Source: Escherichia phage JLBYU24. From it: a stretch of DNA of 64,000 bases. The stretch lies in sequence record OK272476.1, one strand, 5' to 3'. The translations under genes and the position numbers were made by a program. The notes under the pieces were generated by a model. The model saw nothing but the letters and a program-made list of their open reading frames with translations, had not been told where the DNA came from and ran no database searches. Shown piece after piece: positions 1-64,000 of the stretch. The number at the start of each line of letters is the position of its first letter. Within the stretch, counting starts at the first letter, position 1.

Positions 1-1
1 A

Positions 2-2179
2 TTAGGCCGCAAGGGCCTTCATAGTTTTAGCGATTTGGGAAACTTCATCATCGCTTAAAGAATTGCGATAACCGATGAAGTCGGAAACAATACGGAATTT
101 CTTGGTAAACTCAGCAACCATTTTATCACTATTTTTTGAAGCATTACGTGATAATTCATCAAAGAGATTAGTTACTGTCCAGATATCATGACCGATGGTA
201 TCTTTTCCACCATTAAAATATACACCGCGCAATGAACTAACTATATTAGCGAGTCGTGTATATTCTTCAGAAACTTCATCTGTACTGAAGTACTTCATCA
301 TAAAATCTAGCTCAGGATACTTGATAATTTTATCAATATATCGTTGAGCTGAACTTGAATAACCTACATACTTATCATAATCTACATCATCAAAAGCATC
401 TACATATAAATCACGCAAAGCTTCAAAAATACATTGGCACTGACCGAGTTCTTTTACCTTTTTCTGTAAAAGCGGACGAATAACATAAAATTCATTAATG
501 CCAATAAGATTAGCCATACGAATCAAAATATTCATAGATGGATGACAAAGTGATGTAGTACCATCCATAGAGAAAATATCAGAACGATGCATATATGCTA
601 CATAACCAGTAATTTCATCTGCTTCTGATGTGAGTGTAAACAGTTCCTCTTTTTCCCAGCGCCCGTCTTTAATTTCAAACTTAAACGCAGTAGCAGCTTT
701 AGGACGAGGAGCTTTACTTTTAACTGCCTTCGGAATATAACTTTTAACTAAAGCTTCAATTTCTGACAAATAATGAATGTTAACTTCATCACTTTCAAAC
801 ATTGCCATAATATCAGGGAGTAAATCAATCTGCGATTCTACTTCCGGATTAATAAACAGAAGACGCTCATTGTGATGAATATTCAAAGTGTTATTAAATT
901 CACTATCATCTAACGCATGCGCTAATCCACGGACAATATTAACACGATTTTTAATATTATCAATAACGATATTAATTTTTGTTGTATTAATACCAAACAG
1001 ACGATAACTTGATGCAACGGCTGATGTTTCATGACTTTGCTTAATGCGCTTCAGTCGAGGGTCAAGATTTACTTCATACACAACTCCTGCATTACATAAC
1101 TTACTGTCAGGTTCAAACATGCTCTGCATTTTCTTATATGACAGATTTTTAGTCGTGAATTTGACTGAATTACTAATCATATAATCTCGAGCAGAATACC
1201 CCATCTTCATCAATTCACGGTATGTGTGACGAGGAGATGTAGATTCTTTAAATCGTTTTACATCTTCATTAAATGCTTTCTCACTAAGCTCTTTAACTCG
1301 TTCAATAATATTTTTACGAGTGCGATCATCCAATGAAAGAGCTTCACGTGATGGAGCAATATCAAGTGAACCCATTGGAAATTTAATGTAATTCACTTCA
1401 TTACGAATGCTTAACCAGTTACGGTCTCTAATAACACCATCGATAGGATAAACAATACCACCATAGATAGCATATAATCCACCACGATCAGGCCAGTATC
1501 TTTCTGGATTTACACCGTAATAGTCATCAAAATCCGGAAAATAATCAATTTCGCGGTCAAGACCATTAATGATAGCCAAATCTTTGAACGGTCGCATGAT
1601 ATAAGAAACTTCATAAGCAAAGTTTCTAAAGTCTTTTTCTTCAACTGGAACTACGATTTCAATACCAGTTTTATCATCTGGACCCATTTCTTTCACGAAT
1701 GTAGGTTTAATTTGTGGACCATCGCCATCCATGTAAGCTACATAACCACGAATTTCACCTTTATGATACGAAGTAATACTAAACGTATCAGTATAACTAA
1801 ACGGAGATTTAGAACCTAAACCAAATCCGCCAATAAAGTCATTAGATTCAGCCTTAGATGAACTGAAGTATGAATTATACAGCCCAGGAGAATTATCATC
1901 ACCCTGAATATCAAAATCACTCATACCCGGACCAAAATCTCGGCAAACAAATCGTGGATCTAAACGTCCAGGAACTTGAATGATAAATTTTTCAGGATTT
2001 CCATTGAGAGCATGGGCATCAATCATGTTGGTAATCAATTCACGAACAACTGCGCGAATTTTGTTTGTATACAAATCAGATGACAGAATTTTAAATACTT
2101 TAGGATTTGCTGCGATGCTAAATGCTTTTGATTTAGAACCATTGCCAAGAATTGTTTCTTTTTCAGTGGTGATAATCAT
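2..2179 (-). CDS. rIIA: rIIA membrane-associated protein (GHKL-type ATPase-like N-terminus)
   Basis: 725-aa ORF; N-terminus and length match remembered T4 rIIA. Confidence 0.92.
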
Positions 2180-2189
2180 AATTTCCTCA

Positions 2190-2393
2190 TTAATTCATAT
2201 TACGCTTAATAACTTCAGCAACTTCTAGTAGTTCATCTTTAGTTGCAGTGTCGGATTGAATTTTATCTCTAATATCCTTAAAGCGGTTTTTAAATTCTTC
2301 GGCTTCTCCCATATCGAAAAAGCGTTGAATGATTCTATATTCTCGATGAACTGCTTTATCAAAAAGTTCTAAATTTACTCTATATGATTTCAT
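2190..2393 (-). CDS. hypothetical protein (rIIA.1 position)
   Basis: 67-aa ORF directly upstream of rIIA in the same operon. Confidence 0.55.
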
Positions 2394-2418
2394 TTCAATA
2401 TCCTCATTTGCCCAATTA

Positions 2419-2448
2419 ATTATACCACATCCTTGTGGTAAAGTAAAC
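2419..2448 (-). promoter_or_regulatory. T4-type early promoter (minus strand GTTTAC-N18-TATAAT)
   Basis: plus-strand attata 2419-2424 and gtaaac 2443-2448 with tgtgg-like extended -10. Confidence 0.55.
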
Positions 2449-4268
2449 TACTGGCTCATCCATTCTTTACGAAGGTCAGCATTATCTCCCATGAGCATTT
2501 CAAAAAGCTCTTTCCAGTTCTCAGGAAGTTTAACAACATCATATACTGGATTTTGAATCATTTCACGATATTCAGATTTTTCCAAAGAGCCAAGTCCTTT
2601 AATATAACGGATGCTATGTTTAGGTAGAGCATCTTTGGCACTCTCATATTCAGCGACTGTATAAAACCATTCTTGTTTTTTACCGACCTGAGCGATGATT
2701 ACAGGAGTTTTGACAAAGCGAATTCGTCCTTGCTCAAACAATTCTGGCCAATTACTAAAAAACCCGAGCAGAGAAGGATAAATGCTTCCTAGACCATCAT
2801 GGTCAGCATCAGTCATAATAGCAATATTATGATAATTCAAGTTTTCAGCTTTTTCACCAAGAACTAATCCAGTGATTGCGCAAATATCAAATAGTTCTTT
2901 GTTTTTAAGCATATCAGCATATGACATACCCCAACTGTTGAGAACTTTACCACGCAATGGATAACCACCATGAAGTTCTTTATCACGAACATCAATAAGA
3001 TATCCGATAGCAGAATCACCCTCAGTCAAGAAAAGAGTAGTATCAGCATCTTTACCGCACAGATTAGCTTTAATATGTTTATGAACCTTTGCCTTAGAAG
3101 CCTTTTTAGCTGCTTTAGTTTCAGCTGCTTTTTCTGCTGCCAATTTACGAGCTAGTGCAGCTTCAATAATTGGCATCAGAATTGCTTCATTATTTAGAAT
3201 AGCGCGTGAAATCTTTTTAGCGTCAAGTTGAATATGACTACGGATTTCACCAAATGGAGAAGTCAAACGCTCTTTAGTTTGAGAATCAAATCGCATGTTT
3301 TTCATATCACGGACAAACATAACGATAGTCAAACATTCTTTGACACGTGCTTTAGTTACATCAATTTTGAACTTACGTTTGATTTGTGGAATAAGGTCTT
3401 CACAAATATCATCCATAACACAGTCAATGTGATGGCCACCATTCTTAGTGTGAATGTTATTCACATAAGTTAATTGGCGAAATCCATCCGGTGAACGACC
3501 AACCGCAATAGAACAATTTTCTTGTTCTTGAACAATAGCATGTTCATCATACTGTCGTGCATATTTCTTAAAATTGCCCTGAACCTTTTTACCATTAAAG
3601 GTAAATTGAATATCAGGATAAACTACTGCAAGTGTCTGGAGACGATCCAGTGTAATGTCAAGATAAACTTGGGACAGCTCATTAGTTTCAAATGACATAA
3701 AATCTGGAATGAAAGTAACACGAGTTCCTTTCCATTTTCCAGGAATAGTTTCCCAGGATTTATTTTCCATGCCATTTGAACAACGAACTACAATATTATT
3801 TTGACCATCGCCAGTTTCACCGACAAACATCACAGAAAAAATGTTTGTCAAACTAGAACCAACACCATTCATACCACCGGTGACGCGTTCTTTATCATCA
3901 CCGAAGTTACCACCCGCTTTTGGAATAGTCCAAGCAGCAACTGGACCAGGAATTTCTTCACCAGTAGGTGTTTTAACCATCGCTTGTGGAATACCGCGAC
4001 CGTTATCTTCAACTGTTACTTGATTGTTTTTAATAGTAACATTAATTTTATTTGCGAATTTAAACTTAGTACGAATACCTTCATCTACTGAGTTATCGAT
4101 AATTTCATCAATAAGCTTAACAAGACCAGGTACATACTGAACACTTTCCCATTTACCAAACAGAAAGCGCTCATGCATTTCATTAGCAGAAGAACCAATG
4201 TACATGCCGCTACGCTTTTTGATATGTTCAATATCGCTCAGAATTTTAATTTCATTCTTAATCATCAC
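2448..4268 (-). CDS. 39: DNA topoisomerase II large subunit, continuous ORF covering T4 gp39 plus gp60-equivalent C-terminus
   Basis: 606 aa; GyrB-like ATPase motifs (IDNSVDEG); TOPRIM-like MTDADHDG segment read without interruption. Confidence 0.9.
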   Translation of the reverse strand: MMIKNEIKILSDIEHIKKRSGMYIGSSANEMHERFLFGKWESVQYVPGLVKLIDEIIDNSVDEGIRTKFKFANKINVTIKNNQVTVEDNGRGIPQAMVKTPTGEEIPGPVAAWTIPKAGGNFGDDKERVTGGMNGVGSSLTNIFSVMFVGETGDGQNNIVVRCSNGMENKSWETIPGKWKGTRVTFIPDFMSFETNELSQVYLDITLDRLQTLAVVYPDIQFTFNGKKVQGNFKKYARQYDEHAIVQEQENCSIAVGRSPDGFRQLTYVNNIHTKNGGHHIDCVMDDICEDLIPQIKRKFKIDVTKARVKECLTIVMFVRDMKNMRFDSQTKERLTSPFGEIRSHIQLDAKKISRAILNNEAILMPIIEAALARKLAAEKAAETKAAKKASKAKVHKHIKANLCGKDADTTLFLTEGDSAIGYLIDVRDKELHGGYPLRGKVLNSWGMSYADMLKNKELFDICAITGLVLGEKAENLNYHNIAIMTDADHDGLGSIYPSLLGFFSNWPELFEQGRIRFVKTPVIIAQVGKKQEWFYTVAEYESAKDALPKHSIRYIKGLGSLEKSEYREMIQNPVYDVVKLPENWKELFEMLMGDNADLRKEWMSQ

Positions 4269-4317
4269 TTATCCTCGTTTGGTTTCGGGAATATTATACT
4301 CCGGTAATCATAAAGCT

Positions 4318-4336
4318 AAAGGCCCGAAGGCCTTTT
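4318..4336 (-). terminator. stable hairpin, C(UUCG)G tetraloop on minus-strand RNA
   Basis: aaaggcc-cgaa-ggccttt inverted repeat immediately 3' of ORF 4335-4607. Confidence 0.55.
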
Positions 4337-4607
4337 ATTTAAAACGGATAGTCGAATCCTTGAAGAATAGACCAGAACATACTGTTCCTTCTACTTTCTG
4401 CCCGGTAGGTCCAATAGCACGAAATCCAGTATGTTGGAAATCATTTTCAGAGCAACCGAACCAATTATATCCAGTGATTTCAATATTAGTAAAACCGCTT
4501 GAAGACAAAATTTTGGTTGCATTATCAGCATCAGTACATCCTACTAAAGATACTGCTAATACTAATGCTGCGATAGAACGATTAACATATTTCATAATTT
4601 CACTCAA
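4335..4607 (-). CDS. putative lipoprotein
   Basis: 90 aa; N-terminal signal peptide with LVGC lipobox-like motif. Confidence 0.5.
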   Translation of the reverse strand: MSEIMKYVNRSIAALVLAVSLVGCTDADNATKILSSSGFTNIEITGYNWFGCSENDFQHTGFRAIGPTGQKVEGTVCSGLFFKDSTIRFK

Positions 4608-4977
4608 ATTTAATGGCTTGAAGAAGACTAATAATTCTCAAGCGACTTCTTTCATCTTTAACTGTAAAAGAAAGAGGGTCACCAGATTTCATAGTGATGG
4701 TGCATCCAAAATCAAAATCTTCTGTAACTTCTTCGAAGAAGTCAAATTCTTCATCATAAATTAGAACATTACTCTGAAAGCTGTGAAGAATTTTTCCATC
4801 ATTTCCAGATGCTGTACTAATCATTGTAACATTATGACCTTTCATATCTTCAACGATAAATTCGCTTGTAGATATTACAGCATTAATAGAACCATTCCTA
4901 TAAATAGCAGACATTAGATATTTCTTTTCTTCGCCTTCGCGAATACGATATTTCTTACCGATTTTAAACATAATCAC
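4600..4977 (-). CDS. hypothetical protein
   Basis: 125-aa ORF; track start is GTG at 4975-4977, likely ATG start at 4969-4971. Confidence 0.45.
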   Translation of the reverse strand: MIMFKIGKKYRIREGEEKKYLMSAIYRNGSINAVISTSEFIVEDMKGHNVTMISTASGNDGKILHSFQSNVLIYDEEFDFFEEVTEDFDFGCTITMKSGDPLSFTVKDERSRLRIISLLQAIKFE

Positions 4978-5150
4978 CCTTTAAGTAAATCGTAAAAACC
5001 ACCATTCACATGCTTAGGAGCAGAAGGCCGACGAGTAGACAAACGATGACATTTAGGGCAAACATCATTTTCTCGTTCAGAAATCTTTTTAATTTTTTCA
5101 TATTCATGCCCGCAATCTTCGGATTGGCATTTATAATCATACATTGGCAT
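4974..5150 (-). CDS. small zinc-ribbon protein (CxxC-x17-CxxC)
   Basis: 58-aa ORF below ORF-track cutoff; AAGGAA RBS 6 nt upstream of ATG; MPMYDYKCQSEDCGH...CPKCH. Confidence 0.45.
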   Translation of the reverse strand: MPMYDYKCQSEDCGHEYEKIKKISERENDVCPKCHRLSTRRPSAPKHVNGGFYDLLKG

Positions 5151-5152
5151 AA

Positions 5153-5578
5153 TTATTCCTTAAAATGAGCTTTCAGCATCTGATACAAGGACCATGCCTG
5201 TTCATTATTTTCAATAGTAACTTTCATGACAGGAAATTCTGTGAAATCTTCTATTTGTTCTTGCTCTTGCTCTTCCTGCTCTTGCTCTTCAGCTGCCTGA
5301 TATGGATTTTCCACTTCATCAAAGAACTCGGCTTCGTTAGTAGAGAGCCAGATAAAGTTTTCGTCAAGGATATCACCATGTGTTGCATATCCAATTGTGC
5401 CAGTAAATGACATAATTTTAGTAGGACGACCAAGATGGTCAACATCTAAAATTTTAAAAGGATGCATACCTAAACGGCGTGCATAGATTCCGTTATCAGT
5501 ATGATCTTTAATAAAATTTTCTTGAGCTTGTTTATTTTTAAATTGATACCATTTATTAACTTCAAATCTAATAGCCAT
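5153..5578 (-). CDS. hypothetical acidic protein with EQ-repeat tract (size and position match T4 goF)
   Basis: 141 aa; [14 protein letters not shown] low-complexity segment; assignment positional only. Confidence 0.45.
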
Positions 5579-5793
5579 TAATAAATTTCCTTCCAGTAAG
5601 TTGTACCGTCTTCAGTGATTTCACGGAATACACCATAAATCGGTTGTTTATCACCAACCTTTTCATACACATAAACCGAAGTCAAGTGAGTAAACTTGAT
5701 GGTGTGTTCCTTTTGAACCACTACCAAATCTGGGTCAAATAATACATCTTCAAATTCGTCATTAGTGCAATTCTGAACAATTTTACGTTTCAT
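5578..5793 (-). CDS. hypothetical protein (size and position match T4 cef)
   Basis: 71-aa ORF, start/stop adjacent to neighbours. Confidence 0.4.
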
Positions 5794-5806
5794 TACAATT
5801 TCCTCA

Positions 5807-6088
5807 TTAATTAAACAGTGGAGCGATACGTTTCAGAAGAGTAGCAGCACCTTTGGCGAATTTTACATCATGAAAAACAGTTTCTTCTTCCGTTACAACA
5901 CGAGCTTTAATGTTTTCACAATCCCAATTTTTGCGAACAATCTTCAAAAGCTGCAGTAAATCTTTACATTCAGCAATATCGATAACACATCCACGAGAAT
6001 CTTCCATTATAGCACGATAACCGTAAGCCATACCATAATCGTTGAAAGATTGCTCGATGATAATTAAGTTTTCCATTTTATTCTCCAA
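5807..6088 (-). CDS. hypothetical protein
   Basis: 93-aa ORF in operon context. Confidence 0.45.
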   Translation of the reverse strand: MENKMENLIIIEQSFNDYGMAYGYRAIMEDSRGCVIDIAECKDLLQLLKIVRKNWDCENIKARVVTEEETVFHDVKFAKGAATLLKRIAPLFN

Positions 6089-6183
6089 GTTGTTTTCTGT
6101 ATCAGTAGTTGATATTGATATAGTACCATAATCAACTACTGATGTATATAGTTTTATGAAAAAATTTTAAACTTTATGCAAAT

Positions 6184-6603
6184 TTATGCTAAAGCTGCTT
6201 CGCACCATTTTTTAATTTGGAATTCAGGAACTACCATGAACTGGCCTGCAAAAACAATATTGTAGAGCTTGACACCATCTTCTACCCAACGGTCCGAAAT
6301 AAAACCAGCGACTTGATTCGTTGTCCATGGAGTTCCATCTGTTGCCGCCGCAATTGTGAATTTATGGTCTTTTACAACTAAAACTGAAGAACAAAGTTTC
6401 CATTTAAATGCGCTTTCTTCTGGCTCAATGAACTGACTTGAGACATAACCAATGTTACCATCAGCGTCACGAACTTTAACCTCGTTACGACCAAAAACTG
6501 GATCACTTACAGAAAGAACTTCAACCAGCTTTCCTGCAACTTTAGAACGAGAAGCAACGGATACATATACGTAATCACCAGTAGAGAGATTTACAATATT
6601 CAT
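6184..6603 (-). CDS. MotB-family paralog
   Basis: shares N-terminal SASRSK(V/A)AG(K/R)LVEV and C-terminal WVEDGxKLYNIVF motif with ORF 6613-7131. Confidence 0.5.
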   Translation of the reverse strand: MNIVNLSTGDYVYVSVASRSKVAGKLVEVLSVSDPVFGRNEVKVRDADGNIGYVSSQFIEPEESAFKWKLCSSVLVVKDHKFTIAAATDGTPWTTNQVAGFISDRWVEDGVKLYNIVFAGQFMVVPEFQIKKWCEAALA

Positions 6604-6612
6604 AATAATTCC

Positions 6613-7131
6613 TTAAGCTTTACGAGGAGAAGCATAACGAGTGATTTCAGATTCTTCAACAACCCGGAAGTCACCTAAAAATACAATATTGTATAGCTTT
6701 TTACCGTCTTCAACCCATTGGTCTGTGATGAAGCCACACATCCTATCAGTTTTACTTGGACCAGCGAAATCATCAATATAATCGAATTCTTCATCAGTTA
6801 CAAATTCAACGCCTTTACACAACGCCCATTTAAATTGTGTATTAGACTCAGTGGATTCAACTTCTTCAACAGAAGCAAAATGAGAGCTAACACGAGTTTC
6901 CAGAAATTTAGGACTTACGTAAGCGTACTGAGTTTCAGTTTTTCCAGAACTAGGAATGATTCGAACTTTAACTTCTTTAACACGACCAGTACCATTAGTA
7001 CGAAGTCCTACCACTTCAACTAGACGACCTGCAGCTTTAGAACGAGATGCAGACGATACACGCTTAATTTCACCGATAGTAATCATAATTTTTCTCTCTT
7101 TGTTGTTAAGATTTATACTCCGCAGGACCAT
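6613..7131 (-). CDS. motB: MotB-like DNA-binding protein
   Basis: position after cef-like ORF; probable true start MITIGEIK at ~7086 giving ~157 aa. Confidence 0.5.
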   Translation of the reverse strand: MVLRSINLNNKERKIMITIGEIKRVSSASRSKAAGRLVEVVGLRTNGTGRVKEVKVRIIPSSGKTETQYAYVSPKFLETRVSSHFASVEEVESTESNTQFKWALCKGVEFVTDEEFDYIDDFAGPSKTDRMCGFITDQWVEDGKKLYNIVFLGDFRVVEESEITRYASPRKA

Positions 7132-7159
7132 TATACTCTGGTCCCAAGAGTTTGTAAAC
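7130..7159 (-). promoter_or_regulatory. T4-type early promoter
   Basis: plus attata 7130-7135, gtaaac 7154-7159, 18-nt spacer. Confidence 0.5.
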
Positions 7160-7596
7160 TAGCTTACACGAACATTAATCACTGCGCTGCGAGGAACTAC
7201 AGAGTACTCTCCAGCATGAACTACGTTCAGAAGTTCAACACCATCTTCAATCCACTGATCAGTCACCCATCCACCCACAGGATTCGCGAATGGACGACGA
7301 ATATAAACTGCCTTACACAGCAGATCAGTTGGATCTTCAGGTTTTTCAATTTCTGTCAATAGACTAAAATCTTTTTCATAAATAATAAGCGGTGATACCA
7401 TTCCATAATAGTTTCTAATTTCAATATACATCATACCGATAAGAATTCCGCTATTAACACTAATAACAGTAAAAGGATATCCGCCAGTTAAACCAAGAAG
7501 TTCACAAAACTTATTATGAGCTGTATTAGACAGTACCGAAAAATTCTTAATTTCATCAAATTTTTTCAATTGATAAACAGCATTATTTTTAATCAT
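7159..7596 (-). CDS. MotB-family C-terminal-domain paralog
   Basis: C-terminal GGWVTDQWIEDGVELLNVVHAGEYSVVP matches motif of the two neighbouring ORFs. Confidence 0.45.
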   Translation of the reverse strand: MIKNNAVYQLKKFDEIKNFSVLSNTAHNKFCELLGLTGGYPFTVISVNSGILIGMMYIEIRNYYGMVSPLIIYEKDFSLLTEIEKPEDPTDLLCKAVYIRRPFANPVGGWVTDQWIEDGVELLNVVHAGEYSVVPRSAVINVRVS

Positions 7597-7606
7597 AATT
7601 TTCTCT

Positions 7607-8158
7607 TTAATCTAAGGTAATAAAGCCTTTTAATTCGGCATGGGATTTACGGAACATTACTTGATGCCCACCAATGATAACTTGGTCATCTGGCACTTCA
7701 TAAATCGCAATGTACATTCCACGTTCTTTTAAGTCTTCACGCTCTTCTCGAGTGAACCATCTCATCATATCATATTCACTAGCGAAAGCAAAATGATATA
7801 ATGCAATAAACCACAATGGAATATAATTTTCAATTCGTGAATAATCTTTATTCCATTTAGTTTTAATAACATCATTAGCATTTTCAACTAATAACTTATC
7901 ATCGTGTGGAATAGGAATACTTTCATGGCTTTCATAATTATCGCTATGATGATGAAATGACGATGAATTAATACCGCAAAATTTTAGCCAAGTTCGAGTT
8001 TTCATAGAATCAAATCCACGATAAGGAGTTGATTGAACGCATAACTCTTGCCTAATTTTGACTATACCACTATCATCATTTAATGCGCTAAACGATGATT
8101 CAACACGATAAATTTTCATTTTATTATCCTCAGTAGCTATGGTGTTATAATACCACAA
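7607..8158 (-). CDS. hypothetical protein
   Basis: 183-aa ORF; promoter-like element directly upstream. Confidence 0.45.
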   Translation of the reverse strand: MWYYNTIATEDNKMKIYRVESSFSALNDDSGIVKIRQELCVQSTPYRGFDSMKTRTWLKFCGINSSSFHHHSDNYESHESIPIPHDDKLLVENANDVIKTKWNKDYSRIENYIPLWFIALYHFAFASEYDMMRWFTREEREDLKERGMYIAIYEVPDDQVIIGGHQVMFRKSHAELKGFITLD

Positions 8159-8176
8159 CTAACCGAGGAAGTAAAC
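8147..8176 (-). promoter_or_regulatory. T4-type early promoter
   Basis: minus strand GTTTAC-N18-TATTAT with tgtgg extended -10. Confidence 0.5.
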
Positions 8177-8185
8177 AACTTTTTA

Positions 8186-8866
8186 TCATTTTGTTGGAAG
8201 AGACAGAGGATCGCAATCTTCCTCTGACGGAGCATCTTCAAGACCCATAGCGTATCGCAAAGCATACTTCATCATCAGGATGTCTTTCGCACAGTCATGA
8301 ATAGAATCATGTGCAACGAATCCATCTAAAGTTCCCTTTGGAAGAGGACACGTGGTCATATCACGAACAAGCAGAAGTGCTTCAATTCTGGTACGAATAT
8401 CACGCTGATTCCAGAATTTACATGGTTCTAACTTAAATGTATCAAGCTCATTCTCGGAAACGCCATTAAGACGTTGAATATCGCGAATGAGATCGACTAA
8501 AATTGGAAAATCAAACGACATTCCACGGCACCAGCCTTGAGATTTCCAAGGATCGATATTATGTGCATTGATGTAATCGTTGAATTTTGCAATACCATCA
8601 ATGGTGCTTACATCTTCATCGGATGGTGCAATATTTTTTCGAGCTTCAGGAGACTGATTTTTCCACCATTCGATAGTGCTTTTAGTAAAAAGACGATGTC
8701 CTTTTTGGCTTTTTAAATCAAATTTGATTTTAATGCCACGTGAAACTAGTTCATCGAATGATTCAACTACTTCTGGGTTAGGGTCAAAAGCAATTACAGC
8801 CAAATCAATAACAGCTGCTTTTTCACCGCTTCCCATTGTTTCAAAATCTATAATAAAATCAAACAT
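8186..8866 (-). CDS. dexA: exonuclease A, DEDD-family 3'-5' exonuclease
   Basis: 226 aa; N-terminal DFETMG exonuclease motif; size and position match T4 DexA. Confidence 0.85.
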   Translation of the reverse strand: MFDFIIDFETMGSGEKAAVIDLAVIAFDPNPEVVESFDELVSRGIKIKFDLKSQKGHRLFTKSTIEWWKNQSPEARKNIAPSDEDVSTIDGIAKFNDYINAHNIDPWKSQGWCRGMSFDFPILVDLIRDIQRLNGVSENELDTFKLEPCKFWNQRDIRTRIEALLLVRDMTTCPLPKGTLDGFVAHDSIHDCAKDILMMKYALRYAMGLEDAPSEEDCDPLSLPTK

Positions 8867-9108
8867 TAAATTTTCCTCGCTAAATCACGAATTTGACCTA
8901 CAGTATAATCTTGGATATAAACTTTATTAATGGGCTCATCAATAAATTTTGCCATAGATTCAATATCTTTTTGTATCTCTTCAAGACTGTATACTATCTT
9001 TAAAGCTTTTTCGCGAATAGTAACATTATCAGGTCCTGAATTTTCTTGAATGACAGCTTTAACATTTGCCATAAGAGATTTAAACTGATGCAAACTTAAT
9101 TCAATCAT
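8866..9108 (-). CDS. hypothetical protein (dexA.1 position)
   Basis: 80-aa ORF, stop/start abutting neighbours. Confidence 0.45.
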   Translation of the reverse strand: MIELSLHQFKSLMANVKAVIQENSGPDNVTIREKALKIVYSLEEIQKDIESMAKFIDEPINKVYIQDYTVGQIRDLARKI

Positions 9109-9361
9109 TAATAACCGCCTTATAAAGATGGCTAATTTCGCCTAAAACATAATCACTGATTGTAACAGTTTTCACTTCACCACAAAAGAATTCTAACGCA
9201 ATTAAATCTCGTTCAATTTCTTCTAATTGAAGCATTAACTTGCCAGATTCAATTTTTACATTTCTACGATTTTTACTATAAGCTATTTCATAAATTTCGC
9301 TCACTTTATCTTGAAGCAGATAAAACTGGTCTTTAGTTATTTCCACGAATAGCTTCCTCAA
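9101..9361 (-). CDS. hypothetical protein (dexA.2 position)
   Basis: 86-aa ORF overlapping neighbours by a few nt. Confidence 0.45.
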   Translation of the reverse strand: MRKLFVEITKDQFYLLQDKVSEIYEIAYSKNRRNVKIESGKLMLQLEEIERDLIALEFFCGEVKTVTISDYVLGEISHLYKAVIND

Positions 9362-9593
9362 ATTTAATTAGCAACTTACAGACACTTTCATCTAGCGTAA
9401 TTATCGTGTCTGTATTACTGTGATATGATTGTTTTTCAATTCGTTTAATTGCTAGTATAGTATCACTTATAAGATTAAGCTTATAAAGGAGCTCAGCTCC
9501 TGTTACCATAACACTGAGGTTATCTTGCTTATCAGTATGCTTCTTTATACCATCTATTAGACGATTTAAATATTTTGAATTGATGTTAATCAT
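9333..9593 (-). CDS. hypothetical protein
   Basis: 86-aa ORF between dexA.2-like ORF and dda. Confidence 0.4.
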   Translation of the reverse strand: MININSKYLNRLIDGIKKHTDKQDNLSVMVTGAELLYKLNLISDTILAIKRIEKQSYHSNTDTIITLDESVCKLLIKFEEAIRGNN

Positions 9594-9599
9594 ATATCC

Positions 9600-10919
9600 T
9601 CACACATAAAACACATCATAACGACCACGAGTGACACCAACATAAAGAAGCTGCTGAGCCAATTCAGCGTCTGCATAATGAATACAAGGCGTATAGATGA
9701 AAGCACGGTCTACAGACATGCCCTGAGCTTTGTGGAATGTTGATGCAGGAAGTGCTTTCACTTTACTAAACTGTGATTTAGCATCCCAAAAATCACTCCA
9801 TGGAGCTTTTCCGCCTTTATTCCAATTTTTATAAGTTTCTGCCGTTTTACCTAAAAAAAAGTTAAACTTATACAGCTCTTCATCAGATGAAATTATTTTA
9901 ATCTTTTCACGATAATATTCATCATCGCCGTAAGTTTCTACTGTTAAATCCCAATGACGAATTAAGTATTCTCCAGGAACACCACGAGCTTTAACAAACG
10001 TTGATGTATACTCTGCTTCTATAATACGAACTAATTGTCCATTATTAAAAATAATTTCTGATACAGGCTTTCCATCAATTTTATATGTTTTAATTAATGG
10101 TTCCTGCATTACAATAATTTCACCGACAATAAAATCTTTATCAGTTTCAAAAATCTTTTTACGAATAATGCTATTTAACTTATCAACAGATTTATTCGTA
10201 AATGCCATCACACGATTTTCAAACAAATCATCTAATGATTTAACAATTGAAAAATAATTTACCATAAAATCGCGTAAAGCGGTATCACCAGTAAATCCAC
10301 GTACTCCATGCCCGTCAACAACTTTATCATAAATCCACTTACCGTTACGAACGTCAGTAGCTACATCAATAATAGGAGCATTACTGCGTTTAACTTCAGT
10401 AAGTTCACACTGATAAAAATCTTTGTGTGTAAAGAATGGACTGATATAAGCAGTATTTTCTCCTGGGTCAACAGGTCTAATTTGCTTATTATCGCCTATT
10501 CCAATTATAATACACCACGGTGGAATAGTTGAAAGCAGAATTTTAAATAGCTTTCTATCATACATTGACACTTCGTCGCAGATTAATACCCTGCATTTAG
10601 CTAAATCTGGTACTTCCTTCTGTTCAAAAAGAACGTTTTCTTCATACGTAACTGGGTTAATTTTAAGAATACTGTGAATAGTACTCGCTTCTTTCCCCGA
10701 CAGTTTTGAAAGAATCTTTTTAGCTGCATGTGTAGGAGCTGCCAAAATGATACCAGTTTCGCCCGTAGATATTAAAGCTTCAATAATGAACTTAGTAAGA
10801 GTAGTCTTACCAGTACCAGCAGGTCCATTAATAGTTACATGATGTTTCTTTTCTTTAATAGCCCTCATAACGATGTTAAAGGCATTTTTCTGGCCTTCTG
10901 TCAAATCATCAAATGTCAT
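9600..10919 (-). CDS. dda: Dda SF1B DNA helicase
   Basis: 439 aa; Walker A GPAGTGKT; Walker B LICDEVSM; length matches T4 Dda. Confidence 0.92.
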   Translation of the reverse strand: MTFDDLTEGQKNAFNIVMRAIKEKKHHVTINGPAGTGKTTLTKFIIEALISTGETGIILAAPTHAAKKILSKLSGKEASTIHSILKINPVTYEENVLFEQKEVPDLAKCRVLICDEVSMYDRKLFKILLSTIPPWCIIIGIGDNKQIRPVDPGENTAYISPFFTHKDFYQCELTEVKRSNAPIIDVATDVRNGKWIYDKVVDGHGVRGFTGDTALRDFMVNYFSIVKSLDDLFENRVMAFTNKSVDKLNSIIRKKIFETDKDFIVGEIIVMQEPLIKTYKIDGKPVSEIIFNNGQLVRIIEAEYTSTFVKARGVPGEYLIRHWDLTVETYGDDEYYREKIKIISSDEELYKFNFFLGKTAETYKNWNKGGKAPWSDFWDAKSQFSKVKALPASTFHKAQGMSVDRAFIYTPCIHYADAELAQQLLYVGVTRGRYDVFYV

Positions 10920-11227
10920 CGTAAATTCCCTGCAATTGGTATACTAACAATACGCCCAGTATCTAAAATTCGCTGATATAATCTTTGTGTGTCTACATCA
11001 GGCTTAACATGTTTAACTTCTATTTTATTAAACCAAAATTTACGTGGAGTCTCAACTAATCTTGGAATTCCCTTACCTAAAGCTAATCGATACTGCTCTT
11101 TAAGAGTGGTAAAAACTTTATCGGCAATCTCCCTTTCAAAAAATACAGCAGGACGATGTTCATCAAGCGGAACTGGCGCCGTAAATCCGTCTTTGTCTCG
11201 GTAAACTATCGCATATACATAAACCAT
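10916..11227 (-). CDS. hypothetical protein (dda.1 position)
   Basis: 103-aa ORF overlapping dda stop by 4 nt. Confidence 0.5.
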   Translation of the reverse strand: MVYVYAIVYRDKDGFTAPVPLDEHRPAVFFEREIADKVFTTLKEQYRLALGKGIPRLVETPRKFWFNKIEVKHVKPDVDTQRLYQRILDTGRIVSIPIAGNLR

Positions 11228-11228
11228 A

Positions 11229-11975
11229 TTATCCTCGGATAAGTTTAAAAATTGAACAATTCAGCGGATATCCTCTTTTCAGTTTAAGTTTATCAATAAA
11301 AGACAAGTTTTGATACCGCTCTACACCTTGAATAATTTTATCACACATATCATATTGCATTTCTGCTTCTGACAACTTTTTCACAGTTTTCCAATCCGAG
11401 CCTTTAAGAAGAACGTTCAATTTAACAACTTCAGCGCCTTCTGCTATACGAGAACCATCAATACGAGCTTTAAGTGCTATAATTCTTAGCTTAATGTCAG
11501 AGGTCTGTTTTGATTTAGAAAGCTGAGAAATGTGTTCAATTCGATTTTCACGCTTTTTCTGTATAGCTTTAATTTGATTATAAGTCTTTTTGATTTTAGC
11601 CCATTTCTTTTCATCTAAATTTAGTTTATGAACTTTTTTCGCAGATGAACGACCAATTCGCAAAGCAAATAAATCACGCTTTTCAATTAACTCTTCTAAA
11701 GTATAATCAGAACGAAATGTATTATACTTTTTCTTTACTGCAATAACGTTCCCTTTAATGTATCCAATGTTATTATCAAAACGTTCTAATGATAATTTCT
11801 CTCCTTCAATACGATTATCAAAAGGTTCTCCCGAGTAAGCGCAAACTTTCTGATCTAAAATGTTCTTAATGTAATTGAAGTCTAAGTTAAAATCTTTAGA
11901 ACGTCTTTTTGCAGATGCCTGAGTGTGCTCTAAACGACGTTTAATTTTACGAATTTGATTATTAGACAGTTTCAT
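11229..11975 (-). CDS. srd: Srd-like protein (sigma-70-similar; position and 248-aa size match T4 srd)
   Basis: 248-aa basic ORF between dda.1 and modA. Confidence 0.6.
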   Translation of the reverse strand: MKLSNNQIRKIKRRLEHTQASAKRRSKDFNLDFNYIKNILDQKVCAYSGEPFDNRIEGEKLSLERFDNNIGYIKGNVIAVKKKYNTFRSDYTLEELIEKRDLFALRIGRSSAKKVHKLNLDEKKWAKIKKTYNQIKAIQKKRENRIEHISQLSKSKQTSDIKLRIIALKARIDGSRIAEGAEVVKLNVLLKGSDWKTVKKLSEAEMQYDMCDKIIQGVERYQNLSFIDKLKLKRGYPLNCSIFKLIRG

Positions 11976-12012
11976 ATTTTTCTCACATCTTACGGACGGT
12001 TAACTACTTATA

Positions 12013-12041
12013 CTATAACATTTTTACTTTAACTTGTAAAC
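12013..12041 (-). promoter_or_regulatory. T4-type early promoter
   Basis: minus strand GTTTAC-N17-TATAGT upstream of srd. Confidence 0.5.
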
Positions 12042-12098
12042 AACTTTATGTAAAAATGCTTTAAAAATTTCATGGTATAATGAATCTAAGTCCTTCCA

Positions 12099-12701
12099 TT
12101 ATAGATTAAATCCTTCAAAATCAAGAGTATAGATAGTGTATGTTGAATACTTTTTATACTCATATCTATCTGCAATTCTAAATACACTTCCAGCTGGTAT
12201 CATTACTTCTTGTTCATCTGAAACTAATTCCATATTACGATAACGATGGCTATCCGGAAACTTAAAGTTTGGATTGTATTCTTTACAGCGTAGAGCTTTT
12301 ATAGCATACTCCTGGAAATTGAATACCATAGGAGCTTTGAATTCAAAAATAACTTGTGTGTTATACTCTAAACCGGAAGCAAAATGTAGAGCTATATTTT
12401 TATCATATGAAGCTGATACGACTTTATCAAATGTAATAATATCAATTCCTTGATTTAACACCTGCTTAGTCTCAGCTGGAACACCTCTCCAAAGAGGTTT
12501 ATCGTTTGGAACCAAACGAGATTTGATTATTTCATTTAACCAAGTATGGTCATCTGGTTTGTTGGTAATACAATGAATTAAAAGTTCAATTTCAGATAAA
12601 TTAAACCCTTCAGAAAGTAATTCTTCACGAATAGAAGCACGCACCGATGCATCCATTGATTTTATTTTAAAATCTTTTAGTTGCATTACTGAGTATTTCA
12701 T
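12099..12701 (-). CDS. modA: ADP-ribosyltransferase ModA
   Basis: 200 aa; R-S-E ART motifs (WRGV, SAS, EQEVMIP); paralog of adjacent ORF. Confidence 0.8.
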   Translation of the reverse strand: MKYSVMQLKDFKIKSMDASVRASIREELLSEGFNLSEIELLIHCITNKPDDHTWLNEIIKSRLVPNDKPLWRGVPAETKQVLNQGIDIITFDKVVSASYDKNIALHFASGLEYNTQVIFEFKAPMVFNFQEYAIKALRCKEYNPNFKFPDSHRYRNMELVSDEQEVMIPAGSVFRIADRYEYKKYSTYTIYTLDFEGFNL

Positions 12702-13321
12702 TCAACTACCTCAATATCATAAACTTTAAATGTTCCAAATGAATCGTGTAATTTTTCTTTTGAAATAGAAGTTATTCTATACTTTCCAATTGGAATCATC
12801 CATTCTTGTTCATGCACAATCATCATTAAGTTATCAGTACGCTCTGAATCTAGCCCATCAGTATCTTCATACGTGTACTTAAACTCAGTATTAGGAGAAG
12901 AAAGTATAATATCGCTGATATGGTCAGAGTAATTAAAAGCTTTATCAGTTTTTAAACGAAGTATTGTTTCAGTGAAATATTCAGCATAAGAAAAAGAACA
13001 CGCTGTATGCAAACTAGTAGTAAATGAATCTACCCTGTTCGTTGAAAACACTTCTCCAACTTGCAAATCTTTAATAAGTTCTTTTGTCGATTTTGATATA
13101 CCACGATATAATTGATAAGGCGATTTAGTTAAATGCTTTTTAATGATTTTATTCAACTGTCTGTGAAGAGCTTCATTCTTTTTTGCTTCCATACATTGCC
13201 AAAGAATTGACTGCTCAAAATCAGTAAATTTTTCACAGACCTTTTTATACATATCATATTGAAAATCAACGCTTTCAGCTTTTATAGATAACTGTTCAAC
13301 ATCTGCAGGATTAATAATCAT
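12698..13321 (-). CDS. modB: ADP-ribosyltransferase ModB
   Basis: 207 aa; LYRGIS and EQEWMIP ART motifs; 4-nt overlap with modA. Confidence 0.8.
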   Translation of the reverse strand: MIINPADVEQLSIKAESVDFQYDMYKKVCEKFTDFEQSILWQCMEAKKNEALHRQLNKIIKKHLTKSPYQLYRGISKSTKELIKDLQVGEVFSTNRVDSFTTSLHTACSFSYAEYFTETILRLKTDKAFNYSDHISDIILSSPNTEFKYTYEDTDGLDSERTDNLMMIVHEQEWMIPIGKYRITSISKEKLHDSFGTFKVYDIEVVE

Positions 13322-13347
13322 GATAGCCTCCGTATACTTCAGAAGCT

Positions 13348-13377
13348 ATCATATCATCGTTAGAAAGGAAAGTAAAC
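13348..13377 (-). promoter_or_regulatory. T4-type early promoter
   Basis: minus strand GTTTAC-N18-TATGAT upstream of modB. Confidence 0.45.
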
Positions 13378-13388
13378 AACTTTTTGAA

Positions 13389-13571
13389 TTATTTTGCCCA
13401 GGGAGCCCAAGGCGGAGGGTCAAGATGGTATGAAGCTAGTTCTTCTAGAAGAGCATCTGGGGCTTCAATTCCATAATTCTGTAATACTATACGGTACTCT
13501 TTCTTATAATCACTAGAATCATTCTGGTTATTCGTAGAATGATTATCTTCTAACATCTCAAATAAATCCAT
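13389..13571 (-). CDS. hypothetical protein
   Basis: 60-aa ORF. Confidence 0.4.
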   Translation of the reverse strand: MDLFEMLEDNHSTNNQNDSSDYKKEYRIVLQNYGIEAPDALLEELASYHLDPPPWAPWAK

Positions 13572-13579
13572 ATTAATTC

Positions 13580-14050
13580 CTAGCGATAAAAACCAAAGTG
13601 ACGATTAGCTTCAATGATCTTTCTTTCTTCTTCGGACATTCTCCAGCGTAGTCCAACATCAAAATGAGCCCAGACCATCCTAACAAATGCATTTATATCT
13701 TTAATATCTTCAATAATGAATGTTTTACTTTTAGAAGGTTGACTCGCTAATTTAACTTTATCGTCTTCAAACATGTCAAAAAGACCATATTCATGAGCTC
13801 TTTTATAGCCTTTAATAGTTAAAGCTTCAGAAGAAGAAAATGGTGAATCTGTATTCTGCAAAATATCTTCAGTATGCTTTATAATTAGAATAACATTTTC
13901 TGGATATTTTCTTTCTTTTATATCTTTAATTAAAATATCCGGATTTTCTGCTAAAGGAATAATTAACGAGCATTTTTTATCAAGTGTATTTACTGATTTA
14001 CCTTCTTTAGACATAAATTCTATTGAATATAATTTTGCTACTTCAATCAT
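13580..14050 (-). CDS. hypothetical protein
   Basis: 156-aa ORF. Confidence 0.45.
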
Positions 14051-14052
14051 GT

Positions 14053-14215
14053 GATTTCCTTTTGCCTACTAATGGACCGTCAGGAATTTTGTTTTCCTGA
14101 ATGTATTTCTCATTTTCTTCCATCATTTTACTACCGATTTTAAGAAGCAAATCCATTGCTTCATTTGCTTTAGCCTTTGCCTCTTCTAACGTCATATCTT
14201 TGGTCATGATTTATC
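14053..14215 (-). CDS. hypothetical small protein
   Basis: ~53-aa ORF below track cutoff; stop overlaps ATG of 13580-14050 ORF. Confidence 0.35.
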
Positions 14216-14407
14216 ACCATAGATGTCTCTCATCAATTTAAGCGCTGAGCGTTCTAATTTCTTTTCTTTCTCAGCACTAATCATTGATTTTATCCATTCT
14301 TCTGACTCGTTCTGCATTTCTTTATTTGCCTGTTCAACCCAACCATCATCAATATACATTGAGTTTGGTCTATTGAACCATTCAAGCATTTTCTTCAGAA
14401 CTTTCAT
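14204..14407 (-). CDS. hypothetical protein
   Basis: 67-aa ORF. Confidence 0.4.
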
Positions 14408-14879
14408 TTGTTTTACCTAAAACGATAGTATGGACAGCGTCAAATTCATGAATTTTTAGCAAATTAGGATTTAAATTATTCCATAAAGAGGTAATAAAAT
14501 ATGATAGCGCACTTTCGTCCGTAATTATAAATTTATTTCCTTTATCTATTTTCCAATCATATATTGAATCGTATGAATAGAAGGATAACGGTTTATTATT
14601 ATAGTATGCTTCAGCAACATCAATATAGTTAGATTTAGTAAATGCTTGAATTGCCATAAATGGAGAATTTTGTACAGTTTCAATAATTCCGATCTTTTTA
14701 AGTTTTATTTCAACATCTTCTGGAACTGGCATTGAAATAAAATCTTCTACTAGATACATGTCATTGTCATATCTTTTATCAATCATTACTGCTACTGTAA
14801 TTGGAACATCCTTGACAAACGCCATACTAATACTATTGATAGACATTTCAAACAAAATCGCTTCCATAATTTTCCTCAA
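14382..14879 (-). CDS. hypothetical protein
   Basis: 165-aa ORF. Confidence 0.45.
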
Positions 14880-15217
14880 TCACAAGATGTAGATGAACAA
14901 CTAGAATCACAAGAACTTCCACATGAATCGCCCGTCCATACATGAACAGGAACATTAGTATCATATGAATCAGAACTAGACTGTGTATTCTGTGCATTAG
15001 ATGATGTAGTAGGTACTGACCAGCGCCAAGGATTTTTATAATATTCTTGGGCTTCTTCATAAGTCATAGTAACTGCTTCTACTGTTCCATCTCCCATATA
15101 AACATACTCAACTACAGTTAAAGGAAGGTAGTCATTTGAAATAGGAACTACACCTTCTCCCGGAGTTGTAGAGAAAAAATCTGTAAAGAAATTTTTAAAC
15201 CAATTAAATATAAACAT
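14876..15217 (-). CDS. hypothetical protein with Ser/Cys-rich C-terminal tail
   Basis: 113 aa; C-terminus [19 protein letters not shown]. Confidence 0.45.
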
Positions 15218-15429
15218 TACAAAAAGCCTCTTTGAAATTCGACTCTTTGAAATCCACCCCAGTCAGTATATCGCATTTCAGCATTGAACTCGACTGAACC
15301 ATCTGCATGCATCATGAATGAATGCGTGACGACATCACAATCCCAGCTTTTCATACCCCATTTATCAGAGATAGCTTTATCAAGAACCTTCTGAAGGTCT
15401 TCATTTGGTTTAATCCAACGATTTAACAT
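15217..15429 (-). CDS. hypothetical protein
   Basis: 70-aa ORF; early promoter upstream. Confidence 0.45.
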   Translation of the reverse strand: MLNRWIKPNEDLQKVLDKAISDKWGMKSWDCDVVTHSFMMHADGSVEFNAEMRYTDWGGFQRVEFQRGFL

Positions 15430-15455
15430 AGTGTTCTCCTCTATAAGATATTTTT

Positions 15456-15485
15456 ATTATACCACACTCATTTTGACATGTAAAC
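15456..15485 (-). promoter_or_regulatory. T4-type early promoter
   Basis: plus attata 15456-15461, gtaaac 15480-15485. Confidence 0.5.
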
Positions 15486-15500
15486 CATAAAATGAAAAAA

Positions 15501-15518
15501 GGAATCCCGAAGGATTCC
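15501..15518 (-). terminator. intrinsic terminator-like hairpin with UUCG loop followed by U-run
   Basis: ggaatcc-cgaa-ggattcc just 3' of soc; minus-strand RNA has U-rich tail. Confidence 0.6.
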
Positions 15519-15527
15519 TTAAATTAT

Positions 15528-15785
15528 TTAACCACCTACACCAGGTGTAGGTGTAACAGTCCAAAGACCTTCATTAGCAGTGATCCATTCAGTACGCTGA
15601 TTTTCTTCATATACTGTAGAATATGCTGCTTTTTCAGAAGGGAATGTCTGATAATGAGCACCAGAAATTTTGTGAACATCAGAATAAAGAGGGAAAGCTA
15701 CAGAAATTTCTTTACCCTGAATTGTACCACCATCAACTGCTTGGTCAAATGTTTTGATATTAACATAACCGCGAGTACTAGCCAT
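15528..15785 (-). CDS. soc: small outer capsid protein Soc
   Basis: 85 aa; MASTRGYVNIKTF...ISVAFPLYSDVHKISGAHYQTFPSEKAAYSTVYEENQRTEW matches remembered T4 Soc. Confidence 0.92.
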   Translation of the reverse strand: MASTRGYVNIKTFDQAVDGGTIQGKEISVAFPLYSDVHKISGAHYQTFPSEKAAYSTVYEENQRTEWITANEGLWTVTPTPGVGG

Positions 15786-15801
15786 GTAATTCTCCTTTTA
15801 T

Positions 15802-16011
15802 TTAAATTACATGATTATTTATAATAAATTCTCGCGGAACGTTAAAATACCCGATTTTAGTTAATATAACAACATCGCCGTTAATAATTACCGGAGAATA
15901 ATCTTCTGGAGCATTAAATTTCCAATGGGCTCTAATATTATATCCATCAGAACCAAATGCTCGCGTAGCTGGTCTCCCAGCTTTTTGCCATGCGTAGAAA
16001 TCAAATTTCAT
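15802..16011 (-). CDS. hypothetical protein (soc.1-like position; no segF-like endonuclease here)
   Basis: 69-aa ORF between soc and gene 56. Confidence 0.4.
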   Translation of the reverse strand: MKFDFYAWQKAGRPATRAFGSDGYNIRAHWKFNAPEDYSPVIINGDVVILTKIGYFNVPREFIINNHVI

Positions 16012-16202
16012 TTTGAATGCTCTATAATTAATTTTAAAGCTTCTTCACTGACAAAAATTTCGTCAGGACCTTCTATAACTTCAACCATACGAAGTTGATT
16101 AGTTAAGAGCTCACATACGAGCTCCTTGTTATAATCTTTAAATAGCTGGTCAATACGTTTCTTATGGGCTTTCTTGAGCTGACGCTTATTTAAACGAGCC
16201 AT
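16008..16202 (-). CDS. hypothetical protein
   Basis: 64-aa ORF overlapping neighbours. Confidence 0.4.
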   Translation of the reverse strand: MARLNKRQLKKAHKKRIDQLFKDYNKELVCELLTNQLRMVEVIEGPDEIFVSEEALKLIIEHSK

Positions 16203-16720
16203 TAATAACCTCGGTCTTGACGAGCGAAGTTTTCAGCATTTTTCAGATAATAAAGTTTAAATATTTCTTCAGCTGACATTCCAAGAGCAATGAATTTATT
16301 CATGAAAAAGTGAAATTGATCAATCAGTTCAAATTTAATTTCAAGCTGATCTTCAGGAGATAAATCTTGAATTTTCTTGGATTGCATTTCAGAATAACGT
16401 TTCTTCCAAGGTTTCCATACAGCAGAAGCTTCTTTTTCGCCATTACTCATACCACCGAGAGAAGTATATAGCTCGCGAGTTTCGTCTGCGATATAATCGT
16501 CTTGGTTTCGCAACCAAGCAAGAACTTCTCCCGCAGTTTCAAGTGAATCAGGATGACGATTTGTTTCTGGTTTATCATTAGCCAAACGAATCTGTAAATG
16601 CCGCTGCATGTCAAGCATAACCTGCAATGGGTCAATACTGTGCATAATATACTCAGCATATGCACGATTTGCTTTATCAACACCTTCGATCAAATGAGCA
16701 CATTCATTAAAGTGAGCCAT
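16202..16720 (-). CDS. 56: dCTP pyrophosphatase (MazG-like), gp56
   Basis: ATG at 16718-16720 with AGGA RBS gives ~172 aa; track ORF is an upstream extension. Confidence 0.75.
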   Translation of the reverse strand: MAHFNECAHLIEGVDKANRAYAEYIMHSIDPLQVMLDMQRHLQIRLANDKPETNRHPDSLETAGEVLAWLRNQDDYIADETRELYTSLGGMSNGEKEASAVWKPWKKRYSEMQSKKIQDLSPEDQLEIKFELIDQFHFFMNKFIALGMSAEEIFKLYYLKNAENFARQDRGY

Positions 16721-16791
16721 TATTTTTCCTTTCAATTCATGGGTTAGTAGATTAATTATACAATAAATATATAAAGCAATAAGGAGGACAT

Positions 16792-16992
16792 ATGGTACAA
16801 AAATTAATGGCACTTGTTAATGCCATAAAAGGTAATAAAAAACGTATAGCTTTTACTATTTCTGCTATGGTAGGAATTTTACTCTGGAACTTTATTCTAT
16901 CACCTGTTGCAATTGCACATGGTATTAATATTCCAGTAGTTACTCTTGATACATTTGTAGATTTAGCATTTGCTTTAGTTGGGTTAATTTAA
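16792..16992 (+). CDS. small hydrophobic protein on the plus strand
   Basis: 66 aa; strong SD taaggagga 5 nt before ATG; two predicted TM segments; intergenic between genes 56 and 61. Confidence 0.4.
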   Translation: MVQKLMALVNAIKGNKKRIAFTISAMVGILLWNFILSPVAIAHGINIPVVTLDTFVDLAFALVGLI

Positions 16993-18017
16993 ATCTTAGC
17001 ATATTTAGATAACCGCATTTTAGCCATCAACCCCTGGGCAATATTATTTTTCATATATTCCATAATTTGTTCAGGGGTTGCACCTTCCTTTCTAATCATA
17101 TCATTAACATCTTTTGATTTCCAGGGAGATTTATCCCAAAACATAACCCTTTCTCCTGCATCAACTAATTTAGTCATTCGCTTAATAGTGTCAGGATGAC
17201 GAGGTTCATTATCTAAAACCCACACACGTCTATCTTTAAATGGAACAACTTCTAGGTCTAATTGACCACCCGTAATAGCTATACCATTTTCAATAAAAAG
17301 TGAATCTATAGGTCCTTCTAGAACATATACATCACCATCTTTAACTCGTTCAACACCGTAAATTTTTGTTGCCTCAGGATAAGCTTTAATGGTGATATAT
17401 TTTTGAGGAGCATCTTTCTTTAATGCACGTCCTTGAAAAGACTCAGCTTTTCCATTAGCATTATAAATTGGAATAACAAGACGAGGCTCAGAAATTTCCT
17501 TTTTGTATGTTCCCGGTGCTATGCTATTAACTAATTTAGGCCATTCAGTTGTAAACCAAAGATATTTCCATTTATCCTTTGGAATACAACGAGCTTTTAC
17601 ATATTTTATAATTGCATGGTCTTCCGCCAGTTTATCTAATCGAACACATGACGGAAGAGATTTAATTATTTTCTTCTCAGGTTGTTTAGGAAGTTCTTTA
17701 GGTTTTTCTACTGGACGACTTTTACCTTTTTCTTTTCTTATTTCAAAGATATACTCACGATATAAATCAGGTTCAAACTCCTTTAAATATATTCCGATTG
17801 GTGCATGATAGTTACAGTTATAACAATGAATATTTCCTTCATTATTATCACCATAATACCATCCACGAGCTTTATTCTGGTCGGTTTTTGAATCTCCACA
17901 AACAGGACATCTAAACCGTAATTTAAAAGTTGAACTATTATTTACTTGTGTGAATTTAGGTAAATGAGCTAATGCACGGTATGCAAACTCATTATCAATC
18001 CAAGGTATTGATGACAT
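16989..18017 (-). CDS. 61: DNA primase gp61
   Basis: 342 aa; zinc ribbon CPVCG...CYNC; TOPRIM-like core; length matches T4 gp61. Confidence 0.92.
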   Translation of the reverse strand: MSSIPWIDNEFAYRALAHLPKFTQVNNSSTFKLRFRCPVCGDSKTDQNKARGWYYGDNNEGNIHCYNCNYHAPIGIYLKEFEPDLYREYIFEIRKEKGKSRPVEKPKELPKQPEKKIIKSLPSCVRLDKLAEDHAIIKYVKARCIPKDKWKYLWFTTEWPKLVNSIAPGTYKKEISEPRLVIPIYNANGKAESFQGRALKKDAPQKYITIKAYPEATKIYGVERVKDGDVYVLEGPIDSLFIENGIAITGGQLDLEVVPFKDRRVWVLDNEPRHPDTIKRMTKLVDAGERVMFWDKSPWKSKDVNDMIRKEGATPEQIMEYMKNNIAQGLMAKMRLSKYAKI

Positions 18018-18019
18018 TT

Positions 18020-18184
18020 TTACTCTTCTTTTTCTTTAGATTCCTCTTTTTTCTTTTTAGGAATCTGTTCAGGACCTTTATTTACTACAGCGCCTGATGT
18101 TGTTCCAGTAGAGATATTTTCAGGACTACCGCCTGAATCTCCAGCGACCATATCTTCTTTGATAAATTCTTTATATGTTTTCAT
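18020..18184 (-). CDS. small protein with capsid-targeting-sequence-like N-terminus (MKTYKEFIKE)
   Basis: 54-aa ORF below track cutoff; stop overlaps gp61 start; Lys/Glu-rich C-terminus. Confidence 0.4.
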   Translation of the reverse strand: MKTYKEFIKEDMVAGDSGGSPENISTGTTSGAVVNKGPEQIPKKKKEESKEKEE

Positions 18185-18185
18185 A

Positions 18186-18542
18186 TTAACCTCTATTCAT
18201 AAAAGCATTAAAAATTTGGTCATCAATAGATGGCGCAGTAATATTTTCTGCATCATTTAGCAAATCATTAATTTCATCAGATAGCATAACACACGTACCT
18301 TTATTTCCTGTAATTGTTACTGCACAATTACGAACGTTTTCTTTATCAAATTTTAGGTTAATATTTTCATAGTGAAAATCCTTTAATGCCGAATATATCT
18401 TTAAAATGAAATTGTCTTTTACTACAATAAACCCAACCTCACTATTAAAACGCGGTTCATGGAAACTGTAATAAACCTTTTCATCTATAAAATCGTATGA
18501 AATTTTTTCCATTTTTAAATATGAAAATTCAGAACTATACAT
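18186..18542 (-). CDS. hypothetical protein
   Basis: 118 aa; C-terminus SIDDQIFNAFMNRG duplicated in next ORF. Confidence 0.45.
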   Translation of the reverse strand: MYSSEFSYLKMEKISYDFIDEKVYYSFHEPRFNSEVGFIVVKDNFILKIYSALKDFHYENINLKFDKENVRNCAVTITGNKGTCVMLSDEINDLLNDAENITAPSIDDQIFNAFMNRG

Positions 18543-18543
18543 A

Positions 18544-19176
18544 TTAACCTTTATTCATAAAAGCATTAAAAATTTGATCGTCAATAGAAACTTTTACTTT
18601 AGGCTGTTCTTCAAACGGTAATTCATATCCACATATTACAATTTTGTGATCGATACCAAAATACACAGAAGCAATATTATTAATATTATTTTCAGTGAAA
18701 TCTAAATCAACATCAATATCTTTTTGACTAACGCTCAAAGGATAATTAATACGAATAATTCGATTATCTTTAACAAAGATTCCACCGACATACTCTGTGC
18801 TGCGTTTAAAGTTTACACGTTTCCTAAATGAAAAATATTCAGGTTCTTTATGCGCTCGACTCATAGGGCTTAAAGTGTATTCCGAATATGAAATATCAAA
18901 TCCTACACCTTCAATATGAGCCAAAGTGTCATGATTAAACCAATTATAATCGTATGCCAAATCCATTAAATTGTAATATGTGAAAGGCACCGGATTAACA
19001 TCATATGTTGTACCTTTAAAATCTGCCCAGGCAACGATTTCGTTATCTTTAACAATTACAAAAATTGTGCCAATAAGATATCCACGGTTATTTTCATCAG
19101 GTGTTATATTATAACATTGTGCATCAGGAAATTTACCGTATTTAAACGGTGGATTTTTGTGCATATAATAAATCAT
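18544..19176 (-). CDS. hypothetical protein
   Basis: 210 aa; C-terminus SIDDQIFNAFMNKG. Confidence 0.45.
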   Translation of the reverse strand: MIYYMHKNPPFKYGKFPDAQCYNITPDENNRGYLIGTIFVIVKDNEIVAWADFKGTTYDVNPVPFTYYNLMDLAYDYNWFNHDTLAHIEGVGFDISYSEYTLSPMSRAHKEPEYFSFRKRVNFKRSTEYVGGIFVKDNRIIRINYPLSVSQKDIDVDLDFTENNINNIASVYFGIDHKIVICGYELPFEEQPKVKVSIDDQIFNAFMNKG

Positions 19177-19177
19177 A

Positions 19178-19471
19178 TTATTCGCCTGTGATTTCGGTTA
19201 CGATATTTTTGTTATTAAAGTTTTTATCGCAATACAGAACATAATTATACTGCATTACACCACCAGACTTAAGCTGTTTTTGTACTTCAGCTTTCATTTC
19301 AGGACGATCGCGCTCAACGATATTCATAATATCCGCTTCAATTTGAGTTTCAACTTCAGTCTGATCTGCAGTCATAGACCATTCACACAAATCTTTATCA
19401 TATCCTGCCATAGCAGGCTGAGCAGCACAAGAAGCCAAAGTAAAAATTGTAGCAAAAATAAATTTTTTCAT
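19178..19471 (-). CDS. sp: Spackle-like periplasmic protein
   Basis: 97 aa with N-terminal signal peptide; position between 61.x ORFs and dmd. Confidence 0.7.
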   Translation of the reverse strand: MKKFIFATIFTLASCAAQPAMAGYDKDLCEWSMTADQTEVETQIEADIMNIVERDRPEMKAEVQKQLKSGGVMQYNYVLYCDKNFNNKNIVTEITGE

Positions 19472-19531
19472 GATAATCTCCTCAGTAGTTTATGTTTATA
19501 TAGTATCTCAATTTCCAACAAAAGTAAATAG

Positions 19532-19843
19532 TTATTTTAAAACTTCTGCATAATCACATGTTACAAACTGTTTCTCTAGCTTGACGATTTTACGAAAGTA
19601 TCTTTTGCATTGGCGAATCTGCCTCTTCGTAGGGCGAACAGCAAACTTAATAAATTCCACTCGACCAAATGGAGGACTTTCTTCTGCTGGAATATCTAAC
19701 ACCAATTCCCACGTATCTGCAATAAGTGCTTTGAATTGCGTATTTTTCCTGACGTTATACGGAGTAGGTTTAAATAAAACAATATGCATATTATCCTCGG
19801 CAATCCACTTCACATACTTTCTTGTCATCAATGAAAGCTTCAA
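19532..19843 (-). CDS. hypothetical protein
   Basis: 103-aa ORF. Confidence 0.4.
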   Translation of the reverse strand: MKLSLMTRKYVKWIAEDNMHIVLFKPTPYNVRKNTQFKALIADTWELVLDIPAEESPPFGRVEFIKFAVRPTKRQIRQCKRYFRKIVKLEKQFVTCDYAEVLK

Positions 19844-19973
19844 CTAATGCTTTATTAACTTCAGCATATTGAGTAGTAGCCCATTGAACGTCATCTTTCA
19901 TCATTGTGATTTCTTTAGTAAACATGCTTTCATTCTTAAACCACCCCATAAAAACTACCTTTACCAATTCCAT
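19791..19973 (-). CDS. dmd: Dmd (discriminator of mRNA degradation)
   Basis: 60 aa from MELVKVVFMGW with GAGGAG RBS; matches remembered T4 Dmd. Confidence 0.8.
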   Translation of the reverse strand: MELVKVVFMGWFKNESMFTKEITMMKDDVQWATTQYAEVNKALVEAFIDDKKVCEVDCRG

Positions 19974-20002
19974 AACAATCTCCTCATTTAACCACAAGAC
20001 TA

Positions 20003-20032
20003 CTATACCATAGTCTTGTCAGCTTGTAAACT
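20003..20032 (-). promoter_or_regulatory. T4-type early promoter
   Basis: minus strand GTTTAC-N18-TATAGT upstream of dmd. Confidence 0.5.
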
Positions 20033-21458
20033 AAAATTTTAATTCATTTGCCAAAGCATCTAACTGAGCTCGAGCTGATTCGTTTCTTTGATAGCGATTC
20101 TGTTCAGCCTGAATCTGTTGTGAACCTGCTACTTCACTCACTTCAGTTGGAGTAGAATCTTGTTCAATTTCTACCCATTTCTGATTTCCCTTTTGAACAC
20201 CCATCAAAAACTTATTCCACTTATTCTTATCGCCATATCGTGATTTGATTTGCTTAATGAGTTGTTGTTCAGCAGCTGCTAGCTCCTCGGTTTCAATGAC
20301 CGCAAGCATAAAATCAGCTGTTGCTGGAAGACCAGCAGATTCTGCAATATCGCTCATGTTAACATCAGAAGAGTCCCAAGCTTGTTTACCGACCTGTGCT
20401 GCAGTCCAAAGAACAGTTTCGGTTTCAACAGCAAGAGCACGCAATTCCTCTGCAATAGCTTTAACAGTTGTGTAACTATTTTCTGAATAAACTCGGATGC
20501 GACAAGATTTACAAATACCTAGATAGTCGACAATAATGATTGTTGGAACAAAATTCTTTTTGAGCTTCAATTCATTCAAGAGAGACCTGAATGTATTAGC
20601 GTCTGCTCCACCAGTAGGATACTGTTTAACGATTAAACGACCGAGGGTAGATTTCTCACGCCATTTTTCCATTTTTCCTTTATACTCGGCGTAAGAAATA
20701 TGTCCATCATCAATATCGTCAAGAGAAACATCGAGCATATTAGCATCAATACGTTTAGCACAGACTTCTTCGGCCATTTCCATGGAGATATAAAGAACGT
20801 TATGACCAAGCTGTAAATAATCCGCTGCTAATGAACACAATCCTAATGACTTACCAACGTTAACGCCAGCCATTAAAACGTTCAGTGTTCCTGTTTCAGC
20901 TCCGCCTTTTGTAATTTTATTCAAAATACGAAGTTTAAATGGAACTTTACGAGCTTTATTCATATAAGATAGCCAGCGTGCTTCGTAGTCATCCATCCAA
21001 TCATGACCAACGTAGCTATCAAATGAAATTGATAATGCTTGGCGCATGATGTCAGGAATAGCACCAACATCCGGCATTTTCTTATTTCGTTTTTCCGGAG
21101 GAAGCTCAGCATTAGTTTGAATTTCGATTATTTTAGACGTAGCATTAAACATCGCCCTTTGCTGAACATATTTTTCTGTTTCTTTTACTAACCAGCTGTG
21201 GTCTTCCGGAGAATCAGCCAGTTTTGAAATAAGTGTTTTTACACCAGAATATTCTGTTTCAGTAAATGAACTATTTTCTAATGCAACATTTAACGCATTA
21301 ATAGATGGAACGCTATGGTACTCATTAACATGAGATTTAATTAATTTGAATGTATTTTTAGCTGGACCACTTTCAAAATATTCTGAATCCATATATGGCC
21401 AAACTTTTGAAAAATAAGCTTGATCAAATATAAGATGAGAAAGAATAATTTCTACCAC
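20031..21458 (-). CDS. 41: replicative DnaB-like helicase gp41
   Basis: 475 aa; Walker A GVNVGKS; length matches T4 gp41. Confidence 0.93.
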   Translation of the reverse strand: MVEIILSHLIFDQAYFSKVWPYMDSEYFESGPAKNTFKLIKSHVNEYHSVPSINALNVALENSSFTETEYSGVKTLISKLADSPEDHSWLVKETEKYVQQRAMFNATSKIIEIQTNAELPPEKRNKKMPDVGAIPDIMRQALSISFDSYVGHDWMDDYEARWLSYMNKARKVPFKLRILNKITKGGAETGTLNVLMAGVNVGKSLGLCSLAADYLQLGHNVLYISMEMAEEVCAKRIDANMLDVSLDDIDDGHISYAEYKGKMEKWREKSTLGRLIVKQYPTGGADANTFRSLLNELKLKKNFVPTIIIVDYLGICKSCRIRVYSENSYTTVKAIAEELRALAVETETVLWTAAQVGKQAWDSSDVNMSDIAESAGLPATADFMLAVIETEELAAAEQQLIKQIKSRYGDKNKWNKFLMGVQKGNQKWVEIEQDSTPTEVSEVAGSQQIQAEQNRYQRNESARAQLDALANELKF

Positions 21459-21467
21459 ACTTACTCC

Positions 21468-21830
21468 TTAAAAGAATTTAAACTTTTTCTTTGACCTTTT
21501 ATTAAATGCATCTTGTAGTTGCATTGTAATACATTTTTCTACATGAGGAGCTAACTCAGCTTTTCTTTCTTGGTCAAGAACAGCAAAGTCCATTACGACT
21601 TTTCCATCAACCCAATCTAATTTTGTCACATACACAATGTGTGTAGAACCATCTTCTAGTTTAATGACAATCTCCTGGATAACATTTTCCATAGCAGATT
21701 TAATTATCTTAAGAGACTCATTAAAAAGACGTTCTTTTCTTTCTTCTTCCCCCTCCGAAGAGGGGGATTCATCGATAATTTCTAGATCTAAATCTAAATC
21801 ATCTTTATTCATTAAATTCTTCCATATCAC
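21468..21830 (-). CDS. hypothetical protein (gp40 position)
   Basis: 120-aa acidic ORF between gp41 and uvsX. Confidence 0.5.
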   Translation of the reverse strand: MIWKNLMNKDDLDLDLEIIDESPSSEGEEERKERLFNESLKIIKSAMENVIQEIVIKLEDGSTHIVYVTKLDWVDGKVVMDFAVLDQERKAELAPHVEKCITMQLQDAFNKRSKKKFKFF

Positions 21831-22986
21831 TTAGCTGATCTAGGTCAGTTTCTAAATCAGCAGCTGATTTACTTTTACTTTCTGGAGATTTAAATTTTTC
21901 AACCTTTGAGTTAATCAATTCATCAACTTCAGCTTCAACAATTTCATTACTATCAATAGCACCTAACTGATAAGCACGTTTAATAGCATCTCGGAATGGT
22001 TGATGCTTAAATAAAGGACCCCAGAATGTAGTGCAGTTGGTATCTTTTGCACGCCAAGATTTTTCTTCGCGAATCATCTCGCCGGTTTCTTCGTCAAGAA
22101 ATTCACGAGCATACCAACCATTCTTAGGTTTTACTACAAATCCTAATTCTAGAGCCATATCTAACAATCCAGAATAAGGATCGATACCACCGTCAAATTT
22201 AACATCAATAAAGAATTTACTTTTTTCTTTAACGGTACGAGATTTTTCTACATTTAGAACAAATTGATACCCTTGAAGATCAGAACCATCTTTAATCTGA
22301 CGTTTACCGATAATGAATACAGTATCAGCCGAATACATTACGCCTGTACCACCTGTCATCACGGTTTTACTAAACATTTCAATTGTTTCAATTGTATGGT
22401 TAACCGCAACACATGGAATATTTTTAATGCTAAAATAAGGAGTAACAATACGGAATAATGACTTCAGTGATTTAGCACGAGTCATATCTGCCACAGATTT
22501 TTCATTCAAGGCATCTTCCGTTTCTTTCTTAGAAGCCATATTACCGATTGAGTCGATGAATACAATAACCTTTTCACCACGCTCAATAGCTTCAAGCTGG
22601 TTCACCATATCAATTTTCAGCTGTTCAACTGACTGAATCGGCGTATGAATTACTCGTTCCGGGTCAACTCCCATGGATCGCAAATAAGCTGGAGTAATAC
22701 CAAATTCGCTATCATAGAATAGACAAACTGCGTCAGGATATTTGTTTAAATATGCCGCAACCATAGTCAAAGACATATTTGATTTAAAGTGTTTAGAAGG
22801 CCCTGCGAAAATAGTTAAACCAGACTGCATACCGCCATCAATCGCACCAGAAATAGCAATATTCAGCATTGGAATTTTTGTACGGATTACATCCTTTTCA
22901 TTAAAGAATTTAGATGTAGTCAGTTCAGCAGTCATTTTAGAAGTGGAAGCTTTAATCAAACGGGATTTTAAATCTGCAATAGACAT
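21805..22986 (-). CDS. uvsX: UvsX RecA-like recombinase
   Basis: 393 aa; near-identical to remembered T4 UvsX, with substitutions. Confidence 0.95.
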   Translation of the reverse strand: MSIADLKSRLIKASTSKMTAELTTSKFFNEKDVIRTKIPMLNIAISGAIDGGMQSGLTIFAGPSKHFKSNMSLTMVAAYLNKYPDAVCLFYDSEFGITPAYLRSMGVDPERVIHTPIQSVEQLKIDMVNQLEAIERGEKVIVFIDSIGNMASKKETEDALNEKSVADMTRAKSLKSLFRIVTPYFSIKNIPCVAVNHTIETIEMFSKTVMTGGTGVMYSADTVFIIGKRQIKDGSDLQGYQFVLNVEKSRTVKEKSKFFIDVKFDGGIDPYSGLLDMALELGFVVKPKNGWYAREFLDEETGEMIREEKSWRAKDTNCTTFWGPLFKHQPFRDAIKRAYQLGAIDSNEIVEAEVDELINSKVEKFKSPESKSKSAADLETDLDQLSDMEEFNE

Positions 22987-23063
22987 TCATTTTTTCCATA
23001 GGCATCATTATATTTTCCTCACTGGTTAAAGATAGAGTAATTATAACACAATAAATTTAGGCA

Positions 23064-23912
23064 TTAATCAACTGCTATTGGATGAATAGCATTAAACTTA
23101 TGAAATGCTTCTGATTTTTCTTTACGCGAAACACACATGCGAAGAACCTTTAGTGGTTCATCTTCTTCACCCAACGATTTTCGTTTTTCAATATTCGATG
23201 TTTTCCAACGAGCTTGCTCTGGAAACTCTCTATTGATTTGCTCAAGCGCTCTATTATGTTTAGAATTACTACGAATTGAACTACACCCGCCAGGAGCTTG
23301 TGCTTTTCCAGATACAACTAGATATTTGAACAAGGCCAAATGCGGATAACCTTGATTAATTAAATTGAGAAATGCATACATATCTTCGCATAAATCAATT
23401 TTTCCATACCCAATTTGTTCTGTCGTAAGTTTTCCAAGGTCATACCATGTATTCGTGAATCCATATGAGTTTTCACGATAATTACCCCAAGATGAAGTAA
23501 TTTTAAAAATTGGTAGACGAGCATGACCGTGATAATACCCGCAATCCATAGCATCTTCAACGTATTGAATCAATTCGTAGAATTGTTCACGGGTTAATTG
23601 ATTGACTTTATCTACACAGCGACGATCATCTCTTTTTCGCATTGAACTCATACGAATAGTAGTATCATCGTCAATCATCCAGATTCGTTGACCTGCATAC
23701 ATATCAGTAATTGCTTTACGAGTACCGGCAATTCCATTAACATCATCAGGAATAGTTACAATTTTAGCTCTAGACCCATAGGCATCATAATAAGCTTTTT
23801 CTTCATGTTCACGCACTACAATATGGGGTTCATAATCAGTCGGAAACATATCAAGGGCAGAAACTGCCCCTACGCGTTGATAGCTTGGAATTACGAATTG
23901 AATCATTTCCAC
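23064..23912 (-). CDS. putative glycosyltransferase at the beta-gt locus (consistent with T2/T6 beta-alpha-glucosyltransferase)
   Basis: 282 aa; IWMIDDDTTIR DxD-like motif; shorter than T4 beta-gt (351 aa). Confidence 0.5.
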   Translation of the reverse strand: MEMIQFVIPSYQRVGAVSALDMFPTDYEPHIVVREHEEKAYYDAYGSRAKIVTIPDDVNGIAGTRKAITDMYAGQRIWMIDDDTTIRMSSMRKRDDRRCVDKVNQLTREQFYELIQYVEDAMDCGYYHGHARLPIFKITSSWGNYRENSYGFTNTWYDLGKLTTEQIGYGKIDLCEDMYAFLNLINQGYPHLALFKYLVVSGKAQAPGGCSSIRSNSKHNRALEQINREFPEQARWKTSNIEKRKSLGEEDEPLKVLRMCVSRKEKSEAFHKFNAIHPIAVD

Positions 23913-24643
23913 TCACCGTTATAATCTTTTTTCATAATATGAGTTTCGCCAGTATTCCACCAATGATCAACCAAGTAAAAATGACGAGAATATACATGAA
24001 GACTTCCAACATTCCATATAATAGAACCTGCTTTATACTGACGAGTTGAATCGCCTGCATTCAAATCAGATACTAATTTATCTAATACGTATTTTTGCCA
24101 TGCATAATCATTACGGAATCCGAAGACCACGTCATTTGAGCGCATGCTTACTACTGCATTGACTTTCTTATCACGAATCAGGTACTGTACTGTATTCGTA
24201 CACATGAAATCTGACATACCATCTTTATTGTAGTCAAATTGCATGGATGGACGAGTATAAATCATGATACCACGTCGAGAATCAGGATTTTGACCAAGTT
24301 CAGCTAAACACATGTCATATTGAGCATAGTTATCTTCTGACCAGATAGCCCAACCATAATTCGAGTTAATTTCACCTTTAGAAGATGCTACCTGCTGCCA
24401 AATCTTTGGTGTTTCACCTGGAATATCTTTAACAAACAGACTTTGAGACTTGTACCATTCAAGTTCACGCTGAATGTATTCATCATTAAGAGCGCCAAAA
24501 ATAAACGGTTCATCTGCTACAAATGATGCGCCAATAATTTCAATAGTTTTAACACCAGTTTTATCAATTACGAAATCTTTTTCCTTTAATGCAATTCCCA
24601 AATGAAGACGGATTTCTTCAACTGTCAAAGAGTCATTAATCAT
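23903..24643 (-). CDS. 42: dCMP hydroxymethylase gp42
   Basis: 246 aa; near-identical to remembered T4 gp42. Confidence 0.95.
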   Translation of the reverse strand: MINDSLTVEEIRLHLGIALKEKDFVIDKTGVKTIEIIGASFVADEPFIFGALNDEYIQRELEWYKSQSLFVKDIPGETPKIWQQVASSKGEINSNYGWAIWSEDNYAQYDMCLAELGQNPDSRRGIMIYTRPSMQFDYNKDGMSDFMCTNTVQYLIRDKKVNAVVSMRSNDVVFGFRNDYAWQKYVLDKLVSDLNAGDSTRQYKAGSIIWNVGSLHVYSRHFYLVDHWWNTGETHIMKKDYNGEWK

Positions 24644-24796
24644 TTAAACCTCAATTGATACATTCATATTTAACTTGTAACAGTAATAAACCCCAACCTA
24701 AAATAATAGTTGGAATCATAAGAGGAACCGTTACACTATAGTATATACTTATTATAATCATCAAGATTAAAAGCAATGCTGTTATAATTTTGCTTT

Positions 24797-25048
24797 TCAT
24801 TCCTTCTCTCTGATGATAATTACCTGATTTGGCTGCGCAGACTTTTTAGTTTCACCTGCAATTGACCAAATAAATGTAATAAACCAACCAATAATTGACC
24901 AGTTAAACAGTAAAGATGTGAAAAAGATTCCTACTGTCGATTTTGACCCACGCATCAAGGCGATAAACCATGGAAGCATGTATATAATAATAGCCAACAC
25001 GCCTGAAACTAAAACCATAAAAATTGAACCTGCTACTAAAGTTTCCAT
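24797..25048 (-). CDS. imm: Imm superinfection immunity membrane protein
   Basis: 83 aa, two hydrophobic segments; position downstream of gp43. Confidence 0.75.
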   Translation of the reverse strand: METLVAGSIFMVLVSGVLAIIIYMLPWFIALMRGSKSTVGIFFTSLLFNWSIIGWFITFIWSIAGETKKSAQPNQVIIIREKE

Positions 25049-25055
25049 GTTTTCC

Positions 25056-25436
25056 TCACTTAGTCAAATTTTTTACACATGAATTATAAGAATTCACTAC
25101 ATACTCCATCGGAGCATTTTTACCTGTACGCCATTGGTAATTATTAGCCCAATTTGCCCAAAGTTCTGCGCAGTAGTTTTCAATTTTTTCTTCGCGTGTA
25201 ATTACATCCGAATTACGATATGCTTGGGCAGATTCATCTGGACGAATAGCCTCGTCAAAATTCGCCTGCATTTGTTCTACTGTCTGTTTTGGAGCTTCTT
25301 TATAACACTTGACATTAGGATTATAAAATTTGCTTGAACAGTTTACAATTTTTCCTACATCAGACTGATTTACTACCGGTCCTTGAGCTACACAACCAGT
25401 AAGACCTAATGCAATAACCAAAATAGCGATTTTCAT
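25056..25436 (-). CDS. putative lipoprotein
   Basis: 126 aa; signal peptide with LTGC lipobox. Confidence 0.5.
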   Translation of the reverse strand: MKIAILVIALGLTGCVAQGPVVNQSDVGKIVNCSSKFYNPNVKCYKEAPKQTVEQMQANFDEAIRPDESAQAYRNSDVITREEKIENYCAELWANWANNYQWRTGKNAPMEYVVNSYNSCVKNLTK

Positions 25437-25446
25437 AATAATTTCC

Positions 25447-25695
25447 TCAAATGCAAGTAGTAATTACTCCAGTAGTGCTTATGCAGGTATTACCCATTTG
25501 CACACCTAAAGATCCATTTGTATTCACATGAAGATTATCATCAATTTTAACTGATATTTTACCATTAGTGTGAATAACGGTGCTAGATTCAATCACAGGT
25601 TGAGTATCATTTTCAACACTAACAAATGGAACTGCTGCTAATGCAACTAAACAAACTGCTAAGCATCCCATAACAATTTTCATTTTATTCTCCAA
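25447..25695 (-). CDS. putative secreted protein
   Basis: 82 aa with N-terminal signal peptide. Confidence 0.45.
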   Translation of the reverse strand: MENKMKIVMGCLAVCLVALAAVPFVSVENDTQPVIESSTVIHTNGKISVKIDDNLHVNTNGSLGVQMGNTCISTTGVITTCI

Positions 25696-25717
25696 ATCCG
25701 TATTAGTTGATAGTTGT

Positions 25718-25747
25718 ATAGTACCATGGAAGAACAGTCTTGTAAAC
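25718..25747 (-). promoter_or_regulatory. T4-type early promoter in conserved cassette
   Basis: gatagttgtatagtacca...cttgtaaaca cassette also at 50645-50689 and 52350-52389. Confidence 0.5.
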
Positions 25748-25836
25748 AGTTTTGTGAAAATTTTTTTTAGGGAATTCTAAAGGTCCAGAATCATCTGTTT
25801 TTCATAAGTATAGATTTATATTACTTGTATGAAAAA

Positions 25837-25852
25837 GGGACCCGGAGGTCCC
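25837..25852 (-). terminator. hairpin 3' of gene 43
   Basis: gggacc-cgga-ggtccc followed by U-run on minus RNA. Confidence 0.55.
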
Positions 25853-25865
25853 TAGATTTATTCTA

Positions 25866-28562
25866 TCAGCCAAACAGGAAGTCTAACGAAGCTTTTTCTT
25901 CATAGTCCATGCCAGCCGATTCACACATACCCGCAAGCGGTTTAACAAACGATTTTTGGAACAAAGTTGAGTAGTCAATCCAAGACAGTACGTCAGAACG
26001 AATTTCTTTTGGAAGTTCTGTACCCGACGGCCAAGCAATGCATTTGTCACCAAATGGATTTCCTTCACGCAATGGAAGAACCATTACTTTATTTCCATCC
26101 AAAATTGGAGCTACACCTAAACCGCTAACAGCTCGACGATAAGTTAGCACACCACGAATATGGAACGGACATTTAAATCCTGGCCAACCTTTATCATCAT
26201 ATTTCGCTATATCGTTCGCAGTTTTTACTTCAGCAATAACTTTATAGTCAAGTTGACGATATTCTTTCTCGAAGTTCTTGTAATATTCTTGGACAGACTC
26301 TTCACCTTCCTGAAGAATACGACGGATACTTTCTTCAAGAGCTTCTTGGACCGCTTTAGGCGTTGAACTTTGCTGAGTTTCCATACCCATGATTTTTAGA
26401 TGCGGTTCAGCAAATCGCTTATCTTCCATATCATAAACGTTCAGAGCATAACGCTTTTTCGCTTTCCAAAATCCACCAACGCCCTTTGAACCAAGTGGAG
26501 GGCAAGAAATAGCTTCACGGTCCATATGCATCAGATGCTCGCGGTTATTCATATAATCACATAACTCACGATATGCAACATCAATCATAGGTTCCATCTT
26601 TTTCTTACCAAACTGATTCATGAATTCAACTAAATCATTTTGTTCTTTAAAGCGATCAAGACCTACTTTTTCAATAACTTTATCTACACAGACATATACT
26701 GAATCAGTATCACCTGCTGCGATGAAATCTTCACCATTAGTTCCACATACTTTATTCAGGTATTCATTAATTTTACGAGCAATCCACTGAATACCGACTT
26801 GACCAAAAATTGTGATAGCAGTAGCATTTCGCAAATCATAGTAACGGAAATGAATATTACCAAGAGCACCATAAAGACTGTTGATAAGAATTTTACGGTT
26901 TAGCTGATTTGTGTTAGCAAGTGTAGCTGCTTTTTCACATTCTTCGATCAGACTATTAAGAACAGATTCGGTGTAATTCGATAATTCGTTTAAGAAATCA
27001 TCATTGAACTTAACATATCGTTCAACTTCTGGTTTAGTTGAGCAAGACCCTGCGCCTTTCATAATAATCTTTTTAATAGCTTCGGCATTCATTTCTTCAG
27101 CGAACATTTTCTTTTTCCAATCTTTACGTTGGAAAAATACTTTAGCGATTTCCTTTGGAATGATACCTTCTTGATGCTTATCATACATCCATCCATTCGG
27201 AGAACAAGAATATTCATCGCTCGGTTTAGGAGCTGTTCCTGCGATATATTCATGAATTGGATGAACTTTAAACTGACCACGAATAGTCTCAGGACTAATG
27301 TTAACCTGACGAATAATGCTCGGATACAGAGACGTCAAGTCAAAACTCATAATATATCGACGAGCAATTGGTTTAGGTTCAAACACAAATGCACCCGGAA
27401 AACTCTGTTTAACGTGCGAACCTTGTTGAGGAATAACCTTATGTTCACCTTTCAATGAGTTAAAAATAATAGCATCCCAGGTTTTAATAGGACTCATTAC
27501 ACCAGAAAAAGGCATTTTAGCGTAATAAGACATACTTAAAACTAGATCGATAAACCCGCGAATTTTATCAATTGCTTGAACTGATTCTACGTCAATGATG
27601 TTATAACTAATGTATCGTTGATGATTAGTCTCGCGAAGTTTATTAATAGGACCATCGTACGGTAATTTACCTTTTTTGGTTTCATGTTGAGCAACTGATT
27701 CCAAAGAGAATGATGGCAAATTAGTAAATGCGAATTTTTTGTACAAATCTAAATAATCAAGAATAGATACGCCATCAATAGAATAAATTTCTTTGCTACC
27801 GTACATATTTTGAATTAGTTTAGATTTTACTCGACCGATTGGAGAGAAGCGTTTCATACTACGTTCACCGAGAACCATTTTAACACGATTCATGATATAC
27901 GGAACGTCAAATCCCTCAATATTCCAACCGGTAAAAATAGCAGGTCGTTTCTGTTCCCAGAGATTAATATATTCCATGAGCATATCACGCTCATTATCGA
28001 ATGGCATATAAATTACTCGGTCAAGAATTTCTTGAGGAACTTCATCACCACCTTCACAGTCAAGCTTAGCAGCTAACTTTGCATCCCATTTTGATACTGA
28101 ACCGTACATTGAATTCAACAAATCAAAGACGTAAAAACGGTCGTCAATTGAATCATAATGAGTGATAGCATCAATTTCATATTCTGCTTTCATTGGGTCA
28201 GGAAATTTATCACCAGTAACCTCAATGTCACAGTTAGCTACACGAACAAATTTTCGGTCATAAACAATTTCTGAACCATATGTATCACTGATATAAGCGA
28301 GTTTAAAATCGTTCATACCGAGAGCTTCGAGACCGATGTCTTCCATTCGCTTCATCCAGTCTCGTGCATCTTTCATTGATGGAAATTTTTGAGGAGCGCA
28401 GTTTTTACCATAAATGTCTTTGTATTTTGACTCTTCCTTACAATGCCTAAACATAGTCGGAAGATATTCTACTTCACGAGTACGTTCCTTTCCGTTTTCA
28501 TCAATATAGCGCTCAACAATGTTATTTCCGACTGTTTCGATAGAGATATAAAATTCTTTCAT
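25866..28562 (-). CDS. 43: DNA polymerase gp43 (family B)
   Basis: 898 aa; exo and pol motifs (YGDTDS); length matches T4 gp43. Confidence 0.97.
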   Translation of the reverse strand: MKEFYISIETVGNNIVERYIDENGKERTREVEYLPTMFRHCKEESKYKDIYGKNCAPQKFPSMKDARDWMKRMEDIGLEALGMNDFKLAYISDTYGSEIVYDRKFVRVANCDIEVTGDKFPDPMKAEYEIDAITHYDSIDDRFYVFDLLNSMYGSVSKWDAKLAAKLDCEGGDEVPQEILDRVIYMPFDNERDMLMEYINLWEQKRPAIFTGWNIEGFDVPYIMNRVKMVLGERSMKRFSPIGRVKSKLIQNMYGSKEIYSIDGVSILDYLDLYKKFAFTNLPSFSLESVAQHETKKGKLPYDGPINKLRETNHQRYISYNIIDVESVQAIDKIRGFIDLVLSMSYYAKMPFSGVMSPIKTWDAIIFNSLKGEHKVIPQQGSHVKQSFPGAFVFEPKPIARRYIMSFDLTSLYPSIIRQVNISPETIRGQFKVHPIHEYIAGTAPKPSDEYSCSPNGWMYDKHQEGIIPKEIAKVFFQRKDWKKKMFAEEMNAEAIKKIIMKGAGSCSTKPEVERYVKFNDDFLNELSNYTESVLNSLIEECEKAATLANTNQLNRKILINSLYGALGNIHFRYYDLRNATAITIFGQVGIQWIARKINEYLNKVCGTNGEDFIAAGDTDSVYVCVDKVIEKVGLDRFKEQNDLVEFMNQFGKKKMEPMIDVAYRELCDYMNNREHLMHMDREAISCPPLGSKGVGGFWKAKKRYALNVYDMEDKRFAEPHLKIMGMETQQSSTPKAVQEALEESIRRILQEGEESVQEYYKNFEKEYRQLDYKVIAEVKTANDIAKYDDKGWPGFKCPFHIRGVLTYRRAVSGLGVAPILDGNKVMVLPLREGNPFGDKCIAWPSGTELPKEIRSDVLSWIDYSTLFQKSFVKPLAGMCESAGMDYEEKASLDFLFG

Positions 28563-28620
28563 AGATATTCCTTAGTTTATAGCCCGAGTTATTAGGCTCT
28601 TGATATATTATACTCCAAAT

Positions 28621-28638
28621 AAGGGGCCGAAGCCCCTT
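28621..28638 (-). terminator. UUCG-loop hairpin between regA and gene 43
   Basis: aaggggc-cgaa-gcccctt. Confidence 0.5.
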
Positions 28639-28640
28639 GC

Positions 28641-29009
28641 TTAATTACCAATCGTATATTTAGGAACGAGTTTCCATTCGTGTTTTTGTTTAAAAGAAAT
28701 AACTCGGAAGTTATTGGTTAAATCTTTCATAAAAGTTCTTTGACCAGGAACGATTTCAATCAGCCCCCAATCTTCTAACAGCCACGCAATCGAATCACGA
28801 CGAACTTCATCTTCTTCTGTCATTTCAACCTGACGGCCATCCATACGAAGCATTTCTTTAAAATGAACGATATAGTATAGTCCTTTTTTCTGAAGAATGT
28901 GGCAGGACTGATACAGAACTTTATCTTTATTATTAGCAATTCCCATACGAGTCAAAGTTTCTTTTACTTTCAGAAAATCTTCAGGTTTTTTAAGAGTAAT
29001 TTCAATCAT
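28641..29009 (-). CDS. regA: RegA translational repressor
   Basis: 122 aa; size and position between gene 62 and gene 43. Confidence 0.88.
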   Translation of the reverse strand: MIEITLKKPEDFLKVKETLTRMGIANNKDKVLYQSCHILQKKGLYYIVHFKEMLRMDGRQVEMTEEDEVRRDSIAWLLEDWGLIEIVPGQRTFMKDLTNNFRVISFKQKHEWKLVPKYTIGN

Positions 29010-29010
29010 T

Positions 29011-29574
29011 TTACCATTCCAATGCTAGTTTTTTGAGTTGTTTCTGTTCTTTTACATTCTTAGTCACTTCTTTTAAAAAATCATCCGTGACTAAACCTTT
29101 TAGTTCTTTTAATACTAAAGGAAGTTTTCCATTTTTAGTAAGAATTGATTTATAGTTAATTGCATCATTTGTATTAACTTGATACCGCTTAGCAAGTAAC
29201 TTAATAATCAATACTTCAGTAGAATCTTCGACCAGTTTTGCCCATTTACCATATCTTTTACCCCGAGGAACAGCAGCCATCAGGTAATTAAAATGGGCTT
29301 CATCGCTTAAACCTGATCCAATTAAATTCATAGCATATACAGCTGGCATGCATTCAGGAAATTGTGATAATGCATTCTCAACCATGTATTTTGAATAATC
29401 TTTTTGAGCAATAGAGCATTTAGTTTTATTATTAATAGCTCCAATTATTTCAAAAAACTCATTTTCAGCTTTTTCTTTAAAAGAATCAGCAGCAGATTGG
29501 ACAGCTGTCCAATCTTTTGAATACCAAGCAACTTGATGCTCGTTTAATTGAATATCATCTTCAAATAAGCTCAT
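29011..29574 (-). CDS. 62: clamp loader small subunit gp62
   Basis: 187 aa; position. Confidence 0.88.
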
Positions 29575-29575
29575 A

Positions 29576-30550
29576 TCACTTCCACTGCATTTCGCATGCC
29601 AATTGAATGAAAAGATATGCTAAATGTAATTCCGTATTAGCCGCAATTCCGTGATACTGGTTATTTTCACCAACAATTTCATACATACGAATAATACTTT
29701 GTGGAGTTACGCGTGTATAGATTTCTTCGGCAAGTTTACCAACGAACCACGAATAATCAGCCGCATATTTTGGTGCTAAAGCTCTGAGTTGTTTAACATC
29801 TTTATTTTTGAGAGACTCAAGAACATCATCAATAGCACCACGATCGTTAGTAACCAGTGATAAAATACCAGCATCCAAAACACCTTTAGACGAATAACTA
29901 TCGAGCTCGCCAATAGTTTTACGAAAATCAGGAAAATTCTTTTTAACCAAAGCTGCTACAACTTTCATATCAGCTATAGCAATTCCTTCATGCTTGCAGA
30001 TTTCAGTCAATCGACGAATCATCTGCTTCATCATTTCAATTTTATCTTCATCGGTCGGTTGACCGAATGTAATAACTCGGCAGCGTGACTGAAGCGGTTT
30101 AATAATACCATCAATATTGTTAGCAGTAATAATAATACTACAGTTTGAACTATAAGCTTCCATAAAGGAACGAAGATGTCGCTGAGACTCTGCTAGCCCT
30201 GAGCGGTCAAATTCATCAATAACAATTACTTTTTGACGACCATCAAATGAAGCTGCACTAGCAAAATTAGTCAAAGGACCGCGAACGAAATCAATTTTAC
30301 AATCTGACCCATTCACAAACATCATATCAGCATTTACATCATGACACAATGCTTTCGCTACGGTTGTTTTACCTGTTCCTGGAGAAGGAGAATGAAGAAT
30401 AATATGTGGAATTTTACCTTTACTTGTAATAGATTTAAAGGTTTCTTTATCAAAGGCGGGAAGAATACATTCATCGATAGTAGATGGACGATATTTCTGT
30501 TCAAGAATGTGTTCTTTTTCATTTACAGTAATCATAATTTCCTCATTCAA
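29576..30550 (-). CDS. 44: clamp loader large subunit gp44 (AAA+)
   Basis: Walker [11 protein letters not shown]; Walker B VIVIDEFD; ~319-324 aa. Confidence 0.93.
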
Positions 30551-30569
30551 GTTTTAGTGTAAATTATAA

Positions 30570-30583
30570 AGGGCCGAAGCCCT
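30570..30583 (-). terminator. UUCG-loop hairpin 3' of gene 45
   Basis: agggc-cgaa-gccct. Confidence 0.5.
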
Positions 30584-30586
30584 CTA

Positions 30587-31273
30587 TTAAAAATCGTGGG
30601 TAGAATCAGCTTCAAGAGCTACTACATAATTCGCGTGTTCACCTTCAAATTTAGCAGCACCCTGTTTACCTTTTGCCCAAAGCAGAAGTTTGTAATTTCC
30701 TGGTTGCATTTTCATATTTGCCATATTGATAATGAAATTAAATGTATTTTCACCATCATAATCACCAAGAGTCAAAGAATATTTAACGCGGGTCAAAGCA
30801 GAATCTTCTACTTTATTAAAACCGTTAATTACGATTTTACCTTCTTTTACTGTGATAGCAATTGTATCAATCTGCAGACCACGAGATACACGCAACAGTT
30901 GTTGAAGGTCTTCAGCTTTAATTTCGGTAACAACAGATGCTACCGGGAATGGAATTGGTTTATTAGGAGCAACTACTGTACTCGGATCAGCTGCTGGCCA
31001 AAAAATTGTTGAACGGGCATCAGCAATTTTAATATTTCCATCTTCTGACTGGGAAATTTCTGCATCGTCATTAACTAGAGACAGAATACCGAGAAAACCG
31101 TTCAAATCGTAAATCGCTACATCAAAATCAATAGTGTCAGAAATATTTGCTTCTGCATAAGTTGTACCATTAACCGCGCGAGTCATAATAAATTGACCGG
31201 ATTTAAGCATAATACCAGAGTTAATAGTAGCGAAATTTTTGAGCAGAGCAGTGGTATCTTTAGACAGTTTCAT
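30587..31273 (-). CDS. 45: sliding clamp gp45
   Basis: 228 aa; size and position. Confidence 0.92.
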   Translation of the reverse strand: MKLSKDTTALLKNFATINSGIMLKSGQFIMTRAVNGTTYAEANISDTIDFDVAIYDLNGFLGILSLVNDDAEISQSEDGNIKIADARSTIFWPAADPSTVVAPNKPIPFPVASVVTEIKAEDLQQLLRVSRGLQIDTIAITVKEGKIVINGFNKVEDSALTRVKYSLTLGDYDGENTFNFIINMANMKMQPGNYKLLLWAKGKQGAAKFEGEHANYVVALEADSTHDF

Positions 31274-31328
31274 GTAATTTCCTTCAATTCAAATGAGATT
31301 TAATTTTATAACTAATTTAATAAAGCAA

Positions 31329-31718
31329 TTAACGATTAAAATCAGCAGCAATTGTTTCCGCAACAATTTGAGCAGCGACAATTAGGCGTTCATCTGCATT
31401 ACCGCAATAATCATCTTCAAGGCGTTCACCGCATGAAGTCATAATAAATTTAGCACCAGCATTTAGAGATTCTGCCGTATGTTTGCGCATTAGTTCAATC
31501 CATTTATCACTCACTTCACGATCAATAGCTTCATAATACGCATGACGAGCAGGTGCAGATTTAATTTTGTTCTGAATAACTTCCATTGCGTTATCAGAAA
31601 GAGACAAAACCCATGCTCGACGAATTTTATTTTGGTTTTGTGGATTTGAATCAGAACGCACGTGTTTTGGCTGAATATCTTTTACATCAACAGTATAATT
31701 CACAGTAATTTTAGTCAT
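31329..31718 (-). CDS. rpbA: RNA polymerase-binding protein RpbA
   Basis: 129 aa; size and position. Confidence 0.7.
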
Positions 31719-31727
31719 AATACACCT

Positions 31728-31916
31728 TTAGTCATAATAATCAGTAACAGTCCAAGCTTCATTTCTGTTGGACATTATTTTCGTATATTCTGATTTAAAT
31801 GCATTCTTAAGCATAGATTCAGTAACTATATGCTCTTCATTAGAAAAATTATTTCTCAGAATATATCGTTTTATTTCAGGAATAGTTAATAGATGCTGTC
31901 CAGTTGAATATTCCAT
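31728..31916 (-). CDS. hypothetical protein (45.2 position)
   Basis: 62-aa ORF. Confidence 0.45.
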   Translation of the reverse strand: MEYSTGQHLLTIPEIKRYILRNNFSNEEHIVTESMLKNAFKSEYTKIMSNRNEAWTVTDYYD

Positions 31917-31971
31917 GTTTTTCCTCCATAGAGATTATACTCTAATAAATTAAAGCATAATCTCTAATAAA

Positions 31972-33654
31972 TTAAACCATTATAGTAAACCGACCAACTT
32001 TCTTCATTTGAAGATGCTGACCATATGCTTGTGGGTCATGGTCTCTATGCGAAATAACAAAAACATTAGTATTTTTTAAACTATCTAAAATAGTTGAAAT
32101 AGCTTTTACACCTTCAACATCAGTTGCTGAATCAAAAACTTCATCGAGAATTAGTGTGTTTATTTTAACACCTGAAACTTTTTCAGCAATATCACGCCAA
32201 GTAAATAAAAGAGCAATATCAATTCGTGCTTTTTCACCTTGACTAAATGAAGCATAACTAAAATCTTCACGACCACGGGATTTAATTGTCTCATTAAATT
32301 CTTCATCTAATGTAAACACATAATCCGCTTCCATTATTTTAAGATAATGGTTAATTTGCTTATTAAATAATGGAATGTACTTTTTAATAATAGCACCTTT
32401 AATACCAGAATCTTTGAGCATATCAGTCAAAATTCCTCGGTGGTATTTTTCCATTACTAAATTAGTTTTTGTCTTAACAATTTTATCAAGTTCTTCTTGA
32501 AGCAGTGCTATTTCATCAGCATGGTCAATAAACTCAGAAGATGCTTTTTCTATAGCTGCTTTAACTTTTTTAGCTTTATCTACCGTCGTGATTAGAGATT
32601 GCTTTTTATTGCGAATATCATTTGCCAACGACTGCTGGGTTTTAATATTATCTCGGTATTCATCAACAAGAACTTTTAAATTATCACGGTGCGTTGAAAG
32701 CTGTTCAAATGAATGCGTACATTCAGAAACTTTATCTTTAATTTTAGAAACAACTTTATCGCCGGAACTTAATTGTGACAAACAGGTTGGACATAATCCA
32801 CCTTCGTGATACATATTAATGACTTTATTATACGAGTCAATTTTTGATTTAATTAAAACTGCTTCTTGACCGATTTTATTAAATGCATCAGTCGGGTCTT
32901 CATCCAAAACAATATTAACTAATCTTTCATTAGCTTCTTCTATTTCCGATTTTAGCGTTCTAGCTTCTTTTGCCAAATCATCATACATATTTTGTAGACG
33001 AGTAAGGTTGTCACCCGTTAATTTTTTCTGGCGTTCAACGTTATCATTATATATTTTAATTTGTTGGATAATACTATCTTTTTTAACATCAAGCACTTGG
33101 TTTTGTGAATTTAATTCACGTATTAGTGCTTTATTAAGCTTATCCATTTCAGCTAATGTTCCTACCTCAAGCAGGTCTTCCACAAGCTTTCTTCGCGCAG
33201 GGGTCGACAAACCCATGAAAGGGGTATACCCTGCTGTACCAAGGACAACAATCTGCTTGAAACTGGCATATGACATTCCGATAAGCTGTTCAAATTCTGC
33301 TTGGAAATCTTTACTGCTGGCAGATTCATTAAGACGTGTACCGTTAACGGTGATTTCGAAAACGTTTGGTTTTTGTCCTCTTTTGATATAGTACTTTTTC
33401 TCATCATATTCCATCCACAGTTCAACTAAAAGTTCTTTCTTATTTGTGCTGTTTATTAATTGACCTTTCTTTACATCACGAAATGGCTTGCCAAAAAGCC
33501 CAAACGTGATGGCTTCTAACATAGTAGACTTACCACCGCCATTTCGTCCAGTAATAAGAGTTTTTTGAACCTTATCTAATTGAATGTCAATAGGATTTCC
33601 ACCTACTGACATTATATTTTGATACCTAACTCGGTTTAGTTTAAAATTCTTCAC
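31972..33654 (-). CDS. 46: recombination endonuclease subunit gp46 (Rad50/SbcC-like)
   Basis: 560 aa; Walker A GRNGGGKST; central coiled coil; CPTC zinc hook; Walker B LILDEVFD. Confidence 0.92.
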   Translation of the reverse strand: MKNFKLNRVRYQNIMSVGGNPIDIQLDKVQKTLITGRNGGGKSTMLEAITFGLFGKPFRDVKKGQLINSTNKKELLVELWMEYDEKKYYIKRGQKPNVFEITVNGTRLNESASSKDFQAEFEQLIGMSYASFKQIVVLGTAGYTPFMGLSTPARRKLVEDLLEVGTLAEMDKLNKALIRELNSQNQVLDVKKDSIIQQIKIYNDNVERQKKLTGDNLTRLQNMYDDLAKEARTLKSEIEEANERLVNIVLDEDPTDAFNKIGQEAVLIKSKIDSYNKVINMYHEGGLCPTCLSQLSSGDKVVSKIKDKVSECTHSFEQLSTHRDNLKVLVDEYRDNIKTQQSLANDIRNKKQSLITTVDKAKKVKAAIEKASSEFIDHADEIALLQEELDKIVKTKTNLVMEKYHRGILTDMLKDSGIKGAIIKKYIPLFNKQINHYLKIMEADYVFTLDEEFNETIKSRGREDFSYASFSQGEKARIDIALLFTWRDIAEKVSGVKINTLILDEVFDSATDVEGVKAISTILDSLKNTNVFVISHRDHDPQAYGQHLQMKKVGRFTIMV

Positions 33655-33914
33655 AAAAGATTCCTTTTAATGTATCTTTTAGACCATTCTATCATATCAT
33701 CATAATCTAAAAAGTATTCATCAAATTCAGCCACGCAAACAACACCTTGTGTTGTTTTTGATGTAATATAAATTATTCCAACATATCTAGAATCTTCTTC
33801 GGTATAATCAATATTTGCTATGAATTCATCATTAATGTCAAATGTCGAAAACTTCACAGTATGCATCCTTAATACAAGATACAGCCATATCTCGCAATGA
33901 TTTAGGTGTGTCAT
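33651..33914 (-). CDS. hypothetical protein (46.1 position)
   Basis: 87-aa ORF. Confidence 0.45.
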   Translation of the reverse strand: MTHLNHCEIWLYLVLRMHTVKFSTFDINDEFIANIDYTEEDSRYVGIIYITSKTTQGVVCVAEFDEYFLDYDDMIEWSKRYIKRNLL

Positions 33915-34101
33915 TATCTAAAATGTTGAAGTTAAAAGATACAGCCCAGTCAGTGCAGACTGTAACCTTTTTAATACAATTATCTTCAACCTCTAGCGGT
34001 TCAAACCAATATTCAATAATTTCTTTATGACCAATATCATCTTTTACTTCGCATTCAAAATGCTGACTCATCATAACATTTTTAAATTCATCAAAAGTCA
34101 T
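33838..34101 (-). CDS. hypothetical protein (46.2 position)
   Basis: 87-aa ORF. Confidence 0.45.
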   Translation of the reverse strand: MTFDEFKNVMMSQHFECEVKDDIGHKEIIEYWFEPLEVEDNCIKKVTVCTDWAVSFNFNILDNDTPKSLRDMAVSCIKDAYCEVFDI

Positions 34102-35117
34102 TGTGTTGCCTCTACATATAACTGATTTGCATATTGAATAAGTGCTTCACGATCAGAATCAGTGATGTCTGGAATTGCATTAATGTATTCTTCCATCAAC
34201 GTCTGAAGAGATTGAACTTCAACTTCTTCACTGTCATCTGACTCGACAGAGTTATCAATCTTTGACACAACTCGTAATGAATGCACAACTTTTTCTAGTT
34301 CAGATTCGAACTTCGTCAGATTTTTGTCTACTTCAGTTACTATAACACGTACTGATAGATTTGTAAAATCTTTATAGTCAATTTTTCCTTTAAATGGATA
34401 ATGAATTCTACGGTGCCAGGTAGTATTGTTTGGAATAAATTCCATTCGTTCTGTTTCTGTATCAAACATCCAGAATCCACGAGGGTCATTCTCGTCACCT
34501 GCAGTTAGTGTCCATGGTGTCCCAATATATCTGACGTTAGCAGCCTCAGAGATAGTATGGAAGTGACCAGACCACACCTCTTTATAAGTCTTAAGGAAAT
34601 CAGGTTCAAGACCGTGAGATTTCATTCCTTTATAAAAATAAAATCCATTCAGCTCCCAGTGACCAACACAAAAAGAAGCAGATGAAGTTTTGATGTGTTC
34701 AAGAATTTCACCAGTATTTTCTTCGCACATCCAAGGAATCAAATCAATCAAACACCCGTCAAAATCTACTGTAGTAGGCTTATCATATACTTTAACATTA
34801 GGATATTTAGCCAAAAGCTCAGTAGAGGCATTTGGAGTTAAAGTATTTTTAAAGTGCATATCATGGTTTCCTACAACAGTATGTAGGGTAATACCAGCAT
34901 CATCAAGCATTTGAACTATTTCACGAGCGAACTCCATAGTTTTATGTGTGATTGCTTTTCGCACATCAAAAATATCGCCGTATTGAATCCATGTAGTAAT
35001 TCCATTTTTCTTAGAATATTCTATTGCTTGTTTAATTCCATCCAACTGAATAGATTGAACCCACTCATCATCGGCTTTAACGCCTAAATGCCAATCACCT
35101 AAATTTAAAATTTTCAT
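34098..35117 (-). CDS. 47: recombination endonuclease subunit gp47 (Mre11/SbcD-like)
   Basis: 339 aa; phosphoesterase motifs GDWH, GNHD, GHWE. Confidence 0.92.
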   Translation of the reverse strand: MKILNLGDWHLGVKADDEWVQSIQLDGIKQAIEYSKKNGITTWIQYGDIFDVRKAITHKTMEFAREIVQMLDDAGITLHTVVGNHDMHFKNTLTPNASTELLAKYPNVKVYDKPTTVDFDGCLIDLIPWMCEENTGEILEHIKTSSASFCVGHWELNGFYFYKGMKSHGLEPDFLKTYKEVWSGHFHTISEAANVRYIGTPWTLTAGDENDPRGFWMFDTETERMEFIPNNTTWHRRIHYPFKGKIDYKDFTNLSVRVIVTEVDKNLTKFESELEKVVHSLRVVSKIDNSVESDDSEEVEVQSLQTLMEEYINAIPDITDSDREALIQYANQLYVEATQ

Positions 35118-35119
35118 AT

Positions 35120-35260
35120 ATCAAGAACCGTCATTGAAATGCAAAATAAAATTATTGAAATAAATCCATCTGGAGTGCTAAAGAAACCAATCCAGCATGC
35201 TCTAGTGAATAGATAAAATGCAAGAAAAAGTATCACATATCCAAGAAATATCATTATATC
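35120..35260 (-). CDS. small hydrophobic peptide
   Basis: ~46-aa ORF below track cutoff; stop overlaps gp47 ATG. Confidence 0.35.
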
Positions 35261-35277
35261 AAACTCCGTATAAAGCT

Positions 35278-35295
35278 AAAGGGCCGAAGCCCTTT
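35278..35295 (-). terminator. UUCG-loop hairpin at 3' end of alpha-gt
   Basis: aaagggc-cgaa-gcccttt overlapping the stop codon. Confidence 0.5.
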
Positions 35296-36496
35296 ATTTT
35301 GTAATAATGTCAAACTGTTCTTTAAAGCAGAAGCTTGAATCTTGATGCTGATACAAAAATTCATATGCTTTTTCTCGCTCACGGTCATAAAGAGCTCGGT
35401 CAGATGACAGTTCTTTAATATGTTCAAATGTTGATTCCATGTCATTTTCATCAAACCAAATGATACCGCTATCATGCGAGGTCAAAGGATTATTATCAAC
35501 ACGGAATTTTAAATTTTCGCCAGTAGATTTCCAAAATACCGGAATTGTTCCACATGCACCAAGCTCGAGATGAGTATATTCTAAAGAACGTTGTAGATAT
35601 TTTTTATCCAACTTACTCAACTGATAACCAAAACCGGATTTACTCATGCGTTCAAGCATTTCGCTATTTACATAACGGTCAAGAATTTGCGTTGGCAAAT
35701 TAGGAGCAATTTTAATTTGGTCTACTTGATGAAGACGATAATACTCGTATGGAATTCCTTTTTCTTTAATAGGAATAAACGCTGGAGAACGTTCCAGACC
35801 TTCCATAATAGTACTTAGTCCTGCAGGTTTAAGATGTTTTTCATGAAAATCAAACATCTGATAAAAACCTTTCCATGTAGTAGTACGACCAATCCAACGG
35901 TTGATATTCATGTTAATTTCAGAAACATCTTTCCAGTAGGTTGATCGAACCTTCGCAATATCCATCGGAGGCTGAAAGTTATATACTGTCGGCGCTTCTT
36001 CAATATCATCAAACAGAGAAACTGTTTCAGGATACCACTCTTTCATCAGAACTTTATTAAAATCACCATTATCAGAATGGCTAAAAATAACATCAGCTCG
36101 ACGAACAGTTTCTTCTAATCCCAAATTTCGACGCAAAGAAAGAGAAGAATGGTCATGTTGATAAACTACAATACGAACAGAAGGTTTAATGTTATCAATA
36201 ATTTTTTTATAGTTATTAATCGTGTCTTCTTCAACCGAAGTAGCAGGAACCGAATTGATAATTAGAATATCACAATCATTTACCAGCTTAAGTGTTTTAT
36301 CATATTCTTTTGCCAATAAAACCGGAATTGAAAATGATTTATAATCATGCGCGCAATTACGAGTAAATGATTTATCTTTAGCATAAACCAAAGTTACTTC
36401 ATGACCATTTTTAATAAACCAATCACGTTGCTCGAGTGAGAATTTTGTTACACCACAACCTTCAAGACCTCGAGCCATAAAAATACATACTTTCAT
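35294..36496 (-). CDS. a-gt: DNA alpha-glucosyltransferase
   Basis: 400 aa; size and position match T4 alpha-gt. Confidence 0.88.
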   Translation of the reverse strand: MKVCIFMARGLEGCGVTKFSLEQRDWFIKNGHEVTLVYAKDKSFTRNCAHDYKSFSIPVLLAKEYDKTLKLVNDCDILIINSVPATSVEEDTINNYKKIIDNIKPSVRIVVYQHDHSSLSLRRNLGLEETVRRADVIFSHSDNGDFNKVLMKEWYPETVSLFDDIEEAPTVYNFQPPMDIAKVRSTYWKDVSEINMNINRWIGRTTTWKGFYQMFDFHEKHLKPAGLSTIMEGLERSPAFIPIKEKGIPYEYYRLHQVDQIKIAPNLPTQILDRYVNSEMLERMSKSGFGYQLSKLDKKYLQRSLEYTHLELGACGTIPVFWKSTGENLKFRVDNNPLTSHDSGIIWFDENDMESTFEHIKELSSDRALYDREREKAYEFLYQHQDSSFCFKEQFDIITK

Positions 36497-36546
36497 TTAA
36501 TATCCTCTTTGTTTTGGTTTATTTTACCAAAAATTTATAAAGCAAT

Positions 36547-36566
36547 ATAGGAGCCGAAGCTCCTAT
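36547..36566 (-). terminator. UUCG-loop hairpin
   Basis: ataggagc-cgaa-gctcctat. Confidence 0.5.
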
Positions 36567-36737
36567 CCGCATAATACGCCATACAGAGGCTCGTTAGAAC
36601 TTTTAAATTTTATGCGCTTATATTTTATAGTTCCTTCTGCTTTAGCTTTATCATGAGACTCTTTAAAGCGTCTCATCATTTCCTCTTTAGAGGAACGAAT
36701 TTTATTATAATCTATTTCAGAAGTCTGGATGTTCATC
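36564..36737 (-). CDS. hypothetical small protein
   Basis: 57-aa ORF below track cutoff; stop lies in hairpin. Confidence 0.3.
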
Positions 36738-36739
36738 TT

Positions 36740-36946
36740 TCATAACTGCCACCATTTTTTGACTTGATAAGAATCAACCCACACTTTCATATTAGGGTCT
36801 GCTCTTACAATAGGAGGATTAACTTCTTTAATTGAACTATCATGGTATTCTTTTTCAGAAATTTTCACACAAAGATGACCATTCAAAGATTCAGTAAATC
36901 CTGCATTAATTTTAAGACGCTTGAATTTTACGTGTGTAAGCATCAA
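36740..36946 (-). CDS. hypothetical protein
   Basis: 68-aa ORF. Confidence 0.4.
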   Translation of the reverse strand: MMLTHVKFKRLKINAGFTESLNGHLCVKISEKEYHDSSIKEVNPPIVRADPNMKVWVDSYQVKKWWQL

Positions 36947-37229
36947 TCATATCCTCAATTTGCGATCTAGTAGTCTTCCAAAGAATACTGATGAGTTCAT
37001 CGTTATATGGCTGTTTTAGAATATCCCGACTTTTCTTGATAGCATATTCGTATTGAGCAAAATTATTGTTTTCAGCTGCGATCTGAGCGTGCTTATAAAG
37101 ACGATTCAGTTCGCGTTTGTTTTTAGACAATAACTTATTTGCTTTTCTTTCTGCTTCAAGACGGTTCTTTTCTTCAATAGAAGAAATAAGCTTTTCCACT
37201 TCATCATTAATTTCGGGTTTATCAGTCAT
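36912..37229 (-). CDS. hypothetical protein
   Basis: 105-aa ORF, predicted coiled coil. Confidence 0.4.
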   Translation of the reverse strand: MTDKPEINDEVEKLISSIEEKNRLEAERKANKLLSKNKRELNRLYKHAQIAAENNNFAQYEYAIKKSRDILKQPYNDELISILWKTTRSQIEDMIDAYTRKIQAS

Positions 37230-37230
37230 A

Positions 37231-37449
37231 TTATTTCTCTAATATAAAATAAAAATCATCATCTGTTAAATGATACCTGTAATTTAATTCTACACCATTA
37301 GATTTAAAAGCGGTATCATACGGATTTTCTGGATCAATATCAATGTCAAGAGCTAAAACTTCCCTGAGATACATTTTAAGCAAATAGGGAATAGCTTCAA
37401 CTTCAGGTATTTCTTCCAAGAATCCGGAGAGGTTAATCGTTAGCCTCAT
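37231..37449 (-). CDS. hypothetical protein
   Basis: 72-aa ORF. Confidence 0.4.
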
Positions 37450-37990
37450 ATAAAAAATCCAAACTAGGAGAATCGTCTACAACACTTTTCTTTTCAGCCC
37501 CCGGTGTTCTATAGGTTGATTCTTCGTAATGCGTCATTTTATCGTAGATGTCTTGAATAAAAGTTTCATCTACTAACGCAACCATATCGTCGTCACGACT
37601 GTCATAGACATTGTGAACGAAGTAACTATATTTCTTTGCAACTTCCTTACGTTCTTTTTTAATACGCTGGACGAATGCATTAAAACAAGCTTGAGTTATA
37701 TACGCATGTGGGTTTTTATATTTCGTTTCATCAAAATTGTGAAGCCCCTTAATAGAAGCTTCTATACCATCTGCAATCATTTCTTGTTTCCAAGACTGGG
37801 TGTATCCTGAAAAGTTGAAACGTTTAGATAAGCCTTCTGCAATAAGCATAATGGCTAATCCAATAGTATCATTTTGACGAACTACTTTATTTGGGTCTTT
37901 ATTATTTGCTAATTCTGTTTTCCAATCAATAATAGCTTGTAAAAGCTCTTTATTGTTTACGTAATTATATTTAGGCTTAGTTTCTGACAT
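37433..37990 (-). CDS. 55: late-transcription sigma factor gp55
   Basis: 185 aa from [23 protein letters not shown]; matches remembered T4 gp55. Confidence 0.9.
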
Positions 37991-38068
37991 TTTCACCTCT
38001 TAGCTCAATTCATAGATCTATTATATCATAATATTTGAAGATCTATCTTAAAGCATAGAGGATATCAG

Positions 38069-38338
38069 TTATCTAAGTAAGCAGTATGCTTGGAACACTT
38101 TTTCCATCATCTTTTTAAATTCATGAATATCTATATAATGACTAGTTAAATCAGCATGATATAAAAAGTCTAAAAACTTTTCATGTGTGCTAGCATATTC
38201 GCTTTCATTTAATTCAGAAACATGGCTTTCCCAATATCCAACACCAGTCTTATTTGGGAAAAATGAAATTTTCATGTATTGGTCAACATAGAAAATTCCA
38301 TAATTTTCAATAGTAATAGAAATATTAATAAATTTCAT
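38069..38338 (-). CDS. hypothetical protein
   Basis: 89-aa ORF. Confidence 0.4.
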   Translation of the reverse strand: MKFINISITIENYGIFYVDQYMKISFFPNKTGVGYWESHVSELNESEYASTHEKFLDFLYHADLTSHYIDIHEFKKMMEKVFQAYCLLR

Positions 38339-38550
38339 ACATTCATCAACTTAGCCGCTTCGAGAGCTGCATCTAGTGAATCAAATTGGTCGACGTATTC
38401 AATCAATTCGCCGTAATTAGCGTATAACCACCATTGGCTAAATTCATACTCAAGGATGAATCCATTTCCTTCAATTTGAGTTAAACCAATGCCATTTGTA
38501 TTTACTTCATATCCGGCAAGACGCAAATCGTTAATAAGAGCTTCGTTCAT
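38335..38550 (-). CDS. hypothetical protein
   Basis: 71-aa ORF. Confidence 0.4.
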   Translation of the reverse strand: MNEALINDLRLAGYEVNTNGIGLTQIEGNGFILEYEFSQWWLYANYGELIEYVDQFDSLDAALEAAKLMNV

Positions 38551-38552
38551 AA

Positions 38553-38879
38553 TTATACCTTAGTAATTTTCAGGTCAGCAAATTTTTTCTTGCGTTGATT
38601 TTTCATACGACGAATAGTTTTATCGGAAATTTCATGTTTTTGATAAGCTTTAGATTCTACGCCAAAAGCTTTAACATCAAATTCTGACAAGATATATTGA
38701 ACCAACAATTCGCGGATAGTGTTGCGTCCAATCTTCTGATCATTCTGTTTCATCGTCTGATGAAGCTCTTTTTCCCATTTATCCAAACTTTGAGGAGTTA
38801 CAATATCGCCTTTTTCTAGCAAAGAAACTACTTTATCATATGCATAAGAATTGATGGCGTTTTTAATTTGAATAGTCAT
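38553..38879 (-). CDS. hypothetical protein
   Basis: 108-aa ORF. Confidence 0.4.
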   Translation of the reverse strand: MTIQIKNAINSYAYDKVVSLLEKGDIVTPQSLDKWEKELHQTMKQNDQKIGRNTIRELLVQYILSEFDVKAFGVESKAYQKHEISDKTIRRMKNQRKKKFADLKITKV

Positions 38880-38917
38880 ACATTATCCTCAATTGCGTTA
38901 AAATTTTATTATCCAAA

Positions 38918-38933
38918 AAGGGCCGAAGCCCTT
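38918..38933 (-). terminator. UUCG-loop hairpin
   Basis: aagggc-cgaa-gccctt. Confidence 0.5.
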
Positions 38934-39132
38934 AGCTAAACTGTTTGGCACCCTTCCAGCCTTCGTACATCATTGCGGCTGATATTAATATTGCTCCTGA
39001 GCATTTTGAATATTTGTGATTCCAAAACCAGTTTAGAAAAACTTCGTCATCAATACCTTGGGCTATCATATTTTCAAAGAACTGACGACGAGCTTCAGCA
39101 ATTCGTTGCGATAATTTAGATTCAGGATTCAT
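38932..39132 (-). CDS. hypothetical protein
   Basis: 66-aa ORF. Confidence 0.4.
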   Translation of the reverse strand: MNPESKLSQRIAEARRQFFENMIAQGIDDEVFLNWFWNHKYSKCSGAILISAAMMYEGWKGAKQFS

Positions 39133-39264
39133 TTAAATTTTCCAGTTACCATTTTCATCAATAAATTTAATCCAGTCATTTACTGACCACTTAGTTGTAT
39201 CGCCTTTTGGAGTAACATTTAAAGTGTATAACCCCTGCTTAAAAAGCATTCGTTTGATATTCAT
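39133..39264 (-). CDS. hypothetical small protein
   Basis: ATG at 39262-39264 with GAGGAAAAT RBS; track ORF 39133-39348 is an upstream extension. Confidence 0.35.
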   Translation of the reverse strand: MNIKRMLFKQGLYTLNVTPKGDTTKWSVNDWIKFIDENGNWKI

Positions 39265-39271
39265 ATTTTCC

Positions 39272-39610
39272 TCAGCTGTAACGATAACACTCGTTTGATT
39301 TGCGCTTAGCAACTCGTTGAGATGTATTGTAATCAAAATCATCGTCAATGTAAACTGATTTTTTCAACTTTCTTACTTCACCACGTAATTGACGATTTAG
39401 CTCATCTTTAACTTCTGAATCAATGCCTTTCATTCTACGCCATTTATCAGAGCGAAAAATGTTTTCAACCATATCTTTATGACTTACACCATCAGGAGCT
39501 TTACGCTTTCCGAAATAGTCATAATCACGAACTTTTAAGTCTTTACGACGATACGTTTTACCCATGGAGTTTGATTTCCTTAGCAACTGAACTAAATACA
39601 GCACGGTCAC
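39272..39610 (-). CDS. hypothetical basic protein
   Basis: 112-aa ORF; true start may be the internal Met (MGKTYRRK). Confidence 0.4.
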   Translation of the reverse strand: MTVLYLVQLLRKSNSMGKTYRRKDLKVRDYDYFGKRKAPDGVSHKDMVENIFRSDKWRRMKGIDSEVKDELNRQLRGEVRKLKKSVYIDDDFDYNTSQRVAKRKSNECYRYS

Positions 39611-39740
39611 AAATCATCTGTTTATGTAACTTGAGTATAAGATAATAAACTTCAAAACCGTTTACATAAGTAACACGAACAACATTACCATTAATAAAAT
39701 AATATTGTCCCTTTTTAATTTCTTTATCAACCACAACCAT
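39558..39740 (-). CDS. hypothetical protein
   Basis: 60-aa ORF; promoter upstream. Confidence 0.4.
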   Translation of the reverse strand: MVVVDKEIKKGQYYFINGNVVRVTYVNGFEVYYLILKLHKQMICDRAVFSSVAKEIKLHG

Positions 39741-39770
39741 ATCAAATCCTCAAAGGCAATTCATATGTTA

Positions 39771-39800
39771 ATAATACCACGGTTTGAACTTGTTGTAAAC
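39771..39800 (-). promoter_or_regulatory. T4-type early promoter
   Basis: minus strand GTTTAC-N18-TATTAT with tgtgg-like extension. Confidence 0.5.
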
Positions 39801-39881
39801 AACTTTGTGAAAATTATTTTAGGGAATGATAAGAAGGGAACGATAGCTTAGAATGGTAATATACAGAATGTAAGAAAGAAA

Positions 39882-39895
39882 GGCCCAGAGGGCCC
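39882..39895 (-). terminator. hairpin 3' of nrdH
   Basis: ggccc-agag-gggcc. Confidence 0.45.
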
Positions 39896-39898
39896 GTC

Positions 39899-40207
39899 TT
39901 AATCTTCTATGATATCTCTATCATATCCAAGTGAAATGAGAGTTTCTTTGAAGTGTTTAATGTTCTTTTGTCTAGAATCATTAATGAAAATGACTGGATA
40001 ACGAATGTTAAGAGATGTGAATCCAGCGCGTTTAGCAAGAGATACAATCAGCGGACGATCATACTCAATCTTACCATTATTTGTAAGAACTTTATAGAAA
40101 GTAAAAGGAGCATTGAGCTCCTTTAGAAGTTTTGTAACTGATTGACATCCAGGACAACGACCTACTTCATCTGGAATTCCATAGACTTCAATCTTGTTCT
40201 GTTTCAC
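39899..40207 (-). CDS. nrdH: glutaredoxin-like protein NrdH
   Basis: 102 aa; CPGC redox motif. Confidence 0.85.
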   Translation of the reverse strand: MKQNKIEVYGIPDEVGRCPGCQSVTKLLKELNAPFTFYKVLTNNGKIEYDRPLIVSLAKRAGFTSLNIRYPVIFINDSRQKNIKHFKETLISLGYDRDIIED

Positions 40208-40209
40208 AA

Positions 40210-40422
40210 CTATTCCTTACTAAGAGCAGCATTCAGCTTGTTAGTAATTTTATCCAGACGCTTATTGAACTCGCTAGAAGATAAGCCCTTTTCTGGAGAA
40301 ATTAAACTAATAACGAAAAATACAACAATAAAAGGAATAAGGAAAATAGCTCCAACTGCCATAAACAGAAAGAATGTTACAGTTGTAAGAAAATCAGCTA
40401 AACCTTTACGAAATTTATACAT
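40210..40422 (-). CDS. small membrane protein
   Basis: 70 aa; two hydrophobic segments. Confidence 0.45.
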   Translation of the reverse strand: MYKFRKGLADFLTTVTFFLFMAVGAIFLIPFIVVFFVISLISPEKGLSSSEFNKRLDKITNKLNAALSKE

Positions 40423-40537
40423 ATTTTACCCTTAATTGATTAACCAAGCATTGATAAGCACTAAACTATATTGCGAATAAAATTCTGGACCAAAATGAAA
40501 AATCATATCATTTATAGTATCCATAATGTAATTCAAT

Positions 40538-41008
40538 TTAATCATGTGTCCACACCCCATCGGTATTTGACCAAAGTCGCTGATTATCTGATCCTCGCCA
40601 CAGCTTTTTGGTCGGAAGATTTTTCTCATACTTCCCATCAATAATAACATCAACATATTTAAGCATTTCTAGTTGTTTAATATCTTCAAACTTATATCCT
40701 GTCCACAACCAAATGCTTTTATTGGGATAAAGATTTTTTACTGTTTGAACAATGCAATGAATCACATCTCTGTTATCAGGATAAAGAGGGTCACCCCCAG
40801 TTATAGTTAATCCTTCTATATAATCATTATTCAAACATTCAATTAATTGCTCTAGTGTCTCTCCAGTGAATGGAATACCATTTCTAGCATTCCATGTTGA
40901 TTTATTATAACACCCTTCGCATTTATGCAAACAACCTGTAACGAAAAGAACGACCCTGCAACCAGGGCCATTCACAAAATCGCAAGGATAAAATCTATCA
41001 TAATTCAT
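40538..41008 (-). CDS. nrdG: anaerobic ribonucleotide reductase activase NrdG (radical SAM)
   Basis: 156 aa; radical-SAM Cys motif GCLHKCEGC. Confidence 0.9.
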   Translation of the reverse strand: MNYDRFYPCDFVNGPGCRVVLFVTGCLHKCEGCYNKSTWNARNGIPFTGETLEQLIECLNNDYIEGLTITGGDPLYPDNRDVIHCIVQTVKNLYPNKSIWLWTGYKFEDIKQLEMLKYVDVIIDGKYEKNLPTKKLWRGSDNQRLWSNTDGVWTHD

Positions 41009-42822
41009 TGGTGTTTAACCCTATGCATGATTTCTTTATTTTTACCGAGATTAAATCCGCGCTCGTTCGGATTTCCCAAATAACCACATGTTCTTCTTAT
41101 GGTATTCATCTTTTTAGGATCAGTTTCTCCACAAATAGAACAAACAAATCCGTTTTCAGTAGGAGTCATTTCATGAGTACTTCCACACGTAAAACATTTA
41201 TCTACTGGCATATTAACACCAAAATAATCTAAATGTTGTGCAGCATAATCCCACACGGCCTCAAGACCTTTTAAGTTATTTTTCATATCAGGAAGTTCAA
41301 CATAAGAAATGTGACCACCTGTCGCAATGAAATGATATGGCGCTTCACGAGAAATCTTTTCAAACGGAGTAATATTTTCTTCTACTGAAACATGGAAACT
41401 GTTAGTGTACCAGCCTTTATCAGTAACATCCTTTACACTTCCATATTTCTCAGTATCAAGTTTACAGAAGCGATAACAAAGGTTTTCAGCAGGTGTAGAA
41501 TACAAGCTAAAAGCAAAACCAGTTCTTTCAGTCCACTGCTTAAGACGAGCATTCATTTTAGTTAAAATTTCCTGTCCAATATCACGACCGACAAGAATAT
41601 TCAATTCGTGAATACCAATGTATCCTAAGGACACTGAACTTCTACCGTTTTTAAATAACTCAATTATGTCGTCATCAGGTTTAAGACGGACCCCGAATGC
41701 ACCTTCTTGGTAAAGAATAGGAGCAACAGTCGCTTTAACTCCTTTTAATGAACTAATTCTACACATCAATGCTTCAAAACACAAATCCATTCGTTCATTG
41801 AACAATTCGGCAAATTTCTGTTCATTGAACTGTGTTCCAATATAAGAATCTAATGCAATACGAGGAAGATTCAGTGTTACAACGCCAAGATTATTACGTC
41901 CATCAAGAATTTCATTACCAGTCGAATCTTTCCATACGCTCAAGAAACTGCGGCAACCCATTGGAGAAACAGGAATAGATGAACCTGTGATAGCTTTATT
42001 GTTCTTAGCTGAAATAATATCAGGATACATTCTTTTGCTTGCACACTCTAGAGCAAGCTGTTTAATATCATAGTTCGGATCGTCTTTGTAAAGATTAACA
42101 CCTTCTTCAACGAACATAACAAGCTTAGGGAAAATAGGAGTTATCCCATCACGACCGAGACCTTTAATACGATTTTTCAGAATTGCTTTCTGAATCATTC
42201 GTTCAGTCCAGTCAGTTCCCGTGCCAAATGTAATTGTTACAAAAGGCGTTTGTCCATTTGAACTAAAGAGAGTATTTACTTCATATTCATAAGCTTGGAA
42301 CGCATCGTATACGTCTTTTTCTGTTTTAGATTGGGCATAATTCAACGCATCAGCGATTTGCCATTTTTCTGCATCCTCAATATGTTTTGCATAGGTGCGT
42401 TTAACATAAGGAGAAAGGACTTTGTCTACATTTGCAAAAGTCGTTCCACCGTATTGATGGGAAGCAACCTGTGCAGTAATTTGTGCCATAATTGCAGTAG
42501 CAACACCGATTGATTTAGGAGTTTCAATCTGTGCATTACCGAGCTTAAATCCGTTCTCAAGCATTCCTTTTAAATCTACTAAACAGCAATTAGTAAATGG
42601 AAGAGCAGGGGAATAATCAATATCATGGAAATGAATAATTCCGCTTTCATGCGCTTTCATAATAAAAGACGGGACCATATTTTTGGCAATGTGTTTAGAC
42701 ACAATACCAGCCATAAGGTCCCGTTGAGTTGGAAAAACACGAGAATCTTTATTAGCATTCTCGTTCAAAAGGTCTTTATTAGTTTTATGAATCAATCCTT
42801 CAATTTCTTTTTCAATTGTCAT
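41005..42822 (-). CDS. nrdD: anaerobic ribonucleotide reductase NrdD, uninterrupted
   Basis: 605 aa; C-terminal glycyl radical motif RTCGYLG; zinc site CFTCG...CSICG. Confidence 0.95.
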   Translation of the reverse strand: MTIEKEIEGLIHKTNKDLLNENANKDSRVFPTQRDLMAGIVSKHIAKNMVPSFIMKAHESGIIHFHDIDYSPALPFTNCCLVDLKGMLENGFKLGNAQIETPKSIGVATAIMAQITAQVASHQYGGTTFANVDKVLSPYVKRTYAKHIEDAEKWQIADALNYAQSKTEKDVYDAFQAYEYEVNTLFSSNGQTPFVTITFGTGTDWTERMIQKAILKNRIKGLGRDGITPIFPKLVMFVEEGVNLYKDDPNYDIKQLALECASKRMYPDIISAKNNKAITGSSIPVSPMGCRSFLSVWKDSTGNEILDGRNNLGVVTLNLPRIALDSYIGTQFNEQKFAELFNERMDLCFEALMCRISSLKGVKATVAPILYQEGAFGVRLKPDDDIIELFKNGRSSVSLGYIGIHELNILVGRDIGQEILTKMNARLKQWTERTGFAFSLYSTPAENLCYRFCKLDTEKYGSVKDVTDKGWYTNSFHVSVEENITPFEKISREAPYHFIATGGHISYVELPDMKNNLKGLEAVWDYAAQHLDYFGVNMPVDKCFTCGSTHEMTPTENGFVCSICGETDPKKMNTIRRTCGYLGNPNERGFNLGKNKEIMHRVKHQ

Positions 42823-43292
42823 TTTAAACTCTTTCTAAGCTGCTTCTTAAATGAAGCTATTAATTGTGTTTTAGTGTCAGATTCATTATATTCAAATCCT
42901 CTTTGAAGCATCTCAGCCATCATTTCCTCTTTTCCTAAACGAGAAAATTCCTTTGATTTATCTCCAACGAAGTTAGGGTGAATATTATTTTGGGTGTAAT
43001 CGGATTTTAAATAAGTAAGTAAATTTTCTAACCATTCAAGATAATCAACACCTTGTCCCTTTAAGCCAGAACGATTAAATTTATGCTTCATTTGACCTTC
43101 CGCAGCATTGCAGAGATTACAGAGCAATCCACGTACCTTTCCTGCTTTTGGTCCATTTAATTCATGGTCATGGTCGAGGTGATTAGCTTGAACATCAGGA
43201 TTTAGTTCTCGTTGGCAAATTAAACATTTACCATTTTGTGCATCATAAAATTTCTGTTTTTCTTCTTTATATAATTTGCCAGTCAATAACAT
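42819..43292 (-). CDS. 49: endonuclease VII (Holliday junction resolvase) gp49
   Basis: 157 aa; Cys/His zinc motif CLICQ...HLDHDH; size match. Confidence 0.88.
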   Translation of the reverse strand: MLLTGKLYKEEKQKFYDAQNGKCLICQRELNPDVQANHLDHDHELNGPKAGKVRGLLCNLCNAAEGQMKHKFNRSGLKGQGVDYLEWLENLLTYLKSDYTQNNIHPNFVGDKSKEFSRLGKEEMMAEMLQRGFEYNESDTKTQLIASFKKQLRKSLK

Positions 43293-43333
43293 AATAAACC
43301 CTTACCTTAAATAGATAAGGGTATTTATTATTT

Positions 43334-43510
43334 TCAAGTATTGTAAAACATTCGATGCAATCGCTTATATTGTCGAATCATCTTTTTAGTAGGACGAGAA
43401 TAAGTTCCTATACAAGTGGTCATATTAGGGTCAGTAGGACTTCCTTTAATAAAAAGTTTCCAAACCTTACCACCATTTAACTTTTCAGTATAAATTAATT
43501 CGGTTTTCAT
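43334..43510 (-). CDS. hypothetical small protein
   Basis: 58-aa ORF below track cutoff; TAATG overlap with upstream gene. Confidence 0.3.
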   Translation of the reverse strand: MKTELIYTEKLNGGKVWKLFIKGSPTDPNMTTCIGTYSRPTKKMIRQYKRLHRMFYNT

Positions 43511-43956
43511 TAAAACGCTCGGTCAGAAAAAGAAATTTGAGTTTCAAGCCATTCAATATATTCTGCCGCGGCTTGCATTAAATTTCCTTCGTAATCATCA
43601 ATATCTTTTTTCAACGCCGATTTAGATAATGCATATGAAATGCGTTCACCCTGAAATCCAGCTTTAGGTTTATGAAGAACTTGATCAATTCGTTCTACAA
43701 CTTCTTCAATTTCGCCATTTTCTGCGGATTCAGTATTCCACAAGCACCAATACGTAATTGGCTTATCGTAGATGTTAATAATCTTTCCATCAGAAAGTTC
43801 AATTTCAATAATTCCAGTATCAGGTTCTATATCATCTTCGCATTCTTTTGCAAGTTCACGAACTTTAAAGACAGTACCTGCACTAAGTTCCGGCCAGTAA
43901 TTACACAGCCCTTTATCAGCACGATTAATTCTAAACCACTTATCTACTGCAATCAT
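43510..43956 (-). CDS. hypothetical protein (T4 pin position)
   Basis: ~148 aa from MIAVDKW; positional only. Confidence 0.4.
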   Translation of the reverse strand: MIAVDKWFRINRADKGLCNYWPELSAGTVFKVRELAKECEDDIEPDTGIIEIELSDGKIINIYDKPITYWCLWNTESAENGEIEEVVERIDQVLHKPKAGFQGERISYALSKSALKKDIDDYEGNLMQAAAEYIEWLETQISFSDRAF

Positions 43957-44079
43957 ACCCCATCTCCATATCAATTAAGTCATTTATCGTCGGTTCATTA
44001 TATACTGTTTCTTCATCAGTGTAAACCGGTTCTTCCGGCTCTGGCTCTACTGTTTCCCATCTAGCCGCCCACCAAGGTT

Positions 44080-44400
44080 TTATAGCGTAATCCATTCTCG
44101 TACTGTCTGAGTTACTACACGTTCACGGGGCTCGACTAGTTCAACAGTCGGAACTGCATAATACCAGTCAGAATGATAAGAACCTGACCGAGATTCATTT
44201 ACAGCCACATGTACATTATGTTTTGGACTAAAGTAAACACACTGACGATATTGACATTTACCATCTTGCACCCAGTCTTCTATTTCGACAGGTTTAAGAT
44301 AATCGGAAAAATCGAAATCATAGTTTTCCGAAAATGCATCATGGTCTTCAATGATTTCGCTCAGAACTGCATCAACATCTAATTTATTTTCAATAGTCAT
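44080..44400 (-). CDS. hypothetical protein
   Basis: 106-aa ORF. Confidence 0.4.
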   Translation of the reverse strand: MTIENKLDVDAVLSEIIEDHDAFSENYDFDFSDYLKPVEIEDWVQDGKCQYRQCVYFSPKHNVHVAVNESRSGSYHSDWYYAVPTVELVEPRERVVTQTVREWITL

Positions 44401-44583
44401 TTTTCACCAATTAATTTCGCAATTTATTAAGTTCTTCATCATCAATCCAGGATTCTAGTCCTGATGGCAGGTCACATTCAATTTCCCAAAGAAGTTCTTC
44501 AATTTTCTGAAGACGATCTAGTTCTTCGGCTGGAATAGTAACCATTGACGGAGCTCGTGATACATTAATATCGTAAATCATAT

Positions 44584-44799
44584 TTACCCCAGTTTAACCA
44601 TACAATCGCCATATTTCCACTTAGAAATAGACTTTTCGCCATTAGAATAATAAACTTCAAGTTTAGCACGGTTATTTTTAATTTGAATAACCTTGGCTGT
44701 CATCAAAGTTCCATACCCATAATAAACTGCAACTTCATCACCTACATATACCGCGCTTCCGCGGTAATCATGAATATAGTCAGTTCCTTCGAGCATCAT
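44584..44799 (-). CDS. hypothetical protein
   Basis: 71-aa ORF overlapping nrdC stop. Confidence 0.4.
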   Translation of the reverse strand: MMLEGTDYIHDYRGSAVYVGDEVAVYYGYGTLMTAKVIQIKNNRAKLEVYYSNGEKSISKWKYGDCMVKLG

Positions 44800-45059
44800 T
44801 TAAAATATTCTCGCAGTTGGTCAAATCCACCAATATGACTTCCATCAGGAGCAAATACCTGGGGCATTGTCAAGCCGATTTGAGTATCACGACCTAGTTT
44901 AGTCAGAAGCTCAGCGATTTTCTCATCATCAAAAACACCTTTTTCCGGCATAATGTTGATAAATTCAAACGGTTGTTTCTTCACTGTCAAAAGACGTTTT
45001 GCATTATCGCAATACACACATTTGTGGATGTTGCTATCATAACCATATACTTTAAACAT
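44796..45059 (-). CDS. nrdC: glutaredoxin NrdC
   Basis: 87 aa; CVYC active site. Confidence 0.85.
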   Translation of the reverse strand: MFKVYGYDSNIHKCVYCDNAKRLLTVKKQPFEFINIMPEKGVFDDEKIAELLTKLGRDTQIGLTMPQVFAPDGSHIGGFDQLREYFK

Positions 45060-45060
45060 A

Positions 45061-45339
45061 TTATTCCTTAATTCCTAGTACTTGTTTAAAAGTCTCGTCG
45101 TAATCAAGACTTTGGCCCGTTTGTTCTTTATGTTTGTATATAATATCACTTACTTCTGATAGCATATTTTTGTATGAACGAGTTAAAGCAGATTTAAGCA
45201 CGCTGTATCTATCAGGAAATTTACCATGTTCATTATAATAAGCTATTGCTAATTCACGGACTGCCTTTTCAGCAGCCTCCATATATTCTTTACGCTTGGT
45301 CATTTTAATCCAAAATATTATTAGGCATTGGTTGAACAC
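45061..45339 (-). CDS. hypothetical protein
   Basis: 92-aa ORF. Confidence 0.4.
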
Positions 45340-45694
45340 TCACAAGTTCTTTAAAGAACTCAGTAGAGTCAGGCAATTTAACCATTTCCGGAGCATGCTT
45401 ACTGAATTTATGTTTACATTGACGGCATTTATATTCAAGCTCTGGTTTACGCCAGTTAATCAATTGAACTTGTTCAGCACCGCATTCAGGGCAATTAGGA
45501 ACGTTTTTAGAAGCTCTTTCACGTCGTTCAACCATAGCCATAATAGCATCCCATGCTGGAGGTTTAAAATCTAAATCGTCGCAGCCATGAATCTTTCCAC
45601 GCATTTCCATATCATCTTCCTCACCAGCCATAATAATTTTAATTAAACTGGAATTACTTGAAGCTGCAATGTCTTCTAATAAACGCTTTTTCAT
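45305..45694 (-). CDS. zinc-ribbon protein
   Basis: 129 aa; CPECG-x17-CRQC. Confidence 0.45.
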
Positions 45695-46620
45695 TTCAAT
45701 ACCTCAATAGCATTACGTAAACCATTTGCTTTTGCATTAAGAGCTTTTAACAATTTGGTGTGTTCGGCAATCTGGGCTTCAACTTCAATCAAACGAGCAT
45801 TGAGATATTCGCGTTCTTCGCTCAGATTATCAACCTTTTCTACTTTAGGCTCTTTTACAACTGTCTTATATGTATTAGGGTTCTTCAGTTTAATTAGAAT
45901 GCGTGAACTATATAACATTGAACCGTTATCTTCGGTTTCGTCATACATTTCTACTACGTCCATGATTTTTAACATCATGCGAAGTTTATAAGACAACGAA
46001 CGAATAGTTTTGTTGTGCTTATTAATTTCTTTAGCTGTCATGGTGCCGAGATTACGTGAGTAATAATAAGGAACCTGGATATTAATTAATACTGATGAAC
46101 CACCTGGCTTGTGTGTTACTTCATCAGCAATAACCCAGTCCTTAACGTGAACTGTATTTGTACGGTCATCGCCCGCGGTAAATAGTTTGCGAGCATGCTT
46201 AAAAAGCATATTCACTTGGTCATTGAATTGACAAGCAAATTTATCAGCAAAGTTAGTTTCAGGAATGGTAGATAACCAATCAGCCAAATGGGTCTTTTTA
46301 ACATCGTTAACAATAGTAAATTCAACCAAATCGGTTATAGATGTCTCAGATTTAATAAAGCTCGGCTTCATAAAGTTTTTAATGTTCTCACGAGCTACAG
46401 TAGAAGATAACATACGAGAACGTTTAAACCATTCAAGCAAATTGCCTAACGAATGAGAATAAGCGTTTTGAGTATCTTTACAGATATGATTTTCCTGACC
46501 AACATATTGAAGGAAATCACGAAGAATATTATTGATTACTGCTCTGTGCCCGATCTGATAATTACGGTGTTTAGTAATAAGACTGTCAAAATAATCAATA
46601 TAATGTTTACGAGTTTTCAT
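45691..46620 (-). CDS. hypothetical protein with C-terminal coiled coil (family member A)
   Basis: 309 aa; N-terminus MKTRKHYIDY; C-terminal ~50-aa heptad-like segment. Confidence 0.5.
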   Translation of the reverse strand: MKTRKHYIDYFDSLITKHRNYQIGHRAVINNILRDFLQYVGQENHICKDTQNAYSHSLGNLLEWFKRSRMLSSTVARENIKNFMKPSFIKSETSITDLVEFTIVNDVKKTHLADWLSTIPETNFADKFACQFNDQVNMLFKHARKLFTAGDDRTNTVHVKDWVIADEVTHKPGGSSVLINIQVPYYYSRNLGTMTAKEINKHNKTIRSLSYKLRMMLKIMDVVEMYDETEDNGSMLYSSRILIKLKNPNTYKTVVKEPKVEKVDNLSEEREYLNARLIEVEAQIAEHTKLLKALNAKANGLRNAIEVLK

Positions 46621-46672
46621 ATTCTTCTCACTTGGTTAATGGTTTATACTCCGAGCCATCCTTGGCTTTAAA

Positions 46673-47674
46673 TTACTTAATTAACTGTAAAGCTTGTTCA
46701 AGACGATCAAGACGATTAACGGATTCTTCCCAAATCTTTTTAGCCTGCTCATATTCTTTCTGCGCTTTATTAGAAATTTCTAGAACTTCTTTATAAGCTT
46801 TTTCTAGTGCAATAACTTCTGGACGAATTTCTACCGGTTCAGGTGAATCGTCAAGATTATCCATTAGTTCCTCAAGGGTAGTTTCTTCTTTAGGAGTATT
46901 CACAATTTCCTCACATTTTTGTTGATAAATTTCTTTATCAGTAGGTGAATAAGCACATTTCACTTCACGAAGACTAATTACAATTTTATATCCTTCCCAT
47001 CCGCATATATTCTTAAAAGGATATGTATGAATATTTTCTACTGTTTCCATACAAAGTAATGCAGTCTCTAACTGACGAGTTATAGTGCTAGCAATTGAGA
47101 AAAATTTATTAATATTCTTTTGGTTAGTTTCTGGTGTAAAAAATCCATAATTCACAAAAATAGCTACTTTATTTTTATCAAGCTCATATTCTTTTACGAT
47201 AATCATATCAGAAGCCAAAGGATGAATTTGACGATAATCGCCATAACATAATTTAGAAGCTGATTTTAGAATTTGTCCTTTGAAAAGTCTGAAATTACTA
47301 ATCCAACGACGAGTAAAAATATTCTCAGGGTCTTCTTTATTATTAAGATGATAAGAATTAACATCACCGAACCAATTATATCCTACTACATCTTTAGTTC
47401 GTTTAATTTCTTTCCCAAAATTACCAAGAATATCCCGATTAACCAAATATGAAAGAAGACGAGACTCTTTAAAAGTTTTTTTGATAACATCTTTATCTAC
47501 ACGGCTAGAAATTTTACGAATTTCATGAATAAATTTAGTAGAAGAAACAATACTTGCATCAACACTATTGAGCCATTGATTGATAATAGAAAGAACGATA
47601 TTTTGACCAAACATCGGTATAGCTTTATCATCAATAACGCTATTGAATGATTTGATATATTCGTTACGAGTCAT
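46673..47674 (-). CDS. hypothetical protein with C-terminal coiled coil (family member B)
   Basis: ~333 aa from MTRNEYIK with GAGGAG RBS; track start overlaps promoter. Confidence 0.5.
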   Translation of the reverse strand: MTRNEYIKSFNSVIDDKAIPMFGQNIVLSIINQWLNSVDASIVSSTKFIHEIRKISSRVDKDVIKKTFKESRLLSYLVNRDILGNFGKEIKRTKDVVGYNWFGDVNSYHLNNKEDPENIFTRRWISNFRLFKGQILKSASKLCYGDYRQIHPLASDMIIVKEYELDKNKVAIFVNYGFFTPETNQKNINKFFSIASTITRQLETALLCMETVENIHTYPFKNICGWEGYKIVISLREVKCAYSPTDKEIYQQKCEEIVNTPKEETTLEELMDNLDDSPEPVEIRPEVIALEKAYKEVLEISNKAQKEYEQAKKIWEESVNRLDRLEQALQLIK

Positions 47675-47702
47675 ATTAATCTCCTCAGTAGAAAGTAAGA
47701 AC

Positions 47703-47732
47703 ATTATACCACATCCTTGTGGCGAAGTAAAC
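47703..47732 (-). promoter_or_regulatory. T4-type early promoter
   Basis: plus attata 47703-47708, gtaaac 47727-47732, tgtgg extension. Confidence 0.5.
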
Positions 47733-48736
47733 TAGTTTAGTGCATTTAGTGCGTTGTTCAATTTAGAACGTTGCTTCGTGAGATTTTTTACTTTTTCTTG
47801 AGCTTTTTCTAGCATCTTTTCAGCTTCTAACACTTCATTAGTTGCTTTAACGAGTTCATCATCTACTGCCTTGATAGACTTCTCAATCGCATCCGCGTGC
47901 CATTTTTCAACAGGTTTAAGACTCGGATTTTCAACAGGAAGAAAATTCACTTTATTGAATTTCCATGCATCATTATTACCTGAACTATACATCCAAAATT
48001 TAGGATCGTTTGATGAGTAATTAGTTTGGGGTTCAGGTTTTTTCTCTTGTGTAACTTCGTCCTTTCTCAAAAAATCATATTTAAATGAAACGATCATATC
48101 AAGTTCATATGTTGTCGTATCTAATTTAAATCGTTCGAAATGCTGCGAAATCTTAGACTGAACAGCAGAAACAACATCCATATACTTAAATGCTTCTGTC
48201 AGCTGTGATTTAAGACATTCACAAATTGAAAGAGAATTTTTAGTACTAGGTTTAAAGCTAATTCGTGCAGTTCTATTATTTTCTTTTAATGGTCTTACTT
48301 CCATCTGAAGAGTATAACCATCAAATTTCAGATTCTTTAAGTTAATATCAGAGCCCTTTAATCGACTAGCAGTAGACAAAATTTGCTTTAATTGTTTACG
48401 AAATAGAGCAATAAATCTCCATTCAATACGATAATGATTTGGATTAAAAAATCCTGTTGATAAATCAACCTTACTCTGACCAACGCCTTGAACAAATAGA
48501 GGATTTTTATAATCAATAGTTTTACAGAAATCGGTGAGCTGCTCACGAGCAGTCATTTGAGTAATATACCCTGCTTCATTAAAATGACGTAACCATTCAC
48601 TGCTATTCATATACTTAAAGTGAATATCACGATTAACTTTATCAGGGTCTAAATTATTTTGGCACAAAAATGTCATAACATTACGGGTATAGCTGGCATT
48701 ACGAACCATATCTTCAATTTGAGAACGAGTTTTCAT
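47732..48736 (-). CDS. hypothetical protein with C-terminal coiled coil (family member C)
   Basis: 334 aa; N-terminus MKTRSQIEDM. Confidence 0.5.
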   Translation of the reverse strand: MKTRSQIEDMVRNASYTRNVMTFLCQNNLDPDKVNRDIHFKYMNSSEWLRHFNEAGYITQMTAREQLTDFCKTIDYKNPLFVQGVGQSKVDLSTGFFNPNHYRIEWRFIALFRKQLKQILSTASRLKGSDINLKNLKFDGYTLQMEVRPLKENNRTARISFKPSTKNSLSICECLKSQLTEAFKYMDVVSAVQSKISQHFERFKLDTTTYELDMIVSFKYDFLRKDEVTQEKKPEPQTNYSSNDPKFWMYSSGNNDAWKFNKVNFLPVENPSLKPVEKWHADAIEKSIKAVDDELVKATNEVLEAEKMLEKAQEKVKNLTKQRSKLNNALNALN

Positions 48737-48744
48737 AGTGTTCC

Positions 48745-49653
48745 TTAAGATTTAAGTAAATCAACAATTTTAATTAATTTTTCACGCTCAGATTTAGCTT
48801 TACTACTCAATCCAGATAGTCTGAAAATTTCATCGTCATACTGTTGAATAGAAATATTCAGCTCTTCAATTTGCTTATTAAAATAATCAATTTGCTCAGA
48901 ATGTTTTTCATTACTGCGAACTGGTACAGGTTTTGTAGGCAATTTAGTTAAACTGGATTCATCCGGGCGATAAATTAAAATACAACTTGAACCAATCGGG
49001 CATTTAGCACCAGACACATATTCTAATGTTCCGGCTTCTTTTAAAACTTCAAAAGCTAAACAGAGATGATGCCCCATATTAACATAATCTGTAGAGCGAG
49101 CTCTAATATAATAATCATCACCGCGAATACTAAATTTAAAGCATTTAAGGTCTTCTGTATTATTGGTCTTAAAAATCATTTGTTTATCTAGACCTTTAGC
49201 TAATCGAGCGCCTAATGCTAATAATCGTCGTTGATTTTCCCACAAATCCGCAATCATTTGGTCAAATGATAATTTCGGCATTAGTCGACCATAAAGGTCG
49301 TATCCTTTATTATAATTGCGAAGGATTTCACTCGCGTTAATACGAGACAATGCTCCAATTTTATTAAGGGCTTTCATAATGCGATTAGATAAACCCATTC
49401 CAGACCCGTTTGTTCGTTGTAAATGTTTATCTAATCCAAATCCAATATCAACTTTAAACTTATCTAAAATTTCTGCATGAACATCTCTGTCAATAACATT
49501 CAAATCCAAAGTTGGGTTAAATCTATGAAAAAATTTATCTGGCTCTCCACGACGAAGTACAGTCCATTCATTCAATTTTTTATTAACTAAAGATTTAATT
49601 ACTGCATTGACATTATTAATTACTACTGACATATTTTCCTCACTCAATTTCAA
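48745..49653 (-). CDS. hypothetical protein with C-terminal coiled coil (family member D)
   Basis: 302 aa; same architecture, more divergent. Confidence 0.45.
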   Translation of the reverse strand: MKLSEENMSVVINNVNAVIKSLVNKKLNEWTVLRRGEPDKFFHRFNPTLDLNVIDRDVHAEILDKFKVDIGFGLDKHLQRTNGSGMGLSNRIMKALNKIGALSRINASEILRNYNKGYDLYGRLMPKLSFDQMIADLWENQRRLLALGARLAKGLDKQMIFKTNNTEDLKCFKFSIRGDDYYIRARSTDYVNMGHHLCLAFEVLKEAGTLEYVSGAKCPIGSSCILIYRPDESSLTKLPTKPVPVRSNEKHSEQIDYFNKQIEELNISIQQYDDEIFRLSGLSSKAKSEREKLIKIVDLLKS

Positions 49654-50047
49654 TTTTACTAAATACGCAGAATATGATGGAAAAGACTATATAAGCACCG
49701 CATATAGATTGAACTAATACCATTCCAAAGAACCAAACAATATTATCAAACAATGTCTGTTTTACGTCGAAAGGACGTAAACTTACAGTAATATTATCAC
49801 CTTTTTCTATTGAAGAATACATCTCTGGAGAAATATATTCGCTAAATCTATAACCATCATTCAGCTCATATACAGCAATAAACGATAAACTAGACCCCTT
49901 TCCTTGTGTTCCTGTAAAGGTATTAACTACAGTAACATCATAATCTTTATAATGCATATAATCATTAATAGCATAATAACCATATGCAACTACTACGCAT
50001 AAACAACATATCAATAAATTCAATCTTTTAATTATCAACTGTTTCAT
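49640..50047 (-). CDS. membrane protein
   Basis: 135 aa; N- and C-terminal hydrophobic helices. Confidence 0.45.
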   Translation of the reverse strand: MKQLIIKRLNLLICCLCVVVAYGYYAINDYMHYKDYDVTVVNTFTGTQGKGSSLSFIAVYELNDGYRFSEYISPEMYSSIEKGDNITVSLRPFDVKQTLFDNIVWFFGMVLVQSICGAYIVFSIIFCVFSKIEIE

Positions 50048-50102
50048 AATAATCTCAATTAAAAGGGCTTAGAACCATTATACCATCCTTGGTATAAAGC
50101 GG

Positions 50103-50630
50103 TTATGCGAGTACCGTCTTTAACCGTTCTTCAAACTTCCGAAGAGTATTTTGGCGTTCAGCTCTTTGCTTTTTGTAAGTTTCAATACGCTCTGAAATGA
50201 GAGTGTATCGTTCATTTACTGATTCTTTCATAAAATCAGGAATTTCACGAGAAGCTTTAATCTCGTCAAATTTATCAATAACAGCTTGCTCTTCAGCAAT
50301 TAAGTTATCATACATCAAAATATCTTTCTTGATGAACTCAATATCTTCTTGAGTTACACGAGATAATTTAGATGCTTTATCCTTTTTGTACTGTTCGTTA
50401 GTATCACGAGACCAGTGTAATGTACGATTTTTATTCGTATTCTTGTAAATTTCTACAATACCAATCTCATCAATAATAACGATCCAATTCCAACGGGATT
50501 TGTAAATTTGTCCTCCATCAACAGTGATTTCACCTCCAATTGAGATGTCATTAAAGAACTTGCTTTGTGCTTCTGATTTAAATTTACCATCGTTGTAATT
50601 TACCAGGTTGAAAATATCTTTAGCGTTCAT
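50103..50630 (-). CDS. hypothetical protein
   Basis: ~175 aa from MNAKDIF with GGAGGAAC RBS. Confidence 0.45.
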   Translation of the reverse strand: MNAKDIFNLVNYNDGKFKSEAQSKFFNDISIGGEITVDGGQIYKSRWNWIVIIDEIGIVEIYKNTNKNRTLHWSRDTNEQYKKDKASKLSRVTQEDIEFIKKDILMYDNLIAEEQAVIDKFDEIKASREIPDFMKESVNERYTLISERIETYKKQRAERQNTLRKFEERLKTVLA

Positions 50631-50658
50631 TTTCTGTTCCTCCGTAGTTGATAGTTGT

Positions 50659-50688
50659 ATAGTACCATGGAGGAACAGTCTTGTAAAC
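50659..50688 (-). promoter_or_regulatory. T4-type early promoter in conserved cassette
   Basis: near-identical to 25706-25748 cassette. Confidence 0.5.
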
Positions 50689-50690
50689 AA

Positions 50691-51005
50691 CTAAAAGAAA
50701 CTTCTTTCACAATTTTTTCCACTGAACCACGCGCTCACTGCTTTCTTAGTCTCAGGAGCAGTGTTATCCATAAACCATTCAAAGGCAGCCTTTTTATGAT
50801 TCTGGAGGGCTTCTCGGGCTTTAATCTGCTCACGGTCTATTAACACTAACATATGAGCCTTTCTTGTCACCAAGGGCTTCTTATGATTCTTGGAGTATTC
50901 CCAATCATTTGTCCATCGCATCGTTGTTGCGAACTGAAATACTGCTTCTTTAATTTTAGTTTCGTAAATTTCACGAGCCTTTGAGTATAACATCACTACC
51001 TCCAT
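50691..51005 (-). CDS. hypothetical protein
   Basis: 104-aa ORF. Confidence 0.4.
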   Translation of the reverse strand: MEVVMLYSKAREIYETKIKEAVFQFATTMRWTNDWEYSKNHKKPLVTRKAHMLVLIDREQIKAREALQNHKKAAFEWFMDNTAPETKKAVSAWFSGKNCERSFF

Positions 51006-51094
51006 TTACCAGTTTAATTCTAGTCATCTTTTTAATGGCAGTCCATATAATCTATTTCTGAACTGCCTTTTTGTCATAGAAGGCCTCTTATGAA

Positions 51095-52063
51095 TTATTT
51101 CAGAAGAGTAACCTCAGCAATTTCTTCCCAACCATTTTTGTCGGTCATAATAAAGTCAGCAAGATAAAGAGCAGTACGCAGTGAAACATTGCGTAAACGA
51201 TTAACATTGACTTTCATCCATGATAATGCTTTATAAGTTTCTTCATCAGAAAGACCACGCTTTTGCATCATGTCGGTTGAAAGAATAACATCTTCAACCC
51301 TGACCATAATTTCTTCATTAGTGTGAACACCCAAATCTAAATAAACCGAGCGGGAAACTAATGCTTGCAAATGTGGAGCAAGTTTAGTACCACGGTCTAA
51401 TTCGCGGTCAATGTCAACGTTTGTGATAAAAACAATCGTTCCTTTAAATTCAAACTCACGCTCAATGCCTTTTTCTTCTAAGTAAGAAGATGCAGTGCTC
51501 CAGCAGACTTTACGGGTCTCTCCAGTGTCCAGAGCAGCTTTCAAAAGATTAAGAATGTCCATATCAGAGAAAACATCCACATCATCAATCAAAAGGACAG
51601 AATTCTCTTCACGATTATTCCAGAGCTGTTCATAAAGACCGATACCAGAGATTTTACCGTTAATGCTTTTATATTCAATGTATCCAATATCATTTGCTTT
51701 ATTTAAAGCTTTATCTAAAGAATACGTTTTACCAATGCCTGCCGCACCAGAGATAATTAATGAACGAATGTTTCCGTTAATAATACCATTCGTCATCATT
51801 CCCATAACATTAAATCTTTTATTAATGCGGGTTTTCATATCTTCATATGATTCTTTAACTTCTTCAACTTTTACACCATCATATGAAATGTCTGATTTGT
51901 AAACCCAAACACCGCGACGCTTACCGTCAATTTCAACAAAAACTTTACCATCTCCTTGTGCATCTACCGGAGCATTATCTGGGAACCATTCGCCTAAGAG
52001 CTCAAAAGTTCCAGAGATTTCTTTACCGAAGTAGATACCCTTATTGATAGTTACAGTTTTCAT
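51095..52063 (-). CDS. P-loop NTPase with N-terminal extra domain
   Basis: 322 aa; Walker A GAAGIGKT; Walker B LLIDDVD; AAGGAGA RBS. Confidence 0.6.
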   Translation of the reverse strand: MKTVTINKGIYFGKEISGTFELLGEWFPDNAPVDAQGDGKVFVEIDGKRRGVWVYKSDISYDGVKVEEVKESYEDMKTRINKRFNVMGMMTNGIINGNIRSLIISGAAGIGKTYSLDKALNKANDIGYIEYKSINGKISGIGLYEQLWNNREENSVLLIDDVDVFSDMDILNLLKAALDTGETRKVCWSTASSYLEEKGIEREFEFKGTIVFITNVDIDRELDRGTKLAPHLQALVSRSVYLDLGVHTNEEIMVRVEDVILSTDMMQKRGLSDEETYKALSWMKVNVNRLRNVSLRTALYLADFIMTDKNGWEEIAEVTLLK

Positions 52064-52120
52064 TTTATTCTCCTTTGATTTGATAGGACTACTATAACAT
52101 AGTCCTATCAGTTTGTATAC

Positions 52121-52321
52121 TTATTTTGACATTTCTTCGATGGCACGACGATACCCGTCACGAACTTCACGAAGAGCTTCAAGGCCACACATAGGCTCGA
52201 TACCAGTAATGTGAACTTGATTAATCTGATACTCTACATCTTCTAACTGAGCGAAAACATAACGACGTTCAGCTGCACACCCAGATTTAGCTTTACCGAA
52301 ACGTTTATTCAAAGTAGTCAT
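52121..52321 (-). CDS. hypothetical protein
   Basis: 66-aa ORF downstream of promoter 52360-52389. Confidence 0.4.
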   Translation of the reverse strand: MTTLNKRFGKAKSGCAAERRYVFAQLEDVEYQINQVHITGIEPMCGLEALREVRDGYRRAIEEMSK

Positions 52322-52359
52322 TTTGTATCTCCAATTTACTCATTTGTTTTGATAGTTGT

Positions 52360-52389
52360 ATAGTACCATAAAGCTTTATGCTTGTAAAC
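52360..52389 (-). promoter_or_regulatory. T4-type early promoter in conserved cassette
   Basis: gatagttgtatagtacca and cttgtaaacagttttgtgaaaa shared with 25706-25770. Confidence 0.5.
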
Positions 52390-52419
52390 AGTTTTGTGAA
52401 AAATTTTTGAAATAAAAAA

Positions 52420-52437
52420 GGGAGCCCGAAGGCTCCC
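52420..52437 (-). terminator. UUCG-loop hairpin 3' of nucleotidyltransferase gene
   Basis: gggagcc-cgaa-ggctccc, 7-bp GC-rich stem. Confidence 0.6.
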
Positions 52438-52439
52438 TA

Positions 52440-53453
52440 TCATTTATAATAACTTCGGTGGTTTTCAAGATAGACCTTCTCAAGGAAGTCATCCCAGAAA
52501 CTCATGTCTACTGTTTTAGGCATACCGTTCTTAGAAGCTTCAGTAGATGCTGCTTCTACTTGATCGACCACATCTTCCAAAAACTCTTGAACTGTTTTAA
52601 ATGGATGTTTACCCAACTTCACGTCGAGAATAAATGGAGCATCTTGAAGTGGATAGACTAAGTCACCAGTTTTGTAAATTTCCAATAGTTGGAGTCCACC
52701 ACGACAAGCATGACTTAGTGCTTTCCAATCAATGCCTTCATTGGCTTCGGCCTTACGAGCACGTTCACCGTATTCAGCATCTAATTTGTTCAGTGACTGC
52801 TTAAGCTCAATAAGAGAAAGCGTTGTCTGATATTTACGACCCAACACGGTGTAGAACGTTTGTGGGCCTGTTTTCTCATGATTATGGAACACCCATTCAC
52901 AGAATTCGTTTTCTGGAAGACGATGCTTAATATCTTCAACTTTAGTGCGACGCTGCTTAATAGAACCATCTTCTTGGTAATCAATCCACTGCTCAGGGAT
53001 TTGATTAACTACTTTCAATACATCACGTAATGCAGCCAAACGAGAACCTTTAACACCGTATTTAGAAGCTTGCTTGCGGACATATCCTAAATATGATTTC
53101 ATGTTAGTCGTATAAAAACGAGAACGGTTGTCTTGAATAAACTTCCACACATCAGGCAAATCAGATTTAACTACTAGTTCAGGTGGAGTGTGGAGCATAT
53201 CCAATGCTACAGTTTCACCATCTGCTGCTAATTTAAAGAAATATTTAAGACTGTATAGTTCATGGTCAATATCATCTTTAGTGTTTTTAGATGATGTGTT
53301 GTTAGTGTTTTTGCTCATATGCTCTTTAACGTTTCCGATAAGAATATCACGAGCAGGAGGAACAAAGATTTCTTTAAAATCTACATCAGATTCTGGGGTA
53401 GAAGTTCCATAAAGATGACTACCAAAATAGCTTTTCATTACTGTTTTCATCAT
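52440..53453 (-). CDS. Pol-beta-superfamily nucleotidyltransferase-like protein
   Basis: 337 aa; N-terminal YFGSHLYGTSTPESDVDF fits hG[GS]-x10-DhD; ATGA overlap with upstream gene. Confidence 0.55.
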   Translation of the reverse strand: MMKTVMKSYFGSHLYGTSTPESDVDFKEIFVPPARDILIGNVKEHMSKNTNNTSSKNTKDDIDHELYSLKYFFKLAADGETVALDMLHTPPELVVKSDLPDVWKFIQDNRSRFYTTNMKSYLGYVRKQASKYGVKGSRLAALRDVLKVVNQIPEQWIDYQEDGSIKQRRTKVEDIKHRLPENEFCEWVFHNHEKTGPQTFYTVLGRKYQTTLSLIELKQSLNKLDAEYGERARKAEANEGIDWKALSHACRGGLQLLEIYKTGDLVYPLQDAPFILDVKLGKHPFKTVQEFLEDVVDQVEAASTEASKNGMPKTVDMSFWDDFLEKVYLENHRSYYK

Positions 53454-53923
53454 TCAGCCTTATATTCAATAACAGGACATACTTTAGCTTTACGAGCTTT
53501 TAAAAATTCAACGATAATCGATTTCTTGGGTTGAATAGGCTCAAGTCCATTTTTGATTCGTTCTTCGTTTTGTATAATGAGTTCAATTTCTTTATTGAGC
53601 TTTCGGTCGTTATATTTGTCTAACAACCAGGAAGGACCAATTACCGCCGCGACTGCAATAAGAACCATTATTGATATTGTTAAAATACCTATACCAATTG
53701 AAGCCGGAACTAATGTCCATAGACTACTAAAGACAAAGAATTTAATTAAAATTTCTTGGCCAATGATTGCGGCACCTGCTAAAGTTGCAAATCCAACAAT
53801 TGAAACAGCTAATACCGGGAGAAACGTTTTCCAAAAATAAGCACATAACGTTTTTGGACGATTCCATGTGCTGTTAAATGCCGAGTAAATTTTAAAGTGC
53901 CAAGAGTTTTCATTAATAATCAT
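53450..53923 (-). CDS. integral membrane protein (about 3 TM helices)
   Basis: 157 aa; three hydrophobic segments; charged C-terminus. Confidence 0.5.
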   Translation of the reverse strand: MIINENSWHFKIYSAFNSTWNRPKTLCAYFWKTFLPVLAVSIVGFATLAGAAIIGQEILIKFFVFSSLWTLVPASIGIGILTISIMVLIAVAAVIGPSWLLDKYNDRKLNKEIELIIQNEERIKNGLEPIQPKKSIIVEFLKARKAKVCPVIEYKAE

Positions 53924-53925
53924 AA

Positions 53926-54447
53926 TTATCCTTTCATTGAAGGCGTAACGGTTGTTAAATACTTAATCATCGCTTCAGCTTCTGATTTTGATAATGAAAT
54001 TTCTTCATTGTTTTGACGAATAGAAATAAAATCCGGATGACGGTCACCACCAGCTTTTAAAACACATATATAAGTATCAGTTTCATCTTCAATATTTGAA
54101 ATGATTGAAGCAGTTCCACATGAATGCGGTTTTTGATAAATCAATACAGCTTTTCTTCCGCCATTTGACTGTTCATAAACTTTTAATACATCAAACAAAT
54201 CACTTCTTTTATCAATAGCTAAAATGTTATTTTCATCTTCAATGTTAAATCCTTCGGATACTTCATAAAGTGTTACCCATAAATCACCGATGTCAATAAC
54301 AGCATTTACTTTTCCACGGCTTTCAAGAGTATGACAAATTTTCTTGATTTCGTCATAACTCATTTTAATAATATCATCTCCTTGACTAAGAAAGATGTCA
54401 TTTTTAAATTCAACACGAATTAAACCGCTTTCACTTGAAATAAACAT
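53926..54447 (-). CDS. hypothetical protein, paralog of 54454-54999
   Basis: 173 aa; shared GFNIE and C-terminal EAxAxxxYLxxVxPxM motifs. Confidence 0.5.
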   Translation of the reverse strand: MFISSESGLIRVEFKNDIFLSQGDDIIKMSYDEIKKICHTLESRGKVNAVIDIGDLWVTLYEVSEGFNIEDENNILAIDKRSDLFDVLKVYEQSNGGRKAVLIYQKPHSCGTASIISNIEDETDTYICVLKAGGDRHPDFISIRQNNEEISLSKSEAEAMIKYLTTVTPSMKG

Positions 54448-54453
54448 ATTTCC

Positions 54454-54999
54454 TCACTTTGAAATCATAGTTGGAATAACAGAATCAAGATAAGTCTTTA
54501 GTGCAATAGCTTCGTCTTTGGTAAATGTGACAATATGCGATCGAAAATCATCAATTTGACGAATAGTTAAGACATCTCCATCTTCATAACATTTTGATAC
54601 GTTTAAAACAGTTTCATCATTCTGATTGCAAGCGTTAGTAATAATAGCATTGCAATTTTTAAACCATTTTAAACTATGTTTTCTTTCATTAGAATAATAA
54701 AAATATTTAATCTTAGTTATAAAATTATCCCAATTATTAATTGATAAGCATATTGACTCGCTTTCAATATTAAATCCTGGGCATAAAGAATAGAAATGAA
54801 TTTTATGCTCATCATTAATGCTTACAATTTTATCAGTATAAGAATTTTCAATTTGGGTTAAACGAACAATTTCGTTAGGCGTAAAATATAGCATATCGTC
54901 TTCTTGTGTCAAACGATACATATTATTTACTTTTTCTATAGCCAATTCACCAAAAAGTGAACTAACTTCTAATACTAATCGTTTCGCCTCACTCATCAT
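54454..54999 (-). CDS. hypothetical protein, paralog of 53926-54447
   Basis: 181 aa; AGGAGT RBS; first gene after promoter 55132-55161. Confidence 0.5.
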   Translation of the reverse strand: MMSEAKRLVLEVSSLFGELAIEKVNNMYRLTQEDDMLYFTPNEIVRLTQIENSYTDKIVSINDEHKIHFYSLCPGFNIESESICLSINNWDNFITKIKYFYYSNERKHSLKWFKNCNAIITNACNQNDETVLNVSKCYEDGDVLTIRQIDDFRSHIVTFTKDEAIALKTYLDSVIPTMISK

Positions 55000-55131
55000 T
55001 GTATACTCCTCTGAATCATATCAATAATGTTGTTCACCAGATTATAAGTAAACATTGGGTAATTATATTGAATCATCACATACACAACAAACAAAATTTT
55101 CATTCTCTTCTCCTTGACAGTTGACAAGATT

Positions 55132-55161
55132 ACTATACCATAACCTTGCCAACTTGTAAAC
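55132..55161 (-). promoter_or_regulatory. T4-type early promoter
   Basis: minus strand GTTTAC-N18-TATAGT. Confidence 0.5.
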
Positions 55162-55326
55162 CATTAAATGACGTTTTCAATAAAATTCTGAAGCTTTGTG
55201 TGAGCATCAACCATGATTTTCATTTCTTCCTTTGCGAAAGCCGTACCTCTTTCCCGAGCAGAATACTCATAGTCAGAAACTGCATTAGCATATTCTTCAA
55301 TTAGCTTCATTAAAAACATCTGCTTT

Positions 55327-55521
55327 TCAGTTTTCATTATTCCACCTAATCATTTCAAGATATTGAACTAATTTAGCTTTAGATTTGTCCAAATCCTTTT
55401 TAGCTGCTTCTATACCATCATATGAATATCCTTCACAATGTTCAACTGCCAATTGGTATGAATCTATTTCAATATCACGTGCTAATTTAATGATTTTTTC
55501 AAACTGTTCACGTGTTAGCAT
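55327..55521 (-). CDS. hypothetical protein
   Basis: 64-aa ORF. Confidence 0.4.
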   Translation of the reverse strand: MLTREQFEKIIKLARDIEIDSYQLAVEHCEGYSYDGIEAAKKDLDKSKAKLVQYLEMIRWNNEN

Positions 55522-55523
55522 AC

Positions 55524-55763
55524 TTAAACTCTCGTATTATGATCGATAATTTCATCAAGAAACATATCTAACGCTTCTAAAGCATTATCAACTTTAGCTT
55601 CAAGTTCATCAATACCTTTATTTGCAATGCCTGACGAAAACCAAGCAAAGTCACTAAGTTCCTCGTCTGCTTTACGAATTAAAGCTACTAATTCCTTAAT
55701 TTTATCTGCTTGTTCGATACTAATCATTATTCCACCACATATGAAAGAGAGAATATTGCACAC
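55524..55763 (-). CDS. hypothetical protein
   Basis: 79-aa ORF. Confidence 0.4.
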
Positions 55764-55915
55764 GCCATGTGAGTTGCAACTTCATCACACATATTATAAC
55801 GTTTCTTAAGAAGTTCTACAAGTTCTTCACTAGTAACTTCATCCATGTCGACGAAAAAATCACCATTAATGATGACGTAGATATTTCCTTCTTGATTGAG
55901 TGCTTCAATTTTCAT
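55727..55915 (-). CDS. hypothetical protein
   Basis: ~62 aa from MKIEALNQ with AAGAGGAGA RBS; track ORF extends into promoter. Confidence 0.4.
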
Positions 55916-55943
55916 GATGTTCTCCTCTTTATCCGATGGTTGT

Positions 55944-55973
55944 ATAGTATCACAGCTCAAATGGAAAGTAAAC
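55944..55973 (-). promoter_or_regulatory. T4-type early promoter
   Basis: minus strand GTTTAC-N18-TACTAT. Confidence 0.45.
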
Positions 55974-55989
55974 CGGTAAAATGAAAAAA

Positions 55990-56005
55990 GTCTCCCGAAG
56001 GAGAC
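55990..56005 (-). terminator. UUCG-loop hairpin
   Basis: gtctcc-cgaa-ggagac 3' of ORF 56011-56397. Confidence 0.5.
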
Positions 56006-56010
56006 TAACG

Positions 56011-56397
56011 TTATTCGAGGGAAAGAAGATATTTACTCTGGTAAAACATTCCAGTAATATCATCTATCGTGCTTTGAATGGCTGGAGGCATTTCTTTATA
56101 AATGCTGTTAGATTGGTCTAGTATGCGATCAATCATTTTAATTGTGTCGGTAGGAAGTTTACTGGCATCTGGAATTGAAGGCGTGTATTTTCTACCAGAA
56201 TACCCCAAATATTGCTCACCAAATTTATCAATCAAATCTGGCAACTCGGAGAAAATAAAATCGTATGCTTTGTGTCTAGCATAACTTTTAGTTTCAAAAT
56301 GTGCAGAATGAAAATAAGCTTGTGCAGCCATTAATAAACCTAAGTATTCATCTGCCTTTGAAGGTTTTCCACTTTGTGAAAAGTCGCTGAATTTCAT
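56011..56397 (-). CDS. hypothetical protein (rI.-1 position)
   Basis: 128-aa ORF overlapping rI stop. Confidence 0.45.
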
Positions 56398-56687
56398 TCA
56401 GTCTCCAATTTAATGTTCATAATTCTAGCGTATGATTGTGCCATCTCCGCGCCTCGCTCTATACATTCAAAATCAGAAGAGCACGGGTCATTTTTATAGG
56501 TCGTTCTCATAAAACTATAGAATTGTTCAGACGATTCTACGCTTTTATTTTCAAAAAGCATATAAACGTGCCTAATACCAGATTCCATAAATTTATCAAA
56601 ATGAGGATCGACATTCGCTTCAATCGATGGAGATAAAACAAATGACAATCCTAGCATGGCAAAAAGTGCCGTTGCTTTTAAGGCCAT
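56394..56687 (-). CDS. rI: lysis inhibition regulator rI
   Basis: 97 aa; N-terminal signal-anchor; size and position next to tk. Confidence 0.75.
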   Translation of the reverse strand: MALKATALFAMLGLSFVLSPSIEANVDPHFDKFMESGIRHVYMLFENKSVESSEQFYSFMRTTYKNDPCSSDFECIERGAEMAQSYARIMNIKLETE

Positions 56688-56699
56688 AAAGGCCTCCTA

Positions 56700-56912
56700 T
56701 CATTTTTGTCCTGTATTTACTTTATGCCGATGCACGGCCTTAACTTTATCAAGGTATTTTTCAAAATTTCGCAATCTAGTATAGTCTGCCGGAGATTGGT
56801 TGAGTGATACTTCTCGACGCAAAGCTGAAATGATATTTCCAACTTCCCTACGAATTTCATCTAATTGAAGAACAGTAAGATTGCGAAGTTGCTTTTCAGT
56901 TAATTGTAGCAT
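56700..56912 (-). CDS. hypothetical protein
   Basis: 70-aa ORF. Confidence 0.4.
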
Positions 56913-56955
56913 ATAATACCCCTTTAGTTAGATAAACCTATTTATAACTTTTGCA

Positions 56956-57537
56956 CTAACCGAGCTTTTTAGTTAATTCATTCCAATGTTTTCTGCACAA
57001 AGAAACATAAATTTCATCACCAATACAGATTTGATTACCTTCTTTAACTGGTGTTCCATCTTCCATTAATCGAGCTGTCATAATCGCTTTTTTGCCGCAA
57101 TGACAAACTGCCTTTAGTTCAATAAGTTTATCTGCAATCGCTAAAAGTTCTTTAGAACCTTCAAACAATTTTCCAGCGAAATCAGTCCTTAATCCATAAG
57201 CCATAACAGGAACATTATATGTATCAACAATTCGGCTTAATTGGTGCACCTGTTCAGTTTTTAAAAACTGAGCTTCATCTACAAATACGCAATGAATATC
57301 TTTTTGTGCTTCAGCCCATTTATAGAACTCGAAAATATCCATATCATCTGTAATAATATTCGCTTCCTGTTTAATTCCAATGCGAGAAACAACTTCACAG
57401 ACAGAATCGCGAGTATCAATAGCAGGCTTAAGAACTAATACACTCATTCCACGTTCTTTATAATTATGTGCAGCAGTCAAAAGAGAAGCAGATTTTCCAG
57501 CATTCATTGCTGCATAAGTAAAAATTAAACTCGCCAT
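56956..57537 (-). CDS. tk: thymidine kinase
   Basis: 193 aa; P-loop AAMNAGKS; C-terminal Cys pairs; size match. Confidence 0.92.
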   Translation of the reverse strand: MASLIFTYAAMNAGKSASLLTAAHNYKERGMSVLVLKPAIDTRDSVCEVVSRIGIKQEANIITDDMDIFEFYKWAEAQKDIHCVFVDEAQFLKTEQVHQLSRIVDTYNVPVMAYGLRTDFAGKLFEGSKELLAIADKLIELKAVCHCGKKAIMTARLMEDGTPVKEGNQICIGDEIYVSLCRKHWNELTKKLG

Positions 57538-57546
57538 ATCACCTTC

Positions 57547-57732
57547 TTAAAGCGTATTCACATAAGCTATTAATTCATTTTCTTTCTTATCAAACCGGTC
57601 AGCAAATTCTTCTTGTTGTTCGGGAGATAGCGGGCCGTATTCATCATAAAAGGTGTTTGCTTCTGTATGCTCATCTAGAAGTTCATGGATAAGCTCAAAC
57701 AATTTATCTTTTTGTTCTTTACTTAGACTCAT
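57547..57732 (-). CDS. hypothetical protein
   Basis: 61-aa acidic ORF. Confidence 0.4.
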   Translation of the reverse strand: MSLSKEQKDKLFELIHELLDEHTEANTFYDEYGPLSPEQQEEFADRFDKKENELIAYVNTL

Positions 57733-57898
57733 ATATTAATTTCCAGGAGTTTTAAAATAATTCGCTTTTGCTTAAATATTTCCATAGTTAAATGACCAGT
57801 ATCTTTTTGACCGATTCCAATGGCAAAACCTTTATTAACAGCGAGTTCAATTAAATTATCAAGCTCACGTAACACTTCGTATTGTAACTCAAAACTAT

Positions 57899-58126
57899 TC
57901 ATTTTGGTTTACCTTCTTTAACGAAATCAGGATAAGGATAAAATCCTGAATAAAATCCTTCACCTTTATGATTGATGCATCCTTTATTAGAACAATAGCA
58001 CCAATAATCGAAATCACAAGCCATTTCATCGTTGCATAAAGCAAAAACAACAGGCCACTTACACTTTTCACAGTGGGCATTTTTAAGAATACTAGTTTGG
58101 CTCATAACCATGTAACCTTTAAGCAA
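57899..58126 (-). CDS. Cys-rich small protein (putative metal-binding)
   Basis: 75 aa with about 9 Cys including CEKCKW. Confidence 0.4.
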   Translation of the reverse strand: MLKGYMVMSQTSILKNAHCEKCKWPVVFALCNDEMACDFDYWCYCSNKGCINHKGEGFYSGFYPYPDFVKEGKPK

Positions 58127-58314
58127 TATTCTTCTACATGTTGTTTACGACCTTTCTTATCAATAAAGGTATATTCAACGAATGTTCCAATGTAGTCTTT
58201 ATCTACATCATGTGGACTATTAATTGGACATTTAGTACGGCAAATGCGTTCCCATTGACGAATAATTACTGCTTTGTTTTTAGGATCAAACGGATGCGGG
58301 TAATGTACTTTCAT
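58102..58314 (-). CDS. hypothetical protein
   Basis: 70-aa ORF. Confidence 0.4.
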   Translation of the reverse strand: MKVHYPHPFDPKNKAVIIRQWERICRTKCPINSPHDVDKDYIGTFVEYTFIDKKGRKQHVEEYCLKVTWL

Positions 58315-58765
58315 AATCCACCACTATTAAATCAATATCAGGAGTAAACATGTCGATTAATTTAGAAACCTTATCCCAATCGCCGCCAGCAATACCACAA
58401 CCTATGCGTGGAATGTAAATTACCGGTTTAAACAAAAGGGTTTCTGCCTGTAGATTTAATTCTATCATGCAGTTTACTAAAGCACCATAATCAAGATTAG
58501 GACCTGGTTCGTATTGCGTATACAAGTTATAACATATGCCAAAACCATTAGGTTTATGTTTAAAAACAATAGACATATCGCCTAATTTATCACGAGAACC
58601 GTACTCAGTAGTGGTTTTATCTATTTCTAAAATTTTGGGATAGGCTCTTGCTAATTGACCAGCTACACCACTGCCCATTGTATGAAAACAGTTACACCCA
58701 TGCGCAATAATATTACCTTCAAGAAAGAGGGCGACAATATCGCCCTTGATATATTTTACAATCAT
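58286..58765 (-). CDS. macro-domain protein (ADP-ribose binding/processing fold)
   Basis: 159 aa; KGDIV...HGCNCFHTMGSGVAGQLA and IPRIGCGIAGGDW macro motifs. Confidence 0.6.
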   Translation of the reverse strand: MIVKYIKGDIVALFLEGNIIAHGCNCFHTMGSGVAGQLARAYPKILEIDKTTTEYGSRDKLGDMSIVFKHKPNGFGICYNLYTQYEPGPNLDYGALVNCMIELNLQAETLLFKPVIYIPRIGCGIAGGDWDKVSKLIDMFTPDIDLIVVDYESTLPASV

Positions 58766-59103
58766 CTAGTACTCAATCCTCGATTATAAGAATCTACCAA
58801 ACGGTCAACCATTGAATGACAAGCGGCTTTATCTTTTTCCTCCGCAACTGAACATTCTAAGGTATTCCACTTTTTAGCATATCGTTTTAACAATGTATCG
58901 TTTTTGTATCTGCTTGATTTATCTCTTTCTCCGTCTTTATATGCATATATTAATTTCTGCGCAAATTCAGCTTGGCATGCTTTATTTTTCCCGCAATAAT
59001 CCGCTGCAGTACGGTTTACATACTCTCTAATTTCAGTATATGATGTATCTGCTAACGCAGAAAATGAAATTAATCCTATACATAAAACCAAAATTTTAGT
59101 CAT
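58762..59103 (-). CDS. secreted protein
   Basis: 113 aa; N-terminal signal peptide; 4 Cys in mature part. Confidence 0.45.
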   Translation of the reverse strand: MTKILVLCIGLISFSALADTSYTEIREYVNRTAADYCGKNKACQAEFAQKLIYAYKDGERDKSSRYKNDTLLKRYAKKWNTLECSVAEEKDKAACHSMVDRLVDSYNRGLSTR

Positions 59104-59641
59104 TTACTATTTCCAAAAGTTTATTATTTTTAAGGTAATTAGCCTTTTCTAGGACTTCAGAAGCATATTTAGAACCTGCTTTAACATTCCATCCCGAATT
59201 ATAAGAGGATATTGCTTTTCTTATATCGCCCTTATGTATATTTAACCAATAAGAAAGTTCAATGTACGCCCAGGAAGCTGAATTGGACCGTTTATTCAAC
59301 ATTCTTTTTATTTCAGCATCGGTCATATTATAACCAAGTTCCTTAACTCTTGCTCGCATAGTAGGCAAATAATTTTGGAACATTCCATAAGCGTGATGCT
59401 TTGGTTTAGATTTTAAATTAACTCCGCCAGAGCTTTCTTGCCATAAAATAGCAGCCATTATATGACCTAATCCGCTCTTGTGGATATTTTTGTGTGTTTT
59501 ATATTTTCCATCCTTAGAAAACTGTTCCCCGAATTGATACGCGTAACGCATGTTATCGAGTTGGACATTACTGAAAGTATGCTCGGAGCTATGTGCCATC
59601 ATTGAAATGGCCAATAGACCAGCGAGTAGTGCTTTTCTCAT
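59096..59641 (-). CDS. periplasmic lytic transglycosylase-like protein
   Basis: 181 aa; signal peptide; SLT-like motifs LWQESSGG, AYGMFQ, SSYNSG. Confidence 0.55.
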   Translation of the reverse strand: MRKALLAGLLAISMMAHSSEHTFSNVQLDNMRYAYQFGEQFSKDGKYKTHKNIHKSGLGHIMAAILWQESSGGVNLKSKPKHHAYGMFQNYLPTMRARVKELGYNMTDAEIKRMLNKRSNSASWAYIELSYWLNIHKGDIRKAISSYNSGWNVKAGSKYASEVLEKANYLKNNKLLEIVND

Positions 59642-59648
59642 GCTTACC

Positions 59649-60110
59649 TCATTGAGTTTTAATTACTGCTTTAGAAGCCTTTCCTGGTAAACGACGACTG
59701 TTAATAATTGCCATCCTGCATTGAAGCGACGGGTCTTTGAACTTCGCATTAGGTTTACAAACTGTAAACCCAAGCCAAAGATTTCCATCTGTGATTTCTA
59801 AACGTCCAGGACGATATTCAACCCCATCAATAAAATCCTCGTCAATGTCAGGACGCGGAGGCATACTCAGGAATTCATTAACTTCTAAAACATGGTCTTT
59901 TATTTTGTGGAATAATTCAAAAACATATGTCTCATCAATCTCCCGTTGAATTGCACGATCAAGAAGATGCTGAGAATATTTTAGATGAAACGATGAGACC
60001 CCTGCTGCTTTTGATGCCTCACGAATCTCATTGTTAATTTGACGAAACTCCGACTCAAAATGACGACGAAGCTTATTTCGACGGATAAAAACTTCTGTAT
60101 TGATAGTCAT
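59649..60110 (-). CDS. regB: RegB endoribonuclease
   Basis: 153 aa; size and sequence match remembered T4 RegB. Confidence 0.8.
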   Translation of the reverse strand: MTINTEVFIRRNKLRRHFESEFRQINNEIREASKAAGVSSFHLKYSQHLLDRAIQREIDETYVFELFHKIKDHVLEVNEFLSMPPRPDIDEDFIDGVEYRPGRLEITDGNLWLGFTVCKPNAKFKDPSLQCRMAIINSRRLPGKASKAVIKTQ

Positions 60111-60137
60111 GTTATTCTCCTCTTAACTGATAGAAAA

Positions 60138-60167
60138 ATTATACCACAGTCAAGAGGAAAAGTAAAC
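60138..60167 (-). promoter_or_regulatory. T4-type early promoter
   Basis: minus strand GTTTAC-N18-TATAAT with tgtgg extension. Confidence 0.6.
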
Positions 60168-60169
60168 AG

Positions 60170-60490
60170 TTATTCTTTAAATCTAATCAATTTATTCATA
60201 GACTTTGAAACTTCTGCACGAACCTCATGTAAGTTTTTAAGCTGTTCAAGACGCTGCTCATAGTAAGCAATTTCATCTTCTTCGAGACAGTCCTGTGAAT
60301 CTTCTTTAAGATAACGTGCATAGTCCTGAAAAGCTTTACGGACTACTTCCTGGAAGTCATCAAGACTTTGAATTTTCTTAGGAGCGGCAGATACACGACG
60401 AGGTGCAGTATAATACTCATAACCAAACCCTGCACTTAATTGAGCCATTAGTATTTTTCCTCTGGTTGGAACACAGCACGGCAAGCCCAC
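60170..60490 (-). CDS. hypothetical protein
   Basis: 106-aa ORF. Confidence 0.4.
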
Positions 60491-60750
60491 ATACTTGCTT
60501 CTTTGAGTTTCGTTTTAGCAATAGTTAACTGATCGAGGCTTTCGGCGTAATTCTTCGCGAGTTCATCATCTTCACAGCTATCAAATGCTTCCCAAAATTC
60601 ATCGTATAAAGCATCAAAGATAAGTCCTAAACGAACTTCAGCGTCTTTAATAGCATTTACTTTACCGATTTTTTCGTCGGTATGCGGCTTATAACCTTTA
60701 ATGTCTTCAATCATATTTGACTTCCTCACCAGTACATAAATCATATTCAA
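60448..60750 (-). CDS. hypothetical protein
   Basis: 100-aa ORF. Confidence 0.4.
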
Positions 60751-60928
60751 CTAAACGAATAGGTTCATGAATGCCATATCCCTGAACAGAAATTTCTGTC
60801 GTAGGATAAATTCCATCAATATCACCCATATTCCACGCTTCGTTAAATTGCTGTTCGCCTGAATTACTAAACCACTCGGCGAAAGCATTTAGCACATCTT
60901 TAGAACCTTCAATAATTATCTTTGCCAT
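60707..60928 (-). CDS. hypothetical protein
   Basis: 73-aa ORF. Confidence 0.4.
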   Translation of the reverse strand: MAKIIIEGSKDVLNAFAEWFSNSGEQQFNEAWNMGDIDGIYPTTEISVQGYGIHEPIRLVEYDLCTGEEVKYD

Positions 60929-61290
60929 TATAAGCTCTCAGTAAAGGTACGAGCAATAACGTCGCGCTGCTGTTCCGGAGTCAGAGAATTAAAGCGAACT
61001 GCATAACCTGATACACGGATGGTCAGCTGCGGATATTTTTCCGGATGCTTAACTGCATCTTCCAGAGTTTCACGACGCAGAACGTTAACGTTCAGGTGTT
61101 GACCACCTTCAATTTTAACTGTAGGCTGTGGCTCAATTTCAATTTCACGGGCATGCAAACCGTAGAAAATTTCTGGGTCTACAAAAGAGTCCTCTTTAAA
61201 GGTTTTAGAGACAATAATTCGTGCTTGAATACCATCTTCAAAATAAATAGTACCTTTATGTGTGCCTTCAAGAATTTGATATGCTTTCAT
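60928..61290 (-). CDS. autonomous glycyl radical cofactor (GrcA/YfiD-like)
   Basis: 120 aa; C-terminus [60 protein letters not shown] with RVSGYAV glycyl-radical motif. Confidence 0.8.
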
Positions 61291-61297
61291 ATAAACC

Positions 61298-61627
61298 TCA
61301 ATTAGAAAATAAATTTATCCAAGATTGTTCTTTAATTAAAAATGGCTCAGAATCATATGCCATTAAACTTTGGGTGATTAGTCCTTTAAAAGGCCCATCA
61401 ATAAATTCCATGGTAAAATATGGAATTTTATTCATTAGCCGTGCATTAGGAGCAGTGCACAAAACTCTGCATCCTTTGAATACGCCTTTTTGTAATTTGT
61501 ATTGCTTGGGATAAAATTCGCTTAAAATGTTATTATTTGCCAAAATTTCAAAATGATTTACCAATTTATTTTTAATAGTTTTTGGCGAAAAATAGAGATA
61601 TTCGAAAAGCTGTGTGTCTGTCATCAT
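61298..61627 (-). CDS. hypothetical protein
   Basis: ~109 aa from MMTDTQ; ATGATGA overlap with upstream stop. Confidence 0.4.
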
Positions 61628-62166
61628 TGCATTCCGATTACGAAAAACTGTGGACGAGTAATACCACCAATGCAACATTTACTATTACAGCAGTAGTGTA
61701 CAGTGTCAATATGGACGCTATAAATCTTATCCATATCAGGAGATTTGACAGGCTCATCAATTATATACAAAATTCGCGAAAGCGATAAACCTCTGAACTT
61801 ACTTCCTTTATTACCAATAAAACTGCGCACAGAATCAGTAAATAAACGAAAACGTATATCATCATTAGAATAACGTGAAAATTCCTTTTTAATGTTATTT
61901 GCAGAAATTTTAGCGTAAGCTGAAGTATTAGAAAGAACAATAACTGTTCCGCCATCATACAGCCAATTAGCAGCAAAGTTAGTCACAGCAATTGATTTAC
62001 CGGATTGACGTCCACCATCTAGTCGAAGTGTACAATATTCTTTAAATAAATGCGACGAATCAGGTACATAAAATCCACTATTACAAATTTCTTCTACTCT
62101 AGCATCAGAATGGTGTGTAAAAGCATTCATCAGGGATAGATAAGGACCAGTTAAAAATGTTCTCAT
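61624..62166 (-). CDS. small P-loop protein
   Basis: Walker A-like GGRQSGKS; Walker B-like LYIIDEP; likely start MRTFLTG at 62166. Confidence 0.45.
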   Translation of the reverse strand: MRTFLTGPYLSLMNAFTHHSDARVEEICNSGFYVPDSSHLFKEYCTLRLDGGRQSGKSIAVTNFAANWLYDGGTVIVLSNTSAYAKISANNIKKEFSRYSNDDIRFRLFTDSVRSFIGNKGSKFRGLSLSRILYIIDEPVKSPDMDKIYSVHIDTVHYCCNSKCCIGGITRPQFFVIGMQ

Positions 62167-62307
62167 TTTATTCTCTCTAAATTTGGGCCATTCCGTGGCG
62201 CATGAATTGTCCATTTCTGTATTTACCCATTACCGCACTCAGGCTCGACCTTATCACAGGTTGGCGGGAATCCCTCACAGAATCATGAGGTCCAGCTTGT
62301 TCCCATA

Positions 62308-62781
62308 TTATTTGAACGATTTAACGTACTGAATAGAACCTTTACTATTCACAAAGGCAATTTTACCATTTTTATTATACATGGTAGCAGTACGTTGATA
62401 ACCATAAGTTTGTTTACCAGATTGATAACCAACTAATGCGAAATTATCTTCGCCCATTTTATTCTGTTTAGCGCGAATGCGTTCATGACCATGTGCCATA
62501 AGAACCTTAGCATCACCAGTTGCAATGGATCGACGAGTTTTTTCATCTTCAACTGTATTAACAAAGTCGTCAAATGAATCAAATTTAGCATGAGATTTAT
62601 TATACAATTTTCCATCTACTGCATAATTATATCCCTGTACATCCATCTCAACTTCTGTACCATCATCCAATACAGCAGTGATTTTTTGACCTTTTTTAAA
62701 TTTCAAAAGATCAGTAAAAGATTCAGCAATAATTTGAGAATTAATAGCTGCTTCAGTGATAAATTCTTGATATGTTTTCAT
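62308..62781 (-). CDS. capsid internal protein with capsid-targeting sequence
   Basis: 157 aa; N-terminus MKTYQEFITEA resembles T4 internal-protein CTS; basic. Confidence 0.65.
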   Translation of the reverse strand: MKTYQEFITEAAINSQIIAESFTDLLKFKKGQKITAVLDDGTEVEMDVQGYNYAVDGKLYNKSHAKFDSFDDFVNTVEDEKTRRSIATGDAKVLMAHGHERIRAKQNKMGEDNFALVGYQSGKQTYGYQRTATMYNKNGKIAFVNSKGSIQYVKSFK

Positions 62782-62790
62782 ATGTTTCCT

Positions 62791-63207
62791 TTAAATGTAA
62801 ATATTTTTACCGTAATACTTATACCAATGTGGTTTCATTAAAATTTTTTCATCAAGTCGTTGTTGACTCAATTTAATAGCTGATTTGCATGGATTATAAT
62901 CATTTTTCCATTCTACTGGAATATCGCTGATGTCAGGAACTTCAGTATCTTTTATACTGAACCCGCGTTTTAAGCATTCCGTTATAATGTCTAATTGACG
63001 CTTTCGCAAAAATTCTAACTTATCGTAAAAGAACGTAACATGACCAGAACCTAAAATAAACTCGGAAGATATTTTAAAATCTTTAACGCGCTTACCGTTT
63101 GCCACATGCTTACGAACTATACCAAAAACACGCGGCAATTCACGGTATTCTGCGATTAAATGTTGATCAGCAAGTTCAGATACTAAAGTCAAATTAATAC
63201 GAGTCAT
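62791..63207 (-). CDS. denV: endonuclease V (pyrimidine dimer DNA glycosylase)
   Basis: 138 aa; [17 protein letters not shown]...[10 protein letters not shown] matches remembered T4 DenV. Confidence 0.93.
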
Positions 63208-63232
63208 TTTATCCCTCCAATTAACTGTGAAT

Positions 63233-63262
63233 ATACTATCACAATTCTAGGAGAAAGTAAAC
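63233..63262 (-). promoter_or_regulatory. T4-type early promoter-like element
   Basis: plus gtaaac 63257-63262; weaker -10 (TAGTAT). Confidence 0.4.
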
Positions 63263-63266
63263 AACT

Positions 63267-64000
<734 letters not shown>

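Follow-up and report, generated by a model that had tools for sequence, protein, structure and literature searches.

The window, a 64,000-nt stretch of DNA from Escherichia phage JLBYU24 (OK272476.1), opens with rIIA (2..2179) and rIIA.1 (2190..2393; Pfam T4_RIIA1). These are followed by a single open frame on the minus strand (2448..4268), to which the ORF listing gives 606 amino acids (aa) from a GTG codon, and by a homologue of 39.1 (4335..4607). T4-like genomes conventionally begin with the order rIIA / rIIA.1 / gene 39 / 39.1. The translation of the frame, which includes ...NIAIMTDADHDGLGSIYPSLLGFFSNWPELF..., has no stop or frameshift, and it is likewise continuous through the stretch ...NLNYHNIAIMTDADHDGLGSIYPSLLGFFSNWPELF... 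of the gene 39 region. A frame of this length is no chance feature: with 34.5% G+C and a stop probability of 0.066 per codon, the window should contain ~1e-13 open frames of 606 codons, and across 20 shuffles the open frames reached at most 147 codons. An earlier note on this DNA had reported one uninterrupted ORF at exactly these coordinates; we add the strand, on which it was silent. Elsewhere in the window, a 605-aa ORF matched Pfam NrdD, and the other ORFs of at least 380 aa are presumably dda, 41, uvsX, 43, 46, and a-gt, judging by length and T4 map order. A scan of 2100..5200 for promoter and terminator consensus sequences returned sites no more numerous than in shuffles, and an Rfam scan of the whole 64-kb window returned nothing at gathering scores.

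The mechanical start of the ORF, an in-frame GTG (4266..4268, minus strand), lies one codon 5' of an ATG (4263..4265, minus strand) that follows it directly. Upstream of both, a Shine-Dalgarno sequence, GAGGA (4272..4276, minus strand), can be read in the mRNA (...AAACGAGGAUAAGUGAUGAUUAAG...), in which the 5' end of gene 39 runs AAACGAGGAUAA-GUG-AUG-AUU-AAG. The spacing from GAGGA is 6 nt to the ATG and only 3 nt to the GTG. In the T2 and T6 records, the coding sequence is annotated from an ATG at the equivalent position and encodes 605 aa. Translation of gene 39 almost certainly begins with the ATG at 4265, and the GTG at 4266..4268 is probably unused as a start. From the Shine-Dalgarno spacing and the annotation of T2 and T6, it follows that the product has 605 aa. 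The gene for this DNA topoisomerase II large subunit occupies 2448..4265 on the minus strand, with its TAG stop at 2448..2450, and agrees in length with T2 and T6 and with the PDB chain 8ylu_C. The 606 codons given in the earlier note therefore stand as a single read-through frame but not as the size of the product, which is 605 aa from the ATG (606 codons counting the TAG).

Three Pfam models matched the protein above their gathering scores, all on the minus strand (residues in the numbering of the 606-aa frame). The first is the GHKL ATPase domain (HATPase_c; aa 48-150, 3819..4127; E = 1.9e-9; 38.4 bits versus a cut-off of 26.4), and the motifs EIIDNSVDE, DNGRGIP, and GGMNGVGSS can be read in its translation. 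It is followed by the transducer domain (DNA_gyraseB; aa 251-385, 3114..3518; E = 1.5e-13; 51.1 bits versus a cut-off of 27), with its "QTK" loop within SQTKERL. The third is the TOPRIM-associated C-terminal domain (TOPRIM_C; aa 520-605, 2454..2711; E = 4.2e-7; 30.7 bits versus a cut-off of 29), a region that is the counterpart of the body of T4 gp60 by alignment. The core Toprim model of Pfam had no match in the gene 39 protein at E ≤ 0.001, and we assigned TOPRIM from the TOPRIM_C match, sequence motifs, and alignment with proteins of solved structure. Among these motifs are the catalytic glutamate, E415 in LTEGDSA (codon at 3021..3023, minus strand), which aligned with EGDSA of human TOP2A, and the metal-binding DxDxD, made up of D486, D488, and D490 in MTDADHDG (2796..2810, minus strand), which aligned with the TOPRIM domains of TOP2A and T6. 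The catalytic glutamate and DxDxD are thus both on one chain of the gene 39 product.

Against the PDB, the protein is identical to T6 gp39 (8ylu chain C) at 604 of 605 residues, with Q526H as the sole difference. Human TOP2A and TOP2B matched nearly the whole protein (residues 10-603, E ~1e-59), as did Topo IV ParE, and gyrase B matched residues 5-534. Although sequence identity is low, the cellular type IIA enzymes (GyrB, ParE, and the N-terminal half of eukaryotic Topo II) have in common with the phage protein the order GHKL-transducer-TOPRIM and the motifs EGDSA and (I)MTDxDxDG. Judged by its predicted domains and motifs, the gene 39 product is a complete ATPase/TOPRIM subunit of a type IIA topoisomerase, of the GyrB/ParE/gp39 type. 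In T-even phages, replication is supported by an ATP-dependent, DNA-relaxing type IIA enzyme made up of two copies each of gp39 and gp52. By analogy with the solved T6 enzyme, the gene 39 product and gp52 would assemble into an A2B2 type IIA topoisomerase that depends on ATP. Gene 52 itself we take to lie outside the window, since in the T4 map order it comes past rIIB, at the opposite end of the linearized genome. It is established that the phage topoisomerase relaxes DNA without supercoiling it, and ATP-dependent relaxation activity has been demonstrated for T6 gp39 with gp52 (PMC11461880). The enzyme has two subunits in T2 and T6 (gp39 and gp52) and three in T4 (PMC11461880).

We compared gene 39 base by base with its counterparts in T2 and T6. 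The gene is 1818 nt long in all three phages, and the comparison showed substitutions only, with no indels. The T6 gene (MH550421 2447..4264; YP_010067157 / AXN58044) differs at 62 nt, mostly synonymous, and at 1 aa (96.6% nt identity), and T6 gp39 has the single 605-aa polypeptide, the start, the stop, and the position between rIIA.1 and 39.1 in common with the gene described here. The T2 gene (AP018813 2447..4264) differs at 61 nt and 2 aa (96.6% nt identity). The earlier note had called the arrangement "T2/T6-like," and these gapless alignments bear that description out. It had also allowed for a frameshift or insertion that it might have missed; base by base, there was none against gene 39 of T2, T6, or phage TH09.

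The annotation of T4 (NC_000866) places gene 39 at 3778..5328 and gene 60 at join(2458..2802, 2853..2990), with a 50-nt bypass region at 2803..2852, 60.1 at 2971..3351, and mobA at 3654..3767 (mobA/60.1 region, 2971..3767). The division of the T4 protein into gene 39 and gene 60, with a 50-nt bypass and mobA, which the earlier note had described, is thereby confirmed. Using blastp, we recovered both T4 halves without gaps inside the one window frame: residues 2-474 (606-aa numbering) correspond to T4 gp39 1-473 (98.3%), and residues 473-606 (606-aa numbering) correspond to T4 gp60 27-160 (95.5%). Nothing in the window corresponds to the C-terminal 43 residues of T4 gp39 (FEEKEDGEW...RKNL) or to the N-terminal ~30 of gp60 (MKFVKIDSS...). 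Around the gap, the T4 sequence is GAT GGA [TAGCCTTCGGGCTATCTATAGAAATACCTCATAATTAAGAGATTATTGGA] TTA GGT TCT ATT, and the window has GAT GGT CTA GGA AGC ATT at this site. The codons GGT CTA (G491 L492; 2790..2795, minus strand) hold the junction 2793|2792, which is the point of GGA + 50-nt gap + TTA in T4; here the site has no stop codon, hairpin, or second (matched) GGA.

T4 therefore has the same enzyme and the same neighbors (rIIA, rIIA.1, and 39.1), but it makes the subunit as two polypeptides. It also has ~70 additional residues that project from TOPRIM, a gene for an HNH endonuclease, and a coding gap, terminated by UAG, that ribosomes cross by hopping from a GGA take-off codon to a GGA landing codon. 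None of these features is present in the window. As a result of the T4 split, gp39 contains the catalytic glutamate and gp60 the aspartate triad, and roughly half of the ribosomes have to make the hop. Translation of gene 39 in JLBYU24 needs no recoding. When aligned with the T4 gp39-gp60 fusion 8yo3, the protein gave two matching blocks, between which the fusion has 69 extra residues (474-542) that the window lacks. The ~70-aa insertion in the T4 TOPRIM domain has been described as sitting outside the domain, with little effect on activity (PMC11461880).

To delimit the element that divides the gene in T4-type phages, we compared the gene with HY01 and resequenced T4 without gaps, working inward from either end. 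Homology stops after ORF nt 1418 (window 2848) and restarts at nt 1483 (window 2783). Between these points lies a parental segment of 64 nt (ORF nt 1419..1482; 2784..2847, minus strand), which runs from the third base of the A473 codon to S494, has DxDxD inside, and is 100% identical to T2. Under global pairwise DNA alignment with cheap gap extension, the same 64 nt were scattered into spurious 5- to 8-nt matches within the T4 insert. The element that replaces them in T4-type phages measures 1106 nt, or 1117 nt in the old T4 reference (2794..3910). In T4 this ~1.1-kb element consists of a C-terminal extension, mobA, an N-terminal extension, homR, the 50-nt gap, and 9 nt. The mobA gene of HY01 and resequenced T4 is a 272-codon frame with a sub-threshold match to Pfam HNH (20.1 bits versus a cut-off of 21.4; E = 7e-4). 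HY01 homR (element nt 1001-1046) is 76% identical to window 2794..2839, and the 9 nt after the gap read TTAGGTTCT versus CTAGGAAGC. The alignment with human TOP2A passes straight over the MobA site, with only a short loop difference.

A detailed anatomy of the element has been published. According to Manning & Atkins (2022, bioRxiv 10.1101/2022.08.31.505936), the MobA element is 1097-1106 nt long, is inserted at Topo2L nt 1399-1419, and deletes 55-75 nt (64 nt in HY01, clade 1). It contributes an extension of ~44 aa to the C terminus of ORF1 and one of ~45 aa to the N terminus of ORF2, and it includes homR, a diverged copy of the deleted segment (67-81% identical), and after it the 50-nt bypass cassette; clade 1 elements have a further 9 nt, and the end of the element lies just after G491 (bioRxiv 10.1101/2022.08.31.505936). 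The boundaries that we obtained (nt 1418/1419, 64 nt, 9 nt, and G491 in the 605-aa numbering) and the 76% identity to homR match this anatomy exactly.

A tblastn search of the entire 64 kb with HY01 MobA and both extensions gave a best match of only E = 0.67, while blastn of the whole HY01 element against the 64 kb returned only the similarity of homR to the parental segment, and the bypass gap sequence had no similarity anywhere in the 64-kb window. The window is thus without the T4-type ~1.1-kb insertion, MobA, or the bypass cassette. We are highly confident that the locus represents the uninterrupted, "parental" version of gene 39 from a T4-like phage (Tequatrovirus), coding for one 605-aa GHKL-transducer-TOPRIM polypeptide, with the MobA cassette absent. 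Such a gene either would never have been invaded by the cassette or would no longer carry it. Because the cassette is absent, the topoisomerase II should be of the two-subunit (gp39 + gp52) T2/T6 type, made without recoding. The uninterrupted form, being common to the cellular enzymes, is the ancestral arrangement.

A megablast search with window 2000..4800 matched 535 phage records, nearly all of them Tequatrovirus-type, from phages of Escherichia, Shigella, Yersinia, Salmonella, and Citrobacter. One match spanned at least 80% of the query in 493 of the 535, a figure that may include cassette-bearing records (with two aligned pieces joined) and so is not a count of uninterrupted alleles. The T4 insert (T4 2794..3910) was found in 43 phage records, versus the 535 that match the gene 39 region; its carriers include T4 isolates, RB55, RB59, HY01, HY03, vB_EcoM_112, and G50. 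The uninterrupted gene 39 is the majority state, and the split of T4 is the exception. While the state itself was rightly named in the earlier note, it is therefore not specific to T2 and T6, since it is the majority condition among Tequatrovirus records. The unsplit state of gene 39 is already well known.

The best record for window 2000..4800 was Escherichia phage TH09 (MT446387, an unannotated sewage isolate), with 99.8% identity. Its gene 39 differs at 1 of 1818 nt and at 0 aa. Over window 30001..55000, TH09 is just 97.9% identical and is thus a different phage, and none of the records reaches 99% identity at 30-55 kb of the window. The genomes of TH09 and the source phage are mosaic. By its sequence, the source phage is a Tequatrovirus other than T4, T2, or T6.

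An uninterrupted gene could also have been restored secondarily. In such a "hit and run," an ancestor would have had the MobA cassette, which was then either excised precisely or removed through recombination with a phage that lacked it. A restoration history has been described for a clade of Aeromonas phages, and progressive loss of the element has been noted (Manning & Atkins, bioRxiv 10.1101/2022.08.31.505936). Among Tequatroviruses, exchange between the two states is plausible, because cassette-bearing and cassette-free phages are about equally near the window; the insert-bearing G50, for example, shows 96.8% identity across 30-55 kb. However, documented hit-and-run ORFs retain the C- and N-terminal extensions, and neither was found here. 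The gene is also without an indel relative to T2 and T6, it aligns across the site with cellular type IIA enzymes, and its 64-nt segment is parental (100% identical to T2), unlike homR (76%). We consider restoration at this locus very improbable. Cassette loss by homologous replacement would be traceless and would leave an identical present-day allele.

It is scarcely credible that the continuous gene is an artefact of sequencing or assembly, in which the insert or gap of a real split T4-like gene was collapsed. Legacy errors exist in the same region of the T4 reference record, but nothing specific points to an error here. The same arrangement was found base by base in T2, T6, and TH09, the last with a difference of 1 nt in 1818, and 493 independent records each have a single match over at least 80% of the region. 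Moreover, the junction is in frame and encodes a universally conserved TOPRIM motif, and the collapse of a unique 1.1-kb insert would not recreate the exact 64-mer of T2.

That the window comes from T4, or from a T4 derivative engineered to fuse genes 39 and 60, has next to no probability. A gp39-gp60 fusion has been constructed for structural work (PMC11461880), but that fusion keeps the ~70-aa TOPRIM insertion (69 residues in 8yo3), which the window lacks. Both flanks have diverged from T4: window 1..2783 is 97.1% identical to T4 11..2793, and window 2848..4597 is 95.6% identical to T4 3911..5661, with extra and missing segments in the flank comparison, such as window 4598..4968. The site itself is T2-type, with a 64-nt segment that matches T2, unlike the diverged homR of T4. 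The 3-4% divergence, the flank indels, the T2-type site, and the missing 69 residues refute a T4 origin or an engineered T4 fusion, in agreement with the earlier statement that the DNA is not T4 itself.

Gene 39 in its uninterrupted, parental form is of value mainly for annotation and typing, as it marks the phage as a Tequatrovirus other than T4, without the MobA/bypass cassette. It makes no open question newly testable beyond what T2 or T6 already allow. It does resolve the empty 64-nt MobA site (2784..2847) to the base, consistent with published work.

As cited in bioRxiv 10.1101/2022.08.31.505936, Bonocora et al. (2011) found MobA from relatives of T4 to be active: it nicks T2 gene 39 in the parental segment and, in mixed infection, moves the split and the gap into T2, after which the gap shields the invaded gene from re-cutting. 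The nick is placed ~20 nt upstream of the point of gap insertion in the same preprint (bioRxiv 10.1101/2022.08.31.505936), and the corresponding position here would be approximately window 2813. Identity to T2 is 100% across ORF nt 1400..1502 (103 nt), which covers both the nick site and the gap-insertion point. Because this 103-nt stretch does not differ from the demonstrated target in T2, the phage is a predicted MobA-cleavable recipient, and its gene 39 site is probably a live target for MobA homing. In a mixed infection, a mobA+ phage would be expected to convert this gene 39 allele. The allele could instead be refractory to MobA, or have been secondarily restored by recombination after loss of the cassette. 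We regard this as very improbable because of the 103-nt identity to T2 and the lack of any cassette remnant; if true, it would bear on the low frequency of MobA (43/535 matching records) despite efficient homing.

Comparison of the older T4 reference (NC_000866) with the resequenced T4 genome (MT984581) revealed differences in two genes of the topoisomerase region. In gene 39, which encodes the topoisomerase II large subunit, NC_000866 carries a compensating -1/+1 indel pair relative to MT984581 at approximately positions 4346 to 4353 of the record. As a result, the QTK loop reads MRLIRQTKE in NC_000866, while the conserved MRFDSQTKE is found in the window, in phage HY01, which carries a T4-type insert, and in MT984581. 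In the homing endonuclease gene mobA (approximately 3450 to 3667), NC_000866 contains 11 additional single bases, mostly G, which break the gene into "mobA" (37 amino acids [aa]) and "60.1." Both MT984581 and HY01, by comparison, have an open mobA frame of 272 codons. The indel pair and the additional bases look like legacy sequencing errors, and the "defective mobA" label of the T4 reference may therefore be in part an artifact.

Within the window, nrdD, the anaerobic ribonucleotide reductase gene (41005..42822, minus strand; Pfam NRDD, E = 1.8e-171), is a single uninterrupted 605-aa open reading frame (ORF). The T4 nrdD gene (sunY) contains a group I intron. An Rfam scan of the whole 64 kb returned no families at gathering score, and thus no group I intron was detected. 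Besides gene 39, nrdD would be a second "empty" site in JLBYU24, at which a mobile element is missing. Furthermore, a tblastn search with HY01 MobA against positions 1 to 64000 recovered no significant relative of the HNH "Mob" type (best E = 0.67), suggesting that MobA-like homing endonucleases are few in the part of the genome covered by the window.

The window is a mosaic. Escherichia phage TH09 (MT446387) is 99.8% identical to it around gene 39 (2000..4800) but only 97.9% identical over 30001..55000, where all records in the phage collection fall short of 99% identity. For these reasons, JLBYU24 as such appears not to be represented in the collection.

Approximately 50 nt upstream of gene 39 and directly 3' of the stop codon of the 39.1 homolog, there is a GGCC-UUCG-GGCC tetraloop hairpin (4318..4335, minus strand), which was not called by a simple terminator scan. 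Its C(UUCG)G motif, which is highly stable, also forms the top of the take-off stem-loop of T4 gene 60. A 125-aa ORF (4600..4977, minus strand) located between the homologs of 39.1 and 39.2 had no match in a Pfam search. T4 lacks this ORF (segment 4598..4968 of the window), whereas T6 has it, annotated as similar to RB69ORF005c.

Over the first 9 kb of the window, divergence from T4 is greatest (78 to 84% identical or unaligned) at a stretch of three adjacent minus-strand ORFs in the motB region (6184..7596). These ORFs, of 139 aa (6184..6603), 172 aa (6613..7131), and 145 aa (7159..7596), have a C-terminal motif in common, roughly D(R/Q)W(V/I)EDG..L(Y/L)N(I/V)V...G.(F/Y).VVP, which suggests that they are tandem paralogs.

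What the first reader, a model, noticed from the sequence alone, without database searches (positions are those of the whole stretch)
6184..7596. Three consecutive genes sharing a C-terminal WVEDG-KLYNIVF domain
ORFs 6184-6603 and 6613-7131 share both an N-terminal SASRSK-AG-LVEV segment and the C-terminal motif. ORF 7159-7596 shares only the C-terminal domain behind a different N-terminus. This looks like domain shuffling within a small DNA-binding protein family.
Basis: seen in the sequence. Interest (0 to 1): 0.4.

Follow-up and report, generated by a model that had tools for sequence, protein, structure and literature searches.

The report
MotB-family gene trio of T4-like phage
The three neighbouring genes are the known motB.1, motB and "MotB-like" early genes of a T4-type phage; they do share a C-terminal domain, as published in 2021, so the finding is correct but ordinary.

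Summary
All three genes lie on the minus strand. They share a roughly 38-residue C-terminal core, G[FW][IV][ST]D[QR]W[VI]EDG..L.N[IV]V. Pairwise BLASTP gives 1e-29, 2e-13 and 2e-11. A core profile hits only these three ORFs in the window (about 1e-26; next best 0.31).

The window is a Tequatrovirus close to RB27 (96-98% identity). The genes are:
- motB.1, 7159-7596
- motB, 6613-7086. The ORF as reported, up to 7131, is over-extended, because that ATG lies inside a promoter -10 box.
- a second MotB-like copy, 6184-6603, which T4 lacks but RB69, RB27 and about 207 phage records carry.

All three pass Pfam PF17613 (motB). MotB and the MotB-like copy share a KOW-like N-terminal barrel. The MotB.1 N-terminus is not detectably related to it (hhalign E=0.21) and instead resembles the GoF-type barrel.

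Across the family the same C-terminal domain joins three N-terminal classes, and hybrids exist, so domain shuffling is supported. DNA binding has been shown only for T4 MotB.

Patterson-West et al. 2021 (PMC7827196) already described the shared CTD, the different NTDs and multiple copies. Small additions here: AlphaFold2 topology suggests the CTD is SH3/Tudor-like, not OB-fold. The reference T4 and RB69 motB.1 genes are frameshifted inside the CTD.

The parts
6184..6603 (-). MotB-like second copy (139 aa; RB27_010 / RB69p010 orthologue). It has a KOW-like N-terminal barrel plus a long-type MotB C-terminal domain. T4 lacks this gene.
   Evidence: - Pfam PF17613 72.1 bits (cutoff 25). PHROG 1671 E=1e-50.
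- 100% identical to RB27_010.
- tblastn finds 207 phage records with an orthologue at 80% identity or more, and 566 records with only a match below 60%, i.e. MotB proper.
- AF2 pLDDT 89.6, pTM 0.79.
- dN/dS 0.15 against Mosigvirus LF82-5.
6613..7086 (-). motB (157 aa from the internal ATG). The mechanical ORF extends to 7131, but that start is probably not used.
   Evidence: - Pfam PF17613 142 bits, with residues 16-168 of the long ORF matching profile positions 2-158.
- RB27 annotates the 157-aa form.
- 85% identical to RB69 MotB and 46% to T4 MotB.
- dN/dS 0.19.
7159..7596 (-). motB.1 (145 aa, intact form). It has a GoF-like/LSm-like N-terminal barrel plus a short-type MotB C-terminal domain.
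   Evidence: - PHROG 2333 E=9e-68.
- Pfam PF17613 32.7 bits, on residues 104-139 only.
- 78% identical to T4 MotB.1 over 116 residues.
- AF2 pLDDT 83.4.
- dN/dS 0.30.
6205..6318 (-). Shared C-terminal core in the MotB-like copy (aa 96-133, NQVAGFISDRWVEDGVKLYNIVFAGQFMVVPEFQIKKW).
   Evidence: Core HMM domain E=1.8e-26. Sequence printed.
6634..6747 (-). Shared C-terminal core in MotB (aa 114-151 of the 157-aa form, DRMCGFITDQWVEDGKKLYNIVFLGDFRVVEESEITRY).
   Evidence: Core HMM domain E=3.8e-27. hhalign of long against short CTD gives E=1.8e-17.
7171..7284 (-). Shared C-terminal core in MotB.1 (aa 105-142, NPVGGWVTDQWIEDGVELLNVVHAGEYSVVPRSAVINV).
   Evidence: Core HMM domain E=6.1e-26.
6418..6603 (-). 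KOW-like N-terminal barrel of the MotB-like copy (aa 1-62, containing SVASRSKVAGKLVEV). Net charge is -2.
   Evidence: - NTD profile E=5e-20.
- DSSP shows strand 1-4, a 3-10 helix, then strand 5.
- Charge.
6898..7086 (-). KOW-like N-terminal barrel of MotB (aa 1-63, containing SSASRSKAAGRLVEV). Net charge is +7, pI 10.4.
   Evidence: - NTD profile E=3e-38.
- Charge.
- 48-nt DNA repeat at 79% identity with 6518-6565.
7348..7596 (-). N-terminal barrel of MotB.1 (aa 1-83). It has an inserted helix (24-37) and is unrelated by sequence to the MotB NTD.
   Evidence: - hhalign against the MotB NTD: E=0.21.
- hhalign against the NTD of the 180-aa class: E=4e-4 over 70 columns.
- DSSP.
- BFVD hit to GoF: E=0.016, TMt 0.47.
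7130..7158 (-). Promoter-like site (TTTACA, 17 nt, TATAAT) directly upstream of motB. Its -10 box contains the ATG of the over-extended ORF.
   Evidence: 11 of 12 consensus positions match, the best site in 5700-8300. Sequence read. This is a consensus match only; it has not been shown to be functional.

Best explanation
The region holds three early, non-essential host-takeover genes of the MotB family in a T4-like phage (Tequatrovirus, RB27-like). In transcription order on the minus strand they are motB.1, motB and a second MotB-like copy.

Domain structure:
- Each protein is predicted to be two small beta-barrels.
- MotB and the MotB-like copy are old whole-gene duplicates: a KOW-like N-terminal barrel plus a family-specific C-terminal barrel.
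- MotB.1 carries the same C-terminal barrel behind a different, GoF-type N-terminal barrel. This is a product of domain exchange within the family.

Shown elsewhere for T4 MotB only: it is abundant early in infection, binds DNA tightly without sequence specificity, changes the H-NS footprint on DNA, de-represses part of the H-NS regulon, and doubles burst size.

Inferred here:
- The window's MotB acts the same way through its strongly basic KOW-like N-terminal barrel.
- The conserved, acidic-to-neutral, aromatic-rich C-terminal barrel is a common partner-binding or self-association module rather than the DNA-contacting surface.
- The variable N-terminal barrels give each paralogue a different nucleic-acid or protein specificity.
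For: Identity:
- 96-98% DNA identity to RB27-like phages, with the same genes annotated as motB.1 / motB / MotB-like.
- Pfam PF17613 is above its cutoff for all three. PHROGs 1671 and 2333 match.
- The same trio occurs in RB69.

Homology pattern.

Modularity:
- Three NTD classes, hybrids, and double-barrel forms.
- The family is narrow. Only 36 representatives among 1.84 billion reach E<=1e-3, and the small ones are all 100-250 aa.

All three genes are under purifying selection (dN/dS 0.15-0.30). Paralogue cores are saturated at synonymous sites (pS 0.67-0.75), so the duplication is old and is not maintained by gene conversion.

Structure:
- AF2 models have pLDDT 89.6 and 83.4.
- In both proteins each half shows strands 1-4, a 3-10 helix, then strand 5.
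- A distant member, P0279, passes both Pfam KOW and Pfam motB.

Charge: MotB NTD +7 (pI 10.4); CTDs -5, 0 and -3.

Function of T4 MotB: PMC6070864 and PMC7827196.
Against: - No experiment exists for the MotB-like copy.
- T4 MotB.1 showed no phenotype in burst size or in an RNA reporter (PMC12152347).
- The window's MotB is only 46% identical to the tested T4 protein. It is acidic overall (pI 6.0 against 9.2 for T4 MotB), and the NTD of the MotB-like copy is acidic, so T4-like DNA affinity is not assured.
- The published view leaves open that the CTD, predicted there as an OB-fold, is the DNA-binding part. No DNA-independent MotB-H-NS contact was found, which weakens a protein-partner role for the CTD.
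Confidence: 0.85

Rival explanations
1. There was no shuffling. All three genes arose by tandem whole-gene duplication, and the MotB.1 N-terminus is just an extremely diverged version of the MotB KOW-like barrel.
For: - The genes are adjacent and co-oriented.
- Both N-terminal domains are predicted five-stranded SH3-like barrels.
- BLASTP extends the MotB.1/MotB alignment into the N-terminus, pairing EIKNFSVLSNT..ELLGL with EIKRVSSASRSK..EVVGL.
Against: - Profile-profile comparison of the two NTD families gives E=0.21 over 9 columns.
- The MotB NTD profile does not hit MotB.1, and the reverse is also true.
- The MotB.1 NTD matches the GoF-like NTD of the 180-aa class instead (E=4e-4 over 70 columns). 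It also hits GoF by fold, in line with PMC12152347.
- Proteins with a MotB-type NTD fused to the MotB.1-type CTD exist.
Confidence: 0.12
2. The shared C-terminal domain is the DNA-binding module, an OB-fold as predicted by HHpred in 2021. All three proteins would then be DNA binders through it, with the N-termini as accessory domains.
For: - PMC7827196 predicted a cold-shock-type OB-fold for the MotB CTD and notes that either domain could bind DNA.
- The CTD is the part conserved across all architectures.
- The T4 MotB CTD is mildly basic, +2.
Against: - The AF2 topology of the CTD has the short helix between strands 4 and 5 and a tight hairpin between strands 3 and 4. That is SH3-like, not OB-like.
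- The invariant core is acidic (D-x-W-x-E-D-G), and the window's CTDs carry net charges of -5, 0 and -3.
Confidence: 0.25
3. The C-terminal similarity is kept high by recent gene conversion between neighbouring copies, not by selection on an old shared domain.
For: The copies are tandem and co-oriented. A 48-nt stretch at 79% identity links the two MotB-type copies.
Against: - That DNA repeat lies in the N-terminal KOW motif, not in the CTD.
- CTD cores are only 49-61% identical at the nucleotide level, and their synonymous differences are saturated (pS 0.67-0.75).
Confidence: 0.02

Closest known systems
T4 MotB (NP_049626; Pfam PF17613 'Modifier of transcription'; PMC6070864, PMC7827196)
   Same: - Same genomic slot, between cef and dexA.
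- Same two-domain architecture.
- 46% identity to the window's MotB and 37% to the MotB-like copy.
- Pfam scores of 142 and 72 bits.
   Different: - The window's MotB is the RB69-type allele (85% identical to RB69 MotB).
- It is acidic overall (pI 6.0 against 9.2).
- T4 has no second copy.
RB69 / RB27 'MotB-like' second copy (RB69p010, RB27_010; UniRef name 'MotB-like protein')
   Same: The 139-aa protein is 100% identical to RB27_010. It sits immediately downstream of motB, as in RB69. Orthologues at 83-100% identity are nearly all 139 aa.
   Different: Nothing of substance. It is the same gene, and it has never been characterised.
T4 MotB.1 (P39415, 13.8 kDa) and the GoF / MotB.1 / Frd.2 'LSm-like fold' family (PMC12152347)
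   Same: 78% identity over 116 residues, with the same N-terminal barrel. A weak fold match to GoF (E=0.016).
   Different: - The window's protein is the intact 145-aa form with the full C-terminal domain.
- The T4 reference gene carries a 1-nt insertion in the WIEDG codons and stops at 119 aa.
- The RB69 gene is also broken.
KOW / Tudor / SH3-like small beta-barrels (NusG and Spt5 KOW domains, 53BP1 tandem Tudor)
   Same: - Predicted fold and strand order of both halves.
- One distant family member passes Pfam KOW.
   Different: - Sequence identity is 10-20% only.
- The window's proteins do not hit Pfam KOW at E<=1.
- There is no evidence for ribosome/RNAP contacts or methyl-lysine cages.

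Membership tests
Pfam PF17613 motB (Modifier of transcription) | Whole-protein score above the curated gathering threshold (25 bits) | tested here: met
   Scores are 72.1, 142 and 32.7 bits for 6184-6603, 6613-7131 and 7159-7596. For MotB.1 only the C-terminal 36 residues match.
MotB proper (T4 MotB orthologue group) | Full-length homology covering both the KOW-like NTD and the long CTD, in the cef-dexA interval | tested here: met
   - 6613-7086 matches T4 MotB over 157 columns at E=4e-47, and 6184-6603 matches it at E=3e-24.
- Synteny.
- MotB.1 does not meet this feature; it matches in the CTD only.
MotB proper (function) | Tight, sequence-nonspecific DNA binding and alteration of H-NS-DNA complexes | not testable with these tools
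   Shown only for T4 MotB (PMC6070864, PMC7827196). An indirect indicator is that the MotB NTD is basic (+7), whereas the MotB-like NTD is -2 and MotB.1 is acidic.
KOW motif domain (Pfam PF00467) for the MotB-type NTD | Match to the KOW profile above threshold (22.3 bits), and an SH3-like barrel fold | tested here: inconclusive
   - The window's proteins give no KOW hit at E<=1.
- The distant family member P0279 scores 24.8 bits, above the cutoff, together with Pfam motB. However, the MotB NTD profile does not itself reach P0279 (E=0.42).
OB-fold, cold-shock type (published prediction for the CTD) | Five-stranded barrel with the helix between strands 3 and 4 | tested here: not met
   - In both AF2 models the CTD has a tight strand 3-4 hairpin and a 3-10 helix between strands 4 and 5.
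- This rests on predicted structures, not solved ones.
GoF / MotB.1 / Frd.2 LSm-like barrel family (for the MotB.1 NTD) | Homology or fold similarity of the NTD to GoF-type barrels | tested here: inconclusive
   - 78% identical to T4 MotB.1, a founding member.
- hhalign to the GoF-like NTD of the 180-aa class gives E=4e-4 but a probability of only 34%.
- Foldseek hit to GoF of phage VR7: E=0.016, TMt 0.47.
Tudor / 'royal family' readers | Aromatic cage that binds methylated lysine or arginine | not tested
   Only overall fold similarity was found. Side-chain geometry could not be inspected.

The most novel reading that the evidence does not exclude
The family-defining C-terminal domain may be an SH3/Tudor-like partner-binding or self-association barrel rather than an OB-fold DNA binder. 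It would let MotB, the MotB-like copy and MotB.1 act on a common target or assemble together, while their different N-terminal barrels supply different nucleic-acid specificities. The reference T4 and RB69 motB.1 genes are frameshifted inside this domain. The published lack of phenotype for T4 MotB.1 may therefore describe a crippled protein, and the intact 145-aa form in this window could have an activity that has not yet been seen.
Probability: 0.25. Interest if true: 0.4.

Novelty: already known. Interest (0 to 1): 0.15.

Why it matters
As it stands, little: the paralogy, the shared C-terminal domain with different N-termini, and the multiple copies are published (PMC7827196), and public records annotate these genes as MotB-like.

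Two by-products could help people working on T4 early proteins:
- The predicted fold of the shared domain looks SH3/Tudor-like rather than OB-like. This changes which domain one would test for DNA binding.
- The MotB.1 of the laboratory reference phages T4 and RB69 lacks most of the shared domain because of frameshifts. Functional work on MotB.1 should use an intact allele such as the one in this window.

Tried and rejected
- **MotB.1 NTD as a diverged MotB NTD.** The BLASTP alignment suggested this. Profile-profile and profile-sequence searches rejected it.
- **Internal duplication, with the CTD derived from the NTD.** No signal; hhalign E was at least 0.17.
- **Further copies of the CTD in the 64-kb window.** None found.
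- **Gene conversion between paralogues.** Rejected.
- **Solved structures of relatives by sequence.** None at E<=1.
- **NCBIfam and PADLOC.** Nothing significant.
- **Search for CTD relatives outside T4-like phages, over 1.84 billion representatives.** It returned only about 27 small family members. The few long proteins it hit are false positives on a GYQWQKNG repeat.
- **Foldseek against AFDB50.** This could not be run because the library is unavailable.

Full report
**What is in the sequence**

The window is a T4-type phage genome segment with about 35% G+C and a uniformly negative GC skew. Nearly all long ORFs around the finding are on the minus strand. The stretch 5500-8900 is 96-98% identical to Tequatrovirus phages such as vB_EcoM-S1P5QW, RB27 and RB3.

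In RB27 the corresponding genes are annotated as follows:
- dexA
- motB.2
- motB.1
- motB
- a second 'MotB-like transcriptional regulator'
- a 90-aa hypothetical protein
- cef
- goF

T4 itself has motB.1 and motB. It lacks the second MotB-like gene and the small ORF next to it. The finding's three ORFs are therefore motB.1 (7159-7596), motB (6613-7131 as a mechanical ORF) and the MotB-like copy (6184-6603). All three are on the minus strand and are transcribed in that order.

**Check of the observation**

Pairwise BLASTP gives:
- E=1e-29 for the two downstream genes, full length, 40% identity
- E=2e-13 for MotB.1 against MotB
- E=2e-11 for MotB.1 against the MotB-like copy, covering only 32 C-terminal residues at 53% identity

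A profile of the 48-residue core was built from 92 distinct family sequences. It hits exactly these three ORFs among 931 stop-to-stop segments of the window (E about 1e-26 to 1e-27; next best 0.31). All three exceed the gathering score of Pfam PF17613 'motB'.

One correction concerns the motB start. The ATG at 7131 lies inside the -10 hexamer of the best promoter-like site in the region (TTTACA-17-TATAAT, 11 of 12 positions, at 7158-7130). The Pfam profile begins matching at residue 16, and RB27 annotates the 157-aa form. The gene is most likely 6613-7086.

**Same or different N-termini**

- A profile of the MotB-type N-terminal domain hits MotB (3e-38) and the MotB-like copy (5e-20) but not MotB.1.
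- A profile of the MotB.1 N-terminus hits only MotB.1.
- Profile-profile comparison of the two N-terminal families gives E=0.21 over 9 columns, which is no detectable homology.
- The MotB.1 N-terminus does align over 70 columns (E=4e-4, probability 34%) with the N-terminal region of a third class of 180-250-aa proteins that carry the same C-terminal domain.
- The long (MotB-type) and short (MotB.1-type) C-terminal domains match at E=1.8e-17 over 37 columns.
- There is no sign that the C-terminal domain is an internal duplicate of the N-terminal one.

The N-terminal part of the BLASTP alignment is not supported.

**Family-wide picture**

Searches with the three proteins returned 263 cluster representatives, essentially all from T4-like phages of enterobacteria. 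When clustered by their N-terminal parts they fall into three classes:
- MotB/KOW-like: 106 members
- a 180-250-aa class with one or two GoF-like barrels: 86 members
- MotB.1-like: 30 members

Hybrids exist. P0119 and P0264 (Klebsiella phage pzk-kv8 type), together with P0266, P0267, P0269-P0271 and P0274, combine a MotB-type N-terminus (E down to 2e-22) with the MotB.1-type short C-terminal domain.

An exhaustive HMMER search with the C-terminal profile over 1.84 billion representatives found only 36 hits at E<=1e-3. The genuine ones are all small proteins of about 100-250 aa. The long ones are repeat false positives. This is a narrow, modular, phage-specific family, and domain exchange is the simplest reading.

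The most distant members (P0279, P0289) keep a canonical KOW-type N-terminus. P0279 passes both Pfam KOW and Pfam motB. KOW plus C-terminal domain is therefore probably the ancestral architecture.

**Age and constraint**

The MotB-like copy forms a discrete orthologous group. tblastn gives 207 phage records at 80% identity or more, 566 records with only a match below 60% (MotB proper), and nothing in between. Full-length orthologues at 83-100% identity are almost all 139 aa.

Against the Mosigvirus LF82-5 orthologues, dN/dS is 0.15 (MotB-like), 0.19 (MotB) and 0.30 (MotB.1). Between paralogues in the window, the core is 49-61% identical in DNA and synonymous sites are saturated (pS 0.67-0.75). 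The only DNA-level repeat between copies is a 48-nt stretch at 79% identity in the N-terminal SASRSK motif. The copies are old, separately maintained genes, not recent duplicates or conversion products.

**Structure**

AlphaFold2 with family alignments gives confident models:
- MotB-like copy: pLDDT 89.6, pTM 0.79
- MotB.1: pLDDT 83.4, pTM 0.56

In both proteins each half shows four strands, a one-turn 3-10 helix and a fifth strand. That is the SH3-like small-barrel order. The MotB.1 N-terminal barrel has an extra helix at residues 24-37.

**How it probably works**

The following is shown in the literature for T4 MotB only (PMC6070864, PMC7827196):
- It is an abundant early protein.
- It binds unmodified and glucosyl-hmC DNA tightly without sequence specificity.
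- It co-purifies with H-NS and StpA only in the presence of DNA.
- It changes the H-NS footprint.
- It up-regulates 75 host genes, about a third of them H-NS-repressed.
- It doubles burst size.

T4 MotB.1 is dispensable, runs as monomer and dimer, and had no effect in an RNA reporter assay (PMC12152347).

The following is inferred here. The window's MotB has a strongly basic N-terminal barrel (+7, pI 10.4). The shared C-terminal domains are acidic to neutral (-5, 0, -3), and their invariant core is D-x-W-x-E-D-G. I therefore think the N-terminal barrel is the nucleic-acid-binding part. On this reading the shared C-terminal barrel is a common interaction or self-association module. The paralogues would then differ in what their N-terminal barrel recognises.

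This is a hypothesis. The MotB-like copy has an acidic N-terminal barrel (-2), and nothing is known about its activity.

**Comparison with what is known**

The core of the finding is published. Patterson-West et al. 2021 aligned 102 homologues and reported the following:
- One gene probably arose by duplication of the other.
- RB69 has two copies of motB plus motB.1.

RB69's annotation has shown the same trio since its deposition. Public records name the 139-aa protein 'MotB-like'. Novelty is therefore 'already known', and interest is low.

**By-products**

1. The T4 reference motB.1 has one extra G in the codons for W-I-E-D-G. This truncates the protein at 119 aa. The next frame still encodes EDGVELLNVVHAGEYSVVPRSAVVAILN.
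2. RB69 motB.1 is broken by two frameshifts. The 29-aa ORF RB69p012, which is 'Category 3' in the 2021 paper, is simply the orphaned end of its C-terminal domain.
3. The intact form, as in this window, is the common one. Experiments done with T4 MotB.1 therefore used a protein lacking most of the shared domain.
4. The window's MotB allele is RB69-like (85% identity) and only 46% identical to T4 MotB, although the flanks are Tequatrovirus-like. This indicates allele exchange between genera.

Noticed in passing
L002 (T4 NC_000866.4) 4143-4651, minus strand; compare window 7159-7596: The T4 reference motB.1 carries a 1-nt insertion (ATTGGAAGATGG against ATTGAAGATGG) inside the conserved WIEDG codons. 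The annotated protein therefore ends at 119 aa (…DQWIGRWR*). The next frame still encodes the rest of the shared domain (EDGVELLNVVHAGEYSVVPRSAVVAILN). The published experiments on T4 MotB.1 thus used a protein lacking most of the C-terminal domain.
   Followed up: partly
L003 (RB69 NC_004928.1) 4377-4873, minus strand: RB69 motB.1 is interrupted by two frameshifts in the C-terminal domain. The separately annotated 29-aa ORF RB69p012 is the orphaned end of that domain. It is the 'Category 3' peptide of PMC7827196. Both reference laboratory phages thus have a broken motB.1 CTD, from real mutations or from old sequencing errors.
   Followed up: partly
window 5807-6603: Relative to T4, the window has about 0.8 kb extra between cef and motB. 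The extra DNA holds the MotB-like copy and a 93-aa ORF (5807-6088, phrog_3720, unknown function).
   Followed up: partly
window 6101-6143: A 20-nt inverted repeat (85% complementary, 3-nt loop) lies in the gap between the MotB-like gene and the 93-aa ORF. It may be a transcript-end or processing hairpin.
   Followed up: no
window 4600-4977, minus strand: A 125-aa ORF (RB27_005, hypothetical) between 39.1 and 39.2 matches the profile of the GoF-like N-terminal barrel of the 180-aa MotB.1-related class (E=3.8e-4). It is probably another member of the GoF/MotB.1/Frd.2 barrel family, and T4 has no annotated gene at this position.
   Followed up: partly
window 6613-7086: The window's MotB allele is 85% identical to MotB of RB69 (Mosigvirus) but only 46% to T4 MotB, although the surrounding DNA is Tequatrovirus-like. 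This points to exchange of motB alleles between genera.
   Followed up: partly
family members P0030, P0265, P0027, P0028, P0119, P0266-P0271 (no window coordinates): A short conserved motif, D-x-D-[VI]-[AE]-[SC]-M-Y…P, occurs at different positions in different architectures. It sits at the N-terminus of the 180-aa class and between the two domains in MotB.1 of RB68-type phages and in the MotB-NTD/short-CTD hybrids. This is a further mark of modular rearrangement.
   Followed up: partly
window 2448-4268, minus strand: The topoisomerase II large subunit gp39 is a single 606-aa ORF here. It is not split into genes 39 and 60 with a mobA remnant, as in T4.
   Followed up: no

Follow-up and report, generated by a model that had tools for sequence, protein, structure and literature searches.

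The 66-aa open reading frame (ORF) on the plus strand at positions 16792–16992 of the 64,000-nucleotide stretch of Escherichia phage JLBYU24 DNA analysed here (sequence record OK272476.1; the whole stretch is called the window) is most probably, at a probability of roughly 0.8 given the comparative sequence evidence, a genuine gene of the T-even-type phages (Tevenvirinae and the related Marfavirus) that is expressed late and encodes a membrane protein. The ORF extends from ATG to TAA and its translation is MVQKLMALVNAIKGNKKRIAFTISAMVGILLWNFILSPVAIAHGINIPVVTLDTFVDLAFALVGLI. Substitution patterns between diverged genera indicate that the frame is under purifying selection. The features engaged in the argument are the following.

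16202..16720, minus strand: gene 56 (dCTPase), divergent neighbour of the ORF
16755..16778, minus strand: T4 middle-promoter-type site recognised by sequence pattern (MotA box TGCTTTA, 11 nt, TATAAT)
16762..16769, plus strand: predicted late-promoter box AATAAATA, recognised from sequence as the A(-13) variant of the T4 late consensus TATAAATA
16775..16775, plus strand: predicted late transcription start at A16775, deduced from the position of the box
16780..16787, plus strand: Shine–Dalgarno (SD) sequence TAAGGAGG, 4 nt (ACAT) before the ATG
16792..16992, plus strand: CDS of 66 aa, predicted small membrane protein of the PHROG 2024/RB69ORF029w family
16797..16826, minus strand: terminator-like hairpin ATGGCATTAACAAGTGCCAT with a T-run, downstream of gene 61 and inside ORF codons 2–12
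16846..16917, plus strand: predicted membrane-spanning helix (AlphaFold2, hydropathy), codons 19–42, including W32-N33 and P38
16945..16980, plus strand: predicted short C-terminal hydrophobic/amphipathic helix, codons 52–63, starting with a conserved acidic residue
16989..18017, minus strand: gene 61 (DNA primase), convergent neighbour of the ORF

The first-pass annotation had singled out a 66-aa plus-strand ORF at these coordinates, and it is present exactly as claimed. Its remark that no other plus-strand ORF of the region escapes overlap with a minus-strand gene holds in a stronger form: among the 95 CDS annotated in positions 1–50000 of the window (matching GenBank record, JLBYU31), this is the sole one on the plus strand. 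No minus-strand ORF of at least 30 aa lies inside 16814–16988. The overlap with gene 61 is confined to 16989–16992, where the TAA of the ORF (16990–16992) meets the gene 61 stop codon on the opposite strand (16989–16991). On the other side, the real start of gene 56 is the ATG at 16720; a GTG-started 203-aa version of that gene, present in a mechanical ORF list, is an artefact. Over positions 16200–18020 the identity to Escherichia phage JLBYU31 (Tequatrovirus gizh) is 100%, window coordinate 1 corresponding to JLBYU31 position 3896, and that to many T4-like phages is 98–99%. Two T4 genes are missing here: dam, which in T4 separates gene 56 from the ORF, and segF, which lies beside gene 56. 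The ORF is named hypothetical protein JLBYU31_46 in the GenBank entry of JLBYU31 and, both here and in hundreds of relatives, has an existing annotation as 'hypothetical'; it is not a new feature.

The encoded protein has a large number of homologs. It matches the PHROG 2024 profile with E=1.4e-31 (residues 2–66 against profile positions 1–65 of 65), a family in the category 'unknown function', and RB69ORF029w is its ortholog with 55% identity. The ORF and the members of this group, RB69ORF029w, RB32ORF030w and PHROG 2024, are alike in position, strand and size and nothing substantive differs between them. The RB69 and RB32 genes had been recognised as a small, uncharacterised ORF that T4-like phages carry between genes 56 and 61, and to which no late promoter was previously assigned. 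A tblastn search with the window protein (subfamily A) matches 692 phage records, 686 of which cover at least 80% of the query; about 500 are from Tequatrovirus, with at least 90% identity, and another 190 at 44–57% identity are from Mosigvirus and Gaprivervirus. Subfamily B, the second one, has ~20% identity to the window protein and the same motifs. The subfamily B query matches 136 records and its members are carried by Dhakavirus (JS98), Marfavirus (Klebsiella phage Potts1), Kanagawavirus, Mosugukvirus (PM2), Moonvirus and others. Note that the counts of 692 and 136 overlap because Gaprivervirus genomes carry both subfamilies. Their A and B copies lie in tandem, 8 nt apart, B being broken in three of six genomes and A intact in all six, as would be expected of two redundant paralogs if either could be lost but not both.

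The synteny is equally well conserved, with orthologs in the equivalent place in nine genera or more. In the genomes whose gene positions were inspected (Tequatro-, Mosig-, Gapriver-, Dhaka-, Marfa-, Kanagawa-, Mosuguk- and Moonvirus, plus a metagenomic T4-like contig) the ORF occupies the plus strand in the interval from gene 56 to gene 61 and is convergent with the primase gene, the 3' ends usually overlapping. The sole exception seen is DK-13, in which a homing endonuclease gene is inserted between the ORF and gene 61. Not all T4-like phages have the gene: in RB49 (Krischvirus) genes 56 and 61 are separated by just 14 bp and no such ORF is present. When 1.84 billion representative proteins were searched exhaustively with the profile, 17 matches were obtained, all of 33–70 aa. 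A few distant relatives are encoded at the ends of tail-gene operons beside the endonuclease VII gene in contigs of non-T4 phages. This context is consistent with late expression and provides no functional lead; a PHROG scan of the products of the neighbouring genes yields weak matches only, to a minor tail protein and to an Rz-like spanin (E ~0.006), too weak for use.

Selection on the frame is read from the distribution of substitutions over codon positions 1/2/3, which is 10/6/40 between JS98 and Potts1 (pS 0.88, pN 0.12), 29/12/40 between the window and Mosigvirus, and 33/13/44 between Mosigvirus and Gaprivervirus. Within genera dN/dS is 0.05–0.7, mostly below 0.4, and an intact frame of 61–67 codons is found across highly diverged genera. 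The length of the ORF alone is not significant in DNA of 34% GC; conservation, codon-position bias and the architecture of promoter and SD are what makes it more than a chance ORF. The proposal that this is a genuine small hydrophobic plus-strand gene, probably late, is thus supported by purifying selection, by the fixed site next to the primase gene and by a conserved late-type box and SD.

The topology of the protein was approached by structure prediction and by hydropathy. AlphaFold2, using a 20-sequence alignment, models helices at residues 2–12, 16–42 and 52–63 with a mean pLDDT of 82. In the alignment P38 is invariant, W32, N33, G44 and P48 are nearly invariant and an acidic residue is conserved at position 53. 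The family signature is a basic cluster, ~12 hydrophobic residues and W-N-(F/Y/L)-x3-P-x-(A/L)-(A/L/S)-x2-G-x3-P-x-(V/I)-x-(L/I/M)-(D/E). The net charge of the flanks in the family ranges from +1 to +6 at the amino terminus and from 0 to -2 at the carboxyl terminus. An orientation with the amino terminus inside and the carboxyl terminus outside is favoured because the basic amino-terminal flank opposes a neutral or acidic carboxyl-terminal one (positive-inside rule). The best 19-mer has a marginal value of -2.4 to +3.6 kcal/mol in a rough, position-independent hydrophobicity sum. The same rough hydrophobicity sum gives +6 to +11 kcal/mol for the carboxyl-terminal segment, which is 12–15 residues long and has two Asp, and for this reason the segment is not expected to form a span on its own. 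The protein probably has, according to these models, one marginal membrane span with the amino terminus inside, followed by a short carboxyl-terminal helix. In its RB69 ortholog (RB69ORF029w) one transmembrane segment was predicted at residues 21–41 (Nolan et al. 2006, PMC1524935). The two hydrophobic helices described initially are therefore retained as helices, the carboxyl-terminal one being predicted, but not as two membrane helices: only the region ~19–42 is both of span length and hydrophobic enough. The 66-aa protein yields few tryptic peptides, e.g. IAFTISAMVGILLWNF...

A predicted span of marginal hydrophobicity, rich in small and weakly hydrophobic residues and preceded by a basic amino-terminal region, could also be a long signal peptide or a SAR domain. 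The active species would then be the 24-residue carboxyl-terminal peptide or a released protein. In this the span may resemble the weakly hydrophobic SAR domain of T4 RI. The pattern P38-x-A-x-(A/S/T)-x-G44 is kept, providing a helix breaker and small residues at -3/-1 as at signal peptidase I sites, and most members of the family combine an A-x-A-like site and a basic n-region with an h-region of ~19–24 residues that includes invariant residues. However, a hydrophobic region of ~19–24 residues is longer than that of a typical cleaved signal peptide (h-region ~7–15), the near invariance of W32-N33 within the span is unexpected for a disposable targeting sequence, and Mosigvirus members have Leu at -3. 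Processing or release of the protein is a serious though rather unlikely alternative, and a protein that stays in the membrane through its single span is preferred.

The signals preceding the ORF would suit a strongly translated late gene. The SD of the 66-aa ORF is, as judged from its sequence, the strongest ribosome-binding site in the window. The 8-mer TAAGGAGG occurs there in a single copy, both strands considered, and GGAGG/GGAG-type SDs are retained in the orthologs. The near-consensus SD taaggagga reported before is present, with a slight correction to its position since 3 nt, rather than 5, separate taaggagga from the ATG.

Upstream, the A/T-rich element aataaatatataaag noticed in the first-pass annotation is found at 16762–16776. 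It had been described as resembling a late-promoter box without matching it; this second part is not upheld because the element contains AATAAATA, a recognised variant of the T4 late box, and TATAAA follows just after the box, giving an A/T-rich downstream region. A -35 element is not required at promoters of this type. Among 50 listed T4 late promoters the consensus is perfect in 32 and A replaces T at -13 in nine, the commonest natural deviation (Geiduschek and Kassavetis, PMC2988020). Across T4-like phages position -13 is poorly conserved (A or T), and the T4-type late box extends from -13 to -6, counted from the transcription start (Nolan et al., PMC1524935). This spacing would place the start at A16775, yielding a 17-nt leader that contains the SD.

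A NATAAATA-type box is found in 13 of 13 genomes from at least nine genera, starting 21–30 nt before the A of the ATG with a gap of 13–22 nt. The form of the box among these genomes is N-ATAAATA, with the exception of Moon that has ATTAAATA instead. The version AATAAATA is found in the window, in RB69-type phages and in JS98; GATAAATA in T4 and PM2; CATAAATA in Gaprivervirus and PEi26; and the perfect TATAAATA in three genomes (Potts1, Q7622 and Kosakonia phage 305). The sequence around the box is unalignable between genera. In the window ATAAATA is ~4.5-fold depleted, with nine copies on both strands versus 41.1 +/- 6.0 expected from dinucleotide-preserving shuffles. All five minus-strand copies lie 13–30 nt before an SD and ATG, and they head soc, gene 49 (or a gene 49-like ORF), a 70-aa ORF and lysozyme e, which has two boxes and is documented to have two late promoters. 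The promoter-to-ATG layout of the ORF is alike that of soc and lysozyme e, the gap between box and ATG being 22 nt here versus 13–30 nt for e, gene 49 and soc. The ORF differs from soc and lysozyme e in that its box has A, not T, at -13 and in that those genes are on the minus strand like their early neighbours, while the ORF lies on the other strand, convergent with an essential early gene.

The list of RB69 late promoters of Nolan et al. 2006 (PMC1524935) has none before ORF029w. A conserved promoter of predicted late type, missed by earlier promoter scans, is nevertheless what precedes the ORF. Early and middle T4 transcripts are all of one polarity and either polarity is found only among late transcripts (PMC2988020). 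A plus-strand gene at this location would thus be expressible in the late mode only, since early and middle T4 transcription uses the other strand.

The 5' region of the ORF also carries minus-strand signals. The middle-promoter-type site is positioned 35 nt upstream of the gene 56 start, and of the 13 sites of this type in the window (2.5 expected) ten are on the minus strand. The late box, read as its reverse complement, forms the spacer of the gene 56 site, and the two putative promoters are thereby interlocked back to back. In the present genome the late box could therefore be in part a by-product of the middle promoter. Mosig-, Gapriver- and Dhakavirus have related middle-promoter sites in a shifted register. 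In several other genera no middle promoter can be detected alongside the late box, which argues that the box is not simply a by-product of that promoter. Yersinia phage fPS-90 is annotated with a predicted middle promoter at the same place and with a 'terminator' at the hairpin. This terminator-like hairpin, located at 16826..16807 within ORF codons 6–12 and followed by the T-run, is found only in Tequatrovirus, being absent from the other genera, and does not explain conservation of the ORF for that reason. The T4 annotation places oriA 22 nt inside the gene 56 5' end and names the gene 56 transcript as the oriA primer. On the plus strand, no terminator-like site is found downstream of the ORF to at least position 21545 (at least 4.5 kb), and late transcripts may consequently run antisense into gene 61.

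This arrangement raises the question of whether the RNA is what matters primarily, acting as antisense to gene 61 or to read-through early RNA, or by occlusion of the gene 56 middle promoter when late transcription fires, with translation being secondary. The convergent arrangement with gene 61, whose stop overlaps that of the ORF in nearly all genera, the run without a plus-strand terminator, the back-to-back overlap of late box and middle promoter, and the use in T4 of the gene 56 transcript as primer for the origin at the start of that gene are all in line with such a role. Against it stand the strong protein-level purifying selection on a 61–67-codon frame that is intact across diverged genera, the maintenance of a perfect SD, and the WN...P...G...P motifs, which would not be expected to persist if only the RNA counted. 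A primary RNA function is accordingly very unlikely. Note that an RNA role and a protein role are not mutually exclusive.

The function of the protein can only be inferred, since it has no similarity to any characterised protein in Pfam, NCBIfam, the PDB (sequences and folds) or BFVD folds. Neither the single protein nor the 20 alignment members have a match in Pfam (E up to 5), and no match was found in NCBIfam. The sequence profile finds nothing convincing in the PDB (best match YejA, E=0.94), Foldseek searches with the model return nothing better than E=5 from the PDB and only the family's own members from BFVD, and an Ldr-like type I toxin profile matches one of 20 members at E=0.1, short of what an assignment to those toxins would take.

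Two T4 membrane proteins offer partial parallels. Imm is a small inner-membrane protein for superinfection immunity that has no enzymatic domain and presumably acts through membrane contacts, in which it would be like the predicted ORF product. The imm gene, annotated in the window at 24798–25049, is on the early strand, unlike the ORF that can only be late, and no similarity between the two proteins was detected in profile searches, which return the ORF family only. RI appears to have in common with the ORF product a weakly hydrophobic amino-terminal membrane domain, with Pro and small residues coming after it, and possibly a late role in the envelope. However, RI has a ~75-residue periplasmic domain that binds the holin T, while the ORF product has just 24 residues past its span, and an 18-residue basic amino-terminal extension of the ORF product is absent from RI.

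A lysis protein of holin or pinholin-like type would likewise be small, hydrophobic and late, as predicted here, and UniProt entry A0A482MZV5 (phage OE5505, 91% identical) is named 'Holin'. That name is the label of a single submitter among hundreds of 'hypothetical protein' entries. No Pfam or NCBIfam holin family is matched (E up to 5), the carboxyl terminus ...DTFVDLAFALVGLI is hydrophobic with a net charge of -2 instead of being a charged hydrophilic holin tail, and there is no lysis cassette, the neighbours being the dCTPase and primase genes and lysozyme e lying ~46 kb away with its start at 63761. T-even phages, moreover, already own a well-characterised holin, T. Tequatrovirus copies have in-frame M1 and M6 with a Lys in between, reminiscent of dual-start holins; M6 is not found in the other genera, and the dual-start idea was dropped on that account. 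Holin activity is hence regarded as highly improbable.

It is close to negligible that the ORF is open by chance in an A/T-rich spacer and appears conserved owing to the gene 61 terminator and the gene 56 middle promoter/origin of the minus strand: that hairpin and promoter-type site do overlap its 5' end, and the annotations of the T4 reference, JS98 and PEi26 do without it, but the substitution pattern, with its third-position excess and dN/dS well below 1, already contradicts this reading, the frame is open in every genus compared to a hairpin confined to Tequatrovirus, most of the ORF (16827–16988) lies outside the minus-strand signals, and apparent relatives turn up in unrelated phage contexts when the profile is searched exhaustively.

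The preferred reading, a late gene for a membrane protein, would operate as follows. After the onset of replication, host RNA polymerase loaded with gp55, the late sigma factor of the phage, together with gp33 and the gp45 clamp, would initiate at about A16775 to make an mRNA with a short leader that should be efficiently translated. The 66-aa product would enter the inner membrane with its basic amino terminus in the cytoplasm, residues ~19–42 spanning the bilayer and the acidic, hydrophobic 24-residue tail at the periplasmic face. The Trp-Asn pair within the span and the Pro/Gly/Pro pattern that follows suggest binding to itself or to another membrane protein. The product might then be an accessory protein of the inner membrane that works by contacts between helices. 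A late role in the envelope, for instance in timing or inhibiting lysis or in excluding superinfecting phage, is put forward tentatively as an unlikely though conceivable outcome.

T4 itself has an intact copy of the gene at 17738–17938 (plus strand) of NC_000866, preceded by GATAAATA and AAGGAGG. This copy is unannotated in NC_000866, AF158101 and KJ477684, and the records of JS98 and PEi26 also have no call for the ORF. Omics studies that rely on the T4 reference annotation cannot report a gene that is absent from it; no transcript, ribosome footprint or peptide evidence for the ORF was found in the searchable literature.

The feature is a solid but ordinary 'conserved hypothetical' gene. 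What is added here is the purifying selection on its frame, the conserved putative late promoter, the predicted one-span topology and the omission from the T4 annotation. T4 is among the most thoroughly studied viruses, yet its reference annotation (NC_000866/AF158101) is without this conserved gene, the sole clockwise one in more than 50 kb of counter-clockwise early genes. A predicted late promoter, an exceptionally strong SD and retention in every Tevenvirinae genus examined suggest that its product is probably useful late, at the membrane. A more specific proposal, rather unlikely as a whole, is that T4 and all T-even-type phages possess an overlooked late inner-membrane protein with a specific part in a late envelope event (e.g. 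the tuning of holin triggering or of lysis inhibition, or late exclusion of superinfecting phage), whose late promoter is interlocked with the gene 56/oriA middle promoter. If this were true, the late switch would at once turn the gene on, shut down the origin promoter and drive antisense transcription into gene 61.

The 66-aa open reading frame (ORF) found at 16792-16992 (+) between gene 56 and gene 61 is also present in the T4 reference genome:
NC_000866 17738-17938 (3239-3439 of comparison locus L003), plus strand: intact 66-aa ortholog.
The T4 ortholog occupies the 310-bp "empty" stretch that separates dam from gene 61, and NC_000866, AF158101 and KJ477684 all lack an annotation for it. 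The ORF of this family is likewise left without annotation in the records of JS98 and PEi26.

Two minus-strand elements lie within or next to the ORF, and three more copies of the core of its late box are found on the plus strand, together with a boxed small ORF on the minus strand:
16755-16778, minus strand: T4 middle-promoter-type site (TGCTTTA, 11 nt, TATAAT) upstream of gene 56.
16797-16826, minus strand: terminator-like hairpin and T-run downstream of gene 61.
4900-4906, 7378-7384 and 61243-61249, plus strand: ATAAATA boxes inside minus-strand genes.
56912, minus strand: 70-aa ORF with a box at 56939-56945.

Read in reverse complement, the spacer of the middle-promoter-type site is the late box of the plus-strand ORF, so that the two elements interlock. 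Sites of this type number 13 in the window (2.5 expected), and the one found here is probably the promoter of the gene 56 / oriA primer transcript. The hairpin, which falls within codons 2-12 of the ORF on the plus strand, is confined to Tequatrovirus and is annotated as "terminator" in Yersinia phage fPS-90. In a mechanical ORF list, gene 56 starts further upstream, from a GTG at 16813 (16202-16813 (-), 203 aa), a version that overlaps the start of the plus-strand ORF. This GTG was rejected as the gene 56 start, annotation and homology supporting the ATG at 16720 (172 aa).

Product names in the GenBank record of JLBYU31 look unreliable across window regions 13389-16202 and 44798-49978. The record features three adjacent genes named "small outer capsid protein", of which only 15528-15785 is Soc, successive genes labelled "thioredoxin" or "molybdenum ABC transporter", and a 54-aa gp61.1 named "major capsid domain-containing protein".

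Neither a Shine-Dalgarno (SD) sequence nor a plausible ORF was found behind the three additional plus-strand ATAAATA copies. Given that this motif is ~4.5-fold depleted overall in the window, these copies may act as antisense late promoters or be chance occurrences that have been tolerated. Upstream of the minus-strand 70-aa ORF lie a perfect TATAAATA and an SD, which makes it another small putative late gene.

Gapriverviruses carry a second, tandem copy of the 66-aa family gene, assigned to subfamily B and located 8 nt past the first copy. It is unbroken in UPEC01, VR25 and VR26 (L007 1701-1901, L014, L015) and broken in DK-13, TH40 and a VR20-like genome (L005 1693-1900, L006, L017), where the lesions are a stop at codon 2 and frameshifts. 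The most distant members of the family (E 1e-5 to 1e-3) are found in non-T4 phage contigs:
L030 4001-4210, same strand as the tail genes: distant family member.
L031 4001-4159, same strand as the tail genes: distant family member.
In both cases the family member closes the structural operon, and its immediate upstream neighbour is an endonuclease VII gene.

Follow-up and report, generated by a model that had tools for sequence, protein, structure and literature searches.

Gene 61.1 of T4-like phages encodes a probable prohead protease substrate resembling the N-terminal region of the major capsid protein gp23

The T4 internal proteins (IPs) IPI, IPII and IPIII bear a capsid-targeting sequence (CTS), are processed by the prohead protease gp21, are packaged into the head and are injected. 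Within the CTS, positions 4 and 7 govern targeting and positions 8 and 10 processing (Mullaney and Black 1996, summarised in PMC9026906), and the published gp21 motif is I/L-x-E. The N-fist of the major capsid protein gp23 is described in a structure paper as comprising residues 66-91. In structural studies of the prohead, the gp23 chain up to about residue 105 lies on the inside, is disordered and probably touches the scaffold, and the head-length mutations A66D, A94V and G97S fall in that region.

We analysed a 64,000-nt stretch of Escherichia phage JLBYU24 (record OK272476.1; hereafter the window) and in it gene 61.1, whose product can be compared with several groups of known proteins. It resembles IPI, IPII and IPIII and the variable IP-locus proteins in having a decapeptide of the MKTY-x-EF-I-x-E type, with I-x-E at residues 8-10. 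Unlike the T4 internal proteins, gp61.1 is encoded without a late promoter in the 41-61 early operon and not at the IP loci, its cargo of 44 residues is net acidic (T4 type) and homologous to gp23 and to no IP, its P1' residue is Asp or Glu instead of Ala or Ser, and most of its homologs in other genera carry a helical N-domain in place of a CTS. With gp23 it shares Gly, Asp and Pro residues at invariant positions and the register of the cleavage Glu, and like the gp23 N-terminal region it is predicted to be disordered on its own, but it has a Lys-rich tail where gp23 runs on into the N-arm. By analogy with the prohead core proteins gp67 and gp68 and the scaffold protein gp22, all small gp21 substrates that give rise to internal peptides, it may be a small protein that joins the core, is cut at I/L-x-E and possibly leaves a head peptide; unlike theirs, however, its gene is located away from head genes 20-24 and lacks late transcription, and profiles of the gp61.1 N-domain and core run against the head gene clusters matched only gp23, with no match to gp67, gp68 or gp22. 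Finally, like dmd (61.5), tifA (61.4) and adfA (61.2), 61.1 is a small gene of the early transcription unit between 41 and 61, but whereas these neighbours differ from genus to genus and target host toxins, 61.1 was present in every genus sampled, and comparison of gp61.1 with Dmd, TifA and AdfA revealed no homology.

Gene 61.1 and its neighbourhood

The ORF list and the sequence place an ATG-started ORF of 54 codons plus a stop at 18020..18184 on the minus strand, as the first-pass annotation had reported, with the product MKTYKEFIKEDMVAGDSGGSPENISTGTTSGAVVNKGPEQIPKKKKEESKEKEE. That annotation had also called the ORF unannotated, which proved incorrect. The same ORF is CDS JLBYU31_48 in the 100%-identical record OK272473.1, where it is named 'major capsid domain-containing protein', and the T4 counterpart, equal in length and position, is gene 61.1 (18966..19130, T4p034, UniProt P39228), which is also annotated in RB51, RB69, JS98, Aes012 and Stupor. 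The protein has its own PHROG family, the short-form phrog_1823 (E 2.4e-33, 54/54 positions), and also matches the long-form phrog_2086 (E 2.3e-16, residues 8-53). Only families of unknown function were matched in PHROG, searches of Pfam and NCBIfam with the short and long forms gave no family match, and our literature search on 61.1 found no functional study, the two papers naming gp61.1 merely listing the gene product. Gene 61.1 is a long-annotated, uncharacterised gene of the T4 family.

The gene is tightly packed between its neighbours. A Shine-Dalgarno GAGG, read directly from the sequence, lies at 18190..18193 (minus strand), 5 nt upstream of the ATG, and the stop of an upstream 118-aa ORF is 1 nt ahead of the ATG. 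The Shine-Dalgarno sits within a 49-nt repeat that is also found at the preceding gene junction. Directly downstream lies the primase gene 61 (16989..18017, minus strand; ORF list), a conserved synteny partner. A stop-start overlap with the primase had been proposed, but the TAA at 18022..18020 is followed by AA and then by the primase ATG at 18017, leaving a 2-nt gap and no overlap.

In all ten annotated Straboviridae genomes inspected (10/10), gene 61.1 is flanked by helicase 41 and primase 61 and shares their strand, either in the short form or in a form of 150-165 aa. This invariant synteny, the translational coupling suggested by a gap of 2 nt before the primase start, and a Lys/Arg cluster with the potential to bind nucleic acid would fit an accessory factor of the primase-helicase, with the resemblance to gp23 being incidental or providing a late off-switch through gp21 cleavage. 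We regard such a role as very improbable: T4-like gene order is broadly collinear, which makes synteny weak evidence, profile searches found no similarity to any replication protein, conservation is strongest in the gp23-like core, and gp61.1, but not the primase, was detected in particles of phage phiR1-RT (see below).

The N-terminal decapeptide, the junction and the tail

Codons 1-10 (18155..18184, minus strand) encode MKTYKEFIKE, an internal-protein-type, CTS-like decapeptide ending in I8-K9-E10 (18155..18163, minus strand), a predicted gp21 cleavage site. As a background set we took the 850 ORFs in the window that start with ATG and encode 30 aa or more, and scored their first 10 residues by BLOSUM62 against MKTYQEFIAE, which we take to be the T4 CTS consensus. 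The true internal-protein gene (62308..62781) scored 47 and gene 61.1 scored 42, with the next best ORF at 20; the resemblance of the gene 61.1 N-terminus to a CTS is far beyond chance. Furthermore, the decapeptide is identical at 9/10 positions to each of two authentic CTSs of JS98, MKTYKEFIAE of IpIII and MKTYQEFIKE of another IP, and Y4, F7, I8 and E10, the four residues published as critical, are all retained. Both the CTS-like N-terminus and the I-x-E motif at its end, noted at first pass, were confirmed in this way, I-K-E agreeing with the published gp21 motif. Positions 1-11 of the family profile gave weak matches (E 0.45-2), to IP genes only, and the dN/dS of the decapeptide codons is 0.21. 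In JS98, the N-terminus of 61.1 itself reads MKSFKEVMNE and has drifted from the IP consensus of that phage, F7 being replaced by V; co-variation of the 61.1 N-terminus with the IP CTS of the same phage was absent in JS98.

The junction between the decapeptide and the core is conserved throughout the family. In 52/52 distinct family proteins from viral contigs, [ILVM]-x-E lies 0-1 residues from MVAGD, with a variable P2 residue; all 48 cluster representatives have Glu at P1 and about 40 of them have I/L/V/M at P3, and every family member examined has a Glu-ending motif, mostly [ILVM]-x-E, ahead of the core. P1' is mostly Asp or Glu in the 61.1 family, as against Ala or Ser in the IPs and gp23. 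In most Straboviridae, a helical N-domain of about 110 aa takes the place that the CTS has in the T4 type, and these long forms have a further (L/I)(T/N)E site, some 15 residues upstream. When the profile of the long-form N-domain was compared with 2596 ORF segments from six phages, head gene clusters included, the best E value was 0.6.

Beyond the decapeptide, the protein is rich in Gly, Ser and Thr and then in Lys and Glu, in line with its earlier description. The tail (codons 39-54, EQIPKKKKEESKEKEE; 18023..18070, minus strand) contains a conserved 'PE-x-(I/L)P' followed by the Lys/Arg cluster. In alignments, a KK(K/R)K cluster is found in nearly all family members and the tail is otherwise variable, with a pN/pS of 0.51. 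In the T6-type proteins the tail is frameshifted yet still Lys-rich. The mature T4-type peptide would contain 7 Lys against 9 Asp+Glu and be net acidic, unlike the classical basic internal proteins; the tails of 61.1 in other genera are net basic.

Nearly all Straboviridae (T4-like phages) appear to carry gene 61.1. By the Nei-Gojobori method, dN/dS across 15 short forms is 0.14 for the whole gene and 0.086 for the gp23-like core, with synonymous sites near saturation, and the core is under strong purifying selection. These values bear on the possibility that the resemblances are due to chance or that the ORF is a functionless, decaying remnant, for which one could cite its shortness, its low-complexity appearance and the lack of a class for the protein in the T4 proteome time-course. 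We find this hardly credible, given dN/dS values of 0.09-0.21 at nearly saturated synonymous sites, a family of roughly 1200-1400 phage records in 50 clusters at 50% identity, a gp23 similarity that is significant in every control and maintained at the protein level, and the detection of the phiR1-RT homolog as a protein. A functionless remnant is effectively refuted by the selection analysis together with the proteomic detection.

Similarity to the gp23 N-fist

The remainder that had been described as Gly/Ser-rich contains the main feature of the protein, overlooked in the earlier reading: a predicted gp23-type cleavage site and a copy of the N-fist. Residues 2-38 of gp61.1 align with gp23 57-93 in an ungapped BLASTP alignment (E 8e-8) whose score was attained by 0/5000 shuffles, and hhalign profile-profile comparison gave probabilities of 96.5-97.3% with E values of 9e-10 and 1.6e-11. 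The profile comparison stretches the similarity to about gp23 residue 101, and it is limited to gp23 57-101. Besides its own family, gp23 of five genera provided the sole profile matches among the 2596 phage ORF segments, and gp23 likewise gave the only matches when the PDB was searched with the gp61.1 profile.

Without gaps, gp61.1 residues 11-36 fall on the N-fist (gp23 66-91) and E10 on E65, so that I8-K9-E10 occupies the aligned position of L63-T64-E65, which we take to be the gp23 maturation site. The CTS critical positions 4, 7, 8 and 10 align with gp23 F59, F62, L63 and E65. Shape-determining N-fist residues common to the 61.1 core are G70, D71, G73, I79, G82, G86, A87, G92 and P93. Judged from these alignments, residues 11-38 (DMVAGDSGGSPENISTGTTSGAVVNKGP; codons 11-38 at 18071..18154, minus strand), corresponding to the start of mature gp23* (N-fist plus G92-P93), are a newly found copy of the gp23 N-fist following a gp23-like cleavage site. 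Only 29% of third codon positions are identical between 61.1 and gene 23, indicating that the similarity is held at the protein level and ruling out recent gene conversion from gene 23; as the DNA of the two genes is unrelated, the copy of the gp23 segment is ancient. Co-variation of the 61.1 core with the N-fist of the same phage was uninformative, the N-fist being nearly invariant and same-phage pairs not being the best-scoring ones.

The similarity does not make gp61.1 a capsid protein. The 54 residues lack the whole HK97-fold body (A and P domains, E-loop and T4 insertion domain), and the label 'major capsid domain-containing protein' is therefore misleading; no Pfam capsid domain was found in gp61.1. 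In AlphaFold models neither the core nor the tail folds on its own, comparable to the gp23 N-terminus in proheads. The N-terminus of gp23 reportedly directs proteins to GroEL. The Gol peptide presumably lies downstream of gp23 residue about 93, with no overlap with the N-fist. Mimicry of the Gol peptide and Lit was set aside, a review placing Gol only in a '29-residue region in the first quarter of gp23'.

In Straboviridae, gene 61.1 is found together with a full N-fist. A full N-fist was absent from the gp23 homologs inspected in Kyanoviridae, Ackermannviridae and Pootjesviridae, and none of these families was among the reported 61.1 matches. This phyletic co-occurrence and the shared shape-determining residues would be expected of a surrogate N-fist that docks from outside, as cement or decoration at empty acceptor sites such as the portal or special vertices, and is not packaged with the core. 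Structural work shows the N-fist on the outer capsid surface, touching four subunits, and five subunits' N-fists disordered at the portal vertex, where there is no facing capsomer; the particle association of the phiR1-RT homolog also fits. We nevertheless consider external docking distinctly unlikely. In the structural literature, the gp24* N-terminus itself reaches the neighbouring hexamers, so that pentons offer no obvious empty pocket, and the T4 head structure papers searched make no mention of unassigned density. Moreover, external docking leaves the conserved protease site and the CTS-type N-terminus unexplained.

Expression, particle association and possible role

Gene 61.1 belongs to the prereplicative 41-61 replication/anti-defence early operon. 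No late promoter TATAAATA was found on the minus strand from 15816 to 56939; the true IP cluster has two TATAAATA late promoters, at 63775 and 63788. In a T4 time-course dataset, 61.1 RNA is classed as 'early' and the protein as NA (not classified or not detected), and the RNAs of ipI, ipII and ipIII are likewise 'early'. The 41-61 interval with dmd, tifA and adfA has been called an anti-TA island, its other genes being regarded as 'attractive anti-toxin candidates'.

Published particle proteomics includes a long-form homolog. In purified particles of the Yersinia phage phiR1-RT, Gp036 (gp61.1, 160 aa) is represented by 9 peptides that cover 62% of it and ranks among true structural proteins, above carry-over enzymes, although carry-over is possible, as the preparation also held abundant non-structural gp32 and lysozyme with 8 peptides each. 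The co-transcribed primase is absent from that supplement. The coverage includes the N-domain, and the peptides detected are compatible with both a cut and an uncut junction. Diagnostic peptides for phiR1-RT would be SMVAGNASALGTSPEHNAENIASGTTTGAVVNK if cut after E110 and ELPVLESMVAGN...VVNK, which spans the junction; for gp61.1 of the T4 type they would be EDMVAGDSGGNPENISTGTTSGAVVNK, EDMVAGDSGG(N/S)PENISTGTTSGAVVNK if uncleaved and semi-tryptic DMVAGD...VVNK if cut after E10. In the T4 head mass-spectrometry supplement of Ali et al. 2017, coverage is given only for IPII, IPIII and Alt.

These data bear on the original proposal of a CTS followed by a protease site, which stands in part. It is supported by the identity of the decapeptide, the critical residues, the conserved junction motif and the long-form homolog in phiR1-RT particles, whereas a plain internal protein is disfavoured by the missing late promoter, the prereplicative operon, the replacement of the CTS in most Straboviridae and the drift in JS98.

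The early operon without a late promoter and the position within the anti-TA island could instead point to a protein that imitates the gp23 N-terminus in the cytoplasm, stays out of the head and acts in counter-defence or regulation. Produced early, it would tie up, or compete for, a factor that binds the cleavage-site/N-fist region of gp23; candidates are a host sensor that detects capsid protein, gp21 in its free active state (gp61.1 then serving as pseudo-substrate or competitor) and a factor in folding or assembly. Such a mimic would agree with the disorder of gp61.1 and its resemblance to a capsid-protein segment that becomes surface-exposed, and CBASS CD-NTases have been published to sense gp21 activity in the cytoplasm through an LPE-containing loop. 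Yet T4 lacking acb1/acb2, with 61.1 presumably intact, is still 'exquisitely sensitive' to gp21-triggered CdnG CBASS, and a decoy against protease-sensing CBASS is unlikely, as this phage remains restricted. In addition, the presence of 61.1 in every Straboviridae genus sampled, unlike its variable neighbours, suggests a core and not a host-specific function, a homolog is abundant in purified phiR1-RT particles, and no likeness to a known anti-defence protein was seen, Pfam, NCBIfam and PHROG giving no functional label. Overall, we consider a cytoplasmic mimic unlikely.

The sequence features taken together suggest that gp61.1 is probably head-associated and cut by the prohead protease. More specifically, we would give about an even chance to gp61.1 being a prohead- or virion-associated gp21 substrate and a trans-encoded miniature of the gp23 N-terminal region. 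It would consist of three parts, i.e. a CTS-type decapeptide with an I-x-E site, an N-fist copy of 26-28 residues in gp23-like register relative to the cleavage Glu, and the Lys-rich tail. The protein would be synthesised from the prereplicative 41-61 operon, as the absence of a late promoter and the 'early' T4 RNA class support, and would persist until it joins the scaffolding core as the prohead assembles. Recruitment may occur via the CTS and the gp23-like segment, whose counterpart in gp23 is internal, disordered and thought to touch the scaffold. The conserved motif predicts a gp21 cut after Glu10, giving a 44-residue peptide DMVAGD...KEKEE that might, more speculatively, stay with the head, whether as an internal peptide or at a docking site for an N-fist. 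In most other genera, the helical N-domain of about 110 residues would take the part of the CTS.

A further and rather unlikely extension of this miniature-gp23 model is that the N-fist module completes the gp23 lattice, or modulates it, at positions to which no neighbouring capsomer can contribute an N-fist, as in portal-proximal hexamers, or that it competes with the N-termini of gp23 for the scaffold and thereby tunes head length or expansion. The CTS or the long N-domain would then deliver the module to the prohead, gp21 would release it, and the Lys cluster would contact DNA or scaffold. If this is true, gp61.1 would represent a novel type of capsid accessory, a lattice element of a capsid protein encoded as a separate gene of the replication operon, and the CTS of the internal proteins might have evolved from it.

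Gene 61.1, apparently present in nearly all T4-like phages, has so far been without an assigned function. If it encodes a CTS-tagged, gp21-processed copy of the N-fist, it would be a new component of one of the best-studied virus assembly pathways and would link the targeting tag of the internal proteins to the gp23 propeptide. On a practical matter, engineered capsids are loaded with cargo fused to the T4 CTS, a process that would be affected if a natural protein competed for these sites. Such a protein would also offer a handle on how the gp23 N-terminus engages the scaffold and on the control of head length and expansion in these phages.

Gene 61.1, its surroundings and its expression

The 54-codon minus-strand ORF (18020..18184) starts with ATG, encodes MKTYKEFIKEDMVAGDSGGSPENISTGTTSGAVVNKGPEQIPKKKKEESKEKEE, has a Shine-Dalgarno GAGG 5 nt upstream on the same strand and shares the G+C content of the window (0.345). 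The first-pass annotation had described it as unannotated and as having a stop-start overlap with the primase gene. Neither description held: its TAA (18022..18020) is followed by AA and then by the primase ATG at 18017, and the gene is known as CDS JLBYU31_48 in Escherichia phage JLBYU31 (named ‘major capsid domain-containing protein’) and as T4 gene 61.1 (T4 18966..19130, T4p034, UniProt P39228), with the gp61.1 label also used in RB51, RB69, JS98, Aes012 and Stupor and a PHROG family of its own (phrog_1823, E 2e-33). Searches of Pfam and NCBIfam with gp61.1 returned no family. The window phage is a Tequatrovirus, and the 801 bp around the ORF (17900-18700) are 100% identical to JLBYU31, with coordinate offsets showing differences elsewhere in the record.

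The 118-aa ORF directly upstream of 61.1 (18186..18542, minus strand) is paralogous to the AdfA-like (61.2) protein of 210 aa (18544..19176, minus strand), matching its C-terminal half (BLASTP 6e-11), and ...SIDDQIFNAFMN(R/K)G is the C-terminus of both. The two gene junctions (stop, Shine-Dalgarno, next start) are each spanned by one copy of a 49-nt direct repeat (18182-18230 and 18540-18588, 94% identity), so that 61.1 and the 118-aa ORF have the same translation-initiation region; the pair looks like the result of a repeat-mediated partial duplication within the 41-61 interval, the ‘anti-TA island’. At the primase 3' end, a 66-aa hydrophobic ORF (16792..16992, plus strand) is convergent with the primase gene, with a 4-nt overlap; it is hypothetical JLBYU31_46 in JLBYU31 and its product looks like a small membrane protein. 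RB69 has the similarly placed opposite-strand RB69ORF029w.

A sigma-70-like promoter lies directly after the gene 41 stop. From 15816 (upstream of soc) to 56939, the minus strand has no copy of the late-promoter consensus TATAAATA; two minus-strand copies (63775-63782, 63788-63795) lie upstream of the internal-protein cluster. A T4 time-course classes 61.1 RNA as ‘early’ and leaves the protein unclassified (Wolfram-Schauerte et al.). Since ipI, ipII and ipIII are likewise early-RNA but late-protein in the same dataset, the early RNA is compatible with a head role. The early operon location and the anti-TA island context would also suit a cytoplasmic mimic or decoy that is never packaged, a reading that we consider improbable on grounds given with the particle data.

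A targeting-type N-terminus joined to a copy of the gp23 start

The window holds 850 ORFs that begin with ATG and reach 30 aa or more; we scored the N-terminal decapeptide of each against MKTYQEFIAE, which we take to be the T4 consensus for the capsid-targeting sequence (CTS) of internal proteins (IPs). The in-window positive control, a 157-aa internal-head-protein gene (MKTYQEFITE..., 62308..62781, minus strand), scored 47, the 61.1 ORF 42 and the next best 20. Together with 9/10 identity to the N-termini of two JS98 internal proteins, the annotated IpIII (MKTYKEFIAE) and a second one (MKTYQEFIKE), this bears out the CTS resemblance proposed at first pass. Ten residues are enough for targeting, with positions 4 and 7 most important in targeting and 8 and 10 in processing (Mullaney and Black, as summarised in review PMC9026906), and Y4, F7, I8 and E10 are all kept. 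The prohead-protease-like I-x-E site noted earlier also stands as a predicted site, I-K-E at residues 8-10 being consistent with the prohead protease gp21, whose specificity is I/L-x-E.

Describing the remainder as Gly/Ser-rich was incomplete, as it overlooked a copy of the start of the mature major capsid protein, gp23. Residues 2-38 of gp61.1 align without gaps with residues 57-93 of gp23 of the same phage type, 15/37 being identical (BLASTP E 8e-8), with a Smith-Waterman score of 75 against 29 +/- 4.4 for shuffles (max 54, 0/5000 reaching 75). In this register I8-K9-E10/D11 (slash, cleavage position) falls over gp23 L63-T64-E65/A66, which we take to be the gp23 maturation site, mature gp23* presumably beginning AEIGGDHGY; in agreement with this, the profile match in the PDB runs from residue 4 to 29 in the mature chains (456 residues) and from 58 to 94 in the full-length chain. 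Profile-profile comparison of the short- and long-form family alignments with gp23 N-termini from five genera gave probabilities of 96.5% and 97.3% (E 9.4e-10 and 1.6e-11), both with the cleavage Glu in register. When run against six phages, split into 2596 stop-to-stop segments, the 61.1 profile found itself and then all five gp23 (E 2e-8 to 2e-6), the remaining matches being weak, limited to profile positions 1-11 and all in internal-protein genes, and across the whole PDB T4 gp23 chains were the sole matches. The protein is thus a two-part mosaic in which an IP-type CTS precedes the gp23 cleavage site and the N-fist, the segment at the start of gp23*. At the DNA level genes 61.1 and 23 are unrelated (third-position identity 29%; 3/15 identical-residue codons identical), which rules out gene conversion from gene 23 and indicates an ancient copy maintained by protein-level selection.

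With 61.1 as a bridge, CTS positions 4, 7, 8 and 10 correspond to gp23 F59, F62, L63 and E65 (gp23 56-65, compared contig L002, 6176-7741), which hints at a common origin or binding mode of the IP CTS and the gp23 propeptide end; F62 is not invariant, being Ser in Aes012 gp23.

The N-fist comprises gp23* residues 66-91 (Fang et al. 2020). This ‘unusual 25-residue’ element touches four subunits and, with insertion-domain linkers, builds the Soc site. In the unexpanded prohead the gp23 N-terminal region to about L106, to which the head-length mutations A66D, A94V and G97S map, is disordered inside the shell, and it is moved to the outside upon expansion. Residues 11-36 of gp61.1 are therefore the counterpart of a scaffold-facing, protease-released and later lattice-locking part of gp23. 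That gp61.1 acts as an N-fist surrogate docking externally seems unlikely to us. AlphaFold gave no autonomous fold for window gp61.1 (pLDDT 61, pTM 0.18) or for the long form beyond the junction (pLDDT < 50), which would fit a segment folding only upon binding.

Conservation of the family and a homolog in particles

Searching with tblastn, we obtained matches in 1433 phage records, 1236 at no less than 60% identity, although gp23 itself accounts for some of the weakest (e.g. H90); Straboviridae-grade gp23 (at least 60% identity) occurs in about 1460 records. Gene 61.1 is flanked by helicase 41 and primase 61 and shares their strand in 10/10 genomes inspected: JLBYU31, RB69, Stupor (Acinetobacter), Aes012 (Aeromonas), FL15 (Krischvirus), F86 (Vibrio), PspYZU05 (Pseudomonas), phiR1-RT, JS98 (judged by coordinates) and the window. 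A role as primosome accessory appears very unlikely. Tevenvirinae relatives, Krischvirus and Aeromonas phages have short forms of 52-64 aa; long forms of 120-165 aa occur elsewhere, the latter with a conserved N-domain that is predicted to be helical (pLDDT 70-89) and for which a search detected no relatives. Only 50 clusters (50-251 aa), 0 of capsid-protein size, emerged when 1.84 billion representatives were searched exhaustively with the profile.

The invariant module consists of [hydrophobic]-x-E, 0-1 residue, MVAGD-x-GG-x-x-x-NIA-x-G-x-T-x-G-x-(V/I)-x-x-x-GP and then a Lys/Arg cluster. All 52/52 distinct proteins (61 viral contigs) have [ILVM]-x-E at the junction, with P2 free to vary (K, N, T, S, F, L, C, I, D, Y, H, Q); among cluster representatives P1 is always Glu and P3 is I/L/V/M in about 40/48. 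Two cluster members, ...LKE/AEVSGD and ...IVE/AEISGD, nearly match gp23 LTE/AEIGGD. Long forms carry a second conserved site, (L/I)(T/N)E, about 15 residues upstream of the junction; gp21 substrates are typically multi-site. By Nei-Gojobori analysis of 15 short forms, with synonymous sites close to saturation, dN/dS is 0.086 in the N-fist-like core and 0.21 in residues 2-10, values that effectively exclude a non-functional ORF; pN/pS in the tail is 0.51. A cyanophage, an Ackermannviridae phage and phiM9 have gp23 homologs that lack the full N-fist and that the 61.1 profile did not match, and these groups are absent among the reported 61.1 matches of the record search, so that the full N-fist and gene 61.1 appear to co-occur.

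Several records deviate from these forms. RB69 gp61.1 is annotated with 92 aa (1387-1665 of L004) after a 63-aa ORF (1199-1390) with a 4-nt overlap, and the RB69-like contigs L033 and L034 have one long form of 155 aa whose C-terminal half is the same; a split long-form gene, frameshifted or mis-sequenced, may therefore be present in the RB69 reference. The T6-type protein (P0002/P0004, 62 aa) has a different yet Lys-rich tail, KKKKRNLKKKKSKNVINTLD, consistent with a putative frameshift in the A-rich run of codons 43-48, and this frame would run past the primase start. The protein-database representatives P0073 and P0090 resemble the T4-type protein, except that T-to-I, S-to-L/F, P-to-F and A-to-V changes recur systematically (MKIFKEFIKEDMVVGDLGGNFENIFIGIILGVVVNKGFE...), and they are artefacts rather than variants; the pattern suggests C-to-T converted (bisulfite-like) reads assembled from a public run.

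In purified particles of Yersinia phage phiR1-RT, LC-MS/MS detected Gp036, listed as ‘gp61.1 conserved hypothetical protein’, with 9 peptides, 61.9% coverage of its 160 aa and a score of 44 (Viruses 2019;11:1057, PMC6893735, Tables S3/S4). It ranks level with gp2, gp12 and the gp21 homolog, higher than gp5, gp8, gp53, Inh, gp22 and gp13/14 and far above enzymes that the authors judged to be carry-over (3 peptides each), and in their revised annotation it is a hypothetical structural protein; ‘primase’ has zero occurrences in the supplement text (PMC6893735). As a caveat, gp32 and lysozyme (8 peptides each) show that the preparation let through abundant soluble proteins too. Gp036 is a long-form homolog encoded directly upstream of primase, with the junction ELPVLE/S-MVAGN. 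By in-silico digestion, its coverage proves the N-domain to be present and is equally compatible with a cut or an uncut junction. Detection of a homolog in particles speaks against the never-packaged mimic or decoy, as do the universality of gp61.1 and the finding that T4 without acb1/acb2 is still restricted by gp21-sensing CBASS.

A proposed role in the prohead

The best-supported reading, to which we give roughly even credence, is that gp61.1 is a prohead- or virion-associated gp21 substrate. T4-type gp61.1 would be recruited by its IP-type CTS along with its gp23-like scaffold-contact segment and be cut after Glu10 by gp21; the 44-residue product could then be an internal peptide, a lattice-docking N-fist surrogate or a rival of gp23 N-termini at the scaffold. 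Beyond a head-associated protease substrate, this mechanism is what we infer.

The annotation of gene 61.1, the capsid-protein similarity noticed by automated pipelines and the presence of a homolog in virions in one supplement were already known. Our literature search found no paper on its CTS-type N-terminus, conserved gp21 site or N-fist paralogy. gp61.1 probably joins the class of gp21-processed prohead and internal proteins, with an unusual cargo. This offers a specific, cheaply testable function for a near-universal T4-family gene lacking an assigned role, and a possible evolutionary link, via 61.1, that would tie the CTS of internal proteins to the propeptide of gp23.
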